Below, one piece after another: positions 1 to 64,000 of a DNA stretch of 64,000 nucleotides. Under the pieces are notes generated by a model. It did no database searches and was not told the origin of the DNA. It was given only the letters and a program-made list of their open reading frames with translations. Positions within the stretch are counted from its first letter, which is position 1. Each line of letters starts with the position of its first letter. A program made the position numbers and the translations under genes. Source of the DNA: Candidatus Latescibacterota bacterium (GTDB lineage: Bacteria > Latescibacterota > UBA2968 > GCA-2709665). The DNA is taken from assembly GCA_965219455.1 (NCBI GenBank), contig OZ244744.1:352001-416000 (forward strand), read 5' to 3'.

Positions 1-993
1 GTCCGGCAACGTCTTTTCCCGCCAACTGTTCCGCGGGTGGGTCTCCACCAGTTGATGGGTCTGCATACCGGTGGCGGTTTCGCTCCGGGTGACGGACCGT
101 GCGAGTCTGTAGAACGTCCTCAGATTACGTTTGAGGTGTTTTTCCGTAACCGGATGCCTCGCGTACCAGACCGAACCCGGCATCGAGGGATCGCCCGGTC
201 CCCATCCCAGGACATAGTCGTTGTTGACCTGGATACCCCACCGCGCCAACAGCGATTCCAGGCCCGTATCACCACCGGGGTCGAGTAAAAAAAACCCGGA
301 TCCGCCTCCGGCCAGATAGCTGCGGATCGAATCCGCTTCGATCCCGGAAAATGCTGCTGTCGGACCGGCCACGATCAGCAGATCGCAATCGGCCGGCACA
401 CCCTTCCCGGCATCCAGAACGAGTGTATCACGAACCACGTATCCGACCTCACGCAATGCCTGCCCGACGCGGATGAAATCGCCTTCCGGGGCCTTTAGTG
501 ACCGCTCTCCATGCCCCACAGAGAAATAGACGGTTTTCTCCCGCTTCCGGACCACCTTGGCAACCGCATTGGTCAGATGATTTTCCTCGGTTCCTGCAAC
601 GCGCTCTTCCCGTCCATCCGACATCACCACCGAGATCCGCGACTTTTCCACCCTGTATCGCCTGGCAGATCCGGGCTGTACGGCCGGATCGACCATTGTA
701 TAGGTGAAACGGCCCGAGTGGTAGGCGTAGTTTTCGAGCCTTTCCTTGAACTCGGCCGCCTGCGGGTCGGTTTCGTGGAAAAACGCAATGACGTGCACAT
801 CCGTCGTCAGAGAATCCAGCAGCGTCGCGGTCTGATCGGACAGGCTGTGCATTCCACCCTCGGTAATGTCAATCCGATGATGATAGCGCGTGGCGAGGAA
901 GTTGATCGTGACCAGGCTCGCAAGCAACGCGAGGACGGCAACCAGCGTACTCGAACCGTACTTCACCACGCGTGTCCTTGAAGAACCGGTCAT
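1..993 (-). CDS. GldG-family ABC transporter auxiliary/periplasmic component (partial, runs off window start)
   Basis: Manual translation from ATG at 993: MTGSSRTRVVKYGSSTLVAVLALLASLVTINFLATRYHHRIDITEGGMHSLSDQT. The N-terminal TM plus 'D.T....SLS..T' is typical of GldG. Lies directly after the GldF-like permease. Confidence 0.8.
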   Translation of the reverse strand, partial: MTGSSRTRVVKYGSSTLVAVLALLASLVTINFLATRYHHRIDITEGGMHSLSDQTATLLDSLTTDVHVIAFFHETDPQAAEFKERLENYAYHSGRFTYTMVDPAVQPGSARRYRVEKSRISVVMSDGREERVAGTEENHLTNAVAKVVRKREKTVYFSVGHGERSLKAPEGDFIRVGQALREVGYVVRDTLVLDAGKGVPADCDLLIVAGPTAAFSGIEADSIRSYLAGGGSGFFLLDPGGDTGLESLLARWGIQVNNDYVLGWGPGDPSMPGSVWYARHPVTEKHLKRNLRTFYRLARSVTRSETATGMQTHQLVETHPRNSWREKTLPD

Positions 994-996
994 TTT

Positions 997-1773
997 CTAT
1001 TGCCTCCAGCGGCGCGATTCAAGCGCAGTGTATGTCAGAAACAGAAAGAAAAATGTAAAACTCAGAAAAAAAATCACGTCGCTGCTGTCGAATACACCCC
1101 GCGCCATATCCCTCGTGTGATCGATCAACGAAAGATAGAAAAGAACGGTTGCCCATTCCCGACCGATGAGTTCGGGCGAATACGGCACCACGAAGAGAAG
1201 AAGAAGAAGAACAAATGCGATGACGACCGCGACGATCTGTTTATCGGTGAGCGAGGATGCCAGAATGCCCACACTGATGAACGACCCTCCCAGCAATAGT
1301 ACGGCGACACAGGCGGACAGCACCCGGGCCCAATTCAGATCGCCGTAAAACGACACGACAAAGATCAACGAGAGAAGCAACAGTTCAATAATGACATACA
1401 GCCCGAGACAGGCCGCGAATTTGCCGAGTATGACCTGCCACGTGGTCAGCGGCGACGTCATCAGGAGTTCGATCGTCCCGGAACTCTTCTCCTCCGCGAA
1501 TAGTCGCATCGTCAGCATTGGCGTCACGACGAGCCAGACGAGACACTGGCTGAGGAAAAAGTGGAACACGACGTCCTCGTTCACGTTCGGCGGATCGACG
1601 CCATGCTCCTGATGCTGAAATGTATAATTCAGGCATTTGGCGCGAAATTCCACAACGTCATTCTGGAAAAGATAACCCATCAGTACGAGGAACCCCGTAG
1701 CAACCACGTAGGCGATCGGCGAGCCGAAATAGGAACGCGTTTCTTTCCAGAAAATCGCGGCGATATTTCCCAT
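997..1773 (-). CDS. ABC-2 type permease (GldF-like)
   Basis: 258 aa, multiple TM segments, 'KETRSYFGSPIAY' and 'MRLFAEEKSSGTIELLMTSP' motifs. Confidence 0.9.
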   Translation of the reverse strand: MGNIAAIFWKETRSYFGSPIAYVVATGFLVLMGYLFQNDVVEFRAKCLNYTFQHQEHGVDPPNVNEDVVFHFFLSQCLVWLVVTPMLTMRLFAEEKSSGTIELLMTSPLTTWQVILGKFAACLGLYVIIELLLLSLIFVVSFYGDLNWARVLSACVAVLLLGGSFISVGILASSLTDKQIVAVVIAFVLLLLLFVVPYSPELIGREWATVLFYLSLIDHTRDMARGVFDSSDVIFFLSFTFFFLFLTYTALESRRWRQ

Positions 1774-2708
1774 CAGGGGCTTGCCTCCTCGCGGGTTGTC
1801 AATTCGTGGAAAATATCCTCCAATCTGGCCGTAATCGGTCTCAATTCCACGAGCCCCAGATTGCGTTCTACCAGCCTGGCCGCAATCGACGGACGCATAT
1901 CGGTTTCGCCGGACACGTCGACCTGTAACGCCAGGTTGTCGCTTGACCTTATGACACTGACGACACCCGGGACACCCCCGATGGCTTCCGCGGCAACATC
2001 CAGGTTTCCCGACACCGCCACGTAATACCGCCGGGTGCCCGACGCCCCCGCTGTCAGGTTTGCCGGCGTGTCCACGGCCGCAATCTGTCCCCTGTTGATA
2101 ATGATTACGCGATCGCAGGTCATTTCTACCTCGGGCAGAATGTGCGTGCTCAGAATCACCGTGTGTTCCCGGCCCAATCCGCGGATCACGCGGCGTATTT
2201 CCTGGATCTGGTTGGGATCCAGTCCGATGGTCGGTTCATCCAGGATAATCACGTCCGGATCGTGCAGAATGGCCTGGGCGATTCCGACGCGTTGCCGATA
2301 GCCCTTTGACAGCTGGCCGATAAGCTGCTTCGCCCGTTCCGCAATCCCGCATCGTTCCATCGCGTCGTCCACCCGGGACCTGCGATTCCGTGACGGCACG
2401 CCCTTTATCTGCGCCACGAAATCCAGATACGACCGTACGTACATGTCATTGTAGACCGGCGGATGCTCCGGCAGGTACCCGATGCGCCTCTTGACCTCCA
2501 TCGGCTCGTCGAACACGTCGAAGCCGGCCACCCGGGCGGTGCCCAGCGTGGCCGGCTGATAACACGTAAGAATGCGCATTGTGGTGGTCTTGCCCGCGCC
2601 ATTGGGACCGAGAAATCCGACCACTTCTCCCTTCTCCACCCTGAACGTCAGGTCCTTGACCGCCACCAACGATCCGTATTGCTTGGTTACATGATCAACC
2701 TCGATCAC
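1773..2708 (-). CDS. ABC transporter ATP-binding protein (GldA-like)
   Basis: Walker A GPNGAGKT, signature LSKGYRQ, Walker B IILDEPT. Confidence 0.95.
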   Translation of the reverse strand: MIEVDHVTKQYGSLVAVKDLTFRVEKGEVVGFLGPNGAGKTTTMRILTCYQPATLGTARVAGFDVFDEPMEVKRRIGYLPEHPPVYNDMYVRSYLDFVAQIKGVPSRNRRSRVDDAMERCGIAERAKQLIGQLSKGYRQRVGIAQAILHDPDVIILDEPTIGLDPNQIQEIRRVIRGLGREHTVILSTHILPEVEMTCDRVIIINRGQIAAVDTPANLTAGASGTRRYYVAVSGNLDVAAEAIGGVPGVVSVIRSSDNLALQVDVSGETDMRPSIAARLVERNLGLVELRPITARLEDIFHELTTREEASP

Positions 2709-2718
2709 AACGGCCTCC

Positions 2719-3600
2719 CTATGCCGCGATCTGTTGCGCCCGTTTCCGGAAGAAACGCATCAGCGCGTCTATATAAGACACGTCTGTATGGATATGCACG
2801 CGGTCGATGCCAACGGAACGGAACAACTGCTCCCTCCGTTCCTCCAATTTGTCGTTCAACTGCCTGAACAGATACCGGAATTCCTGGTCGGACGTATCCA
2901 CGAGCATCTCCCGGCCCGTTTCCGCGTCTTCCACCTCTACGAGACCGACATCCGGCAATTCACGTTCCCGGGGATCCTGAAGCACAACCGCAATCAGATC
3001 GTGTCGCCGCCCGGATACCCGCAACGCAGCCTCATAGCCGGATGCCAGAAAGTCGGAAACCAGAAACACCACGCTCTTGCGTTTGTTGATCCGGTTGAGA
3101 TAGTCAAGCGCCGCGCCGATATCCGTACCACGCCGACTGGGCCTGAAGTACAACAATTCCCGTATCACGCGCAGCACGTGCCTCTTGCCCTTTTTCGGCG
3201 GTATAAACGCCTCCACATCGTCCGTGAAGATAATCAGGCCCACCCGATCGTTGTTCTGTATGGCCGAGAATGCCAGCAAGGCGCAAATCTCGACCCCGAT
3301 TTCGCCCTTCATCTGCGAGACCGTCCCGAAATCTCCGGACGCGCTTGCATCCACCATCAGCATGACCGTCAACTCGCGTTCTTCGTCGTACACCTTCACA
3401 AAGGGATGTCCCATCCGGGCGGTGACGTTCCAATCTATCGACCGGATATCGTCTCCCACCTGGTATTCACGCACCTCGGCAAACGCCATCCCCTGCCCTT
3501 TGAATACGGAATGGTACTCACCTGAAAACACCGTATCGACCAGGTGCCGCGTGCGCAGTTCGATGCGCCTGACTTTCTTGAGTATCTCGGCGGGAATCAT
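2719..3600 (-). CDS. DUF58 domain (vWA-like) protein
   Basis: 'FAEVREYQVGDDIRSIDWNVTAR' DUF58 motif; follows MoxR. Confidence 0.92.
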   Translation of the reverse strand: MIPAEILKKVRRIELRTRHLVDTVFSGEYHSVFKGQGMAFAEVREYQVGDDIRSIDWNVTARMGHPFVKVYDEERELTVMLMVDASASGDFGTVSQMKGEIGVEICALLAFSAIQNNDRVGLIIFTDDVEAFIPPKKGKRHVLRVIRELLYFRPSRRGTDIGAALDYLNRINKRKSVVFLVSDFLASGYEAALRVSGRRHDLIAVVLQDPRERELPDVGLVEVEDAETGREMLVDTSDQEFRYLFRQLNDKLEERREQLFRSVGIDRVHIHTDVSYIDALMRFFRKRAQQIAA

Positions 3601-3604
3601 CGCG

Positions 3605-4600
3605 TCAGGGCACCTCGACGTGATCGAAAATCCGGCGGAGAATGTCCTCCGAATCGACCTCCTCGGCTTCCGCTTCGTAGGTTACAATCACCCGGTGGCG
3701 GAGAATGTCCTGGCCCATGGCCTTCACGTCTTCCGGCGTTACGTATCCCCTGTGCCGCAAAAACGCGTGAGCCTTTGCCGCGCGCGTCAGGAAAATGGAG
3801 CCGCGCGGCGAACATCCATATTCTATCAGTGCGTTGAGATCCTGAATGCCGAAGGCCGCCGGATCCCGGGTTGCCAGCATCAAATTCACGATGTAGTCCT
3901 TGATCTTGTCGTCGACGTACACCCGGTCGACAACCCCGCGCGCGCGTATGATATCCTCGGGGCGGACCACGGGGTTTGCAGCCGGCGGTTCCCCGCCCTC
4001 CATCCGGTCGATTATTTCCCGCTCCTCTTCCCTCCGCGGATAGGTGACGCGGACCTTCATCATAAAGCGGTCCACCTGAGCCTCGGGAAGAGGGTAGGTT
4101 CCCTCCTGCTCGATGGGATTCTGGGTGGCCAGAACCAGAAACGGATCGTCCATCGGGAAGGTCTGATGGCCGATGGTCACCTGGCGCTCCTGCATTGCCT
4201 CGAGCATGGCGCTCTGAACCTTGGCGGGTGCCCTGTTCACTTCGTCGGCGAGCACAAGTTGCGCGAAAACCGGACCCTTTTTGGGTATAAACTCGCCGGT
4301 CGCCTGGTTGTATATCATGGTGCCGATCAAATCCGCGGGCAACAGATCGGGCGTGAACTGAATTCGGCTGAACGAAGCCTGGATGGCGCGCGCCAACGTG
4401 GTGACGGTTAACGTCTTTGCCAGACCGGGAACGCCCTCCAGCAACACGTGGCCGTTGCACAACAGCCCGATCAGCAGCCGTTCCACCATGGGCTGCTGGC
4501 CCACAATCACCCGGCCCACCTCGCCCGTCAGGCGCTGGACAAACGCGCTCTCCCGTTCCACTTCATCGTTCAGTTGCTGGATATCGGCTGCGATCATCAT
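3605..4600 (-). CDS. moxR: MoxR-family AAA+ ATPase
   Basis: 'LLEGVPGLAKT', 'RIQFTPDLLPAD', 'DEVNRAPAKVQSAMLEAMQE', 'ATQNPIEQEGTYPLPEAQVDRF'. Confidence 0.95.
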   Translation of the reverse strand: MMIAADIQQLNDEVERESAFVQRLTGEVGRVIVGQQPMVERLLIGLLCNGHVLLEGVPGLAKTLTVTTLARAIQASFSRIQFTPDLLPADLIGTMIYNQATGEFIPKKGPVFAQLVLADEVNRAPAKVQSAMLEAMQERQVTIGHQTFPMDDPFLVLATQNPIEQEGTYPLPEAQVDRFMMKVRVTYPRREEEREIIDRMEGGEPPAANPVVRPEDIIRARGVVDRVYVDDKIKDYIVNLMLATRDPAAFGIQDLNALIEYGCSPRGSIFLTRAAKAHAFLRHRGYVTPEDVKAMGQDILRHRVIVTYEAEAEEVDSEDILRRIFDHVEVP

Positions 4601-4775
4601 CGTTGAATCCTGAAATAGAAGACCGGACGGTTTCCGTTTACACCGATACCGCCCGGCTGTGTTCCCCTGAATGAAAAACGAGAAAACATGGCCTCACGAA
4701 CCGTCTGACAGCCGGAAACGGCGAGAGAAGTCGAAACGGGGCGCGGCAGCATGGATCTCATTCCGGACCTGACAG

Positions 4776-4944
4776 CTAGTGTCCTGTCCCAAAAATTCCT
4801 CACCATTCGTCCGGCGATTCATCCCGTCTCGCTACGTTCCCCTCGCTCGCCGACCTTACGCAGGTCGCCTGCGCTCTGGCGCCTTGCGAGCCGGGCGACT
4901 CGGCGGTCGAATTTAGGCAACTTATTTCCGGGACAGAACACTAG
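4776..4944. mobile_element. MITE-like element, CTAG-bounded, long copy (169 bp)
   Basis: CTAG at both ends; imperfect 17-bp inverted termini (tgtcctgtcccaaaaat / atttccgggacagaaca); homologous to 19524-19621. Confidence 0.8.
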
Positions 4945-4961
4945 TCACGCCCGCTCCCGAT

Positions 4962-5453
4962 TCAGTTTACCCTTGTGGTTGAGGTCGAATCGACGGGAAA
5001 CCACGCTTCGGGCGGCTTCCCGAGATTCCTGATCGAAATGGCGGCATCATCGTTTAATTCCGAATCCGGGAACATATCGATGACTTTCTGATAAGCTTCA
5101 CGTGCGCGTTGGTATTTCCCCTGGAGATCGTAGGCGTACCCAACCATGAACTGGGCCTGGTCCGCGTATCGGCTCTCCGGGAAACGCCGAACCAGTGTCT
5201 CATAAAACCCGATCGCCTCGTCAAATTTGTGTCGATTCAGCAGCACGCGGGCCAGCGCATGCAGGACCAGATCCGCCCTCGGGTCATCCGAATAAAAATC
5301 CAGGAATTTCTTGAGATGCGCCTGTGCCTCCGGATAGGTCGCCTCCTTGTGAGTTGCCGCCTCCCCTTTTGCAAAAAGCTCGTCCGCGGACTCGCGGGAG
5401 CACCCAAATGCAAGCGTCGCCGCTATTCCGAGAACCCATGTCCACCTGATCAT
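4962..5453 (-). CDS. TPR lipoprotein (BamD/YfiO- or CpoB-like)
   Basis: Start revised to ATG 5453 (MIRWTWVLGIAATLAFGC, lipobox); TPR repeats 'RRFPESRYADQAQF' and 'YQKVIDMFPDSEL'. Confidence 0.8.
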   Translation of the reverse strand: MIRWTWVLGIAATLAFGCSRESADELFAKGEAATHKEATYPEAQAHLKKFLDFYSDDPRADLVLHALARVLLNRHKFDEAIGFYETLVRRFPESRYADQAQFMVGYAYDLQGKYQRAREAYQKVIDMFPDSELNDDAAISIRNLGKPPEAWFPVDSTSTTRVN

Positions 5454-5772
5454 TCTGGATTTCCGCTCCTTCCTAATAAAAAAACACTTTAACCGAATTC
5501 CGGTTCCGGAATTTTCAACGCACAGCTCGCAGGCGTCGCGCCCGTTCCGACCCGGCACCGGCAAGACGCGCTTGAACGCGTCGCGTTACCGGCCGTCACC
5601 CCAAACCCGTCGACTCCTGAAGGAAGCGTCCAGGCAATGACATGGACGCTTCCGTCCTCCGCAACATCGGAGGCAGATATCTATATCTTCTTTATTTTAT
5701 TGAGGATAATTCGAAGCAAGGGCGGAACGCAAATCTACAGATTTGCTCGCCGGGAGTCAAGCGTTTTTTGTC

Positions 5773-6873
5773 CTACGGTTCGCAAGCGGCATCTGTAGCA
5801 AAGGGCGCGCCCTTATCGGGCACATCCACCACGTAAATCTGGCTGCTGCCGGTTCGATCCGAGGTAAAGATGACCCGCTTCCCGTCGGGACTGAACGAGG
5901 GGTGTGGGTGGGACCACTGGGGTCCGTAAGTTTCAGGAACGGTCTTGTCGTCATCCGCGGGGACCGTGTCCGCCCACTGCGAACCCCCATTGGAACTGCC
6001 TGGAAAGCACAGCGTCTGGTGTTCCCCGGTCTTCGGATCGATAAGTTGCAACCCTATATCCGGACAGGTGGTGTCGCATACAATGAGGGATCCATCCGGA
6101 CGTGGCGAAGGATGCCAGACATTGAACGCGGCAATGGTCCGATCTTCGTCCTCCCCCGCCCTGATTGCCCGCAGGGCACAGGGCCAGTGTACGAACATCA
6201 CTTCATCGGAGCGGCCCAGAAACGTCTCGTGGGTAATCCATACCGACCTGTCGTGTTCAAACAGTGCGCGTTCGCCGCTTCCGTCAATCCTCACCTCCCA
6301 CATACGCTGATTCACGTCGCTCGAATACAGCATCAGGTCCGGATCGACCGGGCAGACCTGAACGTGGCCGACGGCGCGGGGCGGTTCACGCACCACGCGG
6401 TATCCGGACCCGTCTGTCTCCACGGCAACCACCGCCGAATATCCGTTTCGCTGCAATGAAGTCACCATGCGCGCACCATCCGCCGAGAGACTGCACCCGC
6501 CCGCGCTACCCCTACCGAAATCAGCGAGAACCGATTCCTTCAGTGTGTCCAAGTCCACGGCGCGTACCCTTCCGGCGGCATTGTAAAATACCCTGTTTCC
6601 GTCGCGTGCCGGGCAGGCGGCGAAGCCCCCGAACCCTTCCGTATCGGTCAACTGCGTTATCGCGCCACTGGCCTCGTCCATTTTGAAGAGGTTGGGTCGT
6701 CCGGAGCGATACGAGGTAAACACGATGGTTTTTCCGTCGGGCGTCCACGAGGGGTTCGAAAAGTACAGATTGTGATTGATCGCGGGATGATCCGTGATCT
6801 GACGGATGGATGCACCCGTTTTTTCGTCCGTCAGGGTTCTTGCCTCGGGAGGGAATGTGCGACCCTTACCCAT
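5773..6873 (-). CDS. Oligogalacturonate lyase-like / TolB-like beta-propeller protein
   Basis: 'MGKGRTFPPE...D..TG..I.QIT.....NHNLYF....WTPDG' and 'HPHPSFSPDGK' as in the Ogl family; GGAGG RBS before ATG 6873. Confidence 0.8.
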   Translation of the reverse strand: MGKGRTFPPEARTLTDEKTGASIRQITDHPAINHNLYFSNPSWTPDGKTIVFTSYRSGRPNLFKMDEASGAITQLTDTEGFGGFAACPARDGNRVFYNAAGRVRAVDLDTLKESVLADFGRGSAGGCSLSADGARMVTSLQRNGYSAVVAVETDGSGYRVVREPPRAVGHVQVCPVDPDLMLYSSDVNQRMWEVRIDGSGERALFEHDRSVWITHETFLGRSDEVMFVHWPCALRAIRAGEDEDRTIAAFNVWHPSPRPDGSLIVCDTTCPDIGLQLIDPKTGEHQTLCFPGSSNGGSQWADTVPADDDKTVPETYGPQWSHPHPSFSPDGKRVIFTSDRTGSSQIYVVDVPDKGAPFATDAACEP

Positions 6874-6912
6874 TCTCGACACCTCCGGGACTCGGAGTTT
6901 CATGGAAATCAA

Positions 6913-8112
6913 CTACCTCTTCGGAAAGAATACATCCACGCAAGCTTCCACGTCGAACGGATCGCACGCGTAATTCCGCACGAATTGTTCAAGAAGTCTC
7001 GTTTCTCTCGCCGTGGGTTCCTTCAACGGCAAGTCCACCGGTTTCCGACCCAGCCGCCCGGACTCCGCCACCGCCAATTCGATCTCGATGTCCTTCCGAG
7101 CCCGCCTCCCGTCATATCGGGTTGGCAGGTCGTCCAGAACCGCTCGTGCGACGCTGTCCATTTCTTCCACGATCGCCAACCCGCCCGGAGGCGTCCGGTA
7201 CTGAGGCCACGGATTCTCCCACACCAGCGGTGGGTCGGTCTCCACCACCATCCGGTCGAGCACCTGCATCCCATTCATTTCGCGCGTTTCCGTCCTGATC
7301 GGGCAGACGGTGGCGCGGCCACCATTCAGGCGCTGCGCTTCCGTGGTCGTATGCAACTCATCCTCCACGATCGTCCCCGTGGTACCGTCCACCTGAAACA
7401 ACGTTTTGCTCTTGCGCCCGAGCGCCCGTCCGTGATACATGGATGAATAGGACATCACGGCCAATGCCCCGTTCTCGAACTCGACCAGATCCATCGTCCA
7501 GTTTTCGGTTTCATACTGCCGGATTTCGCTGATATTTACCCTGGGAATCGGCGAATTCATCGTCAGGCCGGTGACCCGCACGGCCTCGGAATCGCACGCC
7601 ATCGCCCGTACATTGCTCACGATGTGATAGCCGCCCGTCTGAAAAAGGGAGAATACTCTCAGTACATCCCCGATGTATCCCGCCTCGATCGCTCGCCGCT
7701 TCATCAGATGTATAGGTTCCCGGCAAAACTGCTCCGCTACCTCCAGCTTCACCCCGCCTCGCTCGGCGGCTCCGATCAGGACGTCGGCGGTCTGCAACGT
7801 CGGAGAAATCGGGGTCTCCACGATGAGATTCACGCCTCGCTCGGCCAGGTACGCGCCGATGACGTGGTGTGAGTCGCCCGGCGTACTCACGGCCGCGATG
7901 TCCAGGTCTTCATTCGCCGCCAGATCCTGAACACGCGAATAAGCAGGGACCCCATATTCCGCGCCGACTGCGCGCGCTTTACCCGCATCCACGTCGCAAA
8001 CGGCGGCCAATTCGAAGACGTCCGACATCATCCGGATCAGGGGCAGCCGTACGCCCAGCCCGCGGCTGCCGCAGCCCACCTGCGCGATTCTCAATTTGCG
8101 TTCTCCGGCCAT
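6913..8112 (-). CDS. Gfo/Idh/MocA family oxidoreductase
   Basis: N-terminal Rossmann motif 'IAQVGCGSRG'; 'VETP' variant of the EKP motif. Confidence 0.88.
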   Translation of the reverse strand: MAGERKLRIAQVGCGSRGLGVRLPLIRMMSDVFELAAVCDVDAGKARAVGAEYGVPAYSRVQDLAANEDLDIAAVSTPGDSHHVIGAYLAERGVNLIVETPISPTLQTADVLIGAAERGGVKLEVAEQFCREPIHLMKRRAIEAGYIGDVLRVFSLFQTGGYHIVSNVRAMACDSEAVRVTGLTMNSPIPRVNISEIRQYETENWTMDLVEFENGALAVMSYSSMYHGRALGRKSKTLFQVDGTTGTIVEDELHTTTEAQRLNGGRATVCPIRTETREMNGMQVLDRMVVETDPPLVWENPWPQYRTPPGGLAIVEEMDSVARAVLDDLPTRYDGRRARKDIEIELAVAESGRLGRKPVDLPLKEPTARETRLLEQFVRNYACDPFDVEACVDVFFPKR

Positions 8113-8223
8113 TGCGACAACCCCTCATCGATAAGAAATGACAAGTGAGATACGAATCGAAGTATGTTTGCAATTTCGATGCCGCCAAACCCGCCTGATG
8201 GTATCCGAAAGACGCGATCCAAT

Positions 8224-8397
8224 TCAGATACCGAATAGACCCATCCACCGACGTGGGCGCCTCACACGCCTCTCTAAAAACGTCTCCAATCGGTCACGTT
8301 TCAGGACGATTTGGTCGGAAACGCTGGCGGTATCATCCAGGATCCAGTCCGGTATATCGCTCTTCATGCGACAGAAGTGCGATGGGCGATCATTCAC
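8224..8397 (-). CDS. Possible small hypothetical protein (57 aa)
   Basis: GTG start with GGAGG just upstream; no recognisable family. Confidence 0.3.
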   Translation of the reverse strand: MNDRPSHFCRMKSDIPDWILDDTASVSDQIVLKRDRLETFLERRVRRPRRWMGLFGI

Positions 8398-8449
8398 ACA
8401 GCCTCCGTCGTTATCCGATGCTTCCACCCTTGAGTACACCCTGCTGCTC

Positions 8450-10045
8450 CTATCGATCCACAAGCACACTCTCCACGTCGAACGCCGCGACGTTGCGGCT
8501 CTCCCGGCTGAACTCTACCGCGATCAGGTGGATGGGCTCTGCCCGGTCGCGGTACTTGTCGGCGTAATGCCGCGCTTTCAATTGCGCCATCGCAGCACCC
8601 TCGGGGGCCAACTCCACCACTTTGAATTCGAACAGGTACACGTTGTCGTTGAATAGCACCGCCATGTCCAAACAGCCGTGGCTGCTGCTGTCTTCTACCG
8701 TAATGTCAAGCCCGAGTGCCGCGAAATAGGAATAAAAAACGCTCGCGTAGTAGCCCTCGTAGCTGGCGATGTCGTTGTTTGTGTACCACTCGTAGGGAAT
8801 ACTGGCGAAGAATGCGTGGAACAGCGTCTTGAGCCCCTCAAAGTCGTTCGCCTCCAGCAGCCGGTACAAGCGGACGCTGTTCGCCATCTGGCGCGACGGG
8901 TTCTTGACGAGGAAGCGAAGGAGGCTTCGGTTAAGGCTCTGGCGCACCTCCCGGTTGGGGTAACCCAGCAGGTAAAGGGGCTCGCCACCCAGGTTCTCCT
9001 CATCGGTTACGGTCAGGTAGCCAGTCTGGAACAACAGGGCCTCGGTCGCAATGTCATCCACATCGAAGGCCGATAGCAAGTCGTTACTGCCCACCATCTT
9101 GTCGAGTTCCAGGGAACTGACACGGTGCTTGAACAGGGTCTCGATCAGGAATGTCGGCGTGCCGGTCTCAAACCAATAGGCGTCGAATCGGCGCTTGTCG
9201 AAGAGCAGGAGGATATCGAAAGGATTATAGACCTTCTCGTCACCCAGCCAACTATATCCATTGTACCATTCGCGGACCTTGTCCCGTTCCAGCCCAGGCA
9301 GTTCCGGCGCGAACACGGTGTCCAGGTCTGACTCGGTATAGCCGCATACGGCCGAATAGCGGGCATCCAGGGTGATGTCCCTGAGGTTATTCAGGCCAGA
9401 GAACAGGCTTACTTTTGAGAACTTGCTGACGCCGGTAAGGAAGGTGAACTTGACGTGCGCCTCGCTGTCCTTGATTGACGCGTACAGGCCGCGCAGGTAG
9501 TCGCGGTTGGCGCGTGCGACCTCCGGCACCTCGAGCGCATCCAGAATCGGCTTGTCGTATTCATCGACCAAAATGGCCACAGGATGTCCGGCACGATTGT
9601 GCAGCACCTCGACCAGATGCTTGAACCGTTCCGGGCCCGTGGAGTACACCCCTACGAGGCCCGCTCGACGTTCGACAGCGTCCAACTGCGCCATGAGATT
9701 CGTATGCAGGTAGCCCGGCTCCTTGAAATTGCCACTGCCAAAGCTCAGCCGCACGACCGGATAGGTAACAGACCAATCCCAATGGCCGTGGATGTCGAGT
9801 CCTTCGAACAGCACCTCGTTCGCCTCAAACAGTTCCTTTAAGGTGTCGAGAAAGAGGCTCTTTCCAAAGCGACGGGGTCGCGACAGAAAATAATGAGTGC
9901 CTTCGTCCACCATTCGCCGCATGTAAGCGGTTTTGTCGACATAATAGCAGTTCCCCTCCCGAATTTTGCGAAAGGTCTGAATGCCAATGGGCAGCTTGCG
10001 TCTGCCTGCCCGCTCCTCGAGTATGTTCGGACTCGGGTTGTTCAC
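8450..10045 (-). CDS. AAA-ATPase-like domain plus C-terminal PD-(D/E)XK nuclease-like (DUF1703) protein
   Basis: 'LPIGIQTF..IR....YYVDKT', 'SRPRRFGKS', 'LVDEYDKP', 'WYNGY', C-terminal 'LDM...FEFK'. Confidence 0.92.
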   Translation of the reverse strand: MNNPSPNILEERAGRRKLPIGIQTFRKIREGNCYYVDKTAYMRRMVDEGTHYFLSRPRRFGKSLFLDTLKELFEANEVLFEGLDIHGHWDWSVTYPVVRLSFGSGNFKEPGYLHTNLMAQLDAVERRAGLVGVYSTGPERFKHLVEVLHNRAGHPVAILVDEYDKPILDALEVPEVARANRDYLRGLYASIKDSEAHVKFTFLTGVSKFSKVSLFSGLNNLRDITLDARYSAVCGYTESDLDTVFAPELPGLERDKVREWYNGYSWLGDEKVYNPFDILLLFDKRRFDAYWFETGTPTFLIETLFKHRVSSLELDKMVGSNDLLSAFDVDDIATEALLFQTGYLTVTDEENLGGEPLYLLGYPNREVRQSLNRSLLRFLVKNPSRQMANSVRLYRLLEANDFEGLKTLFHAFFASIPYEWYTNNDIASYEGYYASVFYSYFAALGLDITVEDSSSHGCLDMAVLFNDNVYLFEFKVVELAPEGAAMAQLKARHYADKYRDRAEPIHLIAVEFSRESRNVAAFDVESVLVDR

Positions 10046-10160
10046 AATTTTACCTGGTTATTTCAGTCGGATTAAAATGGATGTTGAATGGTCGCGCTCC
10101 ACCTCTGTCACGGACGATTCAATTCTTGTTAGACGTTTCGGTCTCTATTTTCATCCCTTT

Positions 10161-10520
10161 TTAGTGTCCCGAGGACGTTGCTGACTGAATCACAATAACC
10201 TTCTTGGCGCTCCCGCTCTCCGGCCAATCGATATGAATACTCACGTCGCAGTTTAAACGCTCAAGGAACCGCATCAGGCGTTCGACGCTGTAATAGGAGA
10301 ACCTGCCGCTCTTGAGCCTGGAGATCTCCGGTTGCCTTACTCCCATAATCCTCGCGGCTTCTGTCTGAGTCAGCTTTGGATGTTCGAGAATACGGAAGAT
10401 CTCCGCACCAAGTTCGGCTTTGAGCAATTCCTCTTTTGTCTCCTCGTGGTTGAATCCCAGGTCTGTAAAGACGTTGCCGCTACCCTCTTCGACCTTAATG
10501 TCCTCGTCCACGGTCTTCAC
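10161..10520 (-). CDS. XRE-family HTH protein (HigA-like antitoxin), no adjacent toxin
   Basis: 'GSGNVFTDLG' N-terminus and 'LTQTEAARIMGVRQPEISRL' HTH. Confidence 0.85.
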   Translation of the reverse strand: MKTVDEDIKVEEGSGNVFTDLGFNHEETKEELLKAELGAEIFRILEHPKLTQTEAARIMGVRQPEISRLKSGRFSYYSVERLMRFLERLNCDVSIHIDWPESGSAKKVIVIQSATSSGH

Positions 10521-10545
10521 CCTCCTGTTTCGCCACCCCTTTTGC

Positions 10546-11021
10546 TTACTTCAACAAAATCGCAGGCAACCGTTTCAATTCCTGGTTGCGCGGATCCACC
10601 TCGAAGCCGCCGGACTCCAGAGCCGTTACGCCAAGAAGCGGTTCTGCACCTTCCTCGCAATATACGATGGTGCCGCCCACGACCTCTCCTTCGAATTCCA
10701 GGTCGGCCGTCGTGATCTCCAGGTTGATCCTGGTCCCGTCTGCAAGGGTGTACTCCCGGCGACCCTTCGGCTTAAGTCCGATGGCTTCCAACCGAGCCCT
10801 TGGCACGAGCGAGTCAAACGCGCCAGTGTCCACCAGGAATTCGCCGGTCCAGCTTTGCTGAAGATCTGCCGGATTTCGGATCGTTACGTCAACATAGGAG
10901 CCTGCGCTCCAGAACTGATTTGAGCACCGCACTATACTATATATAGTGTCCTCAGATATCTTCTTTAACTATATATAGTATAGTGAGTTTTCTGCGGCGC
11001 AGACTCATAGGTCGCGCCCAT
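10546..11021 (-). pseudogene. Clan AA (retropepsin-like) aspartic protease interrupted by a MITE after codon 5
   Basis: 'FLVDTGA' catalytic motif and 'LLGVTALE'. Removing 10898-11006 plus one ATAG copy restores MGATYVDVTIRNP from ATG 11021, which has an AAGGAG RBS. Confidence 0.88.
10898..11006. mobile_element. 109-bp MITE with 17-bp imperfect TIRs and 4-bp target duplication (ATAG)
   Basis: TIRs gagcctgcgctccagaa / ttctgcggcgcagactc (14/17 match); ATAG at 10894-10897 and 11007-11010; internal perfect 18-bp inverted repeat. Confidence 0.88.
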
Positions 11022-11095
11022 AATGTATCTCCTTTCGGCTGGTCCAGCACCATGTTTAATATCGCCGAAAAGGACTCTGCAAACAACGTGCCAAT

Positions 11096-12196
11096 TCACC
11101 GCGCGAGCCAGGCGCTGAAGCGTTCGTTCATTTCGTCCAGGTGATCGCTCCACCATTCCCAGTTATTGCGCAGGGCGCGCTTCGCGTTCCGAGGGCTGGT
11201 GGGCATGTGCGGATTCATATCCACGCCTTTCTCAGCATGCGTCGAAATCAGCGGCATCGCGGAGCGGCGCGTCGGACTGTAGGAGATGTACCGGCCCACG
11301 CCGGCCATGGACTGTGGACGCGTGGAAAACTTGAGAAACTTCATCGCCGCTTCGAGATTGGGCGTGCCCGCGACAATGCCCAGCCCGCCCGTGTCGAGAA
11401 TCTGGCCGTCCCACACCACCACGAAGGGCTGGTTTTCCAGCACCTGCGCATTGAAGATGCGCCCGTTGTAGGCCGTGCTCATCGCCACCTCCCCGTCGGC
11501 CAGCATCTGAGGCGGCTGTGCCCCCGTCTCCCACCACACAATGTGTTCCTTAATCGTACCCAGTTTGCGGAAGGCGCGGTCCACGCCAGCGGGCGTGTCG
11601 AGCGTGGCGTAGACCGAGTCGATCGGTACCCCGTCGGCCATCAGCGCGAACTCGAGGTTCACCAGCGGCGACCGACGCATACCGCGGCGCCCGGGGAAAT
11701 TCTCCAGGTCGAAAAAGTCGGCGATGGCGGCTGGTTTCTTGCCCTTAATATGTTTTTCGTTGTACGCGTAGACGGTGGAATAGAAAATCGTGGCCGGGCC
11801 ACAGTCCGTCACCGTACCGGAAACAAAATCTTCGGCCGCGGGCTTACCGTCTGCCCCTGCGGGGAGCGAATCCACCGCGATGGGTTCCAGCAGTCCCTCG
11901 TCGCAACCGCGCACCATGTCGGGGATCTCCAGGTCGACCACGTCCCAGTAAACATTGCCCACGTCCACCTGCGCGCGAATCTGCGCCAGCCCCCCGTTGT
12001 AGTCTTCGAGGTTGATGGCGATGCCGGTCTCGGCGGTGAACGCCTCGTGGTACCCCTTGACGCACGCACGCGCGTAGGACCCGCCCCACGACACCACGGT
12101 CAGCGGACGGTCGCCTGCGAGAGCACCGGCCCCGGACAGCACGGACAGGCCCATCAACGACGTGATACGCGCAATCCTTCTCCAGACGTCCTTCAT
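11096..12196 (-). CDS. Polyamine-type ABC transporter substrate-binding protein (PotD/PotF-like)
   Basis: Signal peptide, 'LTVVSWGGSY', 'WDVVD', 'STAYNGR'. Confidence 0.9.
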   Translation of the reverse strand: MKDVWRRIARITSLMGLSVLSGAGALAGDRPLTVVSWGGSYARACVKGYHEAFTAETGIAINLEDYNGGLAQIRAQVDVGNVYWDVVDLEIPDMVRGCDEGLLEPIAVDSLPAGADGKPAAEDFVSGTVTDCGPATIFYSTVYAYNEKHIKGKKPAAIADFFDLENFPGRRGMRRSPLVNLEFALMADGVPIDSVYATLDTPAGVDRAFRKLGTIKEHIVWWETGAQPPQMLADGEVAMSTAYNGRIFNAQVLENQPFVVVWDGQILDTGGLGIVAGTPNLEAAMKFLKFSTRPQSMAGVGRYISYSPTRRSAMPLISTHAEKGVDMNPHMPTSPRNAKRALRNNWEWWSDHLDEMNERFSAWLAR

Positions 12197-13302
12197 GTTG
12201 TTACCTCCTCGTCATCCGGATCCAGCACCCGGCAGTCCGTCGGCGTCCATCCGATCCGAACCCGGTCGCCAGCCAGCATGGCGCCGTGCCCCACGATATT
12301 CAGTATTTTCGCGATAAAATCCGAACGGCCGCAGACGTTAACGCGAACCCGCAGGTGGTCGCCCAGAAACGTGATATCCTCAATTATCGCGTCGAGTTCG
12401 TTCGTGTAGAGGCCGGGTTCCGGCGAGATGGCGACCCGCTCCGGTCGGATCGAAAGCGTCGTGGCGTCGCCCGAACCGCACGGCGCAACGCGAAGGGCGC
12501 TGATGATCTGACCGCCCGTCTCGACCTCGCAAATGTCCCCGTCCACGTTCGTCACCCGGCCGTGCAGGCGATTGTTTTCGCCGATGAAGCGGGCGACGAA
12601 CGAGCGCTCCGGCTCTTCGTAGAGAACCTCGGGTTCGTCCACCTGCTCGATGTCCCCGCCCCGGAGCACGGCGATCCGGTCCGACATGACCATCGCCTCC
12701 TCCTGATCGTGCGTAACGTACACCACGGTGACGCCCAGGCTCTTGTGGATGCGCCGGATTTCGTACTGCATCTCCTCCCTGAGGCGGCGGTCAAGCGCGC
12801 CGAGCGGCTCGTCCATCAACACCAGATCGGGCTGAAAGACCAGCGCCCGGGCGATCGCCACGCGCTGCTGCTGGCCCCCGGAGAGTTGGCCGGGGCGCCG
12901 TTCCTCGAGGCCGTCGAGGCGGACCAGCTGAAGGGCTCGCGCCACGCGTTCCGTGCATTGCATCGAGTCGAACCCGCGCACCTCCAGTGGAAAGGCAAGG
13001 TTGCGGCCAACCGTCATGTGGGGGAAAAGCGCGTAATTCTGAAAAACCATGCCAATGCCGCGCTTGCGAGGCGGCAGCGCATGTACGGAACGACCGTCGA
13101 TACGGATCGCGCCCGAGGAGGGCGTTTCGAAGCCGGCGAGCATCATCAGGCAGGTGGTCTTACCCGATCCGGAAGGCCCGAGCAGAGTGAGGAACTCCCC
13201 TTTCCGGACACTCAGATCGAGGTTGTCGACGACGAGGGTACGGCCGTCGAAACTCTTGCTAACCCCCTCGAACTCGACGTACGCGTAATCGTTTCGGTGC
13301 AT
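12193..13302 (-). CDS. potA: Polyamine-type ABC transporter ATP-binding protein (PotA-like)
   Basis: [27 protein letters not shown]-terminal TOBE-like region. Confidence 0.9.
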
Positions 13303-13394
13303 TTGGGCGGCCTTTGGGTCTTGTATCCCTATGAACGGTTTATTGTGGGCGAAAATACCGCACTTTCAGACTTCAAGAGTGTTCCACCTGCGGC

Positions 13395-14219
13395 TCATCT
13401 CGACGTAGAATGCCTCCGCATCCATTCAACGGTGAACAGCAGCAGGACGGCAAATACGATGAGAAAAGTCGCCACCGCCAGGATCGTCGGACTGATCTGC
13501 TCACGGATGCCGGCCCACATCTGGCGCGGAATCGTACGCTGTTCGATTGCGGCCATGAACAGTACCACGACCACTTCATCGAAGGACGTTGCGAAAGCGA
13601 AGAGCGCCCCTGAGATCACGCCGGGCGCGATAAGCGGCAGTTGAACCTGGCGAAAGATGCGCACGGGCCCGGCGCCGAGGCTGGCGGCCGCGCGCGCCAG
13701 GTTGGTGTCGAAAGCGGACAGCGTGGCGGTCACCGTGATCACGACAAAGGGCGTGCCAAGCGCAGCGTGGGCAAGAATCAGACCCAAATGGGTCTGGGCC
13801 AGGCCCAGGTTTGAGTAGAAGAAGAACATGCCCGCCGCTGCGATAATCACCGGGGTCACCATGGGCGAAATGAGCAACCCCATCGCCAAGCGACGGCCGG
13901 GCATGGCCGGACTGCTCAGCCCCATCGCCGCGAGCGTGCCCAGCGCCGTCGCCAGCGCCGTGGACGCGACGCCGATGATCAGGCTGTTGACGAGCGCACG
14001 CGTCCATACCTCGTTTTCGACAATCTGCCGGTACCAGCGCATCGAATACGCGTCGGCGTCCAGGCGCAGCATCCCCTCGGTAAAGGTAAAGTAGGGCTCG
14101 GCGTTGAAGCTCAGCGGCACGATCACCAGGATCGGCGCGACGAGAAACAGAAACACGGCCCCGCAGAACCCCACATGAATAAATCGGCCGACGCGTTCCT
14201 GTCTACCCCGGGTCGCCAT
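13395..14219 (-). CDS. potC: Polyamine-type ABC permease (PotC-like)
   Basis: 'AAASLGA' EAA loop, 'FATSFDEVV'. Confidence 0.88.
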   Translation of the reverse strand: MATRGRQERVGRFIHVGFCGAVFLFLVAPILVIVPLSFNAEPYFTFTEGMLRLDADAYSMRWYRQIVENEVWTRALVNSLIIGVASTALATALGTLAAMGLSSPAMPGRRLAMGLLISPMVTPVIIAAAGMFFFYSNLGLAQTHLGLILAHAALGTPFVVITVTATLSAFDTNLARAAASLGAGPVRIFRQVQLPLIAPGVISGALFAFATSFDEVVVVLFMAAIEQRTIPRQMWAGIREQISPTILAVATFLIVFAVLLLFTVEWMRRHSTSR

Positions 14220-14220
14220 C

Positions 14221-15435
14221 TCAGCCCAACCTCATCCGCTCGATTCCCACAATGCGGTCGTAGAGCACATAAAGCACGCCCACACATGCCAGCAGGATGC
14301 CGCCAAGCGCCGCGGCAAGACCCCAGTTGAGCGAGGTCTGCATGTGGAACGCGATCATATTGGAGATGAGTTGCCCGCTGCTCCCGCCCACCAGTGCGGG
14401 TGTGATATAGTAGCCGATGGCGAGAATGAACACCAGGAGCGATCCCGCGCTCACGCCGGGCAGGGTCTGCGGCCAGTACACGCGCCAGAACGCCTGAAAG
14501 GGGCTTGCGCCCAGGGAGGCCGCGGCGCTCATCTGGATCGGCGGGATGGCGCGCATGATCGAATAGAGGGGGAGAATCATGAAGGGAAGTAGCACGTGCG
14601 TCATTGCCACCAATGTGCCGGTCATGTTATAAATCATCGCCAGCCGGCCGTCGTCACCGATCAGACCCAGAGCCACGAGCACGTCGTTGACTACGCCCTG
14701 TGTCTGCAGCAACACGATCCAGGACGTGGTACGCACGAGCAGCGACGTCCAGAAGGGGACCAGTACAAGGATCAGAAGCAGGTTGCCAAGACGCGGGGGC
14801 GCGTGCGCGATCATATGCGCAATCGGGTAACCAAGCAGCAGACACAGCCCCGTGATGCTCAGGCTCACCCAGAGGGTCCGCCACAGCAGCGGAAGGTAGA
14901 TGCGGCGTTCTTCGGGCTGGCGCGCGATGGCGCCGTCCGGCCGCTTCTGCAGGTCCAGGGCGTTGAGATAGTGCCTTGGCGTAAACCGCTGCCCGGCGCT
15001 TCGGATCGCGTGCCAGGTCCGGACATCGCCCCAGGCGGAGTTAATGCCGAGCATGGCGTCGCGCCACGGTCCGCTGCTGACGCGCCGAAGGCGCCGCACG
15101 CTCTTCGTCAACACGCTTCGCAGCCCGCCGTGGACCCGGTTGACGCGGCTGGCGATCTTACCGAGGGTGCGATCCTCGTGCGCCTTCACGAGTTCACGCG
15201 CGGCGGATTCGTAGACCGCCTCGTGAGGAGCACCCTGGCCGTCCCATTCGTTTAACAGGGCGAGCGTCCGGGGCATGGCATCGGCAACCACGGGGTCGTA
15301 CACGCTTCGCACCAGCATCGTCGCAAGCGGCGCCGCGAAGGTGAAACCGACAAAGGCAATCAGCGGCAGCACCAACCCCGCAGCGCGCAGCCGCGGACGG
15401 AGATTCGGGTTTTTGATATGCCGTTTTGAATCCAT
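14221..15435 (-). CDS. potB: Polyamine-type ABC permease (PotB-like)
   Basis: 'PFWTSLLVRT', 'LLPFMILPLY', 'AAASLGA'. Confidence 0.88.
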   Translation of the reverse strand: MDSKRHIKNPNLRPRLRAAGLVLPLIAFVGFTFAAPLATMLVRSVYDPVVADAMPRTLALLNEWDGQGAPHEAVYESAARELVKAHEDRTLGKIASRVNRVHGGLRSVLTKSVRRLRRVSSGPWRDAMLGINSAWGDVRTWHAIRSAGQRFTPRHYLNALDLQKRPDGAIARQPEERRIYLPLLWRTLWVSLSITGLCLLLGYPIAHMIAHAPPRLGNLLLILVLVPFWTSLLVRTTSWIVLLQTQGVVNDVLVALGLIGDDGRLAMIYNMTGTLVAMTHVLLPFMILPLYSIMRAIPPIQMSAAASLGASPFQAFWRVYWPQTLPGVSAGSLLVFILAIGYYITPALVGGSSGQLISNMIAFHMQTSLNWGLAAALGGILLACVGVLYVLYDRIVGIERMRLG

Positions 15436-15545
15436 ACGGAAGGTGCAGATTTCCAGTTGTTTACGCGTGGTGCAATGCCCCGGTATGCATCAGATCGAAT
15501 ATATCGGTATCCGGTTCCGGGCCCCCCGATGACGACATGGCGCCG

Positions 15546-16130
15546 TTAAGGTTCGAAGGTGGGGCAGTCAACAAGCGTCGGTACGCAACCATCGGGAATG
15601 GGGACCTGAAACGCATTCAGTGTCTGTGCCACCATGCTGTAATAGCCGGCAATCCCCGTCAGTTCCACAACGCCGGTCTTTCCCAATGCTTCCTGGGCCG
15701 CGTTGAATACGCCGTCCGGGACAAATCGATTGTTGAGTAATTCACTGACATAGTTGAAAACGGCTTGTTCGTCGTCAAGGCCAAAATGGGGATCCTGTCC
15801 GTGACGGATCGCGTCGATGATATCCTCGCCCAACCCGCTCTCGACGGCGAACGGTTCGTGCAGGGACCACTCAACCTGGCAGTCCCAGAATCGCGCCGTC
15901 ACGAGGATCGCCAATTCGCTGAGTCTCGGCGCCAGGCTGGTGCGGTAGCGCACGAATTCGCCCAGACTCTGGGCACGGTCGGCCAACTTGGGGCTGTGCA
16001 GCCAGATCCCGAAGGGCCCCGCGATGCTGCCCCTGGATTCGAGGATGGCATCATAGATACGCGCCTGCTCCTCGTTCAGTTCGGCGCGTTCCAACTGGCC
16101 CGGTCTGCTCACAATTGTAGACTCCGGCAA
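15546..16130 (-). CDS. Carboxymuconolactone decarboxylase (CMD/AhpD-like) family protein
   Basis: 'GPFGIWLHSP', 'ELAILVTAR....VEWSLH', 'VELTGIAGYY'. Confidence 0.85.
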   Translation of the reverse strand: MPESTIVSRPGQLERAELNEEQARIYDAILESRGSIAGPFGIWLHSPKLADRAQSLGEFVRYRTSLAPRLSELAILVTARFWDCQVEWSLHEPFAVESGLGEDIIDAIRHGQDPHFGLDDEQAVFNYVSELLNNRFVPDGVFNAAQEALGKTGVVELTGIAGYYSMVAQTLNAFQVPIPDGCVPTLVDCPTFEP

Positions 16131-16206
16131 TTCTGAGGATAAAGGTAGATATCAGAACGAAATCGTGGGATTCATCAATCCACGATCCATCGCACAACTG
16201 GGGCCA

Positions 16207-16530
16207 CTAAGGATCGAGCATTGAATCGGTACGCGTAATCCTGCGCTTCGCGGGCTCTTTCTCAGGACACATCCAGTCGGGAAGAGGGCTGCCCGTCGCC
16301 CCCGCATACAGGGTCTCCGGTGCGATGTCGATCTCGTTGCCCCAGGTCAGAACCCCAAGCTCCTTGTTAATAGTGAAGTTCCGGAAGAACTCGAGATCCT
16401 TGAATCGCTCGAAAATACCTCGACGCTCCACATATTTCGCGAAGTCGACGGTGCCTCGCCGGCCGTCATCGAACTCAATGTCGATGAGGTAGGCGCCTCC
16501 ATAGCTGGCTGAAACCACGTCGTGCAGCAT
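16207..16530 (-). CDS. DUF2442 domain protein (antitoxin-like)
   Basis: 'IEFDDGRRGTVDF', 'GVLTWGNEIDIAPETLY'. Confidence 0.85.
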   Translation of the reverse strand: MLHDVVSASYGGAYLIDIEFDDGRRGTVDFAKYVERRGIFERFKDLEFFRNFTINKELGVLTWGNEIDIAPETLYAGATGSPLPDWMCPEKEPAKRRITRTDSMLDP

Positions 16531-16608
16531 ACGTTTCGACCTTTTTATTGAGGAAATCACATCTCCTCGGTGGCCTGTCGCTTGGCGCTTTATTGTTGTT
16601 CGATGCGC

Positions 16609-16809
16609 CTAAAGTTCCTTTAGCCGACCTTTTCCTTTGTCATCTAAAGCCTCGGAGATCAAGAAATCCAACTTCCCGTCTTTTGAATCCGCTTCAATCT
16701 GTCGGTCCCACTTCTTCCAGTCCAACTCACTAAACCATTGTTTTAATCTAAGCTAATCAAATTCCGGGAGATCCATGATCGCTTGCCGTATTTCCGCTAT
16801 TTTTGTCAT
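16609..16809 (-). pseudogene. Small antitoxin-like gene with an in-frame TAG at codon 19
   Basis: Manual translation MTKIAEIRQAIMDLPEFD*LRLKQWFSELDWKKWDRQIEADSKDGKLDFLISEALDDKGKGRLKEL. 'WDRQIEAD...GKLD.L' resembles small proteins found upstream of ParE/RelE-like toxins (recalled, not searched). Confidence 0.65.
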
Positions 16810-16984
16810 TTCTTTTATCCACTATTCAGTTTCAGATCAGACAAAGACTGCCATTTCCAATTGTCAAGTGTCCGAACGGGCGATCACGCTCGCACCCAAT
16901 CATTGCTTTTCAAACTTCGCTGCTCTTCACGAGTCTCAAGCGATACTGCAAGGAGCATGAGGTGGAATACCGAGCGATCAGTGC

Positions 16985-17200
16985 TTACGGTGCTACCTCA
17001 AGATAGACCGACTCCGTGGTTGGTTCCGGAATCGGATAGCGCTCTTGTTTCAACCCATCGAGGTGAAATTCGATTGCCTCCTTCATGTTCGCTTCTACTT
17101 CCTGCCGCGTGGCACCGGTGGACACACATCCGGGAAGATCCGGAGAATACGCCGAAAATCCGGTTTCCGTCATCTCGATGACAATCAAGTACCTGTTCAT
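16985..17200 (-). CDS. hicB: HicB-family antitoxin
   Basis: 'YLIVIE..ETGFSAYSPDLPGCVSTGATRQEVEANMKEAIEFHL'. Confidence 0.9.
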   Translation of the reverse strand: MNRYLIVIEMTETGFSAYSPDLPGCVSTGATRQEVEANMKEAIEFHLDGLKQERYPIPEPTTESVYLEVAP

Positions 17201-17305
17201 GTCCTTTCCCGGTATCGTATTCCTCATGCGTTAGTGTCGCCCGAATGTCCACTTTCTGCATGTTTCATTGTGTAGACGTGACAGGACGTGCTCTCGTTCT
17301 TACTG

Positions 17306-18379
17306 TCACTCCCTATGCGCCGCGATGAAGTCTTCGTTGAGCGTCAGCCCGAGGCCGGGTTCGTCTCCCATGTGGATCTCGCCTTCCACGATCTGAAATG
17401 GGGGATCGTAGAGGTCCGACCAGATCTGATACGGCTCGGTATGCGGGCAGGCGGAAACCATCAGCCCGTTGGGTACGGCGGCGATCAGGTGGCAGTTGAT
17501 TTCCGGAAAGGAAGCCCCGTGCGGCGCCACGTAGACGTGGTGCGCCTCGGCCAGCGCCGCCATTCGCATCAGACCCGTGAACCCCCCGCCGCCGATGATA
17601 TCCGACTGAACCACCTGCAGCCCTCCATCGACGATCAAATGCCGAGTGCCATACAACGTGCCCTCGCTCTCACCGCCGGCGACCAGCGCGCCCGTGGCCT
17701 CGCGCACCATCCTCATATGTGCCGCTTCGTCGTCGCCACGAACGGGTTCTTCAATCCAGAACAGGTCATAGGGCTCAAACCGGCGCGCCATCGCCGCAGC
17801 CGTCTTTCCTTCCCACATCCTGTGTATGTCGATCATCAACCTCGGGCCGTCGCCCAAGGCCTCGCGCGACAATCTCACTTTGTCAAACGCGAGTTCGCGA
17901 TCGTCATCCGACAAATGGAACTTCACGGCCTTGAATCCCAGGTCCGCGTGCTTTCTGACAAGGGCGGCGACCTCCGTGGCGTTCTGATGTTCATAGCCGA
18001 TCCCGTCCGCATACGCGGTCACCCGGTTCCTGAACCCGCCCAGCATCCGCCAGACCGGTTCGCCGCACGCCTTGCCATATAAATCCCAGAGCGCCACGTC
18101 CAGGGCGCCGATCGTGCCCATCGCGGCCCGGCCGGGGCCGCGAAAGCGCCACGCGCAATCGTACATCCGCTGCCATAGCCTGGCCGGTCGCCGAGGATCT
18201 TCGCCCACAAGCAGCGGAGCGAACTCCCGCTCGATCATTTCCGCATTTCCACCCCTGCCGATGCCCACAAGCCCGTTATCCGCCCGGACAAGCTGAAGGG
18301 GCCAGGTCCGCTTGACGCCCCTACCGGACGGCCCCCAGAAACAGGTCAGCGAAATCGTCTCGATGCGCTCGATTCTCAT
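17306..18379 (-). CDS. Mandelate racemase/muconate lactonizing enzyme family protein
   Basis: 'ALDVALWDLYGK', 'KAVKF', 'LMID', 'WIEEP', 'GGES', 'APH'. Confidence 0.92.
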   Translation of the reverse strand: MRIERIETISLTCFWGPSGRGVKRTWPLQLVRADNGLVGIGRGGNAEMIEREFAPLLVGEDPRRPARLWQRMYDCAWRFRGPGRAAMGTIGALDVALWDLYGKACGEPVWRMLGGFRNRVTAYADGIGYEHQNATEVAALVRKHADLGFKAVKFHLSDDDRELAFDKVRLSREALGDGPRLMIDIHRMWEGKTAAAMARRFEPYDLFWIEEPVRGDDEAAHMRMVREATGALVAGGESEGTLYGTRHLIVDGGLQVVQSDIIGGGGFTGLMRMAALAEAHHVYVAPHGASFPEINCHLIAAVPNGLMVSACPHTEPYQIWSDLYDPPFQIVEGEIHMGDEPGLGLTLNEDFIAAHRE

Positions 18380-18396
18380 GGCGTGACCTCCATTGT

Positions 18397-18822
18397 TCAG
18401 GATGCAATGCGTTTGCTAAGGATTACTCTCGTACCGGCCGCGCAAAAGTGGTGTTGGACGTCGTCCACCATGGCGCGCATCATCAGCAAGCCGCGGCCGG
18501 AGGGTTTCAACAGGTTCTCCTCGGCAAGAGGATCCGGAACCTCCCCCGGGTCGAACCCGGGCCCCTGATCCCGGACCGCGATGTGCAACATCCCATCCAC
18601 CACCGTAAACTCGACGGTGAACGATCTTTCCCGCACACCCCCGTTACCGTGGAAAATGGCATTGTTAACGGCTTCCGTGAGCGCGAGAGCCACCTCGTCG
18701 CAGGCATCCTCGCTCATCGCCAGATCCGCCGTGACCTTCGCCGCGGCGTCAACCGCCTCATGAAGCGACGCTACGCAACTGGGCAATTCCAGTCGCTTGA
18801 CTTCTCGAGATCCAGTACCCAT
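18397..18822 (-). CDS. Anti-sigma factor / Ser-Thr kinase (RsbW-like HATPase)
   Basis: 'EAVNNAIFHGN', 'DQGPGFDP', 'SGRGL'. Confidence 0.9.
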   Translation of the reverse strand: MGTGSREVKRLELPSCVASLHEAVDAAAKVTADLAMSEDACDEVALALTEAVNNAIFHGNGGVRERSFTVEFTVVDGMLHIAVRDQGPGFDPGEVPDPLAEENLLKPSGRGLLMMRAMVDDVQHHFCAAGTRVILSKRIAS

Positions 18823-18956
18823 AGACGCATTCCCTCATTCCACTCGGGGGCCACCGACAGCGGCTGCCGCAGCCGGCCTTCCGGACTCCAGCGCGGGGCC
18901 GGCGCGATGAAACCGGACACTGGATTTGCCGGCGCGAGCCATCCGGGGAATTCTCC

Positions 18957-18985
18957 TTGACAATCCCGTCGCATGAAGTTATCAA
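18957..18985 (+). promoter_or_regulatory. Possible sigma70 promoter for ridA
   Basis: TTGACA-17 nt-TATCAA. Confidence 0.4.
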
Positions 18986-19093
18986 AGACGACCACGATAT
19001 TGAAAGGGGCGATCGCCGACGACCCCTGGGGTGCAACCTTCGATTCGCCGATTACGCGGTACATCACGCAACCAGGAATGGAGACTTCGCGCC

Positions 19094-19477
19094 ATGCAGA
19101 AAGAGGTCATTACCACCGACAAGGCCGCCCTTCCCGTGGGTCCTTATTCGCAGGCCATAAAAACGGGCGATCTGATCTTTGTAGCGGGCGAAAAGGGAAT
19201 CGACCCCGGAACCGGCGTCATTGTCAGTGGCGGAATCGCGGCGGAAACCCGGCAGACGCTGGATAATATCCAGGCGATCCTGGAGGCCGCGGGCGCGACA
19301 ATGGATCACGTGGTCCGCACGGTTGTCTACATGACGGACATTTCGGAATTCGCCGAAATGAACGCCGTCTACGCGGGTTACTTCCCGAACGCCCCCCCCG
19401 GACGGAGCTGCGTACAGGTGGTTGCCCTCCCTGCCGGGGCCCACGTTGAAATCGAAGTGACGGCCGTTCTGTCCTGA
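19094..19477 (+). CDS. ridA: RidA/YjgF family enamine deaminase
   Basis: 'GPYSQAI', 'FAEMNAVY', 'PPGRSCVQV..LP....VEIE'. Confidence 0.9.
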   Translation: MQKEVITTDKAALPVGPYSQAIKTGDLIFVAGEKGIDPGTGVIVSGGIAAETRQTLDNIQAILEAAGATMDHVVRTVVYMTDISEFAEMNAVYAGYFPNAPPGRSCVQVVALPAGAHVEIEVTAVLS

Positions 19478-19523
19478 CCTGCCGGCGGCAGTGCTCCCGA
19501 CCTTCCGTCGCAGTGAGCGAAGA

Positions 19524-19621
19524 CTAGTGTCCCGTCCCAGAAATAGGTCACCATTCATCCGACGGTTCATCCCGTCTCGGCGGTCGAATTTAGGCAATCT
19601 ATTTCGGGGACAGAACACTAG
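19524..19621. mobile_element. MITE-like element, CTAG-bounded, short copy (98 bp)
   Basis: Same termini and flanking arms as 4776-4944; lacks the central 71 bp. Confidence 0.8.
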
Positions 19622-20415
19622 AGCCCGGTCAGTATTCCCTCGACGTATCCTCGTGTAAATGCCACGTCCCGATCCACCTCATCCGGCTCCTTGCCTCCCA
19701 CGCATTCCACGTAGAGCGGTCCTTCGAACCCGCCGCCGATCAGCCCGGACAAAACCGAATGAAAATCCACAAGCCCGTCACCTGGCGTCACCATTACATC
19801 CGGTACACCGTCAATGACCGTACAATCCTTGATAATCCCGGTCGTCACCACGGGCGCCACTTCCGAGACGCCTGTCTCCGGTCGCAGGTCGCCTTTTGTA
19901 TAGTAGATGATATTGCCGGGATCGAAACAGATGCCGAACGCCGCGTGGTTCACGGTTGCGTGGGCCCCGAGGAGGTGGGAAACCGTGAGACTGATACCCC
20001 CGTGGGGTTTCATGGTTATCTTCACGCCGACCTGATCCGCATGGGGCGCGGCCTGCCGCATCAACTCGAAATAGTCATCGAAGTGGGCATCATTGCTGGT
20101 GCCGCAATCCAACAACCAGGTGGTGCCCAGCGCCGCCGCATTGTCGATCAGTCGCTTGTAGTCGTCCACCGCCGCCGACAGGCCCCCGCCCAACCGGGTG
20201 CCCCCAATGAGCATCGAGGGAACCACGCCGGCGGCATCCGCTGCCTGCCGCACGGCCGCGACCTCCGCCGGGGAACTCTCCGGACCTACCGGCACCCGGC
20301 CTTCATTGGCGAAAACCGCCACGTCCGAGTAGCCGGCCTCCGCAATCCGGCTGTACGCCTCGCTATAACTCAGTTGGCCGTAAGGCCGCGTCGTACATCC
20401 GATCGTCATCTCCAT
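19618..20415 (-). CDS. Sugar phosphate isomerase/epimerase (xylose isomerase-like TIM barrel)
   Basis: 'KPHGG', 'FDPGN', 'IKD', 'PGDGLVDF', 'GPLYVEC'. Confidence 0.85.
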   Translation of the reverse strand: MEMTIGCTTRPYGQLSYSEAYSRIAEAGYSDVAVFANEGRVPVGPESSPAEVAAVRQAADAAGVVPSMLIGGTRLGGGLSAAVDDYKRLIDNAAALGTTWLLDCGTSNDAHFDDYFELMRQAAPHADQVGVKITMKPHGGISLTVSHLLGAHATVNHAAFGICFDPGNIIYYTKGDLRPETGVSEVAPVVTTGIIKDCTVIDGVPDVMVTPGDGLVDFHSVLSGLIGGGFEGPLYVECVGGKEPDEVDRDVAFTRGYVEGILTGL

Positions 20416-20459
20416 CCTGCTCGCTCCTTTGCTAATTTACCCGAATCATTGCGGGTTCA

Positions 20460-21251
20460 TTATTCCATTTCGCGTCCACAGTGTGGACAAACGCCGCCAG
20501 CCTTTTTCCGCCGATCGATCTCCTCGGCGAAACCCGAACCCAGGATGCCGGCCGGCAGGGCGAACATCCCGATACCCAGAAGCGCGATCACCGCGCCCAG
20601 TACCTTTCCGACGCCGGTTACCGGGTACGTATCACCGTATCCCACCGTCGTAAGTGTTACGATGCCCCACCACATGGCCGATGGAATGCTGGAGAAGGCC
20701 TTGGGCTGGGCGTGGTGTTCCGCAAAATACATCAGCGTCGACGCGATCACCAGCATGATCAGCAGGACGAAAAGGGTGACCAGCAACTCACCGCTATGCT
20801 TCCGTAACACGTTACCGAGCGTCTGCAAAGAGGTGGAATACCGTCCCAGCTTGAATAACCGCAACAACCGCATGGCGCGCAACACGCGCAGGTCGACGGT
20901 GGTCACCAAAGGCAGATAAAACGGCAGGATTGCAATCAGGTCCACCAGCGCCATGGGCGTCCGGAAGTAGCGCAATCGACCCCGAATGGGACGGGTATAC
21001 TCTTTATCGGTGGTACAAGACCACAGCCGCATCAGGTATTCAATGGTAAAGACACCAACAGAAAACGCGTCAAACACCTCAAAATGCCATCGGTACGTCG
21101 CCTGAACGGCCTCGACTGTCTCCAGAATGACAGCCATGACGTTCAGGACAATCAACCCCATGATAAACAGGTCGATCGAACGACTCGTGCAGTCTCCCGA
21201 CTGCGCCTTATCCAGAATTTCGTAGGTGCGTTCTTTGGTACGATGCAGCAT
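20460..21251 (-). CDS. Voltage-gated potassium channel (6TM ion transporter)
   Basis: S4 'LRVLRAMRLLRLFKLGRY' and selectivity filter 'TTVGYGD'. Confidence 0.95.
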   Translation of the reverse strand: MLHRTKERTYEILDKAQSGDCTSRSIDLFIMGLIVLNVMAVILETVEAVQATYRWHFEVFDAFSVGVFTIEYLMRLWSCTTDKEYTRPIRGRLRYFRTPMALVDLIAILPFYLPLVTTVDLRVLRAMRLLRLFKLGRYSTSLQTLGNVLRKHSGELLVTLFVLLIMLVIASTLMYFAEHHAQPKAFSSIPSAMWWGIVTLTTVGYGDTYPVTGVGKVLGAVIALLGIGMFALPAGILGSGFAEEIDRRKKAGGVCPHCGREME

Positions 21252-21563
21252 GGTCCACTTTCGATACCCAGGGTTGGTGACGACACCTCCCCGGATTGTC
21301 CCTGCTTACCGGATGTGAAAGCCGTTGTATCGTTATAACGAGGGTCTGACGTCCCGTGCGATTTCTCCGCGACCCGGGCATCGCGCGACGATTTCGGCGC
21401 CGGCATGTCTATCCCCGGGCGGCGCTGTTCGCGGCCCATAAAGATAGGATTCTATGGTCCGAATGGAAACGTTTTTTCGTACGAGTCCATCGGTCTGACC
21501 AGGCGCGCGTCATCGCAGCTATTGGCTTTTTACATTGATACAGGCGATTGGAAAGCACTGTTC

Positions 21564-23534
21564 ATGGATCAGCACGAAGAGAAAAAAAACAGCGGGCATC
21601 CGTTTGTACGCATTCTTGTTGCACTCACGCTAGCGGCACTTTTCGCGGCAGTGTTGCCAAAGAACCGGGGCAGCGTTGTCCACCAGCAGATTCTAACGGA
21701 ATTGCCCAGGCTGGCGAAAATGCTGGGCGACGGCGTCTGGATCCTTGCCGAAACCTCGGATTCGCGTTGCGAACCTGGTTTTAAACAAGCGAGGCAGCGG
21801 CGAAAGACACCCGCATCCGGCGCTCCTTCAATCACCTTTGCCTGCACGGAAGCATCGGGCGAACTTATCCTGGCCGGCTCGACATCCGGCGCACAACAAC
21901 AGACCCGCCTTGAACCGATTGACGGCTGGAGCGTTTTTCCCCCGATTGCGGCCATACTCGTTGCCGTGCTCAGTGGTCGCCTGCTCCTGGGTCTGGGCCT
22001 GGCCGTACTATCCGGGGGCTTGCTCACCGTTGGCGGAGCCCCACTCTACGTACTCCCGTTCGCCGCCCTCGAACGAGCAGCGGTGAACTACGTCTGGACC
22101 CCCCTGATATCGTCCTTTCAGCTCTATATTCTCGGCTTTACGGCGGCCCTGATCGGCATGGTACGGGTAACCTCGCTTGCCGGTGGAAACCAGGGCATTG
22201 CAACGCTTCTTGCCTCCCGCGCCGAAAGCGCCAGATCCACGCGGGTGGCCGCATTTCTAATGGGACTGGCGATTTTCTTCGATGACTACGCCAACACGAT
22301 CGTGGTCGGTACCACGTTACGGCCCATGGCCGATCGGTTCCGCATTTCCCGCGAGAAACTCGCGTACATCGTCGATTCCACCGCCGCTCCGGTTGCGGGC
22401 GTCGCGGTCATCAGTACCTGGATCGGATTCGAAGTCGGACTCTTTGGAGACCTCATGCGGGATCTTGGTACCGGCGTATCCGGCTACCAGCTCTTCTTCT
22501 ACGCGCTTCCCGCTCGATTCTACTGCCTCTTTACGCTTGTGTTCGTCGCCGCGTCGGCGTGGCTCCAACGGGATTATGGACCCATGTACCGCGCGGAGCG
22601 CCGTGCCGGGACAACGGGACGGGTGCTCCGGCCAGGCGCCACTCCGCTGGCAGGGCGCCGGATCAGGGAGGTCTTGCCGGCCAGCGGCGTTCAACCCGCC
22701 TGGTGGGTGGCAGCCGTACCGGTTCTGATCGTCGTCGTTGCCGTCATCGCCGGCATGGCCGCGGATACCTGGAACGATCCCGAAGTCCGGCCGATCCGTC
22801 TGGGAAGCTCACTGTTCAGTTTCTCGTATTGGACGGCGTGTTTCTCCAATGCCGACAACGCGCGGGTGCTATTCCTTTCCGCCATGCTGGGCTCCACAAT
22901 CGCATTGCTAATTGCCGTCACCCGGCGCCATCCCACCAGCGGATCCGTGCTGATCCAACCCTTTGTGGCGATAAAGACCTGGGCGCAGGGAATCACGGGG
23001 ATCTACTATGCCATTGCCATCCTCATCATGGCCTGGGCCATTCAGGCTGTCTGCAAGGACATCGGCACATCCACCTATCTCGCGGCGGCGTTATCGCCCC
23101 TCGTGGTTCCCGGCCTGCTGCCTCTGCTCATCTTCCTCCTGGCGGCTTCGGTCGCCTTCGCCATCGGTACGTCGTGGACAACCATGGCGATCCTTATCCC
23201 CACTGCTGTTCCCCTTGCGCACAGCCTGGGCGGTCTCCCGCTCACCATCCTAGCGGCCGCCGCCGTACTCGACGGCGCGATTTTCGGGGATCACTGTTCG
23301 CCGATAAGCGACACGACCGTTATGTCCAGCATCGCCACGTCCTGTGACCACCTGGACCACGTCAGAACGCAGTTCCCCTACGCCCTGACCACAATGAGCG
23401 TCGCCGCGCTCGCAGGGTACGTCGGCACGACCCTTTACTATCCCGCGTGGTGCGGGCTACTCATCGGCGTATCGGTGATCCCGGTGATACTGCTCGTATT
23501 TGGCAAGAACCCCGACGAGCGTGCCGGCGGGTAA
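21564..23534 (+). CDS. NhaC-family Na+/H+ antiporter-like transporter
   Basis: 'IFFDDYAN', 'EKLAYIVDSTAAP', 'GTSWTT', 'GAIFGDHCSPISDTT'; start uncertain (ORF is open from 21405). Confidence 0.9.
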   Translation: MDQHEEKKNSGHPFVRILVALTLAALFAAVLPKNRGSVVHQQILTELPRLAKMLGDGVWILAETSDSRCEPGFKQARQRRKTPASGAPSITFACTEASGELILAGSTSGAQQQTRLEPIDGWSVFPPIAAILVAVLSGRLLLGLGLAVLSGGLLTVGGAPLYVLPFAALERAAVNYVWTPLISSFQLYILGFTAALIGMVRVTSLAGGNQGIATLLASRAESARSTRVAAFLMGLAIFFDDYANTIVVGTTLRPMADRFRISREKLAYIVDSTAAPVAGVAVISTWIGFEVGLFGDLMRDLGTGVSGYQLFFYALPARFYCLFTLVFVAASAWLQRDYGPMYRAERRAGTTGRVLRPGATPLAGRRIREVLPASGVQPAWWVAAVPVLIVVVAVIAGMAADTWNDPEVRPIRLGSSLFSFSYWTACFSNADNARVLFLSAMLGSTIALLIAVTRRHPTSGSVLIQPFVAIKTWAQGITGIYYAIAILIMAWAIQAVCKDIGTSTYLAAALSPLVVPGLLPLLIFLLAASVAFAIGTSWTTMAILIPTAVPLAHSLGGLPLTILAAAAVLDGAIFGDHCSPISDTTVMSSIATSCDHLDHVRTQFPYALTTMSVAALAGYVGTTLYYPAWCGLLIGVSVIPVILLVFGKNPDERAGG

Positions 23535-25298
23535 TTATTCCAGTTCTTCAACGCGGTGGTACACATTCAACGCCACGTCTTCCATTGTCCGGCTCCGTCC
23601 CGACGGCCAGGTCACAACCACCTTTTCCAGCATTGGACGGACGCCGAGCCCGAAATGCAACCGTCTCTGATTCTGCGAAGAGAAGCCACTGCCTCCCGAC
23701 ACCTCCTGCATCTGCTCCTGTCCGTTCCAGAACAGCCTCACCTGCGCTCCGATCGCGCTGCGATTGCTCTTCCCGCCCACCAGTTCGAAACCGACCCACT
23801 GTCGATCCGGAGCCACCGTGTTCCTGTATACCAGAAGCGGACCCCGCTGGTTGGCCACCACCACATCCAGCACCCCACGGTTCCACAGATCCACAAGTGC
23901 AACCGCCCGCCCGTCGAACCGGTCGTGTACGCCAACCGCACGAGCCGCGTCTTCAAACCGGCCCATCCCGTCGTTCACCCACACACGGGCTCTCTGATAA
24001 CCGCCGAGGCTGCGTCCCTTCATCGCCGGCCAGTTTTTCGCGTCCGAAATAATCGCCCTGTGCCCGCCGGCAACCTGTGAGAAATCGTACCAGTAGCTCT
24101 CCGACTCCGAGGCCGACACATATCCGTTTGTCAGGTACAGATCCAGCCGTCCGTCGTTGTTGAGATCTCCGAATTGCGCGCCGAAGCTCCAATCGCCCAG
24201 TTCCACGCCCATCACCTGCGCGAGGTTCTCGAACGCCAGGTCTTCGTCCTGCCGGGCGACCCAGAGATTGTTCCCCTGAAGCAGTATCCCCGCCTCCGAA
24301 ATATTGGTCTCGTAAATCGCCAGTCGACCCTGATTCATCACGTCGCCGAAAACCGCGTTCATTCCGCTCTTTGGCTGGTTTCCAACGCCCGCCCGGCGCC
24401 CGATTTCTTCAAATGCCGTGCCGCCATGGTTCCGGTAAAGTTCCGATACGCCATAGTCGTTGGCCAGAAACAGATCCGGATAACCGGATCTGTTCAGATC
24501 CGCTGCCGCGACGGCAAGGGTCCAGCGCCGGCTTCGAATGCCGAGCCGTTCCGCAACGTCCTCGAACCGCCCTTCGCCCTTGTTACGCAACAGGTACTTC
24601 CGACCGCCATTCTCGGCATATTCGAAACTCTCCGGCATCATTCGAGTGGATTCCAGGCGCCACAGATCCAGCGCATCCGGCCAGTAACCGGCCACGAACA
24701 GATCCAGACGCCCGTCGCAATCGTAATCCAGCCAGACCGCGCTTCCGGCGTTGATCCAGCCGGGCAGACCCGCGTCCTCGCTCACCCGGGTGAACCCCTG
24801 TCCTGCCTCGTTGTGCAACAACTCCGGCCGACCCCATTTGTACACGAAAAGATCTTCGAAGCCGTCGTTGTCGTAGTCCCCCCAGACCGCGCCCACCGAA
24901 ATCCCCGTTCCGGCGGAATTCAGATTCGCCACGCCCACCCTCTCGGCCACGTCTTCGAACTGCCCGTTTCCGAGATTGCGGTATAGCCGATTCGCTGCGC
25001 CCTCCGCGCTGTTGGTCACGTAGATATCCTGCCAGCCGTCCCTGTCGTAATCCACCACCGACACCGCCGCGCCCATCGCGGCGACGTGTGGCATTATATG
25101 GCTCAACTTCGCATCGAACGTGGGTGCGCGGTGCACGAAATCGATGCCGCTCTTACGGGCGACTTCCTCGAGCGCAAACCCGTAGTGCGCCACTTCTTTT
25201 TCCGGCGTCGTCCACAAACCGTATTTGAGGACGACGGGAACCGCCAGAAGCAACACAAAGGTAGCGAGCAGTATGACATGGACAGTTCGACGTGACAT
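23535..25298 (-). CDS. CRTAC1-family protein (FG-GAP repeats plus ASPIC/UnbV domain)
   Basis: Repeated D-x-D/N-x-D-G-x-x-D motifs; C-terminal 'SNRSAIGA....GGSGFSSQ...LHFGLG....WPSG'; N-terminal TM. Confidence 0.9.
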   Translation of the reverse strand: MSRRTVHVILLATFVLLLAVPVVLKYGLWTTPEKEVAHYGFALEEVARKSGIDFVHRAPTFDAKLSHIMPHVAAMGAAVSVVDYDRDGWQDIYVTNSAEGAANRLYRNLGNGQFEDVAERVGVANLNSAGTGISVGAVWGDYDNDGFEDLFVYKWGRPELLHNEAGQGFTRVSEDAGLPGWINAGSAVWLDYDCDGRLDLFVAGYWPDALDLWRLESTRMMPESFEYAENGGRKYLLRNKGEGRFEDVAERLGIRSRRWTLAVAAADLNRSGYPDLFLANDYGVSELYRNHGGTAFEEIGRRAGVGNQPKSGMNAVFGDVMNQGRLAIYETNISEAGILLQGNNLWVARQDEDLAFENLAQVMGVELGDWSFGAQFGDLNNDGRLDLYLTNGYVSASESESYWYDFSQVAGGHRAIISDAKNWPAMKGRSLGGYQRARVWVNDGMGRFEDAARAVGVHDRFDGRAVALVDLWNRGVLDVVVANQRGPLLVYRNTVAPDRQWVGFELVGGKSNRSAIGAQVRLFWNGQEQMQEVSGGSGFSSQNQRRLHFGLGVRPMLEKVVVTWPSGRSRTMEDVALNVYHRVEELE

Positions 25299-25312
25299 GG
25301 AACACTCGATGC

Positions 25313-28300
25313 TTATCTGCCGGTATGCATCCCGGAAATCTCCGGTGTGACGTACCGGGTGTGGAATACCTGCCAATCTGCAGGGTTACGGCGGTAGACC
25401 GGGTCGTCCTCGAGCCGACCCGGCGGCGTTTCATACGACGACCAGGCGTGCGACGGCAACGGCAGCACCGTTTTCGAAAACGCCGTATTGTAGTCCCCAT
25501 CTTTCACCCAACCGTCGCCCATCAGCACAAAATCCCTTACCCACCCTTCCCGCGGCGGGCCCGGAACGGGAAACCGCAACACAAGCTCATCCCCGGCGTT
25601 CATGATCACATACCGATCGTCCACGTCCGCAAGCAACGGACGCACGTCTCCGAAACGGGTGTGATATCCCCTCAGGTCCCACCACCGGGGCGTGATATTC
25701 ACCGGGGCGGAATACAGAGGGACGTCGGGAGAACGCCGACCCGGTTGCGGGACCTCTGAGAACCCGCGGCCCCTTAACGCCGCGGTCTGAGGTCTTACGC
25801 GGCGGGCGCGCAGTTGCTCGCCGTCTGCGGGTTCCGCCCACGCCAGCCAATCCCAGTAAATCTCCAAATTTGTCCGAAGTCGCAACCGGCTGGATTTCAC
25901 ACCCGCCAGATCGATCGCAATCGTCTTGAATTTTCCAGCGGGAAATCCCAGATCCGTGGCCACGGTTTCCCACGACCCGTCGCTTCGCGGCGCGTCCAGA
26001 CGCAGCCCCCGGGGCCTCGCATGTGCGCCATGCCCCATCGCGACGTTGATCGAACTGTCCGTGGGATAGATCCATCCGTAACCGATCAACCACCCCCCAC
26101 CCCCGACCGCCGGGTGCGGCAGATTAACTTCAACCCAGTGGTCCGCCGCGACACCCTGGTATCGTCCCACGTCAAACGTGTCGAGATAGCGGGCGTCTCT
26201 GGCTTTTACCATCGCCGTCACATCCCGTCCCGCCTCGTCCCGAGCCGCACGAACCGCCACAGGTGTTCCCGTCGGAATCACCTTCAGTTCAGGCTGTCGC
26301 TTCGCAAACCGTTCGTCCACAAACACCGCCACCTCCGCCGGATGGTCCACAACCATCAACTCAACCCAATCCAAAAATTGGGTCTCCCACAATTCGGACG
26401 TGATGCGTATATCATAGAATCCGTCGCGCGATGCCAGTTCATCCCCCCGGATCAGGATCCAATCCTCCGTCTGAGACACCCCCGCCGTCACCTGCGCGTT
26501 GATCCGCATCCCCAGCGGCGATCGCCAAAGAAAGTCCTTAACAAAGGCCATTTCTTCGCCATTGAACGCGAATACCCAGGGACAGGACCCTTTCAGGCGC
26601 TGCTGCGCCACAATGGTCTGATCCGCCTCCACGTCGAACTCCGCCTGGATTGTCCCATTCGGCCACTGTACCCGCACCACGTCCGCCAGGCCGTATTCGC
26701 CCAGACCGAAATGAACCACGGGTGTCCGAATCGCCCGACGCTGGGCCAGAAGTCCGGACCGCAACAACACCTCCCCGCCCAGCGCGTATGAATTGATCCT
26801 CCCGTCCCCGCGAACCGCCCGCACCCGGGGCCGCACGACCTGCCAGTGGTAGGTACGTTTTCCCCGGTTCACCAGCAACTGTGGTCGACCCTCTTTCGAA
26901 AGTCCCAGCAGATCCAGGCGTCCGTCTCCGGTCATGTCCGAGACCTCGAAGATTCGAACCCGGTTCGGCAGGGCGTTGTGACGCCATGTACCCTCGCCAT
27001 CGGCCAGCCAAACCCCTCCTTCGACCTCGCCGCTGACGACCAGATCCAACTGCCCGTTATTGTCCATATCGGCCAGAAACAGACGCACCGGCGTCTCGGA
27101 AGTCTTCGTCCTGATGAGTTCCTTGAATTCCCAGCGACCATCGTCGTGCGAAATCAACGCAACCTGTCCGTGTTTCCCCAGGGTCAACAGGTTCAGACTC
27201 CCATCGCCATCCACGTCTCCGGAAACAAGCGCGTGAACCTCGTCCTGACCCTGGTACGAAAGCCGGAACAACCCGCTGCGCTCGTTGACATACACGACCA
27301 GCCGACCCCGGCTGTCCACCAACGCCGCATCCGGAACCCCGTCGCCATCGATATCCGTCCACTCGAACGCACGCATGCCGGACACGCCCTTGAAAGCCTG
27401 CGCGACTCCGAATGTGCCGTCCCCGTTGTTTCGCAAAACCGGGCAGGCATTCCGCCCCCCGAGTACCAGATCCAGATCCCCATCCATATCAACGTCCGCG
27501 GCCCACACGCCGGCATACGCTGTATCGGTCACGCTCCCGTCCAGCCCGGTCAGATCCGTGACATCCACGAAAATCCCGTCCTCGCGCTGCCGAAACAGGC
27601 GAATGCCGCCCTCCCCAGCCACCACCAGATCCAATCTGAAGTCGTTGTCCCAGTCGACCGAGAGCAGACCGTTCGCGCCCACCGGCCGGGATGCGGGCGA
27701 TGGCACGGACCGGCCCGACGAATCCAGCCACCGCACGATACCACCCGTTGCGGCCAGCACGACAGGGGTATCCGCCCAGGCGAGGCCGAGCATCGTCCCG
27801 CCCGACGCGCAGTCCAGCGTGTCCGAAACGAAAGAGAGCGCCGTATCCGCGGGCGCAGGATCGGCGGACGGACTCCGTATTTTCAGGAACCGCCTCAATG
27901 GCTCGCCTGCCGCCTGAGCAGGAAGGCGCACCTGATTCAGGTCCCTCCGGAAGACAGGCGCCCGCAGCAGCGCGTTGTGCAAAAACGCCGCGCGCGTGGC
28001 CGCGAGGCGAAAATCCGTTCCGGCATCCATCAGCGCCTGTAACTGGACGCTCGCCGTTTCCGGCCACCCTCCGGTCCGCCCCGCGATCCGCGCAACCGAA
28101 ACCCTCAGCCCATCCGCATCGTGCGCCTTTGCCGCCAGCCTGATCCGTTCCAGCAAGAGCGCCAGATTCCGCGGGGATTCTCCCAGCATCCGCTCCACTA
28201 CCGCAAGCGCATCCCTCGTGTCTCCCTGCCGTTCCAGCTCGCGCGCCAGCGCGTAACCTGCCTTGAGATGCCCGGGGCCGGCCCGCCTCACCGCCCTCCG

Positions 28301-28669
28301 AAGGTGGAAAACCGCCTCGGCGGCACGGCCGCGCCGGCTCTCGAATGCACCCATCAGGAGGGCGAGCTCCGCACTCTCCGGCGCCAAAACCTGCGCTCGT
28401 TCAAGCGACCGTATCGCCGGTTCCTCCTGACCCATAGTGAACTGAAGCAAAGCCAGGTTGGCCCACCCTGCAGGCTCGGCGGGAACGGTTTCCGTCACCC
28501 GTCTCAGCGCGGCGGCGGCCCGGTCGTGCGCGCCCACTTCCAGGGCCGCAAGTCCAGCATAAAAATCCGCAACTGCCTGCCGATACGCGGTGCTTCCGGG
28601 TTCCGGCATCCGCTCTCCACATCCTGCGGACAATCCGACAAGCACAAGCGCAAACACCAGGTATCTCAT
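25313..28669 (-). CDS. Large TPR + FG-GAP + ASPIC/UnbV lipoprotein (about 1118 aa)
   Basis: Start revised to ATG 28669 (MRYLVFALVLVGLSAGC, lipobox); TPRs; DxDxDGxxD repeats; 'HFGLG', 'WPNG', 'LKGSCP', 'GWVKDGD'. Confidence 0.88.
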   Translation of the reverse strand: MRYLVFALVLVGLSAGCGERMPEPGSTAYRQAVADFYAGLAALEVGAHDRAAAALRRVTETVPAEPAGWANLALLQFTMGQEEPAIRSLERAQVLAPESAELALLMGAFESRRGRAAEAVFHLRRAVRRAGPGHLKAGYALARELERQGDTRDALAVVERMLGESPRNLALLLERIRLAAKAHDADGLRVSVARIAGRTGGWPETASVQLQALMDAGTDFRLAATRAAFLHNALLRAPVFRRDLNQVRLPAQAAGEPLRRFLKIRSPSADPAPADTALSFVSDTLDCASGGTMLGLAWADTPVVLAATGGIVRWLDSSGRSVPSPASRPVGANGLLSVDWDNDFRLDLVVAGEGGIRLFRQREDGIFVDVTDLTGLDGSVTDTAYAGVWAADVDMDGDLDLVLGGRNACPVLRNNGDGTFGVAQAFKGVSGMRAFEWTDIDGDGVPDAALVDSRGRLVVYVNERSGLFRLSYQGQDEVHALVSGDVDGDGSLNLLTLGKHGQVALISHDDGRWEFKELIRTKTSETPVRLFLADMDNNGQLDLVVSGEVEGGVWLADGEGTWRHNALPNRVRIFEVSDMTGDGRLDLLGLSKEGRPQLLVNRGKRTYHWQVVRPRVRAVRGDGRINSYALGGEVLLRSGLLAQRRAIRTPVVHFGLGEYGLADVVRVQWPNGTIQAEFDVEADQTIVAQQRLKGSCPWVFAFNGEEMAFVKDFLWRSPLGMRINAQVTAGVSQTEDWILIRGDELASRDGFYDIRITSELWETQFLDWVELMVVDHPAEVAVFVDERFAKRQPELKVIPTGTPVAVRAARDEAGRDVTAMVKARDARYLDTFDVGRYQGVAADHWVEVNLPHPAVGGGGWLIGYGWIYPTDSSINVAMGHGAHARPRGLRLDAPRSDGSWETVATDLGFPAGKFKTIAIDLAGVKSSRLRLRTNLEIYWDWLAWAEPADGEQLRARRVRPQTAALRGRGFSEVPQPGRRSPDVPLYSAPVNITPRWWDLRGYHTRFGDVRPLLADVDDRYVIMNAGDELVLRFPVPGPPREGWVRDFVLMGDGWVKDGDYNTAFSKTVLPLPSHAWSSYETPPGRLEDDPVYRRNPADWQVFHTRYVTPEISGMHTGR

Positions 28670-28794
28670 TGCCCAATACCCCGGAACGGGATGAACCGTC
28701 CTGCCTGAAATCAGAAAGGCGGAACCGAAGGGAAACGGCGCCGCACCTGAACACGCCAATACAGACAACTGAGTCTTTTGGAATGCCGTCTCAC

Positions 28795-29253
28795 TTACGG
28801 ATCGGTGGTTTTGAGAAGACACCGGTCCAGAGACAGCGGCATATTGCGCACAAACAGCACCACCAGCGAACATCCGATCAGCAGCAGGTCCTGCCCGAGC
28901 GCCCCGTGAAGCGAACCCCTCGTGCCGTCCAATCCAAAGCAGCCGCAGTCGAGATTTGCTCCGCGGAAGATGTTCACCACGAGGGCGACGCTGAACGACG
29001 CGAGCAACGCGAGGGCGGCAAGCGCGGCGCCGCGCGACCAGAATCCCGCCAACAGACACGCCCCGGCGGCGATTTCCATCCAGGGAACCACAACCGCAAA
29101 TCCGTTTATGAACGCGAGGGGAAGCACGTTGTATGCCCGCACCGTCAGCGCAAACAACGCCGGCTCCGACACCTTTGCCAGCCCCGCCCAGATCAACACC
29201 CCGCCCACGGCGAGGCGCAGAACGACCGGGACTCCGTACCGGGCCCAACTCAT
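28795..29253 (-). CDS. MauE/DoxX family membrane protein
   Basis: 'LRL..GG.LIWAGLAK', 'VPWMEI', 'DCGCFG'. Confidence 0.9.
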   Translation of the reverse strand: MSWARYGVPVVLRLAVGGVLIWAGLAKVSEPALFALTVRAYNVLPLAFINGFAVVVPWMEIAAGACLLAGFWSRGAALAALALLASFSVALVVNIFRGANLDCGCFGLDGTRGSLHGALGQDLLLIGCSLVVLFVRNMPLSLDRCLLKTTDP

Positions 29254-29750
29254 CGGTCTACCCCCGTTTCTACCGGATACCCCGCGCGCACCCATGCCCC
29301 CCAACCATCGAAGAACGCCCGCACGCGCGTAAACCCCAGGCCTTGCGTCAGTAAATGCGCCAGCTTAACGCTGGCCTGACATCTGGCGCCGCCACAGTAC
29401 GTGATGATATTGGCATCCCTGGAAACACCCTCGAGCTTTTTCCTGTCGCCCCGGTTGAGATCGTGAGGCGTCAGATTCAACGCCCCCGGAATATGCCCTG
29501 CGGCATAGACGCGTGGCGGACGCGCGTCAAAAAATATGGCGGATTTGGCGTTGAACGCCACTTTCGCGTCGGAAAGACTTGCCCGGATTCCCTCCAGGTA
29601 CAGGCTCCAGTTCACATGTTCCGATGGCGTCAGGTTCCTGGGTGTCCGTAGAGGAATGCCGGAGGCGGACAGGGCGTTGTAAGCGAGGCCCACGCCCGAT
29701 CCTGCCAGCAAGATAACGATCGCCTTCAATACCAGCCTGAATCCAATCAT
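29250..29750 (-). CDS. Membrane-anchored rhodanese-like domain protein
   Basis: 'FFDAR....Y.AGHIPGA', active-site loop 'YCGGARC', 'GWGAW'. Confidence 0.88.
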   Translation of the reverse strand: MIGFRLVLKAIVILLAGSGVGLAYNALSASGIPLRTPRNLTPSEHVNWSLYLEGIRASLSDAKVAFNAKSAIFFDARPPRVYAAGHIPGALNLTPHDLNRGDRKKLEGVSRDANIITYCGGARCQASVKLAHLLTQGLGFTRVRAFFDGWGAWVRAGYPVETGVDR

Positions 29751-29785
29751 CTGAAAGGCCTCCCGTGGATGAACTGTACGGACTA

Positions 29786-29814
29786 TATATAACACACATC
29801 GGCAACCCTGTCAA
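29786..29814 (-). promoter_or_regulatory. Sigma70-type promoter for the rhodanese-MauE-ASPIC operon
   Basis: Minus strand TTGACA-17 nt-TATATA with TG extension. Confidence 0.55.
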
Positions 29815-29837
29815 GCCTCGACCGGTCGCCATCCGCT

Positions 29838-29866
29838 TTGACAATTCGTATCGCGCATGCTATAAT
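29838..29866 (+). promoter_or_regulatory. Perfect consensus sigma70 promoter upstream of the DegT gene
   Basis: TTGACA (29838-29843), 17 nt, TATAAT (29861-29866). Confidence 0.8.
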
Positions 29867-30002
29867 GCGGTACCTGTACCGGCAGCCGGCGCCCTCACGT
29901 TAAACTGACGCGGATGGCCTGTCTCCGGCGCGGGATGACGGGCGATGCGCATCACGAATCGTTGGCGGTTCACACGGATCAACTTCCAGGAGAAAACGGG
30001 AC

Positions 30003-31292
30003 ATGTCTAAAACGGATCTGGCGATCGATGGCGGCTCTCCAACGGTGACCGAGCCTCAGGATGATGGTTGGCAAACCATAACGGGCCTGGAGAAACAATC
30101 CGTCCTGAGCGTTCTGGAAGGTGGTATGGGTGATTCCTATTCCCAGATTGACCGTTTCCAGGAGGAATTCCGTGCTTTCACCGGCACGAAATTCGCCATC
30201 GCCACCTGCAATGGCACGGCAGCCCTGCACTCGGCCGTCTTCGCTTCCGGCGCCCGAATCGGCAAAGAGGTGATCGTGCCCTCCGTCACGTGGCACGCCA
30301 GCATCACGCCCATTCTGCACTGCGGCGCAACACCCGTCTTCTGCGACGCGGACCCCCGAACATTCTGCGCCGATCCCAAAGACGCGGAAAGTCGAATCAC
30401 GGAGAAGACGTGCGCCATCATTGTTACCCACGTATACGGCAACCCCGCAAATATGGACGCATTTCGGGATCTCGTCGACGGAACCGGCATCACGCTCATC
30501 GAAGATGCATCGCACGCCCACGGCGCCCTCTGGGACGGCACTCCCGTAGGCTCTCTCGGCCACGTCGGCTGCTTCAGCCTTCAGGGTAGCAAGCCGGTCA
30601 CGGGGATCGAAGCAGGTGTGGTCGTGACCGACGATGGGGACCTTTACGACCGCATGCTTGCCCTGGGCCACTACGGAAGATGTGAAAAGGCGTTTGTAAC
30701 CGACAGATTCAGGGACCTCCGCAACATGGGCCTGGGCGTCAAATACCGGGCGAATCCCCTGGGTGTCGCCATGGCGCGCGCTCAGCTTGAACGGTTACCC
30801 GGATTGAACGAGAAAAGACGCGCCTGGTTTGGCCGGCTAAGCAGCCAACTGGAATCCGTCAGAGGCGTACACCCTCAAGAGACGTACCCGCAGGCGGTCC
30901 GGGGAGGCCTCCTTCTGTATACCGGCCTAATCGATCCTCATAAAATCGGCGCGCCGGTTTCTGTCATACTCAGGGCACTCGTTGCGGAAGGCGTTGGGAC
31001 CACCCCGGCCATCACACCCTTCGGTTACGGGGCGATGCACCTGGAACCGCTTTTCAACGATTTTTCTTTCGACGACCTCGGCGGCCCATGGGGCGACCTG
31101 CCTCAGGGTGCCAGGATCCCGTATCAACCTGGCGATCTGCCGGTCAGCGAACACATCCACGACTCATGCTTCTGGCTGTCCACACCGGTGGACCCCAGCC
31201 CGGCGTGGGTGGATCAGGTTGCCGCGGCCTTCGCGAAAGTGACAAATCACGGCGAGCGTCTCGCGGAAATCGCGGCGGTTGGGGCTGCCTGA
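30003..31292 (+). CDS. DegT/DnrJ/EryC1/StrS PLP-dependent aminotransferase
   Basis: 'CNGTAALH', 'IEDASHAHGA', 'FSLQGSK' (PLP Lys). Confidence 0.93.
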   Translation: MSKTDLAIDGGSPTVTEPQDDGWQTITGLEKQSVLSVLEGGMGDSYSQIDRFQEEFRAFTGTKFAIATCNGTAALHSAVFASGARIGKEVIVPSVTWHASITPILHCGATPVFCDADPRTFCADPKDAESRITEKTCAIIVTHVYGNPANMDAFRDLVDGTGITLIEDASHAHGALWDGTPVGSLGHVGCFSLQGSKPVTGIEAGVVVTDDGDLYDRMLALGHYGRCEKAFVTDRFRDLRNMGLGVKYRANPLGVAMARAQLERLPGLNEKRRAWFGRLSSQLESVRGVHPQETYPQAVRGGLLLYTGLIDPHKIGAPVSVILRALVAEGVGTTPAITPFGYGAMHLEPLFNDFSFDDLGGPWGDLPQGARIPYQPGDLPVSEHIHDSCFWLSTPVDPSPAWVDQVAAAFAKVTNHGERLAEIAAVGAA

Positions 31293-31518
31293 TCCAAACG
31301 CGTCCAGCCGGCAGTCCGCGGCGTCTACCGGTAACAGTGAGGTAGAAAAGAAGGCCTGCACTTCTGCCGGTACCGACGTGGCAAGCAAGTCCGAGTGTCC
31401 TTTCCCCGGAACCCATCCCCCAGCACCCTGCAATCGACCCCCCGCGCCAGGGGCGCCGTTTGACTCCGCGTAATTCTGCGATGGCGTTTTTTCAGATCCG
31501 ATTGGAGATCGACTATCC

Positions 31519-34500
31519 GTGAACACATCATGGACTCCCCCCGAAAATAAGGGTCACCGCGTTGTCGCATTTCCCGACCGGCCCAACATCTGGATTGGCG
31601 CCCTTTCATTTGACGAGATCCGCCGCCGACACGCCGCCGGAGACCAGAACATCTGCTCGTGGGCAGACGAGTCTCTCGCCATAGCCGAAAAATGGTCCGC
31701 CAGGCCCGATGCCTGGTACCTGGATAATATCTGGCATCGGGAGCCGCGCGGCATCTATACCTGCGCCTGTCCCATCCACCCTTTCCGGGTACGGTACTAC
31801 AGCTACTTCGACTGGTCCCTGGATGACCCGTGGCGGCTTCACTGTCCGTACTGCAAGGCAGACGGCCGTGAATACGCTTTTTATCCCAACCCCAGGTACC
31901 CGGATGACGGAGACGGTTGCTTTCCCACGGACGAAGTGTGGCGCGAGGACCACGACGAAGCCTGGAGCCAGGCGCACGACGGGATCCCCTGGGACCACTG
32001 GGACGGCGAGGCCCACGGCTATGTAGAACCCACCAATGCCTTTTATTTCAAAGCCCTCTGCTGGATGAATACCCTCCGCGACCTGGCCGGCAACGTGCTC
32101 CATCGCCTGGGCGAAGCCTTCCATGCTGCAGGATTAAAATCAGACCCCGAAACGGCAAGGCGGCATGCCCGCAAGGCCCGGGTCCTCCTCGTGACGCTTT
32201 CCAGAGCCTTCCTGGGCGACCCGTATCTTGCCGCAATCCTGAAAACATCCGAAACGAACCTGCAGGAGCGCCTCGCCAATTTTTACGAGACTGGCGCTCC
32301 GGACAAATCCTATCCCGGCTACCGCCTCTACGCCCCGTTCGATCATATTGAAGGCGACCCGAAACGCACGTTGAACGCCCCCGGAGACCGCTACGGTACC
32401 AAAGGCGCTTCCATCTACCCTGGCGTGTGGAACTGGAAAGCCAGCCTCGCCCAGGATCTCATGGTCGGTTACAGCCTGATTGCCGAATCCTTCGACGAAA
32501 CCGAGTCCGATCTGAAAACCGCCGCCCTGCGCATCGTCACGTCCGTCGAAGGCGATTCCCTGAAATTGCAGACCTCCGGCCAAAAACTCAAACGCGGCAT
32601 TCTGGAGTACACGCTGCACCCCTACGCGCTCGTCACCGGCGCTGACAACCTCTCCACCTCTACCCAGATGCCCAGGTTGCAACTCGGGCGCATTGTCGGC
32701 GACGACCGGATCATCGAAAACGTCGCCAGAGACATTGTCTACTTTCTGCATAATTTCTTTACCGGCGACGGTCTGGGCAAGGAAGGCTCTCCCTCCTACA
32801 CCAGTTGGGGAATTTCAAGCGTCATGGCCGCATGCCACGGCCAGCAGGGCGCATTCGACCGGACCGCCCCTTATTACGATGGGGGACGAAACGCAATCAA
32901 CCTGCTTGCCCTGCCCGTCTTCAAGCATGGCCTGGGTCAGTACCTTAAGACCGGGTTCCCCGACGGTCGCCCCATCACCTGGGAAGACTGTGTGATCCGG
33001 GCCGCCATGCCCCTGGAACAGCTCGCCCTGGCTGAAACCCTGGGCGGCGGCATCCCTGATGCCTATCGCGAGTATCTGAACATCGATCCGGAGGGCGATC
33101 CCGTCGTCTCCCTCAGACTCCCCATGCCCCTCCCCTCCCACCTGCTGGGCCAGAACCGCAAAGCCATCCTGCGCAGCGGCGAGGGAGACCGTACCCGAAC
33201 GCTCTCACTCGACTTCACGGAGCGTGTGGGTCACTACCACATGGCGCCCCTCAACCTTACGCTCTACGCCATCGGCCACGAACTGGCCACCGACCTCGGT
33301 TACATGGGCTCCACACATTTTATGACGGTGGATTGGATTAAAACCTTCCCCGCCCACAACACCGTCGCCATCCGCACCCGGGACGGCGACCCGATGGGTA
33401 CGGACAACCTCCGTGGAGACCTTCGGTTTTTTGTGGATCTGCCCGGCTTCAAAGCCATCGATGCCGCGGAGGAGGACGCAGACGAACTCGGCAAAGTACC
33501 CGGCACCGACCGCTACCAGCGCACCGTCGCCCTCATTGACAGCGACCCCGAAGATGCCTACGTTATTGACGTCTTCCGGGTCAACGGCGGCAACATGCAC
33601 GACTGGACCTTCCACGGCAATGGTCATCGTTTTTCGACCGAAGACATCGACCTCACAGGCCGGCCGGACCCTGCGGAATCTCTCTACGACTACAGCGGCT
33701 TCACTTTCACGCCGGCTCGCCGCACCCCCCGGGCCGGCGCCAGGTGGGGCACCCAGCGCGTTACGCATCTCAGCGCTGGCCATAGCCACGGACCGTGGAC
33801 GGCAACCTGGGGCGACGTTACCGAATACCCGAACGCGGACGGCTCACCGGAAACCGACCCGGACGCCTTCCTCAAATTACACATGCTCGACATGCCCGGA
33901 TCCGAGATCATCGTGGGCAACGGCCCCGCCCAGCGCTGGCTGGACAACCGCGACCTGGGTGAGGAGATGAAAATCATCACCGTCCGCCGCCAAAACCATC
34001 ATCTCCTGAACACCTTTCTGGCCGTCCACGAACCCTACCGGAATGCCCCGTTCATCAGACAAGTCAGCCGTTTATCCTGCGAAAATCAGGAAGCCGCAGG
34101 TGTACAGGTGACCCACAACCGGGGTATGGATCTGATCCTTAGCAACACGTCCGGCGCCCCGTGTAAAATCTCCCATAACGGCCTGGCGCTGCACAGTGAC
34201 GGCGAAATCGCCTTCGCGTCATTTGATGCACACGGCCTCCGCGCTCTTGCTCTTGTCGGCGGAACGGCCGCCGAAGCCGACGGCCATAAGATCGAACCCT
34301 TCCCCACCCTCGAAGGTCTACTCACCGGATTTGACGACGTTGAAAAATCCCTGACGATCCAGCCTGAGGCCGATATTGCGGACCCCGACGCACTTTTCAG
34401 AAAGACCATCACCATCCGCCACCGCGAACGTGCCTCCGCCTACACCATCCTGTCCGCCGAACGGAATCCTGACGGAGCGTGTACCCTGCATCTGGACGGC

Positions 34501-34830
34501 TTTCCCCACCTGGCCGTCGGCTATCTGCTTGTCACCGCCGTCGAGAGTGACCGCGCCTGGGTGGAGCCGCCCCCGGTTATCCAGGGCAAAGAAAACAACC
34601 TCAACATCTTCAAAGCAGGACCGGATCGAAGCCTTACCTTCCTGCAACCTCTGGACAACCTCGTCTCGGAGGACATCCTGGACGAACGGGGTACCCGCAT
34701 CCGCACCCGACACGCCCTGCTTCTGGACGATGCCGAACACCTGTCCGCCGGGAACGAGATCGCCTTTTCAGCGCTGCACCCGGGCGTGGATCGATTCCGG
34801 ATCCTCGGTTCGGGTCACTGGCAACGGTGA
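31519..34830 (+). CDS. Large heparinase II/III-like (polysaccharide lyase-like) protein
   Basis: 'GHYHMAPLNLTLYAIG.EL..DLGY' and 'HNTV' match the Hepar_II_III pattern; 'EGSPSY'; 'YVIDVFRV.GG..HDW.FHG'. Confidence 0.72.
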   Translation: MNTSWTPPENKGHRVVAFPDRPNIWIGALSFDEIRRRHAAGDQNICSWADESLAIAEKWSARPDAWYLDNIWHREPRGIYTCACPIHPFRVRYYSYFDWSLDDPWRLHCPYCKADGREYAFYPNPRYPDDGDGCFPTDEVWREDHDEAWSQAHDGIPWDHWDGEAHGYVEPTNAFYFKALCWMNTLRDLAGNVLHRLGEAFHAAGLKSDPETARRHARKARVLLVTLSRAFLGDPYLAAILKTSETNLQERLANFYETGAPDKSYPGYRLYAPFDHIEGDPKRTLNAPGDRYGTKGASIYPGVWNWKASLAQDLMVGYSLIAESFDETESDLKTAALRIVTSVEGDSLKLQTSGQKLKRGILEYTLHPYALVTGADNLSTSTQMPRLQLGRIVGDDRIIENVARDIVYFLHNFFTGDGLGKEGSPSYTSWGISSVMAACHGQQGAFDRTAPYYDGGRNAINLLALPVFKHGLGQYLKTGFPDGRPITWEDCVIRAAMPLEQLALAETLGGGIPDAYREYLNIDPEGDPVVSLRLPMPLPSHLLGQNRKAILRSGEGDRTRTLSLDFTERVGHYHMAPLNLTLYAIGHELATDLGYMGSTHFMTVDWIKTFPAHNTVAIRTRDGDPMGTDNLRGDLRFFVDLPGFKAIDAAEEDADELGKVPGTDRYQRTVALIDSDPEDAYVIDVFRVNGGNMHDWTFHGNGHRFSTEDIDLTGRPDPAESLYDYSGFTFTPARRTPRAGARWGTQRVTHLSAGHSHGPWTATWGDVTEYPNADGSPETDPDAFLKLHMLDMPGSEIIVGNGPAQRWLDNRDLGEEMKIITVRRQNHHLLNTFLAVHEPYRNAPFIRQVSRLSCENQEAAGVQVTHNRGMDLILSNTSGAPCKISHNGLALHSDGEIAFASFDAHGLRALALVGGTAAEADGHKIEPFPTLEGLLTGFDDVEKSLTIQPEADIADPDALFRKTITIRHRERASAYTILSAERNPDGACTLHLDGFPHLAVGYLLVTAVESDRAWVEPPPVIQGKENNLNIFKAGPDRSLTFLQPLDNLVSEDILDERGTRIRTRHALLLDDAEHLSAGNEIAFSALHPGVDRFRILGSGHWQR

Positions 34831-35008
34831 CCCTCCGCCCATGAGGGGCGGGCAGGAAGCGGGCAAGAGATCCGGCATATGTAAAACCAGGTCTTACGGT
34901 GCGAATTTGAGGATTAATTTCCAGATTCACTGACGTACCACAACGGATAACACACCTCTAATTGTTCCCCTCGCTTCCCACTCGGGAAGGGGGTCAGGGA
35001 GATAAGGC

Positions 35009-36763
35009 ATGTCCGACCAATCGTCCCGCCTCACGATCGACCCCATCACCTTCGAAGTGATGAAGAACGCACTGCTCAACGCCACCGAAGAGATGGCGTA
35101 TACCATACGCCGCACCGCGTACTCCACCAATATCAAGACCCGTGCCGATTTCTCATGCGCCTTCTTCGACGCGGCATTCCGGGTGGTCGCACAATCCTTC
35201 TCCCAGCCGCCGCACCTCTCTTCCATGAAGAACGCGATCCCGAACGCCCTCCGGGAATACGGCGCCGAGAATCTCGCGCCCGGCGACGGCCTCATCCTGA
35301 ACGATCCTCATCGCGGAAGCAGCCACCTCAACGACATCGCGCTGATCGCGCCGGTCTTTGCAGGAGAGACCCGGCTTGGGTACCTCGCCAACATGGCCCA
35401 CCACGTCGACGTGGGGGGCAGCACGCCGAGCAGCCTGGGAGTAAACCGCGAAATCTACCAGGAAGGTATCATCATACCGCCCACGAAAATCATGCGGCGG
35501 GGGGAAATCGACAACGACGTTCTGGGCCTCATTCTGGAGAACGTGCGGGCGCCTCACGAGACCGGAGGCGACCTCCGCGCCCAGATGGGAGCGAACCTCG
35601 TGGGGGCAAGGCGCATCGCGGAACTGATCGACCGCTACGAAATCGCCCAGGTCGAAGCCTTCTTCGACGAACTGCTCGATTACACGGAGCGATGGGCGCG
35701 GCGCGAGATCGCCGCACTGCCGGCCGGTGTGTATAAGGCCGAAGGGTTTCGCGACAACAACGGATTCGACGACGAACCGGTCAAAATCGCCGTTACCGTC
35801 CACATCGGCGACGGAAGCGCCAAACTGGACGTCACCGGGTCCGCGGCGCAGCAGACCGGCCCGTTGAACGCCACCCGCTCCAATACCCTGGCCGCCATTT
35901 CGGTGGTCATCAAGAGCCTGATCGATCCGCGGATCCTGGTCAACGACGGCCTCTACCGATGCCTGGAAGTCATCGGACCGGACAATACCGTGCTCACCGC
36001 AACGTGGCCCGCCGCCGTCGTTGGCGCATGGGAACTGGCGCAACTCACGGCGGAACTTACCCTCACCGCCCTGCACAACGTGTTGCCGGACAGGATTCCC
36101 GCCTGCGGCAAAGGCATTATCTGCAACCTGGGTTTTGCCGGCAACGACCCGCGAAAAAAAGCGTTTTACTGCTACATGGAGACCGTTGGCGGCGGCAATG
36201 GCGCCCGCCCTGCCAAAGATGGCCCCGACGCCATCCAGACGACCATCCACAACACCGAAAACGCGCCGATCGAAGAGGTGGAAATCAACTATCCCATCCG
36301 ATTCGCCCACTACGGCCTCATCACGAACAGCGGCGGCTCCGGCCGGTTTCGCGGCGGCCTCGGGATCAGGAGGGACTTTGAATTTCCCGACTGCGATACC
36401 ACCTTCACCGTCCTCTCGGATGGCACGCGGTTTCCTCCATGGGGGCTCGAGGGTGGTGGCAACGGGCGCCCCGCCCGGTTCGTTCTGGAACCGGAAAGCA
36501 AGGCTGAAAGACTGCCCTCAAAAGTAAGTATCACGGTGCCCAAAGGCGGCCGCGTGAGCGTGCAGACGCCGGGCGGCGGGGGCCACGGCCACCCGCACGA
36601 ACGCGATCCGGATGCCGTCGTGCGGGACGTCCGGGACCGGAAAATAACGCCTCCAGCCGCCCGCGAAACCTACGGTGTCGTCTACAATGCCAGGACCTGG
36701 ACCGTCGACATCGAAGCGACGCAGGGTCTGCGTCGGCGCCTCGAACGGAGTGCGAATTCATGA
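35009..36763 (+). CDS. hyuB: Hydantoinase B / 5-oxoprolinase family subunit
   Basis: 'DFSCAFF', 'NDPHRGSSHLND', 'HHVDVGG', 'TPGGGGHG'. Confidence 0.9.
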   Translation: MSDQSSRLTIDPITFEVMKNALLNATEEMAYTIRRTAYSTNIKTRADFSCAFFDAAFRVVAQSFSQPPHLSSMKNAIPNALREYGAENLAPGDGLILNDPHRGSSHLNDIALIAPVFAGETRLGYLANMAHHVDVGGSTPSSLGVNREIYQEGIIIPPTKIMRRGEIDNDVLGLILENVRAPHETGGDLRAQMGANLVGARRIAELIDRYEIAQVEAFFDELLDYTERWARREIAALPAGVYKAEGFRDNNGFDDEPVKIAVTVHIGDGSAKLDVTGSAAQQTGPLNATRSNTLAAISVVIKSLIDPRILVNDGLYRCLEVIGPDNTVLTATWPAAVVGAWELAQLTAELTLTALHNVLPDRIPACGKGIICNLGFAGNDPRKKAFYCYMETVGGGNGARPAKDGPDAIQTTIHNTENAPIEEVEINYPIRFAHYGLITNSGGSGRFRGGLGIRRDFEFPDCDTTFTVLSDGTRFPPWGLEGGGNGRPARFVLEPESKAERLPSKVSITVPKGGRVSVQTPGGGGHGHPHERDPDAVVRDVRDRKITPPAARETYGVVYNARTWTVDIEATQGLRRRLERSANS

Positions 36764-38865
36764 GTGATTCATACCGCATCGGAATCGACATCGGCGGCAC
36801 GTTCACCGATGCCGTGGTGATGGACGAGAAATCCGGCGACTTCCATCCCGTCAAGGTCTCCTCCACTCCGGACGATCCTTCACGGGCTTTCATGGAGGCG
36901 TATACGCGGGGCCTCGCCAACCAGGATCTCACGGCCGAACAGGTGCGTTTTGTGGTACACGGCACCACCGTGGCAACCAACACGATCATTCAACAAAAAG
37001 GCGCGCGGATAGGCCTCATCGCCTCGGAAGGCTTCAGCGACGTTTTCGAGATCGCCTGGCAGATCCGCCCGAACCTCTACGACCTCGATTACGACAAACC
37101 CCCTCCGCTCGTGCCGCGGCACCTCTGCATGGGCGTCCCCGAACGCATCGACGCCCATGGCGGGCTGCTTGTCCCTATGGACGAAGGCGCCGTGTACCGT
37201 GCCGCCCGTAAACTGGCGAAAGATCGCGTAGAAGCGATTCTCGTCTGCTTTCTTCACGCCTATAGAGACCCGACCCACGAGCGCCGCGCCGCTGAAATCA
37301 TCCAGGAAGCCTGCCCCGGTCTACCCGTCTGTATCTCCTCCGACATCTGTCCCGAGTACCGCGAATATACCCGCGCCAGCACGACCGCCGTCAACGCCGC
37401 CCTGCTTCCCGCCGTGGGCGCCTACGTGGAGCGGCTGGAGGATCGGCTCGGGAATGTGAACGCGGGCTCCGGCCTGTTCCTGATGACCTCCGGCGGCGGG
37501 ATCATTGCCTCCGGCACCGCCAGACAGCAGCCCGTACAACTCATCGAATCCGGGCCGGCAGCGGGCGTGATCGCCGCTTCGTACATCGGCCAGCTCGCCG
37601 GTTTCGAAAACCTTATTGCTCTGGACATCGGCGGCACGACCGCGAAGGCCGCCCTCATCGAAGACGGCCGGCCGCGCCTGGCCGCCGAATTCGAGGTTGG
37701 CGACGCCGCCGTCGCAACCACCACCAGGGACAAGGGCCAGGGATATCCGGTAAAAACACCGGTCATCGATCTGGTTGAAATCGGATCCGGCGGCGGCAGC
37801 ATCGGCCACGTCGATCCAGGCGGGGCGCTTGCCGTCGGCCCGCAATCCGCGGGCGCGGCGCCGGGACCCGCCTGTTACGGGAGAGGGGGTTCCGAACCCA
37901 CGCTCACGGACGCAAACCTTGTTCTCGACCGGCTCAATCCCCACTATTTTCTGGGCGGAGAACTCTGCCTTCACAAGTCTCTCGCGAAAGAGTCGATCGA
38001 GAGTCGCATCGCCGGGCCCATGAATATGGACGTCGAAGAAGCGGCCGCCGGCCTGATTGAAATCGCCAACGCCAACATGACCGGCATCCTTCAACTCGTT
38101 TCGGTACAGAAAGGCGTGGACCCACGCGCGTTCGTACTGGTCGCTTTCGGCGGCGCCGGCCCCCTCCACGCCGCCGCGCTCGCAATGGCGCTGCATATCC
38201 GCACTGTACTCGTACCGCCCAGCCCGGGCGTTACCACCGCGCTCGGTCTGCTCGTTACCGACCTGCGTCACGACTACGTTCGTACCTACATTTCAAAAAC
38301 GGACGACCTGGACCTGCCCGGCCTTTCGGGCATCTACGGCGAATTCGAAGAAAATGCGACCCGCCTGCTTTTGAGCGAGGGCGTCTCCCGCTCCAATATC
38401 CGCTTCGTCCGGGAGGCGGACATGCGGTATACGGGCCAATCCTACGAACTTCGAGTACCCGTGAGCCGGTTGTCAAAGGATCTTCCCGAGAAACTAGACG
38501 CCGCTTTCTTCGCCGCACACCGGCGCCAGTACGGTTTCGCAACCCGGGATGAGCCCACGGAAATCGTCAATGTACGCCTCTCCGCCGTGGGAGCCGTTCC
38601 CCGCCCCAGCCGGCGGCAGGCTCCCAAAGGCAGACCATCCGCGCACGCCGCACTGAAGGCCGAACGCGACGTCCAAATGCCCGGGTCGGCCGGCCGGGCG
38701 ACAACGGCGATTTATGACCGGTATCGCCTGAAGGCGGACAACCGCTTCACGGGCCCCGCCATTGTTGAGGAAATCGACTCCACAACGTTTATTCCCCCAG
38801 GGTGTACGGTAAACGTAGACGACTACGGCAATCTCGTTATCGACACCGGCCCAGGGCCGCCGTAA
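36760..38865 (+). CDS. hyuA: Hydantoinase A / 5-oxoprolinase family ATP-dependent subunit
   Basis: 'GIDIGGTFTD', 'HGTTVATN', 'ESGPAAG', 'DIGGTTAK', 'FGGAGPLH'; ATGA overlap with subunit B. Confidence 0.92.
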   Translation: MSDSYRIGIDIGGTFTDAVVMDEKSGDFHPVKVSSTPDDPSRAFMEAYTRGLANQDLTAEQVRFVVHGTTVATNTIIQQKGARIGLIASEGFSDVFEIAWQIRPNLYDLDYDKPPPLVPRHLCMGVPERIDAHGGLLVPMDEGAVYRAARKLAKDRVEAILVCFLHAYRDPTHERRAAEIIQEACPGLPVCISSDICPEYREYTRASTTAVNAALLPAVGAYVERLEDRLGNVNAGSGLFLMTSGGGIIASGTARQQPVQLIESGPAAGVIAASYIGQLAGFENLIALDIGGTTAKAALIEDGRPRLAAEFEVGDAAVATTTRDKGQGYPVKTPVIDLVEIGSGGGSIGHVDPGGALAVGPQSAGAAPGPACYGRGGSEPTLTDANLVLDRLNPHYFLGGELCLHKSLAKESIESRIAGPMNMDVEEAAAGLIEIANANMTGILQLVSVQKGVDPRAFVLVAFGGAGPLHAAALAMALHIRTVLVPPSPGVTTALGLLVTDLRHDYVRTYISKTDDLDLPGLSGIYGEFEENATRLLLSEGVSRSNIRFVREADMRYTGQSYELRVPVSRLSKDLPEKLDAAFFAAHRRQYGFATRDEPTEIVNVRLSAVGAVPRPSRRQAPKGRPSAHAALKAERDVQMPGSAGRATTAIYDRYRLKADNRFTGPAIVEEIDSTTFIPPGCTVNVDDYGNLVIDTGPGPP

Positions 38866-39000
38866 TGGACCTGCAACTGGCAACAACGGGCATTACATGG
38901 CAACTCGTGGCCTTCTGCGGCCTTTCCCTATCGGTGGGATGGGGCATCCGGGGCAGACGAATACGGCGCAGCCATACCGGGCGCACTGGCCGCAACCGCC
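38865..39000 (+). pseudogene. Frameshifted 5' remnant of a membrane protein gene
   Basis: The ATG overlaps the hyuA stop (TAATG). MDLQLATTGITWQLVAFCGLSLSVGWGIRG continues in another frame as EYGAAIPGALAATA, resembling the 'GWGIRG.FGHEYGA..PGAL' N-terminus of a hypothetical membrane family (recalled, not searched). Confidence 0.55.
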
Positions 39001-39102
39001 ACTTCGAGAACAATCCCCGCCGGGCATCCCGGCCCCGTGGCCCCAATCCCTCCCCGACATTTTACCCTCCCCCGTACCCCTTTGCAACAAGGAGCCACAA
39101 CA

Positions 39103-41454
39103 ATGAACGTCGCCGTCACCGAAGGCGTCTATTCAAAAGACAGCTATGAACCCAACCTCTGCACCCTTCGTGACGACAAAACGTGCTGGACCGGCTGGGC
39201 GGCCTACGGCGCCGCGGGGTCCAGGACATTTGTCCGGAAATTCGTCGGGGAGAACGCCGGTCCCGTGGAGCCGCTGTCCCCCAACAACACCATGCAGACG
39301 CGCCCCATCTGCATCCCGAACGGAGGTCAGTTGGTGTTTGTATGGCTTGAAAAAACCGGCCGGGAATACGCGTTTTGGACCCGCAAACATGATGGAAATG
39401 CGTTCACCCGGTGCCGGAAATGCCACGTCCTGCCCGCTTCGGCGAAGGTCTGGGAGCCGCAGGCCCTCGTCGACGAAAGCGGCGCCCTCTGGATCTGCTG
39501 GGCCCACTCCGTCAGGGGAGACAGCCGCATCGAAATCGTCAGAAACCTCCCCGATGGCGAGACCGCAACGTATTCGATCGGAAACCGGGTACGCTACAAT
39601 TACCGGCCCAGGATGGTCGAACGGGGGTCGGACGGCGTCTACATCATCTGGGACAGCTACGTCGGCCGCACCTACGACGTCTACGGCTGTGCGGTCGATC
39701 CGGCGGGCCCTCGGAAAGAGGTCAAGATCAGCCGCGGCGACGGGTGGGAAAACAGGCCGACCCTCTGCCGGGACGGCGGCGGTGCACTCTGGGCGGTGTG
39801 GGTGCACGGCGTGGACGTTATGTACAGATGCAGCACCCTCCAACAGAAATACTCATTGCGGGGCGCCCGTCTGGACGGTCGGTCCTGGGAGCCCCTGTCG
39901 GGTGCGGAAGGAGGGGCCGACATTGCGCCGCTCCACTACGGGCTGTTAACCGATTTCCCGAAACCGCCCAACCTGGGGCATATGGGCAGGCAGCTCTTCC
40001 CCATTCTCAAGGGCGCCGAAGCCGACGGCGTCTGGCTTTTCTACGAGGTCAAAGCGGACAGCGAGCAGGGCACACTCACGTCCAGGGGCCGCCTCTTCGG
40101 CCATACCTGCGCCGATGGCGTCTGGTCGGATCCGTACGACGTGGCCGAAGGAAACATCTTCTACGAGCTACCCCACAACGGCTCGGTCGGAACGGCGGTC
40201 CACCTCCTGTCCCAGGACATGATCACCGATGAGCGGTACCTGGAAAGGGTCCAACTCTCCACCGACCTCCCCGTTGTGCCTCCTGAAAAACGCCGCATTC
40301 ACCTGACCGAATGGAAGGAAGTCCGGCTTCCGTTCGAGAAACTTCGAGAGACGGGCCGCCCCCGCAACGAGCTTCCCGGCGGGGAGAGCGAAAAATACCA
40401 CCTCTTCTGGGTGGACCTGCACTGCCACTCGGCAGCCTCCATCGAAATGGAAGGTGAGCCGGATGAGTTGGGCCACTACGCCCGGCACAAAGCACAGATC
40501 GACGGGCTGACCGTTTCCGACAACGACTGCTTCTGGAACCTGCCCACCCGTCAGAACGTGCGCCACCTGAAGGACTACGAGTGGGACTACGTCAAAGGCA
40601 ACGCGATGGTCCTCAACGACCCCGGACAGTTCGCCATGTTTCCCGGCTACGAAATGACCATCACCGACCGGGTGGACTCCGGGCGGGACCACCGATCGGT
40701 GATGTCGGGCGACGACGAAATGGAAATGGACCTGCTTCACTTCAAGTACAAGGAGGCCCATACGAAAGGTGAGCGGCATACCCACAAGGACACCGGGGAG
40801 TGTCTCGCCTGGTTCAAAGAAAAGGGCTACCTCTCCCTCCCGCACCCCCACAACGGGAAATGGAACCTCTACGACACGGACGTCGAGTGGGGCATCGACG
40901 TGTGTGCCGCCTGGATGATCAACATCGACCTTTACGACATCTATTTCAGATACCTCGATGCGGGCCATAAATTCGCCTTCACCGGCAGCGGAGACAGCCA
41001 CCACCGAAACCCCGGCTTGAGCGGCGCGCTCACCGGCGTCTGGGCCGAACGCCTGGACCGTGCCGCCTTTCTGAACGCGATCAAAGCGAGACGCTGTTAC
41101 GCAACGGCCGGGCAGAAAATCCTGATCGAATTCACGATCAACGATCAGATGATGGGTAGCTCGCTGGTTGTCGAGGACGACCCGGTGTTGAAGTGGCGCG
41201 TCGTGGGCGAAGCGGGCCGGGAATACATCCTGCGCGTCCACCGGGACGGGCGTCTGATGCACGACGACCGGTTCATCGGCCAGACCCGGGGAGAGCGAAG
41301 AGAATTCCAATTGCGCCGGTATCGCCCCGGAAAGCACTACTACTACCTCGAAGTCCTGTCACCCGACCCCATCCCCCAATACCCGAACAACGTCGCGCAC
41401 GCCATGGGCGCCAGGGGATGGAGCACACCCATCTGGGTGGAGACATCGGAATGA
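39103..41454 (+). CDS. PHP-like metallohydrolase (DUF3604-like) with N-terminal beta-rich domain
   Basis: 'DLHCHS', 'PGYE', 'PHPH', 'GSGDSHH', 'LTGVWA..L....FL.AIKARRCYAT'; AAGGAG RBS. Confidence 0.75.
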   Translation: MNVAVTEGVYSKDSYEPNLCTLRDDKTCWTGWAAYGAAGSRTFVRKFVGENAGPVEPLSPNNTMQTRPICIPNGGQLVFVWLEKTGREYAFWTRKHDGNAFTRCRKCHVLPASAKVWEPQALVDESGALWICWAHSVRGDSRIEIVRNLPDGETATYSIGNRVRYNYRPRMVERGSDGVYIIWDSYVGRTYDVYGCAVDPAGPRKEVKISRGDGWENRPTLCRDGGGALWAVWVHGVDVMYRCSTLQQKYSLRGARLDGRSWEPLSGAEGGADIAPLHYGLLTDFPKPPNLGHMGRQLFPILKGAEADGVWLFYEVKADSEQGTLTSRGRLFGHTCADGVWSDPYDVAEGNIFYELPHNGSVGTAVHLLSQDMITDERYLERVQLSTDLPVVPPEKRRIHLTEWKEVRLPFEKLRETGRPRNELPGGESEKYHLFWVDLHCHSAASIEMEGEPDELGHYARHKAQIDGLTVSDNDCFWNLPTRQNVRHLKDYEWDYVKGNAMVLNDPGQFAMFPGYEMTITDRVDSGRDHRSVMSGDDEMEMDLLHFKYKEAHTKGERHTHKDTGECLAWFKEKGYLSLPHPHNGKWNLYDTDVEWGIDVCAAWMINIDLYDIYFRYLDAGHKFAFTGSGDSHHRNPGLSGALTGVWAERLDRAAFLNAIKARRCYATAGQKILIEFTINDQMMGSSLVVEDDPVLKWRVVGEAGREYILRVHRDGRLMHDDRFIGQTRGERREFQLRRYRPGKHYYYLEVLSPDPIPQYPNNVAHAMGARGWSTPIWVETSE

Positions 41455-41486
41455 CCGCCGCCGTGGTTCACGCGCCCTAAGCATGG

Positions 41487-41518
41487 AAAAAAAAGGGCGG
41501 CCCCGACCGGCCACCCTT
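41487..41518 (-). terminator. Rho-independent terminator downstream of the Nramp-like gene
   Basis: Minus strand gggtggcc-loop-ggccgccc followed by a T8 tract, between convergent genes. Confidence 0.75.
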
Positions 41519-41544
41519 GAACATCTCCACGTCTGTCCGGGTAC

Positions 41545-42888
41545 TTAGCGGGTCCAATTCAAATACAGGTTAACTGCGGTAAAGTTGACGATCGCCCAGA
41601 TCGTCAACAGCAATCCAAGTTCCGTCCAGACGGACATCCGTTCCCTGTCCGCAGCGCGCATCGCCAGGTGCACCACACCGTAGGCCATCGGAATCAGCAG
41701 CAGGTTGTTGGCGTTGGCCCCGATCAGCACCAGGGCAAGCGGCGTATCGGGAGTTGCAACGGTCACACAAAGCCACAGAAACGGAAAGCCGATCTGCAAT
41801 GCCCGCAGCAACCGAAGACGGACCTCGTCGCTATCCAGCCTGGCGACGCCCGTCTGCCTCAGAAAATCCACGCTGATGCGACCTGAACTGGCCGTAAACA
41901 CGAGCAGCGTGGAAAACAGCGTGCAGAAAGCGCCGAACATGAACACGTTTTTCGTCCACGGACCGATACTTCGGGTAAAAATCAGCGAAACCTGCTCCAC
42001 GACCTCCATGCCCTGGGGGACCACGTTCAGCTTCTTCAATATCGAGGCCCCAAGCAAATAGTAGGCGCAGGTAATCACCAATGCGATCCCGGTGCATACC
42101 AGCGCGTCGGTCTTCAGCACCCGCATCCAGCCCCGATACCGCGCCCGCCATTCGGGCGTATCCTCCCGGGGCCCCACAAAATCCGCGTATCCCTTCTCCC
42201 GCACCCAGTATGGATACATAAACAACTCCACCGCAGTCGCGCCCACGGACCCCATCACGGCCAGGGCCACAAACGCCCCGTCCGCGGGCAGGGCAAAGCG
42301 AAACCCCGATAGGACCTCCTCGCCCCCCACGGCGTATGGCGTCGCCTGCATCGCCAACACCGACCCGATTACGACAAGGCTGAAGCCCGCGACCAGTATG
42401 GTGATCATTCGCTCCAGATCGGCGTACAAGCCCCTGTAAAGCAGCGCAGAGATGGCCGCAAAAATCAGCACGGCCCACACGTTGTACGGGACGCCGGGAA
42501 AGAGGGTTACCATCAGTCCGGCCACGGACCCAAGGATGCCGATCACGGCAATCATCACCGAAAAATAACCCAGAACGCACAACCATGCCGCCCAGGAGGT
42601 ATTCACCAGCCGTATCCCGGGCACGCGGTCCAGTACCTGTATCGTCGTGCTGTTGTGCAAAACGCACTGGCGCCCGAGTTCAAGTTGAATGAAGAACTTG
42701 ATCACGCAAGCCAGGATCACCCCCCAGAGAAACGCGAAGCCCACCTCCGCCCCCATGCGCGTGGTCACCAGCAACTCGCCTGAGCCGACGACCGAACCCG
42801 ACACAACCACGCCCGGTCCGATATTCCGCAGCAATCCCCCCACGCCCCGCGGCGCCTCTCGAACCGGCCGCTCAGCTGTATTCTCCAT
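41545..42888 (-). CDS. Nramp-family-like transporter
   Basis: 'IGPGVVVSGSVVGSGEL', about 11 TM segments, 'YPYWVREKG'. Confidence 0.82.
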   Translation of the reverse strand: MENTAERPVREAPRGVGGLLRNIGPGVVVSGSVVGSGELLVTTRMGAEVGFAFLWGVILACVIKFFIQLELGRQCVLHNSTTIQVLDRVPGIRLVNTSWAAWLCVLGYFSVMIAVIGILGSVAGLMVTLFPGVPYNVWAVLIFAAISALLYRGLYADLERMITILVAGFSLVVIGSVLAMQATPYAVGGEEVLSGFRFALPADGAFVALAVMGSVGATAVELFMYPYWVREKGYADFVGPREDTPEWRARYRGWMRVLKTDALVCTGIALVITCAYYLLGASILKKLNVVPQGMEVVEQVSLIFTRSIGPWTKNVFMFGAFCTLFSTLLVFTASSGRISVDFLRQTGVARLDSDEVRLRLLRALQIGFPFLWLCVTVATPDTPLALVLIGANANNLLLIPMAYGVVHLAMRAADRERMSVWTELGLLLTIWAIVNFTAVNLYLNWTR

Positions 42889-42983
42889 AAACGAACCCCG
42901 CGACTTTATCCGACACTGCACAGTTTACGATGAGCCGAATGCCGCATGCCCGGACGAGGCCGGCACACACCCCGCGCCTGGCA

Positions 42984-44318
42984 TTAGTAGACCGGCAGAT
43001 AGCGTTCACGCTCCCACTGGTCGACGTGCAGATGGTACTCCGCCCACTCTTCGCGCTTCACCTGCACGTAATAGTCAGCATACTCCGTACCCAGCGCTTC
43101 CCGGACCACATCGTCGGCCGCCAGGTGATCGGCCGCCTCCGCGAGGGTACCCGGCAGCAGGTCGATACCCCGCGCTTGCAACTCGCTCTCGGGCACCTCG
43201 TAGAGATTGCCCTCGTTGCGCTCGCCCGGTTCCATGCGGTTTTCGATGCCATCGAGCCCGGCCGCCAGCATCGCCGCGGCCGTCAGATATGGATTGGCCG
43301 CCCCGTCGACGGCCCGATTCTCGATACGGCCCGCGTCCGGGATTCGAATCATCTGTGTCCGGTTTGATCCGCCATAGGTGATGCAGATCGGCGCCCAGGA
43401 CGCGCCCGAACGCGGTGCGCCCCTCGTGAGGCGCTTGTAGCTGTTCACCAGAGGCGCGGAAACGGCCGAAATCCCCTTTGCATGGTTAAGGATCCCTGCC
43501 ATAAACCAGTAGGCTTCCTTCGACAGGCCGTTTTCATCCGCCTCGTCGAGGAACAGGTTCGTCCTGTTCTCAGGATCCCACAGGCTCAGGTGATAATGCG
43601 CTCCGCTTCCCGTGAGATGAGAAAACGGCTTCGGCATAAAGGTCGCGTGGTATCCGTGCCGCTCCGCGTTTACTTTCACCATCCATCTGAAAAAGGTCTG
43701 TCGATCGGCGGTCGTCAGCGCGTCGGAATAGGTCCAGTTGATCTCGAACTGGCAATTTGCGTCTTCGTGGTCGTTGGCATAGGGTTCCCAACCCAGTTCC
43801 TGCATATATCCGATCAGCGTGGTCATCACATCCAGGTTGCGATGCAAGGTTACGAGATCGTAGCAGGGCTTCTCCAATGTGTCCAGCGGATCGGCCAGCG
43901 CATAATTGTTCCGGTCGTCTTTTTTCAGGAGGATGAACTCCGCTTCCACGCCCAGATTCAACCGATATCCCTTCGCCTCCGCCCGTGCAAGTTGCCGTTG
44001 CAGAATCGTGCGCGGACAGTACCCGAAAGGCTCTCCCTCGACCTGGATATTGCCCGCCACCCACGCCGTATTCTTGCGCCACGGCAATACGGTCATTGAA
44101 TTAAAATCCGGTATATTCATCATATCGGAATCGTGCGGCCCCTGCCCCATATTCCCGGCCGCGAACCCCGCGAATCCCGCGCCATCCGAGGCCATATCGT
44201 CAAGGTGTGTGACGGGCACCACCTTGGCCTTTGGCATCCCGCCCATCTCCACAAACGAACACAGAAAGAAGTCTACTCCATTCCTGGCTACGAATTCTTT
44301 TACCTGGTCCAGCGTCAT
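42984..44318 (-). CDS. gmaS: Gamma-glutamylmethylamide synthetase (GlnT-type glutamate-ammonia ligase)
   Basis: 'KAKVVP..HL.....DGAGFAGFA', 'NDHEDANCQFEINW', 'ATFMPKPF'; context with mgsC and tdm; start revised to 44318. Confidence 0.88.
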   Translation of the reverse strand: MTLDQVKEFVARNGVDFFLCSFVEMGGMPKAKVVPVTHLDDMASDGAGFAGFAAGNMGQGPHDSDMMNIPDFNSMTVLPWRKNTAWVAGNIQVEGEPFGYCPRTILQRQLARAEAKGYRLNLGVEAEFILLKKDDRNNYALADPLDTLEKPCYDLVTLHRNLDVMTTLIGYMQELGWEPYANDHEDANCQFEINWTYSDALTTADRQTFFRWMVKVNAERHGYHATFMPKPFSHLTGSGAHYHLSLWDPENRTNLFLDEADENGLSKEAYWFMAGILNHAKGISAVSAPLVNSYKRLTRGAPRSGASWAPICITYGGSNRTQMIRIPDAGRIENRAVDGAANPYLTAAAMLAAGLDGIENRMEPGERNEGNLYEVPESELQARGIDLLPGTLAEAADHLAADDVVREALGTEYADYYVQVKREEWAEYHLHVDQWERERYLPVY

Positions 44319-44338
44319 CGTCTGATCTCCCTCAAAAA

Positions 44339-44575
44339 TCAAGGTTGGGAATTCTTGCCCTCGCCTTCTATTGCCGTTGCGAGATGACTCGCCTCGGCCA
44401 ACTGATCCAACTCGTCCTGATAATTTGCTCTCTCGTGTCTGATCTGCCAGAATGTGTACGCTATCCACAAGCCAAGACAAAACACGAAGAGAGGAACCTC
44501 GTACCCGACAAAGGGATACATCGGACCCACGTCGGCCGGATTCCCCACCCACGTGTCTATCAAACCCGTGCTCAT
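44339..44575 (-). CDS. Small single-TM membrane protein (78 aa)
   Basis: AAGGAGG RBS; 'DVGPMYPFVGYE' followed by a TM ending 'WQIRHE'. Confidence 0.75.
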   Translation of the reverse strand: MSTGLIDTWVGNPADVGPMYPFVGYEVPLFVFCLGLWIAYTFWQIRHERANYQDELDQLAEASHLATAIEGEGKNSQP

Positions 44576-44722
44576 CTGCCGCCTCCTTACATTGGTGTGT
44601 TTACAAATACGAGTCGTTTCATTCGGGACCGCAAGCGAAGCGTCTCAGATCGGGAATTGACGGATTTCCAACCTGCCCTGCTCGTTGGAAATGGCGATCG
44701 CCACCGATATCGGCTCTCGGCG

Positions 44723-46408
44723 TCAGAACAGACCGACGGTCTGTCCCGCTTCATCGAAATCGATCGCTTCTGCCGAAGGCTTTCGTGGAAGCCCGGGCAT
44801 CGTCATGACGTCACCCGTGAACACCACCACAAAACCGGCCCCTGCAGACACCCGCACGTCGCGGATGGGCACGTCGAAACCCGTGGGTCTTCCCTTCAGC
44901 TTCGGATCGGTCGAGAGCGAATACTGTGTCTTGGCCATGCACACCGGCAGACGCCCGTAACCCTGTTCATCGAGCCTTTTGAACCGGGCTCTCAAGCGCT
45001 TGTCTCCCATAATATCGTCGGCGCCGTAAATTTTCCGGGCTACAATTCGTGCTTTATCCCACAACCGCCGATTATCAGGATAGAGAAGGGTGAAATCGGA
45101 GGTCGCCGTCTCTGCTGCTTCAACCACCGCGCGTGCAAGCGCTTCGGCCCCGACCCCGCCTCTCGCCCAGTGTTCCGATGGCACGATCGGGACTCCCAGG
45201 CAGACGGATTTTTCCTGTATTAACCTTACTTCTTCGGACGTGTCAGACAGAAAGACGTTTACGGCCACGACAACGGGCAAGTCGAAAAGCCGGATATTCT
45301 CGATATGCTTCTTCAGATTCTCCAACCCCTTTTCAGTCGCAGACATGTTGGGCAGTTCGAGCTGCCTGACCGGAATTCCGCCATGGTATTTCAACCCACG
45401 GACGGTGGCCACCAGCACAACCGCGTCGGGCCGGATGCCAGCCTGCCGGCACTTGATGTTCAGGAACTTCTCCGCGCCAAGATCCGCGCCGAATCCGGCC
45501 TCGGTCACCGTATACTCGGAAAGGCGCATCGCCAGCTTGGTCGCAATCACCGAATTGCAGCCGTGCGCGATATTGGCGAACGGGCCCCCGTGAACAATGG
45601 CCGGGTTGTTCTCGAGTGTCTGGACCAGATTCGGCTTTAATGCGTCTCTCAACAGCACGGCCATCGCCCCGTGCACGTTGAGATCTGCTGCCGTGAGCGG
45701 TTCGTTTGCCCGCGTGTACGCCACGATGATCCGACCCAATCGCTCCCGCAGTTCCCCAAGCGATTCTGACAGGCAAAGGATCGCCATCACCTCGGATGCG
45801 ACCGTAATTTCAAACCCCGATTCACGGGGATAGGAATTCCCCGTACCTCCCAGACCGATAACGGTTTCCCGCAGCGCCCGGTCGTTCATGTCCATCACGC
45901 GCTTCCACAGGATGCGCCGGGGATCGATGTCCAGCCTGTTCCGGTGATGAATATGATTGTCAATCGCCGCGGCCAACAGATTGTGGGCGACACCGATAGC
46001 ATGGATATCGCCCGTAAAGTGCAGGTTGATGTCCTCCATCGGCGCAACTTGAGACGCGCCGCCGCCTGCAGCGCCGCCCTTCATGCCGAAACAGGGACCC
46101 AGAGAAGGCTCCCGGAGACAGATGACCGCTGGCTTTCCCAGCCGATTCAGCGCATCACCCAGACCCACGGTTGTGGTTGTCTTGCCCTCTCCGGCAGGCG
46201 TCGGATTGATCGCCGAGACCAGCACCAGCTTGCCCGTGGAATTTCCGGCCACGCTGTCGTAAAAGTCCATCGAAACCTTGGCCTTGTACCTGCCGTAGAT
46301 TTCGAGCTGATCTTCGGGTACCCCCAATGTTTGCGCGACCTCGCCGACATGAAGCAAATCGGCTTGCCTCGCGATTTCGATGTCCGGCAACACGCCATGA
46401 TCGCGCAT
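44723..46408 (-). CDS. fhs: Formate--tetrahydrofolate ligase
   Basis: '[11 protein letters not shown]', '[10 protein letters not shown]', '[14 protein letters not shown]', 'CMAKTQYS'. Confidence 0.97.
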
Positions 46409-46417
46409 AGGTCCTCT

Positions 46418-47812
46418 CTAGTTTCCCCTTTGCGCTTCATCGATTTCCACCTGAACGAGTTCGTTTGCGTCCGCCGTTTCGTTCTCGATCGTCCGGTGAT
46501 CCATACCCGCCAGTTCAATTCGCCTCGGGATGCGGAGAACCCCAAGCTTCTTGAGGATTGCCCCCACGACGTAACACGGCAGAAAACCCAGCACAAAAAA
46601 CATGATGACGGCCCCGAGCGTCTGTCCCCACGGCGTAATCGGCGCGTAAGCGGGATTCGCACCCGGATACCCCCAAAGTACGAATCCTGCGACGATCACC
46701 CCGATGACCCCGGCATATCCATGTACCGCCACGGCGCCCACGGCATCGTCAATTCTGAAACGGCGTTCGATCCAGTTGTGCAACTTGTAGATGCAGAACG
46801 TACCGAATGCGCCGATGAGAAGCGCCTGCATCGGATGGTACAGGTCGTTTCCCGCCGATGCCGTGATGATGCCCGCCAATCCGCCGGAGAAGGTCCAGTA
46901 CGGATCGCCTTTGGACACGAAATACCCCATCATCAATCCGCCCGCAAGGGACATTAGAAAATTAAAGGTGATGGCGCTGAGCGTCGTCGGCGTAAGATAA
47001 ATCGTAGTGGCCGAAAAGAACGACCGGCCGTCCGCGGGATCGATGTCCATAATGGGCACGTTGCAAGCCGCATAGAAGCCCCAGAATCCCGTATAAATCA
47101 AAAACAGCCCGATGATCACCAGCCAGGTGTTGTGCGGCGGGAAATTTCTCGGTGACCCGTCCGGCTTGAACCTGCCGATGCGCGGCCCCAGGTGATAAAG
47201 AATCGCCAGCGCGGACCCGCCGCAGATCGCGTGGATCACGCCGGACGCGTACGCATCGTGATACCCCAGTACCTGCACCATCCAACCGTCTGCGGACCAT
47301 CCCCACGCCGCGTCGACTACCCACGTTACCGATCCCACCAACACCGCAAAAATCCAGAATGCGCTGGATCGGATGCGTTCAATCACCGCGCCCGAAAGAA
47401 TCGATCCCGCCGTCCATGCAAACAACAGAAACGCCGCCCAGAACACGCCGTTCAACCGCGCCCAGAGCGCCGTATCGGCCCCTGTCAACCCCCCTCCATG
47501 CGGCTTTCCTCCCATATGTGTTCCCATCAGCTCATTCCAGGGCGCAGCCCATGCGGCTTCGATAAGCCCACCCGTGATCCCGGGCCCGTTTTGAACCGCG
47601 AAATAGATCCACCACCCGAAAAAATAGAACGTGACGGTTACCAGAGGAATCAGCATCGCGTTCTTCATCAGGGTGTGCATCATATTCTTCCGCCTGGACA
47701 CGCCGACTTCGTACAGACAAAACCCGACATGGATCAGGAACATGAGCACGATGCATATCCAGTAATAGAACTCTGTAAACACAACGGTCAATGCACTGAG
47801 TTCGTTATCCAT
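46418..47812 (-). CDS. amt: Ammonium/methylammonium transporter (Amt family)
   Basis: About 11 TM segments; twin His in 'SGVIH' and 'DDAVGAVAVHG'; 'SGAVIER'; 'LGPRIGRF'. Confidence 0.9.
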   Translation of the reverse strand: MDNELSALTVVFTEFYYWICIVLMFLIHVGFCLYEVGVSRRKNMMHTLMKNAMLIPLVTVTFYFFGWWIYFAVQNGPGITGGLIEAAWAAPWNELMGTHMGGKPHGGGLTGADTALWARLNGVFWAAFLLFAWTAGSILSGAVIERIRSSAFWIFAVLVGSVTWVVDAAWGWSADGWMVQVLGYHDAYASGVIHAICGGSALAILYHLGPRIGRFKPDGSPRNFPPHNTWLVIIGLFLIYTGFWGFYAACNVPIMDIDPADGRSFFSATTIYLTPTTLSAITFNFLMSLAGGLMMGYFVSKGDPYWTFSGGLAGIITASAGNDLYHPMQALLIGAFGTFCIYKLHNWIERRFRIDDAVGAVAVHGYAGVIGVIVAGFVLWGYPGANPAYAPITPWGQTLGAVIMFFVLGFLPCYVVGAILKKLGVLRIPRRIELAGMDHRTIENETADANELVQVEIDEAQRGN

Positions 47813-47866
47813 ATCTACCCCCCGTTTAAACTTGAGGAAAACCCTCAGGCATAAGAAAGAAGCTCT

Positions 47867-48355
47867 TCAGACTTTGGCCGACCCTTCCGACATCCGGCAA
47901 TACTTCCCGCGGTAAAACAGCAGCGGACGACCCGCGCCCGCATCGCCCGCTACAATCTCACCAACGAAAATGTCGTGGTCCCCGGCTCGCAACACGTCGA
48001 CCAGCAGACACTCCACGTGGCCCAGCGCGTCCACGAAAACCGGCGCACCTGTCCGGTTCGTGGTTGTGGCCACGTTTGAAAAATCCTTGGGACCCGGTCT
48101 GGCAAACTGCGTGGAAAGCGCTTCCTGATCCTCGCTGAGAATATTCAATGCAAAAACCCTGCTTCCACTCAGATGGGCGTGCATCTGCGCCCCTTTGTCC
48201 ACGGCCACCATGACCAGCGGCGGATCCAGCGACAGCGAGGTCACCGCATTGGCCGTCATCCCCCGCGATTCGCCGCCTGCAACCGTCGTCACAACGGTTA
48301 CGCCGGTTGCAAAACAACCCATAATGCGGCGTTGCTCCATCGGGTCGAACGCCAT
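47867..48355 (-). CDS. Flavin reductase (HpaC/RutF-like)
   Basis: 'FATGVTVVT', 'GMTANAVTSLSLDPP', 'GDH', 'PLLFYRG'. Confidence 0.93.
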   Translation of the reverse strand: MAFDPMEQRRIMGCFATGVTVVTTVAGGESRGMTANAVTSLSLDPPLVMVAVDKGAQMHAHLSGSRVFALNILSEDQEALSTQFARPGPKDFSNVATTTNRTGAPVFVDALGHVECLLVDVLRAGDHDIFVGEIVAGDAGAGRPLLFYRGKYCRMSEGSAKV

Positions 48356-48474
48356 TCCAATACCCTTTCAGCGAAAGCGGTGTCGCATACGGCGCCGTCC
48401 GCCGCCGGACATCCGGGCCCCTCGAACGGGGCCGCCGTGATGACCGGTGAAGAGTAGCAGATTCTGCTTTGTGA

Positions 48475-50811
48475 TCAGGAACGCGGCCGGGTTTTCTCCG
48501 GATCGTAAAACGGAAACCGCACCACCCGGGCGGGGATGCGCTTCTGATGACCGTCCAGCCTTCCCACCTCCACTTCCACGCCGATCGCGGCGTACCCGGA
48601 CGCCATGCGGCATAGCGCGATATTCTTGCGCAAAATGGGTGAGCGGCTGCCGCTGGTGATCACGCCCACGCGGCCGCGCCCATCGTAGACGCCGTCGCCG
48701 GTGGCGGCCGGTTCGTTTCCGGACACCTCCAGCCCCACCAGCGCCCGTTGCGGATGCGACCGCCTTCGAATCAGCGCCTCTTTACCTATAAAATCGTCTT
48801 TCTTGCGCTTGAGCGGAACGGTGAAGCCTATACCCGCCTCAAACGGGTCCGTCTGATCGTCAAACTCACAGCCCGCGAAGACCAGACCAGACTCAATCCG
48901 CAGCATGTCCAGGGCTTCCAATCCAAGCGGTGTCAGGCCATACGGCTGTCCCGCCTCCCAAATGGCATCCCAGACCGCAGGCGCATCGTGGGGATGGCAC
49001 CATACCTCATAACCCAGTTCGCCCGTGTAACCCGTCCGGGATACGACAATTGCCGCTCCGCTGCCATCGCCAATTCGACCCACCGTAAATCGGAACCAGC
49101 CCAATTCGTCCAGTGACGGGCGGGACGGAGGCGTCCAGATGATTTCGCGCAGAATTTCCCGGCTCCTGGGGCCCTGAACGGCAAGATTGTGGAGTTGGTC
49201 GGTCGAGTTTCTGACCCATACACGCATCCCCAGGCGACCCGCCTGCTCGCGCAACCACGTACCCCCGTAATCGTCGCCGCAGATCCAGCGGAAATTCTCG
49301 GACCCCAACCGAAACAGCGTGCCGTCGTCCAGCATCCCGCCTGTTTCGTAACACATGGCGGAATAAGTCACCTGCCCCGCCGAAAGCCTGCGAACGTCGC
49401 GTGTGAGCGTGTGCTGCAACAGCGCCTCGGCGTCCGGCCCGAGAACCTCGAACTTGCGAAGCGCGGACAGGTCCATCACCACCGCCGCCTCGCGGCAGGC
49501 GTAATATTCCTCAACGACGCCCTTCCCGGTATAGCTGGCGGGCAGCCAAAAACCGCGATATTCCTCAAAATGGCGAGTCAAGGCAGAGGTGCGTTGGTGG
49601 AAGGCCGTCTCCCTCGTCAACCTCGGCTCGGCGTCTGCTGTCATCCGGTGAGCAATCCCTCTGGAAAACCGGTACCGTTCAGGGTAAACGCGGACCTGAA
49701 TCTCCGTTGGCTCCCAGCCATTGGCCGGATCGATATCGTCCGGGCACGCGGACGACAGGCAGACCAGGTCCGTTAAGGCTTTCAACAGCACGTAATCGCC
49801 CGGACGAGACCATGGCTCATCCATGAAAAGGACGTTATTTCGATCGATTCTCGTATTGTAGAAAAAATTCACCGCGGGCCAGCCACGCCGGCGCTGAATC
49901 GTATACGGGTCCAATGCCACGTTGAAGTTGTCCGTACAGTTGACGTGACCGGGATAACCCATATCCTCGTAATATTTCGCGGTGCAGGCAAGCGCAAACG
50001 TATCGTGCCGCCCTACCGTATCCCGAACGACTTCGACCAGCGGCTGCATATCCTGGTCGTAAAATTTCGAAAACAGGCCCGGACCGGGATAGGCCGCGCC
50101 CATGAGCGTCCTCGTCGTGGTCGCATCCAGCCCCCGCTCGACACCCCGCTGCAATTGCCTGGCGTCGAATGCCAGAAAATCGGAACACTGGCGACCAGCG
50201 ACGTCGATCACCTGGATGAACTCTCCCGCCTTGACCTCGTAGGCAATTGCCGACGCCCTTTCTACCTCCCGATCCAGGCGCATGTCACCCAGGGGCGCGG
50301 GCATAGGGGGGCGTTCGGGCATTTCTACACGGGAACGCCTGACCACGACTTCCAGGTCCGTGGGGGGATCCTGGGCATCGGCCCTCATCGGACCGCCGGG
50401 CGCCGCAATTACGCAAACGGCGTCCCTCTCGACGGCGAAACACGCTTCGGTGCCCGCTTTCGTCTCTCCACCGAAAACCTGCGCCGCCCGTGCGTCCGAC
50501 AGGTCGACGCCCCTCCGCCGCAGGGCAGCATCAGCCGCCTGCGCGCTTTCGTCCCCGCGCCGGAGCGCCGCCGCGAAACCCTCCATCGCGCCGTCCGCCC
50601 GGAGGCCCAGCCTCGACGGATCGTCACCCCCGTCCGGGCCGAATACGCCCAGTTCGCAACGCTGGCGCCCTTCCACGTCCACAACCGCCAGTTGATCGCC
50701 CTGTGACAGCGCCAGGGCGATCGCCCCGCCGCCCGGCACCCGGTAGCGCTCCCTGCCCGGTGACCACCTCAGCAATCCGGTTCCCGTCATTTGGACGTTT
50801 GCAGGCATCAC
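48475..50811 (-). CDS. tdm: Trimethylamine N-oxide demethylase (DUF1989 + GcvT aminomethyltransferase)
   Basis: DUF1989 region with 'QCSDF', 'HDTFALAC', 'GHVNC', 'SSACPDD' (Cys/His/Asp metal ligands as in Tdm) fused to a GcvT domain 'SRTGYTGELGYE'. Confidence 0.87.
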   Translation of the reverse strand: MMPANVQMTGTGLLRWSPGRERYRVPGGGAIALALSQGDQLAVVDVEGRQRCELGVFGPDGGDDPSRLGLRADGAMEGFAAALRRGDESAQAADAALRRRGVDLSDARAAQVFGGETKAGTEACFAVERDAVCVIAAPGGPMRADAQDPPTDLEVVVRRSRVEMPERPPMPAPLGDMRLDREVERASAIAYEVKAGEFIQVIDVAGRQCSDFLAFDARQLQRGVERGLDATTTRTLMGAAYPGPGLFSKFYDQDMQPLVEVVRDTVGRHDTFALACTAKYYEDMGYPGHVNCTDNFNVALDPYTIQRRRGWPAVNFFYNTRIDRNNVLFMDEPWSRPGDYVLLKALTDLVCLSSACPDDIDPANGWEPTEIQVRVYPERYRFSRGIAHRMTADAEPRLTRETAFHQRTSALTRHFEEYRGFWLPASYTGKGVVEEYYACREAAVVMDLSALRKFEVLGPDAEALLQHTLTRDVRRLSAGQVTYSAMCYETGGMLDDGTLFRLGSENFRWICGDDYGGTWLREQAGRLGMRVWVRNSTDQLHNLAVQGPRSREILREIIWTPPSRPSLDELGWFRFTVGRIGDGSGAAIVVSRTGYTGELGYEVWCHPHDAPAVWDAIWEAGQPYGLTPLGLEALDMLRIESGLVFAGCEFDDQTDPFEAGIGFTVPLKRKKDDFIGKEALIRRRSHPQRALVGLEVSGNEPAATGDGVYDGRGRVGVITSGSRSPILRKNIALCRMASGYAAIGVEVEVGRLDGHQKRIPARVVRFPFYDPEKTRPRS

Positions 50812-52202
50812 CCCTCATCGGCTTCGGCCAGAAGCTGCCGCGCGAGTTCCTCCTTTTCCTTACCGTCCATCTTCCTGATTTCGTTCCTCAATAACCGTTC
50901 GTTCACGGACTGGTTCCAATAATCCAGGGAGTCAAAACCCAGCAGCACGCTCTTGCCCACAAACTGGCGGAGGACCTCGTTGGTTGGGCCCATCACCCAA
51001 CCGGCCTTACCGTCACGCAGGTATCGTTCGATCCCCAGATCGGGTTTGTACCCGGTACCGCCACAGGCATGAAGCATCTTGTCGGAGACGTTCGCCACGT
51101 TCTTTGCCGCCGTGAACTTCACCTGCCACATCCAGTGCAGCACCTGTGCCCGGGGCAGGCAGGCGAGGTCCTCGTGGATCGACCAGTCGCACTGGTTCGT
51201 CACATCGTCCATCGCCCTGGCCATCAGGTAGACAAAGGACCGGGAGGTGTTGGTATCGATCACGGCCTCGCCCACGTAATCCTGGATCGTCGGATAGTCC
51301 GCCACCCGCATACCCACGTCCGCGTGCCGTCTGGCGGTCGTGTGTCGCGTGGCGATATCGATCATCCCCAAAGAAATGCCGTTCCAGCAAGCCGATGAGC
51401 ACAACAGGAAAAACGGATCCACCGTTTCGTCGTTCGAATTCGCCCCGTCGCCCACGGGCCCGACCAGCCTGCCCTCCGGCATCGTCACGTTGTCGACCTC
51501 AAGCGTGCCGGACTGGTTCCCGCGCAGCCCCAGGCCATCCCACAGGGACGGCTCGGCTTTCACCTCGTCGGCCATCACGAGAAAACAGGACAGATTCGAA
51601 TAATCCCCCGCGAAATCCGGACTCGTCGTCTGCACGATGTACCAGTCGGCAAAACCCGCGGACGTCGTCCACGACGCCTTTTTCCGCACCTTCCAGCCGT
51701 CCGCCACCCGCTCGGCCCCGGAAGATATCGGATACCAGAAATGAGAACCCGTCTCCGGGTCCGAGTAGGATAACGTGCCTACCAGCACGTCTTCGTCGAG
51801 GCGTTTCATGAGATCCTGGAGGGTCGGGTTGTCGTGCGCCCGGAACAACGCCGCGGCCACGGCCCCGATGTGCATGGTATAACACATCGCCGTACTGGCG
51901 CACCCGTACCGCGCAAGCGTCTCCACCACCATCGCCGTACACGTATGGTTTTCCCCCAACCCTCCCCACTCCCGGGGTACGTTCAATCCGAGCAGGCCCA
52001 GCGAAGCCATCGCCTCGAAGTTTTCCCGCGGAAACACAAGGTTGCGATCGCTCTCTACCGCGTTATCCCGCAGCGTTGTCCGGCAAAGTTCGATCAGTTT
52101 CTCCTGTAGCGCCTCCTGCTCAGGTGTCAGTACCCATTGGGGGTCCCAGTCGTAGTCCATACCCCAGAACGCCTCCGGGCCCCACATCTTTGTTTTGCTC
52201 AT
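50808..52202 (-). CDS. Acyl-CoA dehydrogenase-fold flavoprotein of unknown reaction
   Basis: ACAD motifs 'LSYSDPETGSH', 'KASWTTS', 'LGLRGNQS', 'HACGGTGY', 'ERYLRD'; its stop overlaps the tdm start. Confidence 0.88.
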   Translation of the reverse strand: MSKTKMWGPEAFWGMDYDWDPQWVLTPEQEALQEKLIELCRTTLRDNAVESDRNLVFPRENFEAMASLGLLGLNVPREWGGLGENHTCTAMVVETLARYGCASTAMCYTMHIGAVAAALFRAHDNPTLQDLMKRLDEDVLVGTLSYSDPETGSHFWYPISSGAERVADGWKVRKKASWTTSAGFADWYIVQTTSPDFAGDYSNLSCFLVMADEVKAEPSLWDGLGLRGNQSGTLEVDNVTMPEGRLVGPVGDGANSNDETVDPFFLLCSSACWNGISLGMIDIATRHTTARRHADVGMRVADYPTIQDYVGEAVIDTNTSRSFVYLMARAMDDVTNQCDWSIHEDLACLPRAQVLHWMWQVKFTAAKNVANVSDKMLHACGGTGYKPDLGIERYLRDGKAGWVMGPTNEVLRQFVGKSVLLGFDSLDYWNQSVNERLLRNEIRKMDGKEKEELARQLLAEADEG

Positions 52203-52413
52203 AATGCCTCCCCGGTTTTAGCTGATGCCGGCAATCAGAGTCGAACGCGCCCTGGGAGAAGCACGCCGTCTGAGAATGACATAAGACACGTATTAAAAAG
52301 GAGTCACAACGATTTCCGCCGACAGCGCATCACCGGACTGCTCGCCGGTCGGTCTTTCGCAGGAGCGTTGCCGTGCGGCCGCCCGGCGCACCGCAGCAGA
52401 CTCTTTGCACTGG

Positions 52414-52830
52414 TTACCCGGAGGACCCGGCATCGTCTTCAAGCTTTATTCCGTATGCATCTCTGAGTTCCATAATTGGATGCTTCCCGGACATTTGAAA
52501 CTTGACAAGCAGTTCCCGTGCAATCATGTCACGCTCCTGCTGGTTGCCGGGCAATGCCATATCTTCGGGAACCAGAACCCAGCCATTGATATTCCGGTCG
52601 AATACCGCGGGCTTTCCGTCTTCGTATCCCATATGTACATCTTCCAGCCAGTTCAGGTCACGCCACCCCATCAACTCGATGTATCGCTTCAAGAACGGCG
52701 TCAGGAGCGTATAATCCGGAGGCAGGTTTACGTCGTACCGGTATCCAATGTGCTGTCCGATTTCTTTTTCGCGGTCCGAGTCCAGACCCCTGGACTTCAG
52801 GTAATAGTTCACGTCGTTGGCTTCGTCCAT
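52414..52830 (-). CDS. Conserved-looking hypothetical protein (138 aa)
   Basis: AAGGAG RBS before ATG 52830; natural globular composition; no family recognised. Confidence 0.75.
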   Translation of the reverse strand: MDEANDVNYYLKSRGLDSDREKEIGQHIGYRYDVNLPPDYTLLTPFLKRYIELMGWRDLNWLEDVHMGYEDGKPAVFDRNINGWVLVPEDMALPGNQQERDMIARELLVKFQMSGKHPIMELRDAYGIKLEDDAGSSG

Positions 52831-52917
52831 CGAATTCTCCTTGCCACCGCCGCAACCACCCGGGTGGCGTGCGGCCACGGCCGGACCTGACGATCACTGT
52901 GCGGTCCTTTTCGGAGG

Positions 52918-54288
52918 TCAGTACCTGTTCATTTCGGGATGTCCGACGGTATAGCGGGTGCCTGCCAGCGGCACCTCCGCCATGGCGGATGCCTCCATTG
53001 TGAGCGCGGCAAGATCCTCCGGCTCCAGGGAATGCACATCCGTCTTTCCGCAAGCCCTGGCGAACATCTGACATTCGATGGCCAGGGTATGCAGGAAGTT
53101 GAATACCCGTTCGGCCGCCTCGTCCGGGTCCAGACGGCTTCGCAGCACCGGATCCTGAGTGGCCACGCCCACCGGACACAGTCCGGTGTGGCAGTGATAG
53201 CAGGAACCCGCCGGTACGCCGACCGTGCCCTCGTAATCCGCCTCGGGAATATCCTTGTTGCAATTCAGCGCCACCATCGCCGCCGTGCCGATGGCCACCG
53301 CGTCGGCGCCGAGCGCCAGCGCCTTGGCAAGGTCGGCTCCGTTGCGAATCCCGCCTGCATAGACGAGCGTAATCTCCCCGGTCTTGCCCACGTCGTCCAG
53401 GGCCTTTCTGGCCTGCCTGATGGCCGCAATGCCCGGTACGCCCGTCTCCTCGGTGGCCAGGTGGGGACCCGCGCCCGTTGACCCCTCCATTCCGTCCATA
53501 TAAATGCTGTCGGGGCCCGTCTTCGCCGCCATCCGCACATCGTCGTAAACCCGAGCCGCGCCAAGTTTCAACTGAATGGGAATCTGCCAGTTGGTCGCCT
53601 CGCGAATCTCCTCGATCTTCAACGCCAGATCGTCGGGCCCCAGCCAGTCCGGGTGCCGCGCCGGCGAACGCTGATCGATCCCCGCCGGCAACGAACGCAT
53701 CTCGGCCACCTGGTCGGTCACCTTCTGGCCCATCAGATGTCCGCCAAGCCCTACCTTGCATCCCTGACCGATAAAAAACTCCACGCCGTCGGCGAGACGC
53801 ATATGGTGTGGATTGAACCCGTAGCGTGACTGAATGCACTGGTACAGCCATTTCTCCGAATACCGGCGTTCGTCGGGCAGCATGCCGCCTTCTCCGGAAC
53901 ATGTCGCCGTACCCGCCATCGTGGCCCCTCTCGCCAGCGCCACCTTCGCCTCGTAGGACAGCGCCCCGAAGCTCATCCCCGTTATGTAGACAGGAATATC
54001 CAGCACCAGCGGCCGCCTGGCCATAGGCCCCAGGACCGTCCGGGTTTCACATTTTTCACGGTACCCCTCGATCACGAACCGGGTGAGCGTGCCCGGCAGA
54101 AACGTCAGGTCGTCCCACGATGGAATCTGCTTGAAGAGCGCCATACCGCGCATACGGTACCGACCCAGATTCGCCTTGATGTGTATATCGTCGATCACAT
54201 GGGGCGGAAACATGAAATTCCTGCCCAGAACCTGCGGGTTCCGGTCGGACCTTCCATTGTCGTGGCCATTATCTCTACGCGCTTCCAT
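52918..54288 (-). CDS. mgsC: N-methylglutamate synthase FMN/Fe-S subunit (MgsC/GlxD)
   Basis: 'TRFVIEGYREKC', 'GMSFGALS', 'GQGCKVGLGGHL', 'RSPARHPDW', 'CYHCHTGLCPVG'. Confidence 0.88.
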   Translation of the reverse strand: MEARRDNGHDNGRSDRNPQVLGRNFMFPPHVIDDIHIKANLGRYRMRGMALFKQIPSWDDLTFLPGTLTRFVIEGYREKCETRTVLGPMARRPLVLDIPVYITGMSFGALSYEAKVALARGATMAGTATCSGEGGMLPDERRYSEKWLYQCIQSRYGFNPHHMRLADGVEFFIGQGCKVGLGGHLMGQKVTDQVAEMRSLPAGIDQRSPARHPDWLGPDDLALKIEEIREATNWQIPIQLKLGAARVYDDVRMAAKTGPDSIYMDGMEGSTGAGPHLATEETGVPGIAAIRQARKALDDVGKTGEITLVYAGGIRNGADLAKALALGADAVAIGTAAMVALNCNKDIPEADYEGTVGVPAGSCYHCHTGLCPVGVATQDPVLRSRLDPDEAAERVFNFLHTLAIECQMFARACGKTDVHSLEPEDLAALTMEASAMAEVPLAGTRYTVGHPEMNRY

Positions 54289-54401
54289 AAGACAATACTC
54301 CCGGCTTCGCATCTGGGGGATGACGGCCTTGTCCCCGTCGATTCGCCGATTACGGGGCGCACTAAAGCGTTTCGTTGTATTTGCGGACGGGAAATTGCTA
54401 G

Positions 54402-54429
54402 ATGATACGGCAAGGGCGCGTCATGTCAA
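54402..54429 (-). promoter_or_regulatory. Sigma70-type promoter of the methylated-amine cluster
   Basis: Minus strand TTGACA-16 nt-TATCAT, about 110 nt upstream of mgsC. Confidence 0.6.
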
Positions 54430-54607
54430 AGAGGGAAACAGTGCGGAGGCAAACGTGGAGGGCACAGGCGTTTCGGGATTCTCATATGCCATGTTTTCGT
54501 TAATGGCCAGCGGGCGAAAGGATGTTGTCTTGCTCTTTGGCAGACCCGTGTCTGATGTATCGTGGGGTATGGTCGTTGTCGACGGCGGCGACGTGAAGCC
54601 CGGCATT

Positions 54608-55339
54608 TCAACTTTCTTTCGATGCGAGATAGAGTCCACGATCTCTCATCAATCCGTGTTTGTCGAATCTTGGCCGGAGTCCCTCATCGGCCAGAATCTC
54701 GAGAAATCGCTCGCTGTCGAACAATGCCAATTTGTGGGTGTCCCGGAAGTACCGTACGCCCTTTTTTGTGGATAGAAGAAAATGGAAGTCGAGAACGGCC
54801 AGGTTTCCGCGACGCCTGCTCACGTTGTGCCTGGAGATTCTGACACCCTCTCCTTCCATGGTGCCACCGTGGATCGATCCCGGCCGAAATGTTTTCTTCG
54901 AGTAAAAGGGCTCTATGACAAGGATGCCACCCGGTTTCAGATGTTTTGCAAAACACGCGATTGCTCTCTTCAGATTCCGGTAGGTTCTTACGTAGGCGAT
55001 TGAGCTGAACAGGCAGACGACGGCGTCGAAGCGTCGCTTCATGTCGAATAAGGTCATGTCGCGGCGAAGGAATGAGACACCAGGAATCTTTTTGCGGGCA
55101 ACCTTCAGCATTTCCGGATTCAGATCGATTCCCGTTACACGATAGTGTTCGCGCAGAAACCGGGTATGTCCCCCGGTTCCGCACGCGACATCCAACAGGG
55201 CGTTGCCTGATGACAACCGATGCGTTTGGATCAATTGATGAACCCGTTCCGCCTCGGCGCGATAGTCCTTCCACTGATACATCACGTCGTAGAACGGCGC
55301 CAGTTCAGCCCACATCTTTTCGGTTTCTTTCGGTGCCAC
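54608..55339 (-). CDS. Class I SAM-dependent methyltransferase (TylM1/DesVI-like N-methyltransferase pattern)
   Basis: 'YD..Y..KDY..EA', 'LLDVACGTGGH', 'FDAVVCLFSSIAY', 'HLKPGG..VIEP'. Confidence 0.88.
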   Translation of the reverse strand: MAPKETEKMWAELAPFYDVMYQWKDYRAEAERVHQLIQTHRLSSGNALLDVACGTGGHTRFLREHYRVTGIDLNPEMLKVARKKIPGVSFLRRDMTLFDMKRRFDAVVCLFSSIAYVRTYRNLKRAIACFAKHLKPGGILVIEPFYSKKTFRPGSIHGGTMEGEGVRISRHNVSRRRGNLAVLDFHFLLSTKKGVRYFRDTHKLALFDSERFLEILADEGLRPRFDKHGLMRDRGLYLASKES

Positions 55340-55380
55340 GTCAGCCCCCCACCTCTACCGAAACCACGCGATGCGGTCGC

Positions 55381-56355
55381 TTACCTAGCCAGGAAATGAT
55401 ACGTGGCGCCCACATGGAACTGGTAATCGGAGGTTAGCTGGCTTTCGTTCACGTTCTGGTAAACGGGAAGCGGCAACCTCGCTTCGAGGCTCAGATTCTC
55501 CATTGCCCGTACGCCCAGCTTCGGCGCAAGATAAAGCCACGTGCCCCCGCGTTTTCGGGCTATCTTTCCATATTGGAAATAGTCGCGAGCCGTGTGAACG
55601 TGGTTCAGGCTGAGACCCGCAATAAACATGTCTCCATGCATATATTCCATTGAAAAGATGCCCTGAAACTCGTTCCCGTATTTGTAGCCATATACATTCT
55701 CGCGGGAAATAATGCGTGTGAAAAGCATACCGGAGAAAAACAGGTTGTCGAAGGCGCGCGACAGACTAACGGAGAAGATGGGGTCCATGCTGCCGGAACC
55801 CACCTGCAGCAAGTCGGCGAACCGCTGGCCATACTCATCGACCGCATGGGTCGACCCGTTCGCGAGCTTGACGCCTGCCGAAAAAAGCAGCCCAGGCAAT
55901 GCTTCCGGCAGAGGCGGAGCAAAGTTCAACATCAGGACAACGTCGCCGAGACCGGCGGCACTCCGGACATACTCGCCGCCCAGATACTGGTTGTCGTACT
56001 GACCCGGAAGAAGAAATTTGTCGTTGGTTATGGAACGAAACGGAAGAACAACGGCAGCTCCGAACCATTCGTTGACACCATAACTTGCGAACACCGACAC
56101 CGTTGAAATGCTGGTCACTTCCTGGTTGACGTTGGGGATCGGCCCTGTACCGAACATCGCATCGCCCAGAAACTCATGCTCGTAGTTCACGCTCAGAACG
56201 AAAAGATCCTGGGTAATCAGACTGCCCTGGAGCATTCTCCCGCCCGGGAGCACGGGACGACGTCAACTCACGCCTGGTTGCGCCGGCACAGATTTGTTTC
56301 CCGGAACCAGGTGGGTAAAAAGGACCAACGCCAAAACCGGTAAAACCCGTTTCAT
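55381..56355 (-). CDS. Putative outer-membrane beta-barrel protein with in-frame TGA at codon 31 (candidate selenoprotein)
   Basis: GAGGAG RBS and ATG 56355 give a signal peptide that is in frame with the 290-aa ORF across TGA 56263-56265; 'GLGD' and 'GSGSMD' motifs; C-terminal 'GATYHF'. Confidence 0.7.
56237..56250 (-). promoter_or_regulatory. Candidate bacterial SECIS hairpin
   Basis: CUCCC-GGGC-GGGAG stem-loop starting 13 nt after the UGA; the loop begins with G at +18. Confidence 0.5.
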
Positions 56356-56397
56356 CGTCCACGCTCCTCAAGCATTGTGGTTGGCGTTCAATAAAAA

Positions 56398-56901
56398 CTA
56401 GCCCTTCAATGCCTTATCCAGCAATTTTCTGAATTTTCGAAAGGAAGCGTACCCGGAAAATAGGACCTCCCCCCGGCCGTCTACGATCACCACGGTGGGT
56501 GTAAGCCGGGTCTCGAAGGCCTCGAACACTCGCCCATCCGTATCGATATAGCTGTGCAGAGATTCTTTCCTGCCGGCAAAATAGGTCTGGATCTCCTCCG
56601 CGCTGTTCTTCCACGCGATGCCGAAGACCTGGACCTTCTCTCCGAATTTCTCCCTTAACTTGAAGACATGCTTCATATCCTTCTTACATGTCGTGCACCA
56701 GGTGGCCCACAGATAAATGAAGGATGTCTTTCCTTCGCAAACCTCCGCCAGACTCAACGTATCACCCTCGAGCGTGACGACCTGCACCAGAGGCAACGGA
56801 TTGGAATTTTCGTCATTTGCGAACCCGATATCGGGGAAACAGAAGATAAGGCCCGCCCCCAGCATAACACCGGTGATCCAGACCCGTTTCGTCCCGCCCA
56901 T
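56398..56901 (-). CDS. TlpA/ResA-like exported thioredoxin-fold protein
   Basis: N-terminal signal, 'YLWATWCTTC', cis-Pro region 'TPTVVIVD'; GGGAG RBS before ATG 56901. Confidence 0.88.
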   Translation of the reverse strand: MGGTKRVWITGVMLGAGLIFCFPDIGFANDENSNPLPLVQVVTLEGDTLSLAEVCEGKTSFIYLWATWCTTCKKDMKHVFKLREKFGEKVQVFGIAWKNSAEEIQTYFAGRKESLHSYIDTDGRVFEAFETRLTPTVVIVDGRGEVLFSGYASFRKFRKLLDKALKG

Positions 56902-56966
56902 AATCACTCCCTTAAAGAACGGCATCCATACCCGAAAACGATGTCGCCGGCCGACCGATTGATAGA

Positions 56967-58163
56967 TCACCTTTTGACGATTTCCTTGTACACCACGCGA
57001 ATCCGATGGTTGAACGTATCGGCGATGTACAGATTCTCGTCCTGATCGAGCGCGACCCCATAGGGATTCCTGAGTTTTCCCCATCGGGGATGGTCGCTGT
57101 CGCCCTTGAAACCCGGCTCACCACACCGGCCGGCCAGGGTGGTAATGATACCGCCGGTATCCACCTTGCGGATGCAATGGTTACCGGTATCGGCAATGAA
57201 CAGGTTTCCCTCCGCATCGACGACCACGTCGCTGGGGCGCGAAAGGTTGGCCTCGGTCGCCGGTCCGCCATCTCCCGAATACGTTCCGGCAGTCGGGCCG
57301 ATACTGCCGCCGCCGGCCACCGTGCTGACCCTGCCGTTGGTGTCCACCATGCGGATGCGATTGTTGAACGTATCTGCGATATAGAGGTTGCCCCGGATAT
57401 CCAGGGCAATCCGGCCGGCGGGCTGCGCCGCGTCTCCCGTCGGCGCATAGAGGTCGGCCAGAATGGCAGGGCCACCGTCGCCGGCAAGTCCTTCCCGTCC
57501 GGTTCCCGCAATCGTCGAGATCAAACCGTTCAAATCCACCATACGAATGCGAAGGTTGCCCTGATCCGAGATATACATACGGCCGGATTCGTCGAAGGCC
57601 GTGGAACTCGGAAGATTCAACGAGGCCTCGAGAGCGGGGCCGCCGTCGCCCCCGAAACCGCGTTCGCCCCGGCCGGCGATGGGTTCGACGCGGCCCGTGG
57701 TGAAATCATACCTCAGGATCCTGGAATTCTGCCAGGCCGAAAGGATCAGCCGTCCCTGAGGATCGAATGAAATATGGGTCGGGTGGTCGATGCCCACCCG
57801 CAGCGCCGGACCCGCAGGCGCATCGCCCGGTTCGCCGTTGCCGATAAGAGGACGGACGACTCCGTTGTGGATCTCAAGAACGCGATTGTTGTTCCAATCC
57901 AGAATGTACGTCCGCCCGTCGGGACCGACAGTCATATCCTGGGGAAAATACAGGTGCGTATCCAGAGGACCCAATCCCGTGGCGTTCCTGCCTGCATCTC
58001 CGGTGCCGGCGAGGGTGATCATGATCCCGTAGGGCAACCCCGGGTACTCTTCGTACAGATCATCGTCCACGGTGGGCGGCGTTTTGCCGCAGTCAGCCAC
58101 AGAGAGGAGCAGGCCGAACGCAAGCAGGTACCGCGCCCACACATGTTCGAGGATTCTCTTCAT
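56967..58163 (-). CDS. NHL-repeat beta-propeller lipoprotein
   Basis: Lipobox-like 'SVADC'; repeats 'GDGGPA..A.L..P......D..GNLYIAD..N.RIR'. Confidence 0.9.
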   Translation of the reverse strand: MKRILEHVWARYLLAFGLLLSVADCGKTPPTVDDDLYEEYPGLPYGIMITLAGTGDAGRNATGLGPLDTHLYFPQDMTVGPDGRTYILDWNNNRVLEIHNGVVRPLIGNGEPGDAPAGPALRVGIDHPTHISFDPQGRLILSAWQNSRILRYDFTTGRVEPIAGRGERGFGGDGGPALEASLNLPSSTAFDESGRMYISDQGNLRIRMVDLNGLISTIAGTGREGLAGDGGPAILADLYAPTGDAAQPAGRIALDIRGNLYIADTFNNRIRMVDTNGRVSTVAGGGSIGPTAGTYSGDGGPATEANLSRPSDVVVDAEGNLFIADTGNHCIRKVDTGGIITTLAGRCGEPGFKGDSDHPRWGKLRNPYGVALDQDENLYIADTFNHRIRVVYKEIVKR

Positions 58164-58362
58164 CCGTATTTGTACGACCTCTCCAAGTTGAGCAGAAACG
58201 GCGCCTATCCGAGCCAGGAACGATACCTAACAAAAATAGGTACAATGAAGCACCGATTCAACCCCGAAATTGAACCAGATCTCAAAATGGGGCGCGCCGA
58301 ACGGGAATCTCTGGACCCGGCGATGGTCGGCGCAAGTCGATCGATGATACAACCGCGTGCTT

Positions 58363-59247
58363 TTATACGCCCGAAAACGCCTGATATTCTGCCAGTGGCT
58401 GGCTCATCCGGTCGTCGACCTCCGTTAACGCAAGGCGCATGCGAACCGTGCGACGACTGCCGGGTACGAGGTCGTCGCCGAAGAGAGAAAAATCAAATGC
58501 GCTGTAATCCGTCATGCGATCGGCTTCGTCCGCAACGTGGTAACGGGTACTGATGGCATAGCAGTCCTCTTCCGTAGACATCAACACGACCCCCAGCCGA
58601 TTCCCGGGGGCCGTCAGGAAGGAAAACGGATACCCGTAATACCTCACCGGGCACATCTGGACAGTGGGCGAGTTGCTCTCACTACGATTCCAACGTCCGT
58701 CTACGCAGCGCCTCGCGGCATGCGGGTCCCGTGGAAACACAATGACGGTTCCTCGAAAGACGTCGTTCACCATGGGAACGACCCGTTCGGGGTCCACGCT
58801 CGCGCGGCCGTACCGGCTTCCGTGGAGATAGATGTGGGGTCGTAACGCCTTGTCGAAATAGTTGGAAAGGAAGAGCTCATATCCCGCATAGGTCCCGTCA
58901 CACCTCACCGTCACCGTCAGGTCGATGTGATTCGGCTCGCCCACCTCGTAGCGGGCGGTCAACGCGCCCTGATGGGTTTCAGTGGCGGCCCAATGCACCT
59001 CAACGGCGTTGTCCCGGGCTTCGACGGTGCGGTCCATCAGGCGCGGTTGGTCCAGACCCTGATGAACGGCAAATAGCCGAAACAGGTTCAATGCCGAATA
59101 TTTCGGATGGATCACCTGTCTCCCTGTGTTCCTTTCCGTTAGTGTCCAGACCCCGTGATAGTCTCCCGATGCCCGAATTTCGCCGGTCATGGCTTCCGTC
59201 TCGAATTGATATGTATCGGTGCCGGCATCGTATACCAGTTCGGCCAT
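58363..59247 (-). CDS. Hypothetical protein (beta-rich, possibly aldose-epimerase-like fold)
   Basis: GGAG RBS before MAELVYD; natural composition; fold guess is weak. Confidence 0.65.
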   Translation of the reverse strand: MAELVYDAGTDTYQFETEAMTGEIRASGDYHGVWTLTERNTGRQVIHPKYSALNLFRLFAVHQGLDQPRLMDRTVEARDNAVEVHWAATETHQGALTARYEVGEPNHIDLTVTVRCDGTYAGYELFLSNYFDKALRPHIYLHGSRYGRASVDPERVVPMVNDVFRGTVIVFPRDPHAARRCVDGRWNRSESNSPTVQMCPVRYYGYPFSFLTAPGNRLGVVLMSTEEDCYAISTRYHVADEADRMTDYSAFDFSLFGDDLVPGSRRTVRMRLALTEVDDRMSQPLAEYQAFSGV

Positions 59248-59261
59248 GTCGATCTCTCCGT

Positions 59262-60719
59262 TTAAGACTGACGTGCAACCACGAGTTCCTCGATTCGTTC
59301 CGCAATCGCGTCTGTCAGGGTCTCCAGACAGCCCGGGGCCAGGCTCGACGGCTCCTCCTGGTAAAGGCCCTTGCCGTACGCGTCTTTCCGCAACAGATAA
59401 GCGACCTGTAAATTGCCCGAAAGTGGAGAAACCAGAATCACGAACCCGGGAAATCGCCGGCGCAACTCGACCTGCAGAAAGCTGTACGGTTCCCCGCCGC
59501 AGGTCACCCAGATCGCGTCTCCCATTCGATAGACGGAGAATCGATACGGGTATGTCTCGCCCGGCGGCAGGTTCGCGATCCGCGCCAGCCATCGCCTCGC
59601 CCGCTCCGCCCGGGCACCGCACGATCGGGCCTGCGGGGCGTCTCCGGCCGCGTCGGCTTCCCGCTCGGCTTCCGACCACCGTGCCAGATCCGCCAGGAGC
59701 GCTTCACGGTCCGGCTGTTTTTTCATCGGGAGGTCCACGGAATATACGCCGCCGGAAATGACCGAAACGCCGCGCAAACGCCCATCTCCGAATCCCACGT
59801 GCGCCCATGCACCCAGCGTGGCGCCTGAGATCACGGGACCCTGGTATTCGAAATCCGTGCCCGGCGGACCCATGGACATGACCACGGACAGCGCCGCAAA
59901 CCCGAGCTGGCGTCCGTTCTTCTCAGCGACTTCCGGATCTCCCAAAAATCCGTCTCTCGGCCCCAGATCCCCGCATGGCGCCAGGGCGAACGTGCAGGGC
60001 GCCCCGGTTACCCTCTCGACTTCCTCCCGCATCGCACCCACGTAATCCGGGCTGATCAGGGTATTTTTCCAGGCCAGCGTGGTCGGATGGCATCCGTAAT
60101 TCACCACCGTCGCAGTGGTCCTGCCCTCTCCGTCGCTTATCCGTCCCACCAGCAGCGTATCGTCACCCTCACCCTCCGGATTATACCCGCATACGTAGCC
60201 TCCGAAGACTTTATCCCGATAGTCCCTGTCAGCCGCCATGTTGCAATGCCCGCGCGCATAGGTAATCAGCACCTCCCGCATACCCGCCAGCGCCTCCCCG
60301 CAGGCCCGCGCCAGCTTTTTCTCCACGTCCTTCAGAAACGGCTCGATCAGTTCGCCTCCCGGCAATTCGAAACGATCCGGCGCGTACCATCCGGAGGAAT
60401 GGGTGTGGGAGTACGTCACGTCCACCCGATCCTGCCCCACCCCGGCGGCAACGCTGAGCGAATCCACGAGCGCCGCGTGCTGCTGAGCCACCAGGCCGAC
60501 CAGGTCCACGTGCGCCCGAACCAGCCGTATTTCTCCGGGTGCGTCCACCGGCCCGAAAACCAGCACGTCACCCGGAATCGAACGATGAACGCCCGTTGCC
60601 CTGTCGTGCCTGGCCGCGCCCCACATCCGGTGATAAATCCCCACCGGCGGCGTTATATCCACACGGGCGAAACCGAGCCGAACCCTGGAGGTCGGGGCCG
60701 GCACTTTTCTTCGAACCAT
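59262..60719 (-). CDS. Neutral/alkaline ceramidase-like metallohydrolase
   Basis: 'G.ARVDITPP', 'SHTHSS', 'NYGCHPT', 'ISPDYVG'. Confidence 0.8.
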   Translation of the reverse strand: MVRRKVPAPTSRVRLGFARVDITPPVGIYHRMWGAARHDRATGVHRSIPGDVLVFGPVDAPGEIRLVRAHVDLVGLVAQQHAALVDSLSVAAGVGQDRVDVTYSHTHSSGWYAPDRFELPGGELIEPFLKDVEKKLARACGEALAGMREVLITYARGHCNMAADRDYRDKVFGGYVCGYNPEGEGDDTLLVGRISDGEGRTTATVVNYGCHPTTLAWKNTLISPDYVGAMREEVERVTGAPCTFALAPCGDLGPRDGFLGDPEVAEKNGRQLGFAALSVVMSMGPPGTDFEYQGPVISGATLGAWAHVGFGDGRLRGVSVISGGVYSVDLPMKKQPDREALLADLARWSEAEREADAAGDAPQARSCGARAERARRWLARIANLPPGETYPYRFSVYRMGDAIWVTCGGEPYSFLQVELRRRFPGFVILVSPLSGNLQVAYLLRKDAYGKGLYQEEPSSLAPGCLETLTDAIAERIEELVVARQS

Positions 60720-60813
60720 ACTGACCCTCTCTGTGTTATCAATGATGGATGCAGACGTATATCGATCTGTGCACGCGCCAGCTACCCTCTCCCACCGTCG
60801 CCGTTCCCGGCCA

Positions 60814-61536
60814 CTATCGCAACTGATACGCGATCGCGTAGGCCGTCTTGTGCGCGCCCGAACGGTTTACCTCCGACCGATGCCACGTGTAATTCGAGAA
60901 AAACGCGGCGTCCCCCGGCTGCATCGACAACACGACTTCCCTGGATAGGTCCAATCCCTCTGTCGGAATGCGCCAGCGGGTGAACGGTTCGGCCGTCCGG
61001 GCGGCATAATAATTGGGCTCATCGTAATAACGCTCGTGGGTTGTCAGGGTCCAATCCCTGTGAGTCCCGGGCAGAATACCCAGCGCGCTGGCGTCGACTC
61101 CTACTTCATCCAGCGCGATCCAGGCATTGCAACCCTGCCTCGGCTCGATCTTCCAGTAGTAGGAATCCTGGTGATAGAACGACTGGCCGTCGATTGCCCG
61201 GTTCTTGATTAACGCCTGATCCGTAAAACGCTTCACCTGACCGCCCAGAAGCCGGGACATCGCCCCCTGCAAATTGACGTGGTCCGCAACCTGCCGGAAG
61301 ACGGCCTCCTGTCTGGCGGGTCTCTGGACGCCGATCGGCACGAACTCGTCCCTCGTGTTGCGGAACTTCACGGGATCCAATATCTGAAAATGCAGATCCG
61401 GCCAGTCGTGCTCTCCCTCCAGTAATTCCAAAAGCCGCTTCCGCACCGCGGCCGCCTCAGCTGCCGAAATCAGCCCCTGTACGGTGGTATATCCCTCTTC
61501 CTCGTACTGCCGCAATTTCGACTCGTCCAGTTCCAT
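60814..61536 (-). CDS. Phytanoyl-CoA dioxygenase (PhyH) family Fe(II)/2OG oxygenase
   Basis: 'YHQD', 'WIALD', 'PGTH', 'WHRS..N'. Confidence 0.9.
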   Translation of the reverse strand: MELDESKLRQYEEEGYTTVQGLISAAEAAAVRKRLLELLEGEHDWPDLHFQILDPVKFRNTRDEFVPIGVQRPARQEAVFRQVADHVNLQGAMSRLLGGQVKRFTDQALIKNRAIDGQSFYHQDSYYWKIEPRQGCNAWIALDEVGVDASALGILPGTHRDWTLTTHERYYDEPNYYAARTAEPFTRWRIPTEGLDLSREVVLSMQPGDAAFFSNYTWHRSEVNRSGAHKTAYAIAYQLR

Positions 61537-61625
61537 GTGACGTTCTCCTGATCACCTGCGTTTATCATAACGCTATAGCGGATATGGTGTCGCCGCGTGC
61601 AGGGCCCACGTCGAATAATCCAGAA

Positions 61626-62627
61626 TCATCCCTCACTCTCGACCCTTCCCACCGCGTATCCCATCCCCGTTGCACCGAACCCGTTTCCGGTATACCAGCA
61701 CCTGTATTCGTCGCCGCATTTAACGACACTCACGTAACACCGTTGCTTGTCGTCGAACGCGCCCGGCGCGCCCACGCCCAACTCCCCGTCGGACCCGCTT
61801 TCGCACCAGCGCCATTCCTGTCCGTCGGGTCCGACCAGACTCCTTATCCGATAGGCCGTACCAAACGTGTTCACCCACATCCTGTAACCGTCAGGTTCCC
61901 GCAAGACGAAGGGCTTTGAACAGATGTACTCGTAGGGTTCGGTGTCGAAACCCCTTGGACTGACCATCAGACCATTCAGCGGCTTGGCCCACGTCAACCC
62001 GTCTGCCGAAACCGCGTAACCGACCCCTATGCGGGGTATCACATCACCGTGGCCCGTCCTGGCGCCCTCGGGCCGGGCGAAATAGGCCCCGATAGCCGTA
62101 TAATACATATGGTACCGATCGCCGTCGTGCAAGACAAATACGCTTCCGGTTCCCTCTCGGTCCCAGTCCCGGTCCATCAGCAAAATCGGTTCTTTTTGCA
62201 GGTAATCAAAACGGTATCCGCCGTCTGCGCTGAACGCCACGCCCGTGGTGTTGGGCAGTTTGCCGTCCGCCCTGGGTTTCCCCCACCCGCAGAAATACAG
62301 GAGCCATGGGCCGTCTTCCCTGGGAACCACGAACGGGAACCCCGGCCCCTGATCGTTATACGCCGTGCCGGGCTGCCGGTCCAGCACGGAGCCCAGCGGC
62401 CGCCAGTCGTTCGGCGCATCAATATGGCTCTCGGCCAGCAGATTGTGATGGTACCCATCCGTTCCGGTTCCCCAGTAATACATCCGGTATCGATCTCCGA
62501 CCTGGACAACATGCGCGGCGCCGGCGCGCCGGCTATCCATATCTGCGTGCAGCTGACCCGGCGCGACCACCGGATTGTCGCCGCTGAACCTCCAGACTAT
62601 CCGTCTGGAAAGCGGGTTCCGTTCCAT
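61626..62627 (-). CDS. Five-bladed beta-propeller glycoside hydrolase-like protein (GH43/32/130 clan-like)
   Basis: Repeated 'YRMYY', 'YAVSADGLTW', 'WYTGN' blades. Confidence 0.75.
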   Translation of the reverse strand: MERNPLSRRIVWRFSGDNPVVAPGQLHADMDSRRAGAAHVVQVGDRYRMYYWGTGTDGYHHNLLAESHIDAPNDWRPLGSVLDRQPGTAYNDQGPGFPFVVPREDGPWLLYFCGWGKPRADGKLPNTTGVAFSADGGYRFDYLQKEPILLMDRDWDREGTGSVFVLHDGDRYHMYYTAIGAYFARPEGARTGHGDVIPRIGVGYAVSADGLTWAKPLNGLMVSPRGFDTEPYEYICSKPFVLREPDGYRMWVNTFGTAYRIRSLVGPDGQEWRWCESGSDGELGVGAPGAFDDKQRCYVSVVKCGDEYRCWYTGNGFGATGMGYAVGRVESEG

Positions 62628-62682
62628 TAATCACCTCCACGGGGAAAGATGCGGGAGTAGCGCGATGTGGGTCTGAAGCCCG

Positions 62683-63999
62683 TCAGGCTCGGCGAAGCAC
62701 CTGGCCGTACCGCTGTCCCGTGACAGCGCCGTCCCTTACTGTGAAGCCGCCGTTTACCAGCACGTGCCGCATACCCACGGCTGTCCGATTGGGCTCTAAC
62801 GTGGTTCCTCTCTCGGCAAACATACTCGGATCGAAGACGGCCAGGTCCGCCCGCGCACCCTTGCGTATCGCGCCGCGGTCGGTCAGCCCCAACCGCGCGG
62901 CCGGCAGCGACGTCAACCTGCGCACGGCCTCCTGCGGATTGAGCAGCTTCCGTTCGCGGACGAAATGACGGTAAAACCATGATGCCCACGTATAGGCGCC
63001 GTGGAAAGTATTATCCTTCAACGGGCCGTCCGCGGCCAGCGCGGTCGCATCGGATCCGACCATGCAGAACGGGTGTTCAAATGCCGGTCGAACGTCCTCC
63101 TCGCGATAACTGAACGCGATCACCATAATTTCGTGCAGATAGTCGATTCCCGCATACAAAATATCGCAGATGACGTCAATGGCATTGCCGGTTCCGGCGG
63201 CAGTGAGTTCGGCAATACGCTTTCCCGTCAGTTCCGGCTGCGCGGGGGAGTGGAAGATGACGATCCGTCCCCAGTCGCCCTGCGCCAGCGCAGCAACGAT
63301 ACTCTGATAGCTTTCCATCTCGCGGCGGACGGACGGATCCCGCAGCCGCCTCGCGATGTCTTTTGAACGTCCCTCCAGCGCCCATGGCGGCAGAGCGGCG
63401 CTCAAGTTGGTGGTCCCGAAGAGCCGTGTATGCATATCGAACTGCACGTCCAGCCCGCTGCTGCGCGCCCGGTCGACCTGCTCGAGCGCCTGTTCGACCG
63501 CCCACCGGCCGTCTTCCGCGAGCCTGGCAACGGACGAAATATGCGAGATCTGCAGGGGCGCGTCTGCCGTTTCGGCCGTGCGAATCGCCTCCGCGACGGT
63601 CTCCTCCGCCTCTCCCACACGGTTGCGGGTATGGGTCGAGTAGATCCCGCCGTATTCGGCAGCGATCGCGCACAGCTCGGAAATCTGTCTCTCGGGGCAA
63701 TCCCGCTCCGGACCGTATTCAAGGCCCGTGGAATATCCCGCCGCCCCCTCCTCCATCCCCTGCGCCAGCAGGCGCTTCATCGTCCTGTGTTCGTCCGGCG
63801 TGGACGGACGATCCACCGCCTCGCAGACCGCCAGTCTCAGATTTCCGTTGGGCACCAGCGTCATGACATTTACGGCCGGACGCTGCGCCTCCAGGCGATC
63901 CAGGTACTCGCCCATGGTGCGCCAGTCAATCTTATGCTCGGCTCTACATCCGTATATGTTCGCCCTGGCACGCGCAGGGTCGCCAATCGGCGCGCACCC
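62683..63999 (-). CDS. N-acyl-D-amino-acid deacylase (D-aminoacylase), partial
   Basis: 'STGLEY', 'STHTRN', 'QISH', 'VGSD', 'GARADLAVFDP'; frame stays open to the window end. Confidence 0.9.
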   Translation of the reverse strand, partial: GCAPIGDPARARANIYGCRAEHKIDWRTMGEYLDRLEAQRPAVNVMTLVPNGNLRLAVCEAVDRPSTPDEHRTMKRLLAQGMEEGAAGYSTGLEYGPERDCPERQISELCAIAAEYGGIYSTHTRNRVGEAEETVAEAIRTAETADAPLQISHISSVARLAEDGRWAVEQALEQVDRARSSGLDVQFDMHTRLFGTTNLSAALPPWALEGRSKDIARRLRDPSVRREMESYQSIVAALAQGDWGRIVIFHSPAQPELTGKRIAELTAAGTGNAIDVICDILYAGIDYLHEIMVIAFSYREEDVRPAFEHPFCMVGSDATALAADGPLKDNTFHGAYTWASWFYRHFVRERKLLNPQEAVRRLTSLPAARLGLTDRGAIRKGARADLAVFDPSMFAERGTTLEPNRTAVGMRHVLVNGGFTVRDGAVTGQRYGQVLRRA

Positions 64000-64000
64000 A

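Follow-up and report, generated by a model that had tools for sequence, protein, structure and literature searches.

The described enzyme closest in reaction to the pair of proteins considered here is Tmm, the FMO-type trimethylamine monooxygenase (NF058570), which performs the reaction that we propose for the pair (trimethylamine, TMA, + O2 + NAD(P)H to trimethylamine N-oxide, TMAO) and whose gene is likewise placed beside tdm in methylated-amine clusters (for example, in genomes G391, G440 and G027). Tmm uses flavin hydroperoxide chemistry, as the pair would, but its fold is unrelated, it has no sequence relation to the pair, and it is a single polypeptide binding FAD and NADPH, whereas the pair consists of a putative oxygenase with the acyl-CoA dehydrogenase (ACAD) fold and a separate PF01613 reductase. 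In architecture the pair resembles the group D two-component monooxygenases, with an ACAD fold lacking the catalytic Glu and an HpaC-like flavin reductase encoded nearby. This group includes the nitrososynthases ORF36, KijD3 and DnmZ, isobutylamine N-hydroxylase, DszC, HsaA and C2-HpaH, and some of its members N-oxygenate amines. The similarity is nevertheless distant (NCBIfam HsaA 55.8, DszC 51 and HPAH oxygenase 42.1 bits), and the proposed substrate is a three-carbon amine of primary catabolism rather than a secondary-metabolite intermediate.

Acyl-CoA dehydrogenases proper (for example, Thermobifida fusca Tfu_1647, PDB 7w0j/8i4p) share the fold (TM 0.87-0.90) and give the top sequence matches, but the protein studied here differs from them in having Gly405 in place of the catalytic Glu, in lacking an ETF or beta-oxidation context among the scanned window ORFs and in its reductase partner and reductase fusions. 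DmmABC(D), the haem-dependent oxidative N-demethylase (HODM; PF11927, PF22290), has pathway and clusters in common with the pair, the two standing side by side in Xanthobacter flavus, but it consists of a haem oxygenase of the PAS type, an FNR/2Fe-2S reductase and a GcvT-like subunit and shows no homology to the pair. Finally, the best NCBIfam match of the ACAD-fold protein, Rv1679/FadE16 (NF049984; 219.7 bits over residues 43-419), falls far under its 600-bit cut-off and explains nothing, because to our knowledge that family has no assigned function. We found no report of the ACAD/reductase pair in the literature searched. If our reading is true, an ACAD-fold enzyme, together with a small flavin reductase, stands in for Tmm in many bacteria from which Tmm itself is missing.

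The locus and its operon

The window, by which we mean the whole 64,000-nucleotide stretch of DNA analysed, contains a nine-gene methylated-amine operon (Table 1) in which the ACAD-like gene is followed on the minus strand by tdm and the flavin reductase gene, the stop codon of the first and the GTG start of the second sharing 4 nt (50808-50811). The first-pass annotation, made from the sequence alone, had described this order and overlap, and both held. The tdm neighbour is a bona fide TMAO demethylase gene, since its product meets the curated cut-off and has the DUF1989/GcvT architecture (PF09347 with the GcvT domains PF01571 and PF08669). In NCBIfam the flavin reductase best matches the reductase partners of two-component monooxygenases, none of these matches reaching its cut-off.

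Table 1. Features of the methylated-amine operon and its flanks, in the direction of transcription
Feature	Coordinates	Strand	Evidence
Promoter-like site TTGACA-16-TATCAT	54402..54429	-	11/12 consensus match only; ~90 nt upstream of the operon's first gene
FMN-binding glutamate-synthase-domain protein, MgsC-like subunit of N-methylglutamate synthase	52918..54312	-	PF01645, 301.2 bits
Conserved 138-aa protein, no known family	52414..52830	-	ORF from ATG
ACAD-fold protein without catalytic Glu (Gly405), 464 aa, proposed oxygenase component	50808..52202	-	Pfam, alignments, AF2 model, synteny
Trimethylamine N-oxide demethylase Tdm, 778 aa	48475..50811	-	NF053776, 1252.4 bits (cut-off 1100)
HpaC/HsaB-type NAD(P)H:flavin reductase, 162 aa, proposed reductase component	47867..48355	-	PF01613, 148.9 bits
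Amt-family transporter, candidate methylated-amine/ammonium carrier	46418..47812	-	PF00909, 196.8 bits; under NCBIfam cut-offs
Formate-tetrahydrofolate ligase, C1 oxidation branch	44723..46408	-	PF01268, 865 bits; NF010030, 866 bits (cut-off 652)
Type III glutamine-synthetase-like enzyme, GmaS-type	42984..44552	-	TIGR03105, 586.8 bits (cut-off 469.6)
Nramp-like membrane transporter, final gene of the unit	41545..42921	-	NF037982, 105.2 bits (cut-off 50)
Terminator-like hairpin of 10 pairs followed by a T run	41493..41518	-	Pattern match only; 27 nt past the last gene

The MgsC-like gene is 89% identical to its counterpart at locus L028, which comes after GATase-type and GXGXG-type genes in a contiguous cluster; in the present genome the mgsA/mgsB-like partners lie elsewhere, at ~4.856 Mb. 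The TIGR03105 match of the GmaS-type product starts only at ORF residue 85, and the real start of this gene is likely to lie downstream of the listed GTG. Six promoter-like sites occur in the region, a total that does not exceed chance as judged by shuffling (mean 5.4). None of ETF, enoyl-CoA hydratase, thiolase or acyl-CoA synthetase was found among the 39 window ORFs scanned against Pfam, in keeping with the earlier claim that no fatty-acid, CoA or ETF genes are nearby.

An ACAD fold without the catalytic glutamate

The ACAD-like protein matches the Pfam models Acyl-CoA_dh_N, _1 and _M (65.6, 40.5 and 32.5 bits), and none of its 17 matched NCBIfam families reaches the cut-off, so that no curated ACAD threshold is met. 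In phmmer alignments to solved ACADs, residues 403-407 (VMGPT) are aligned with IYEGT, as the first-pass annotation had claimed, and Gly405 occupies the position of the catalytic Glu in the MCAD-type YEGT. All 24 aligned sequences, from family members and from remote relatives, retain the M-(G/A)-P motif, and in the column that we take to be the alternative, IVD-type Glu position no aligned sequence has an acidic residue, as judged by eye only. Based on Gly405, the conserved M-(G/A)-P and the failure to reach any NCBIfam equivalog, this protein very probably does not work as ordinary ACADs do, an inference drawn from sequence alone.

The AF2 model (pLDDT 86.6) gave Foldseek matches with TM values of 0.87-0.90, normalised to the target, to ACAD-fold structures that include 5z8t, titled flavin-containing monooxygenase. 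Among solved proteins, ordinary ACADs come nearest both in sequence (E 1e-31, ~25% identity) and in fold, ahead of the ACAD-fold monooxygenases known so far, which is a point against a monooxygenase role; PDB matches to nitrososynthase, DnmZ and KijD3-type entries have E-values of 1e-9 to 1e-11. Of the traits that define group D, the ACAD fold, the missing catalytic Glu and the separate flavin reductase partner are present here, whereas oxygen insertion with O2 and reduced flavin is inferred. The family is compact, its members being 72-98% identical, and ranges over Latescibacterota, Acidobacteriota, Alpha- and Gammaproteobacteria, Verrucomicrobiota and cyanobacteria, with family-specific extensions at the N-terminus (residues 1-24) and C-terminus (~425-464) and an insertion near 335-350. 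All members are publicly annotated only as acyl-CoA dehydrogenase.

Association with tdm and a flavin reductase

Neighbourhoods were counted at the 46 loci with full flanks and with a distance limit of 10 kb. In several phyla the ACAD gene has tdm within this distance (38/46 loci), and a PF01613 reductase homologue is equally close in 31/46. Among carrier genomes, 50/51 have tdm, 45 of those over the curated cut-off, and their Tdm proteins score 1107-1281 bits on the TMAO-demethylase model vs 1083-1283 in Tmm-positive genomes. The family thus travels with tdm, and one of the outcomes that would have refuted the first-pass annotation, homologues mostly outside methylamine clusters, was not borne out. 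The genes intervening between the ACAD gene and tdm differ by locus (SHMT-like, amidase, methyltransferase, adenosine deaminase). In addition, two 50%-cluster representatives are natural fusions that join the ACAD domain to FAD_binding_6 and NAD_binding_1, which make up an NAD(P)H/FAD reductase module (P0131, 770 aa, 53% identity; P0143, 882 aa, 38% identity).

Mutual exclusion with Tmm

The first-pass annotation had found neither Tmm nor Dmm in the window, and their absence extends to the entire genome, a single contig of 5.84 Mb (completeness rating 100%, contamination 8.49%), in which PF00743 and NF058570 gave 0 matches for Tmm and PF11927 gave 0 matches for the haem Dmm/HODM subunit; the PF11927 search works, as it detects the family in Xanthobacter and others. 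Taking NF058570 at >=675 bits as the threshold for Tmm membership, Tmm was found in 3/51 carriers and in 0/5 additional ones, and HODM in 5/51. Both Tmm and HODM are missing from nine carriers with records titled 'chromosome: 1'.

The ACAD gene and Tmm exclude each other among the tdm-positive members of two random genome samples. A sample of 401 Alphaproteobacteria yielded 33 tdm-positive genomes (15 with Tmm, 9 with ACAD, 0 with both) and one of 400 Gammaproteobacteria yielded 21 (16, 2 and 0, respectively). Pooling the two and leaving out two seed genomes, 52 tdm-positive genomes contained 31 with Tmm and 9 with ACAD, without any overlap (one-sided Fisher 8e-5). These counts were not corrected for phylogeny, and with many incomplete MAGs in the samples some Tmm-negative calls may be false. 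Within the matched alphaproteobacterial sample, Tmm occurs in 0/9 ACAD-positive vs 15/24 ACAD-negative tdm-positive genomes, while the depletion of HODM is weak (2/9 vs 8/24, p 0.69).

The exclusion has its exceptions in the three carriers mentioned above. In G027 (Virgifigura deserti), G039 and G047 the ACAD gene, tdm and a true Tmm gene lie within 7-18 kb of one another, with only 207 bp separating Tmm from the ACAD gene in G047, and HODM was not found in any of the three. Conversely, Xanthobacter flavus and X. oligotrophicus hold ACAD, reductase, tdm and the HODM/Dmm set in one cluster with no Tmm, and therefore only the TMA step is missing there.

Proposed function

We propose that the ACAD-fold protein and the small flavin reductase together make up a two-component flavin monooxygenase, a non-orthologous replacement that takes the place of the single-component FMO-type Tmm. 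We put the probability of this reading at roughly 0.5; substrate, product and the dependence on O2 and reduced flavin are all inferred, without enzymology. The reductase would reduce free FAD or FMN at the expense of NAD(P)H, and the ACAD-fold protein would bind the reduced flavin, whose reaction with O2 would give a flavin hydroperoxide able to pass a single oxygen atom onto the TMA nitrogen, yielding TMAO. Tdm, translationally coupled, would convert TMAO to dimethylamine (DMA) and methylene-tetrahydrofolate, and the C1 unit and methylamine would be handled by the remaining operon (formate-tetrahydrofolate ligase, GmaS-type synthetase, MgsC-like subunit, Amt carrier). N-oxygenation by flavin enzymes with the ACAD fold is established, being the chemistry of the nitrososynthase, DnmZ and KijD3 type.

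The claim of the first-pass annotation that the pair fills a missing step with a different enzyme class is thus supported by comparative tests, not by biochemistry, and is qualified by the three genomes in which Tmm and ACAD stand side by side. Between its two options, TMA N-oxygenation and DMA oxidation, the phyletic pattern favours the former. Two observations count against this choice. If the pair oxidises TMA, the three HODM-less genomes with Tmm, ACAD and tdm would be redundant, whereas they would be complementary if it oxidises DMA; and a TMA-only enzyme would leave DMA unprocessed in the 46/51 carriers without HODM, despite the methylamine genes in the operon. It also remains conceivable that carriers merely import TMAO, without any TMA oxidation, and neither DMA oxidation nor a role in both the TMA and DMA steps can be excluded.

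Alternative explanations

The pair could be a DMA-oxidising two-component monooxygenase (DMA to methylamine and formaldehyde, directly or via N-hydroxylation) that replaces haem DmmABC/HODM downstream of Tdm, with TMAO being imported. Most carriers lack HODM and yet have tdm and methylamine (NMG-pathway) genes in one operon or cluster, so that a DMA step is called for, and HODM is absent where Tmm, tdm and ACAD cluster, so that ACAD would there complete the pathway. HODM is also rarer in carriers than in ACAD-negative tdm-positive Alphaproteobacteria (5/51 vs 8/24, Fisher 0.02), although these groups are unmatched. Against this reading, HODM is not depleted in the matched sample while Tmm is fully excluded, a Dmm substitute would be expected to occur with Tmm at the background rate, which is not so, and Xanthobacter has HODM and ACAD in one cluster. 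We regard it as unlikely.

An equally doubtful alternative is that the oxygenase accepts DMA as well as TMA for N-oxygenation and that Tdm demethylates both products, leading from TMA to methylamine with neither Tmm nor Dmm. It would fit the carriers, which mostly lack Tmm (48/51) as well as HODM while keeping tdm and methylamine genes; the exceptions go both ways (Tmm only or HODM only), consistent with partial redundancy, and the ACAD-tdm translational coupling is consistent with a tight functional pair. Nothing in the literature searched, however, links Tdm to N,N-dimethylhydroxylamine as a substrate, TMAO being the only Tdm substrate in the bearing passages of PMC13619132, and this reading needs an additional assumption about Tdm that simpler readings avoid.

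Nor do we favour the idea that the pair acts on some other small amine or N-oxide, such as a different tertiary amine with a Tdm-cleaved N-oxide, or that it serves the regulon in a protective or ancillary way, for instance by removing a toxic by-product. The substrate of the pair is wholly inferred and the variable genes between ACAD and tdm leave room for such a role, but the Tdm proteins of carriers match the TMAO-demethylase model as strongly as those of Tmm-positive genomes, and the exclusion is with Tmm specifically. Least credible is an ordinary ACAD adjoining tdm by chance, which has on its side the top sequence and fold matches and the name in public records, but is opposed by the missing catalytic Glu, the unreached equivalog cut-offs, the lack of ETF or beta-oxidation genes among the scanned window ORFs, the conservation across phyla of tdm and a flavin reductase as neighbours, and the reductase fusions.

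The conserved 138-aa protein

The 138-aa protein noted in the first-pass annotation is real as an ORF but is not specific to the pair. An upstream GTG would extend it to 154 aa, and neither Pfam nor NCBIfam gave a match. At the loci compared it is always directly downstream of the MgsC-like gene, which it trails in tdm-positive genomes generally: a homologue (E<=1e-10) is present in 64/80 of these, including Tmm-positive genomes and genomes of 1.3-1.4 Mb.

Gene organization around tdm in the source genome

The source genome is a single contig of 5.84 Mb, rated 100% complete with a contamination of 8.49%, and the window corresponds to its positions 352001-416000. Nine genes are arranged head to tail on the minus strand of the window (see the table), with an overlap of 4 nt between the stop of the ACAD-like gene and the start of tdm, the gene for the TMAO demethylase. 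The first-pass annotation had described this gene order, the overlap and the reductase, and every one of these particulars was confirmed; its claim that no fatty-acid, CoA or ETF genes lie nearby also held, in that no ETF or beta-oxidation proteins were found among the 39 window ORFs scanned. Pattern matching alone placed a near-consensus promoter-like site immediately ahead of the first gene; a strong hairpin resembling a terminator was placed in the same way immediately 3' of the last. Regional totals of such sites do not exceed the expectation from shuffling, and that this well-placed pair brackets the nine genes as a unit is possible and no more than suggestive. Just past the end of the operon, the opposite strand carries a hydantoinase gene pair and a gene for an 805-aa protein.

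The operon is also covered by contigs from the RNA libraries of three studies, one of them labelled as a sponge metatranscriptome. Single contigs in two runs span the MgsC-like gene, the gene for the 138-aa protein, the ACAD-like gene and tdm (set X15, 6761 nt over 48391-54329 at about 95% identity; set X18, 6857 nt over 48102-54317), and short contigs with at most six differences each (X16 and X20, sponge metatranscriptome) fall on these four genes and on the reductase. DNA carry-over in the libraries is possible, there was no silent-region control and uncovered bins are uninformative, so that these data give only a weak hint that the operon may be transcribed.

Coordinates and properties of the genes discussed in the text (positions without a locus name are those of the window)
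Feature	Location	Strand	Remarks
FMN-binding glutamate-synthase-domain protein (MgsC-like)	52918-54312	-	first operon gene
138-aa protein	52414-52830	-	no known family
ACAD-like protein	50808-52202	-
Tdm	48475-50811	-	NF053776, 1252 bits; passes curated equivalog threshold of 1100
PF01613 flavin reductase	47867-48355	-
Amt-family carrier	46418-47812	-
Formate-tetrahydrofolate ligase	44723-46408	-
Type III glutamine-synthetase-like (GmaS-type) enzyme	42984-44552	-
Nramp-like carrier	41545-42921	-	last operon gene
805-aa protein	39037-41454	+	weak DUF3604 match
Hydantoinase B/A (oxoprolinase-type) gene pair	35009-38865	+
N-methylglutamate-synthase-like sets (C gene of the second set at 52918-54312)	L103 (G000:C1:4843000-4861000)		source genome; the complete A'B'C' set adjoins mgdABCD
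DAO-family FAD oxidoreductase	L028 13749-15089; L016 14191-15573		446-460 aa, weak SoxB-like match
DAO-family homologue of the source genome	L104 2414-3751		69% identity; unrelated context (TPP enzyme, RidA-like, ABC transporter)
Zinc alcohol-dehydrogenase-type and esterase-D-type genes	L049 3792-5901		Virgifigura deserti
PF00743-versus-Tmm sites	L085 1417-2874; L049 12925-14373; L093 844-2184	L049 -; L093 -
Fusion representative P0131			770 aa, 53% identity
Fusion representative P0143			882 aa, 38% identity

Sequence, fold and reductase fusions of the ACAD-like family

The nearest solved relatives of the ACAD-like protein are ordinary ACADs (E 1e-31, about 25% identity), and its AlphaFold model (pLDDT 86.6) shows the ACAD fold with TM scores of 0.87-0.90, normalised to the target. 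Comparison of folds fails to discriminate dehydrogenases from monooxygenases, as ACADs and the ACAD-fold monooxygenase 5z8t score alike. In the alignment, 'VMGPT' (residues 403-407) stands opposite 'IYEGT' and the position of the catalytic Glu is taken by Gly405, which bears out the replacement proposed in the first-pass annotation; the M-(G/A)-P motif is present in all 24 sequences of our alignment, including remote relatives at 26-35% identity. The protein reaches no curated ACAD threshold. The family is compact: among 1.84 billion cluster representatives searched, only a handful of full-length relatives (38-74% identity) turned up, beneath which the scores fall to generic ACADs (193 bits or less). 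Conservation within it is very high (the top 120 of 1553 matches are 75-94% identical), and its public names are solely 'acyl-CoA dehydrogenase' or 'AidB-like'.

In two cluster representatives, P0131 and P0143, the ACAD-like domain is fused to a C-terminal FAD_binding_6 plus NAD_binding_1 reductase module of the cytochrome-b5-reductase-like type. An oxygenase that consumes reducing power would be expected to be fused to an NAD(P)H-dependent flavoprotein reductase, and a dehydrogenase that passes electrons to ETF would not. A third representative, P0138 (562 aa), seems to be a shorter P0131 without internal segments and resembles the product of a mis-spliced eukaryotic gene model, from which a eukaryotic origin might be inferred; a single-chain eukaryotic version, perhaps algal or protist, may thus exist. 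A metagenome scan for the genomic context of P0131 gave 66 pattern matches and no confirmed relative.

In its working principle the pair is like the ACAD-fold (group D) two-component flavin monooxygenases, whose three testable features it shows: it has their fold, it lacks the Glu and its reductase is a separate protein. Oxygenase activity itself is inferred. Some group D members, such as nitrososynthases and isobutylamine N-hydroxylase, N-oxygenate amines, and amine N-oxygenase entries are among the PDB matches of the ACAD-like protein; no characterised member is closely related to the family. We infer that the family differs from the acyl-CoA dehydrogenases and does not function as an ACAD; to Tmm and Dmm it is unrelated. 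By inference, and with no claim that its two proteins bind each other, the pair is likely to be an oxygenase of the TMA/TMAO/DMA pathway that depends on a reductase, rather than an acyl-CoA dehydrogenase.

Loci carrying the ACAD-like gene in other genomes

Among GTDB contigs (one genome per species), 255 of 273 pattern matches encode a relative. We analyzed the loci of the best 80 (72-98% identity), which come from Latescibacterota, Acidobacteriota, many Alphaproteobacteria (including Dongiaceae, Xanthobacter flavus, X. oligotrophicus, Virgifigura deserti and Dongia deserti), Candidatus Udaeobacter, cyanobacteria and one gammaproteobacterium. Locus content was determined by tblastn with the window proteins (at least 50% query coverage) and counted at the 46 loci having at least 9 kb on each side. 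Tdm is encoded in the flanks at 38 of these, in 19 cases within 500 bp, the flavin reductase at 31 and both at 29; neither was found at six (L025, L034, L046, L057, L066 and L070), at one of which, L066, tdm lies about 14 kb off, just beyond the fetched flank.

At the Acidobacteriota locus L028 the entire pathway forms one gene string, which runs through sarcosine-oxidase-like mgd genes, a GS-like gene, GATase-, GXGXG- and glutamate-synthase-type mgs genes and the genes for the 138-aa protein, the ACAD-like protein, Tdm, a DAO-family oxidoreductase and Amt. The Xanthobacter cluster comprises a GcvT/DmmD-like gene, the ACAD-like gene, reductase, tdm, a permease, a DmmA-like_N/2Fe-2S reductase and the alpha subunit of the haem DMA monooxygenase (HODM), and no Tmm was found anywhere in that genome. 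Some genomes have two ACAD-like copies, among them G389, whose copies are 77% and 61% identical to the query, and G014 (loci L025 and L034), which has three tdm matches; it is possible that such paralogues have divided substrates, for example TMA and DMA. Near the Virgifigura deserti cluster of ACAD-like gene, tmm and tdm, the alcohol-dehydrogenase and esterase-D genes form the pattern of glutathione-dependent formaldehyde oxidation, which fits formaldehyde release by the pathway.

Co-occurrence with Tmm and HODM

In 51 carrier genomes (the source genome and 50 reached via the loci), tdm was detected at E<=1e-100 in 50 and above the cut-off in 45, true Tmm (NF058570 above cut-off) in three and the HODM alpha subunit (PF11927) in five; five further carriers had no Tmm. 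These absences are not assembly gaps, because both Tmm and HODM are also missing from nine carriers titled 'chromosome: 1' and from the source genome. The proxy PF00743 (FMO-like) was misleading and was rejected in favour of NF058570: six or seven genomes have long continuous PF00743 matches, the one tested (L085) scoring 99.8 bits on the curated Tmm model, whereas in true Tmm proteins (850-861 bits on NF058570) the PF00743 match is split in two. Genomes can therefore be misassigned both ways when PF00743 stands in for tmm in a survey.

A baseline draw of 401 Alphaproteobacteria included 33 tdm-positive genomes, 15 with Tmm, nine with the ACAD-like gene, none with both and nine with neither, the last group consisting mostly of genomes of 1.4-2.1 Mb. 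In a second draw, 21 of 400 scored Gammaproteobacteria were tdm-positive (Tmm in 16, ACAD-like gene in two, no overlap). Pooling the draws without two seed genomes left none with both, 31 with Tmm only, nine with the ACAD-like gene only and 12 with neither (one-sided Fisher test, P = 8e-5, shared ancestry uncorrected). The anti-correlation with tmm put forward in the first-pass annotation therefore held in random samples, subject to the same caveat, and the one put forward with dmm was not seen among Alphaproteobacteria, where HODM occurs in 2/9 ACAD carriers versus 8/24 other tdm-positive genomes. Such a distribution is what non-orthologous displacement of Tmm classically produces and not what displacement of Dmm would, and the Xanthobacter cluster agrees within one locus.

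Assignment of the pathway step

The proposal that the pair fills a missing TMA or DMA step is supported by comparative genomics, which favours TMA N-oxygenation with a probability of roughly 0.5, the activity being inferred. The ACAD-fold protein and its flavin reductase would then carry out the step of Tmm by a different type of flavoenzyme. Counting against this replacement, Tmm, tdm and the ACAD-like gene occur together within a single stretch of 7-18 kb in three genomes without HODM (Virgifigura deserti, G039 and G047, with only 207 bp between the ACAD-like gene and tmm in G047), which looks more like two jobs than one. HODM is moreover missing from nine in ten carriers although methylamine genes are kept near tdm, and some DMA-to-methylamine activity is therefore unaccounted for. 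Because of both observations, DMA oxidation or a dual role of the pair cannot be excluded.

Oxidation of DMA by the pair, the first alternative, draws on this unaccounted activity and on the separate jobs suggested by the three genomes, but the displacement signature concerns Tmm and not Dmm, and we consider it unlikely. In a bolder and likewise unlikely reading, the oxygenase would N-oxygenate both TMA and DMA and Tdm would demethylate both products, a two-enzyme cycle from TMA to methylamine that would account for the large tdm-positive group without Tmm and Dmm; no data on the acceptance of N,N-dimethylhydroxylamine by Tdm were found in the literature searched, including passages of PMC13619132. 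If true, this reading would offer a way past the 'DMA bottleneck' that has been reported in marine bacteria (PMC5520151), on which any handling of DMA by the enzyme would bear.

TMA, TMAO and DMA rank among the major organic currencies of nitrogen and carbon in seawater, sediments, soils and animal hosts and are also aerosol precursors, and tmm is the gene by which field surveys count TMA oxidisers. Were TMA N-oxygenation by this family confirmed, such surveys would overlook an entire group of TMA oxidisers. Relatives are encoded in at least 255 of the scanned GTDB species genomes, which include sponge-associated and soil lineages and belong to Latescibacterota, Acidobacteriota, Alpha- and Gammaproteobacteria, Verrucomicrobiota and cyanobacteria. 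The same confirmation would provide a clear example of an enzyme of a central C1/N pathway being displaced by a non-orthologous one, assign a function to a family everywhere labelled 'acyl-CoA dehydrogenase' or 'AidB-like', and add an amine N-oxygenase of very small substrates to the ACAD-fold monooxygenases. What appears to be new, by inference, is that a known step is performed by a different, known flavoenzyme type, in a widespread family without an assigned function. No ACAD-type or two-component TMA/DMA oxygenase is described in the open-access literature searched, including passages of PMC5520151, PMC4543880 and PMC13619132; this search excludes subscription journals and supplementary tables, such as the genome lists of PMC5520151, which may contain carriers.

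The 138-aa protein and the N-methylglutamate synthase sets

The 138-aa protein had been raised as a possible partner of the pair in the first-pass annotation, and this idea was not borne out. Its gene always immediately follows the MgsC-like gene and is present in 64 of 80 tdm-positive genomes (67-92% identity), including genomes of 1.3-1.4 Mb; as it tracks the MgsC-like gene with or without the ACAD-like protein or Tmm, we rejected it as a third oxygenase component. It has no Pfam or NCBIfam match and no usable match in the ESM Atlas, and it may conceivably act as an accessory protein or fourth subunit of N-methylglutamate synthase that has so far gone unrecognised.

N-methylglutamate-synthase-like genes are present in the source genome as two paralogous sets. 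One, A'B'C', is complete; in the second, the GS-like, A and B genes are located at about 4.856 Mb and the C gene 4.45 Mb away in the window, accompanied by the 138-aa gene and next to the ACAD-like gene and tdm. The second set forms one uninterrupted stretch with the ACAD-like gene and tdm at L028. We also considered the second GS-like/MgsA/MgsB/MgsC-like set as a route dedicated to DMA and dropped this idea, since the pairing that marks it (138-aa protein plus MgsC-like gene) is general to methylamine users. Another possible candidate for the DMA oxidation step is the DAO-family FAD oxidoreductase encoded directly 3' of tdm in Acidobacteriota and at some Latescibacterota loci, of which the source genome has a homologue elsewhere.

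Follow-up and report, generated by a model that had tools for sequence, protein, structure and literature searches.

A widespread, predicted selenocysteine-containing outer-membrane beta-barrel family in Latescibacterota and related phyla

Results

The locus and its read-through gene

The window, that is the whole stretch of 64,000 nucleotides of Candidatus Latescibacterota DNA that was analysed, holds on its minus strand a gene for which a preliminary description had proposed decoding of an in-frame TGA as selenocysteine (Sec). The features of this locus, in window coordinates and from the upstream side, are as follows (an arrow marks a cleavage site).

56967..58163, minus strand: NHL-repeat beta-propeller, upstream of the redoxin gene, conserved within the genus only
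56398..57084, minus strand: TlpA-like thioredoxin/redoxin with WCxxC and an N-terminal hydrophobic segment (Pfam Redoxin, 2e-13)
55381..56355, minus strand: full read-through gene, 324 codons and stop, comprising predicted signal peptide, Sec31 and barrel; orthologues span residues 1-324 with one TGA
56364..56369, minus strand: Shine-Dalgarno-like GAGGAG, 6-11 nt 5' of the ATG; GAGGAG or GAGGA is kept in orthologues and paralogues
56281..56355, minus strand: predicted signal peptide, residues 1-25, with MKR, hydrophobic core and V-P-A↓Q; cleavage site by the -3/-1 rule
56263..56265, minus strand: in-frame TGA, codon 31, predicted Sec, sixth residue of the mature chain as predicted; independent DNA contigs show no change
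56237..56250, minus strand: SECIS-like hairpin CUCCC-GGGC-GGGAG, 12 nt after the UGA, with an optional sixth pair 56251/56236 and covariation
55384..56214, minus strand: predicted barrel domain, about residues 48-324, 12-stranded, FapF/COG4313-like (AlphaFold2, Foldseek)

Read from the ATG at 56355 the frame is MKRVLPVLALVLFTHLVPGNKSVPAQPGVS-TGA-RRPVLPGGRMLQG, with 30 codons ahead of the TGA and a stop at 55381-55383. The upstream ATG, its GAGGAG box and the single TGA in the same frame all lie on the minus strand as had been claimed. The hairpin was likewise found as described, 12 nt past the TGA, and is made up of CTCCC (56246-56250), GGGC (56242-56245) and GGGAG (56237-56241) with the first loop G at +18. 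The earlier statement that the rest of the ORF has no Cys extends to the whole read-through protein, from which Cys is absent. A C-terminal Y-x-F had also been put forward as a beta-barrel signal. The chain ends in ...ATYHFLAR, which places Y-x-F three residues short of the end, and since the C-termini of homologues vary a terminal aromatic beta-signal is without support.

With translation table 11 the gene is reduced to a 290-aa ORF (55381-56253) that opens with a GTG four codons past the TGA. Gene callers treat the homologues in the same manner, and their products of 277-290 aa begin just 3' of the TGA. The expectation that standard annotation would truncate the gene is thus borne out.

Gene neighbourhood

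The redoxin gene ends 42 nt ahead of the barrel ATG, and the start of its listed ORF is probably too far upstream. A redoxin is encoded directly upstream and on the same strand in 26 loci, including those of KSB1, Calditrichaceae and Fidelibacterota, and in nine sequences compared the W-C-x-x-C is invariant and the N-terminal hydrophobic segment is kept. The order in the window is NHL propeller, redoxin, barrel and methyltransferase, of which the outer two are conserved only in the genus. In 46 loci, the window's own paralogue aside, the gene after the barrel encodes a lipoprotein beta-propeller with weak matches to lactonase-like propellers in Pfam and an invariant lipobox Cys, and in these loci an FG-GAP/ASPIC protein (Pfam) with a type IX secretion tail often precedes. 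Kinship of this lipoprotein propeller with DUF3179 was considered and rejected (BLASTP E 26).

Parts of the window are also present in two RNA libraries labelled sponge metagenome, X17 covering 55381-55540 and 56854-57084, and X18 covering 56066-56284 and 56900-57084. These matches are partial contigs for which carry-over of DNA is possible, and expression is therefore not claimed.

Conservation of the TGA

When 60 relatives were searched in six frames together with the genome of the window itself, 21 of the 61 genomes had matches. Every one of the 14 same-genus genomes holds an orthologue at 85-94% identity that spans residues 1-324 and has exactly one TGA, and each also holds a second paralogue at 51-54% identity, again with one TGA; that of the window genome lies at C1:5700575-5701540. 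Two genomes of another genus contain a TGA-bearing homologue (54-56% identity), and the rest of the matches were weak, partial and stop-free. TGA-CGN-CGN-CCN was present in 31 of the 33 genus-level loci fetched, the other two being fragments at contig ends.

A wider scan with one genome per species yielded 79 loci, and 51 of these, outside the genus, were read in frame. The motif A-x-A↓Q-G-G-[VI]-S-TGA-R-R-P-x-L-P-G-G is carried by 31 of the 51 at 35-57% identity, in Calditrichaceae, KSB1, Latescibacteria UBA2968 and many Fidelibacterota/Marinimicrobia. The remaining 20 consist of one from Poribacteria with a TGA in another local context, one partial locus and 18 distant loci without TGA. Among 80 metagenome loci the motif was found in 58, all of them with the TGA (58/58), and the other 22 were distant or had no N-terminus. 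DNA contigs from two other studies span the TGA and show no difference there. Retained across genomes, phyla and metagenomes, the TGA is neither an error nor a mutation peculiar to one strain, the two possibilities against which the preliminary description had warned. Each close homologue that was examined again shows this TGA with its hairpin, far more than chance would produce.

The preliminary description had looked to homologues for TGA or Cys at this column. The first is conserved across genera and phyla, whereas Cys was never seen there in close homologues. A selenoprotein family without close Cys homologues at the Sec column is unusual. The only other residues found at the column in close homologues are Ser (P0016 and P0019) and Trp (P0044), all three in single-member clusters from one contig each. 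P0016 and P0019 are full-length single chains from metagenomes, while the Trp form P0044 comes from a contig of 634 nt and is 172 aa long. No match was obtained in a metagenome scan for which the Ser form P0016 served as query.

The upstream segment as predicted signal peptide

The ATG, the GAGGAG/GAGGA box and a leader of 28-32 aa are kept in the 31 TGA-motif loci of the genus-level set, while the residues of the leader drift. In these loci it begins with basic residues, continues as a hydrophobic core and closes with A-x-A↓Q, and by inspection the n-, h- and c-regions with A-x-A↓Q are those of a cleavable signal peptide. Leader and frame are likewise retained across phyla in both genome and metagenome loci. 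Across a set of 100 distinct loci, the distance from the TGA to the next in-frame ATG, GTG or TTG downstream ranged from 4 to 171 codons, and with such scatter there is no conserved site for re-initiation. Judged by these features, the segment 5' of the TGA is predicted to be coding and to form the signal peptide of the same protein.

The hairpin as a probable SECIS element

RNAalifold was applied to 57 distinct stretches of 66 nt and recovered a stem of 5 bp. The middle pair, formed between the third base of a Leu codon and that of a Gly codon, is CG in 35 of the 57 sequences, UA in 18, UG in two, AU in one and GC in one, and is broken in none. With the sixth pair included 93.6% of cells were paired, compared with 26-70% in slid registers, and the observed covariation score was matched by none of 500 shuffles. 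Addition of the metagenome loci raised the number of distinct sequences to 79, in all of which the middle pair is formed, by five standard pair types. Their apical loops are NGGN or GGUC. The sixth pair is weaker and formed in 49 of the 79, and one core pair is C·C in two of them. The anticipated conservation of the hairpin was accordingly seen, with compensatory changes and with the variable pair intact throughout.

With its 5-6 bp the stem is a short one. Codons of the conserved L-P-G-G-S/R stretch fix four of the five core pairs, so that covariation rests on the one remaining pair and the weaker sixth. The invariant core pairs may be held by the L-P-G-G codons, or the codons by the hairpin. 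On these alignments the covariation support is narrow but clean.

The strongest support for the hairpin is the geometry it shares with the SECIS of the genome's own SelD. The SelD gene of the window genome contains an in-frame TGA followed, after a 12-nt spacer, by AGUCC-GGUC-GGACU. The two elements have in common the 12-nt spacer, a 5-bp stem and the CC/GG closure, and their loops are GGUC and GGGC, respectively; they differ in stem sequence and protein context. In E. coli fdhF a short upper stem-loop about 11 nt past the UGA suffices.

The sole match in an Rfam scan of 56100-56400 at E <= 10 was a meaningless lncRNA of 11 bits. The genome was also scanned for a pattern consisting of a stop, 11-13 nt, a 5-bp CC/GG stem and an NGG/NGT loop. 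Open-frame matches numbered nine for TGA versus 5-14 for control triplets, and only SelD and the two barrel paralogues were convincing; since the pattern is this unspecific, it was not used for defining the selenoproteome.

Selenocysteine machinery

The genome contains the selA, selB, selC and selD functions whose presence the preliminary description had left to be checked. SelA (481 bits), the SelB wing domain (75 bits) and tRNA-Sec (73.6 bits) cluster at 4.374-4.378 Mb of the 5.84-Mb genome, and SelD is itself encoded by a selenoprotein gene. Through 49 of the 51 loci outside the genus, 27 of 32 TGA-type genomes gave a SelA match, versus 7 of 17 non-TGA genomes, a co-occurrence that is indicative, a matter of consistency rather than a test, since the genomes are kin and mostly MAGs. 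It was present in none of eight genomes of Ignavibacteria, Melioribacteraceae and Balneolaceae, which carry CC or CxC forms. Among the five TGA-type genomes without a SelA match, SelD was detected in four and SelB in three, with at least one of these in each, and all 32 searched TGA-type genomes consequently hold at least one gene of the Sec pathway.

Barrel fold and family

An AlphaFold2 model built from 141 sequences is a beta-barrel with pLDDT 90 and pTM 0.84, in which residues 1-40 have pLDDT 54-68. The top matches in Foldseek were FapF (PDB 5o65, E 7e-12) and the COG4313 channel of Pseudomonas putida (PDB 4rl8, E 6e-11), with TM-scores by target of 0.67-0.78. Structure prediction thus agrees with the outer-membrane barrel that had been proposed and assigns it to the 12-stranded FapF/COG4313 type. 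In the part of the source consulted, FapF is described as a 12-stranded barrel with an N-terminal helical plug as gate (PMC5557850), and the window protein too has a free N-terminal segment before the barrel. Sequence identity to both channels is just 10-14%, and no coiled-coil domain is seen in the model of the window protein. As far as seen, the motif of an N-terminal Sec or Cys pair sets the superfamily of the window protein apart from FapF and the COG4313 channel.

No Pfam family, PF13557 (Phenol_MetA_deg) included, was matched by the 290-aa ORF or by the read-through protein. The distant relative P0040 scores 23.7 bits with PF13557, and three close relatives bear a precomputed PF13557 label. 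No family of NCBIfam release 20.0 was matched by the read-through protein at E <= 1. A profile search returned 3539 representatives at E <= 1e-3, the closest of which are all cut at profile position 35-36, just 3' of the TGA. Where names of relatives were seen, all were 'hypothetical protein'.

The mature N-terminus in relatives

Full-length relatives carry A↓S-C-G-x-x-x-C-P, Q-x-C-C-x-x-G-x-P or Q-T-C-S-C just past the signal peptide. Across relatives the Cys forms are Cx4C, CC, CxC and Cx3C, often the only two Cys of the protein; only in these more distant relatives, and only as pairs, does Cys occur in this N-terminal segment. Further relatives from metagenomes have G-G-C-G-S-x-C, Q-C-P-A-U-S-N-P-N-L-P (CxxU) or Q-U-A-A-U-S-N-P-N-L-P (UxxU), and the two relatives with CxxU and UxxU each have a hairpin over the L-P-G codons. 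This recurrence of reactive residues points to the N-terminal segment as the putative reactive site of the barrel superfamily. The Cys-pair relatives resemble the window protein in having a barrel, a signal peptide and reactive residues just past the cleavage site. They differ from it in carrying two Cys in place of one Sec and in falling into separate clades on a barrel-only tree, and in the two CC-type loci scanned the gene downstream encodes DUF3179 and not the lipoprotein propeller.

The tree was built by a quick method from the barrel columns only of 46 selected rows. All U-RRP sequences form one group (support 99), within which the two Ser forms are nested (91). Pro forms (E-I-G-P-R-R-M-T-L-P) make up a weakly supported sister clade (82) with no Cys in the mature N-terminal segment, and the Cys-pair types are placed elsewhere. 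Given its nested position, Ser is best interpreted as having replaced Sec secondarily. The Pro at this column in the sister clade indicates that the barrel can function without a reactive residue, and the existence of both Pro and Ser forms suggests that Sec is not required for the barrel and probably tunes or gates the channel.

Discussion

The preferred reading of these data is that the in-frame UGA is decoded as Sec in an exported outer-membrane barrel, a prediction to which we assign a probability of about 0.88. The recoding signal with its conservation, the genes of the Sec pathway, the fold and the conserved gene neighbourhood are documented above, and the conserved TGA and hairpin, the Sec pathway and the barrel fold support the original proposal of Sec at the mature N-terminus of an exported barrel.

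A very unlikely alternative is that a near-cognate tRNA for Trp, Cys or Arg reads the UGA, stimulated by the hairpin, and that no selenocysteine is involved. The shortness of the hairpin and the absence of close Cys homologues would suit such decoding, and one homologue cluster (P0044) does have Trp at the column, but this Trp form is the lone 172-aa sequence from a 634-nt contig. Were the codon read in this manner, sense codons for Trp, Cys or Arg would be expected to be common at the column, and instead TGA occupies it in every motif-bearing locus. Spacing, stem length and G-rich tetraloop of the hairpin are moreover the same as in the SECIS of the genome's SelD, and Sec-pathway genes accompany the TGA in all 32 TGA-type genomes searched. 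Even less likely is a true stop, with a leader peptide of 30 residues and a barrel translated from a separate downstream start. It is the arrangement that gene callers yield, with proteins of 277-290 aa beginning just after the TGA, and the window does have a GTG four codons past it. The truncated product has no signal peptide, however, and therefore could not be exported as an outer-membrane barrel. The first downstream start falls anywhere between 4 and 171 codons in the 100 distinct loci, the leader is signal-peptide-like in features and length and in frame with the barrel everywhere, and the Ser forms exist as full-length single proteins. The reading that the TGA arose by faulty sequencing or assembly, or by a recent nonsense mutation that left a pseudogene, has for it the bare stop codon, and nothing else was found in its favour. 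The same TGA in well over 100 loci from independent assemblies, from several phyla and from contigs of other studies, followed by an open frame conserved at 35-94% identity, leaves it a negligible probability.

If the UGA is decoded as Sec, SelB and Sec-tRNA(Sec) would act at codon 31, with the short SECIS hairpin 12 nt downstream recruiting SelB. The signal peptide would send the chain through the Sec translocon, signal peptidase would cut after V-P-A to leave Q26 first, and the rest of the chain would fold as an outer-membrane barrel with 12 strands, of FapF/COG4313 type. The mature chain would then begin with Q-P-G-V-S-U-R-R-P-V-L-P-G-G and bear there the sole selenol or thiol of the protein, on a flexible segment that would correspond to the pore plug or gate of the structural relatives. 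Facing the periplasm or the pore, this selenol may give the channel a site with redox or metal/chalcogen reactivity, and the WCxxC thioredoxin encoded upstream may keep it reduced or cycle it. Such a role as selenol or as metal/redox gate is one that we infer from this arrangement. It is conceivable, if rather doubtful, that in the channel family of the FCB group (Latescibacterota, KSB1, Calditrichota and Marinimicrobia) the lone Sec on a mobile plug provides, for a substrate that is a chalcogen, a metal or redox-active, a selenol gate or a site of hand-over, in concert with the WCxxC thioredoxin and the lipoprotein propeller. The literature on selenoproteins that was consulted yielded no case in which Sec is used in this way, on the plug of a channel with no resolving Cys.

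A May 2026 review tabulates 119 prokaryotic selenoprotein families, and in the portion of it consulted the table has nothing resembling the window barrel (PMC13188914); nor does the selenoprotein table in the consulted portion of a 2022 review (PMC9312934). A full-text literature search for selenocysteine with outer membrane or beta-barrel did not turn up a description of the family. The outer-membrane entries seen in the former review are GSU2204, a barrel of MtrB/PioB type (NF041027), and the FCYXU TonB-dependent receptor (NF049945) (PMC13188914). Both are, from what was seen of that source, like the window protein in being exported outer-membrane barrels with predicted Sec. They represent other folds and families, and the window protein matches no NCBIfam model. 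Their motifs, as far as that source was seen, are CxxU or unspecified, as opposed to a lone U, unpartnered by Cys, at the sixth residue of the mature chain. GOS_A, from an ocean survey of 2008, was considered as an earlier description but is probably a different family, as its 2 Sec and 155 Cys sequences, compared by counts only and from part of the source, are unlike the window family (PMC2398784).

We rate the finding as a new selenoprotein family that employs a known decoding mechanism. Its unusual traits are the lone Sec near the mature N-terminus, the lack of a close Cys form and the outer-membrane location. It appears to be a widespread and so far unlisted selenoprotein family that is cut short by standard annotation. 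Because the close relatives have no Cys form, searches based on Sec/Cys pairs would miss it, and confirmation would add one more selenoprotein family beyond the reach of such searches. The family is common in the abundant marine Marinimicrobia and in Latescibacterota, in which current annotation presents dozens of truncated 'hypothetical proteins' without signal peptide; if it is confirmed, both the selenium demand and the gene annotation of these groups need correction. It also belongs to a large unannotated superfamily of barrels, with 3539 representatives, marked by a Cys pair, CxxU, UxxU or U at the start of the mature chain, and this N-terminal Cys-pair/Sec motif offers a concrete handle on the function of the superfamily.

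Second probable Sec barrel in the same genome

The genome from which the window derives encodes a second probable selenocysteine (Sec) barrel, 54% identical to the window barrel, and its SelD gene also has an in-frame TGA.

G000:C1:5700575-5701540 (locus L037:2004-2975), plus strand: second Sec barrel paralogue
G000:C1:3407174-3408097 (locus L212), minus strand: SelD gene, in-frame TGA in the motif ...CG-U-AAK

A second paralogue of this type was found in 14/14 same-genus genomes. The TGA and the hairpin of the window barrel are also present in the paralogue. Its downstream neighbour is a lipoprotein beta-propeller gene, and unlike the window barrel it has no redoxin in front. The SECIS of SelD, AGUCC-GGUC-GGACU, starts 12 nt 3' of the TGA.

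Gene neighbourhoods

Two further minus-strand genes lie near the window barrel.

56398-57084, minus strand: redoxin, listed as a 228-aa ORF
52918-54312, minus strand: 464-aa ORF, immediately downstream of the methyltransferase

Homologue alignments to the redoxin begin at an internal Met (~56907), and the true start is probably downstream of the listed one; a start at ~56907 would give the protein a hydrophobic N-terminal segment. The 464-aa ORF stays beside the methyltransferase across the genus in the neighbourhood comparison (cluster 7). One contig of sequencing run X7 joins window positions 56284 and 56402, thereby missing 117 bases, among them the start of the barrel gene and the intergenic spacer. 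Since the shorter flank has just 30 letters and the source is a metagenome, this joint may reflect another strain or an artefact.

Among the relatives with Cys-Cys after the signal peptide, DUF3179 (PF11376) was the next gene in both loci scanned (E-values 1e-95 and 4e-80).

L122:3945-5015: DUF3179 gene
L121:3978-5072: DUF3179 gene

DUF3179 is itself counted among selenoprotein families in PMC13188914. Upstream, L122 also contains a Crp-type regulator and a CMD/AhpD-like gene.

Sec motifs in the barrel superfamily

In distant members, the mature N-terminus bears Sec motifs that differ from that of the window barrel.

L207:100-102: TGA of a CxxU motif
L208:2152-2154 and L208:2161-2163: TGAs of a UxxU motif
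L114:3046-3048: TGA of a K-U-A-S-P motif

The two TGAs of UxxU start nine bases apart and share a single hairpin. The occurrence of these three motifs in distant members suggests that Sec has been put to several separate uses within the barrel superfamily.
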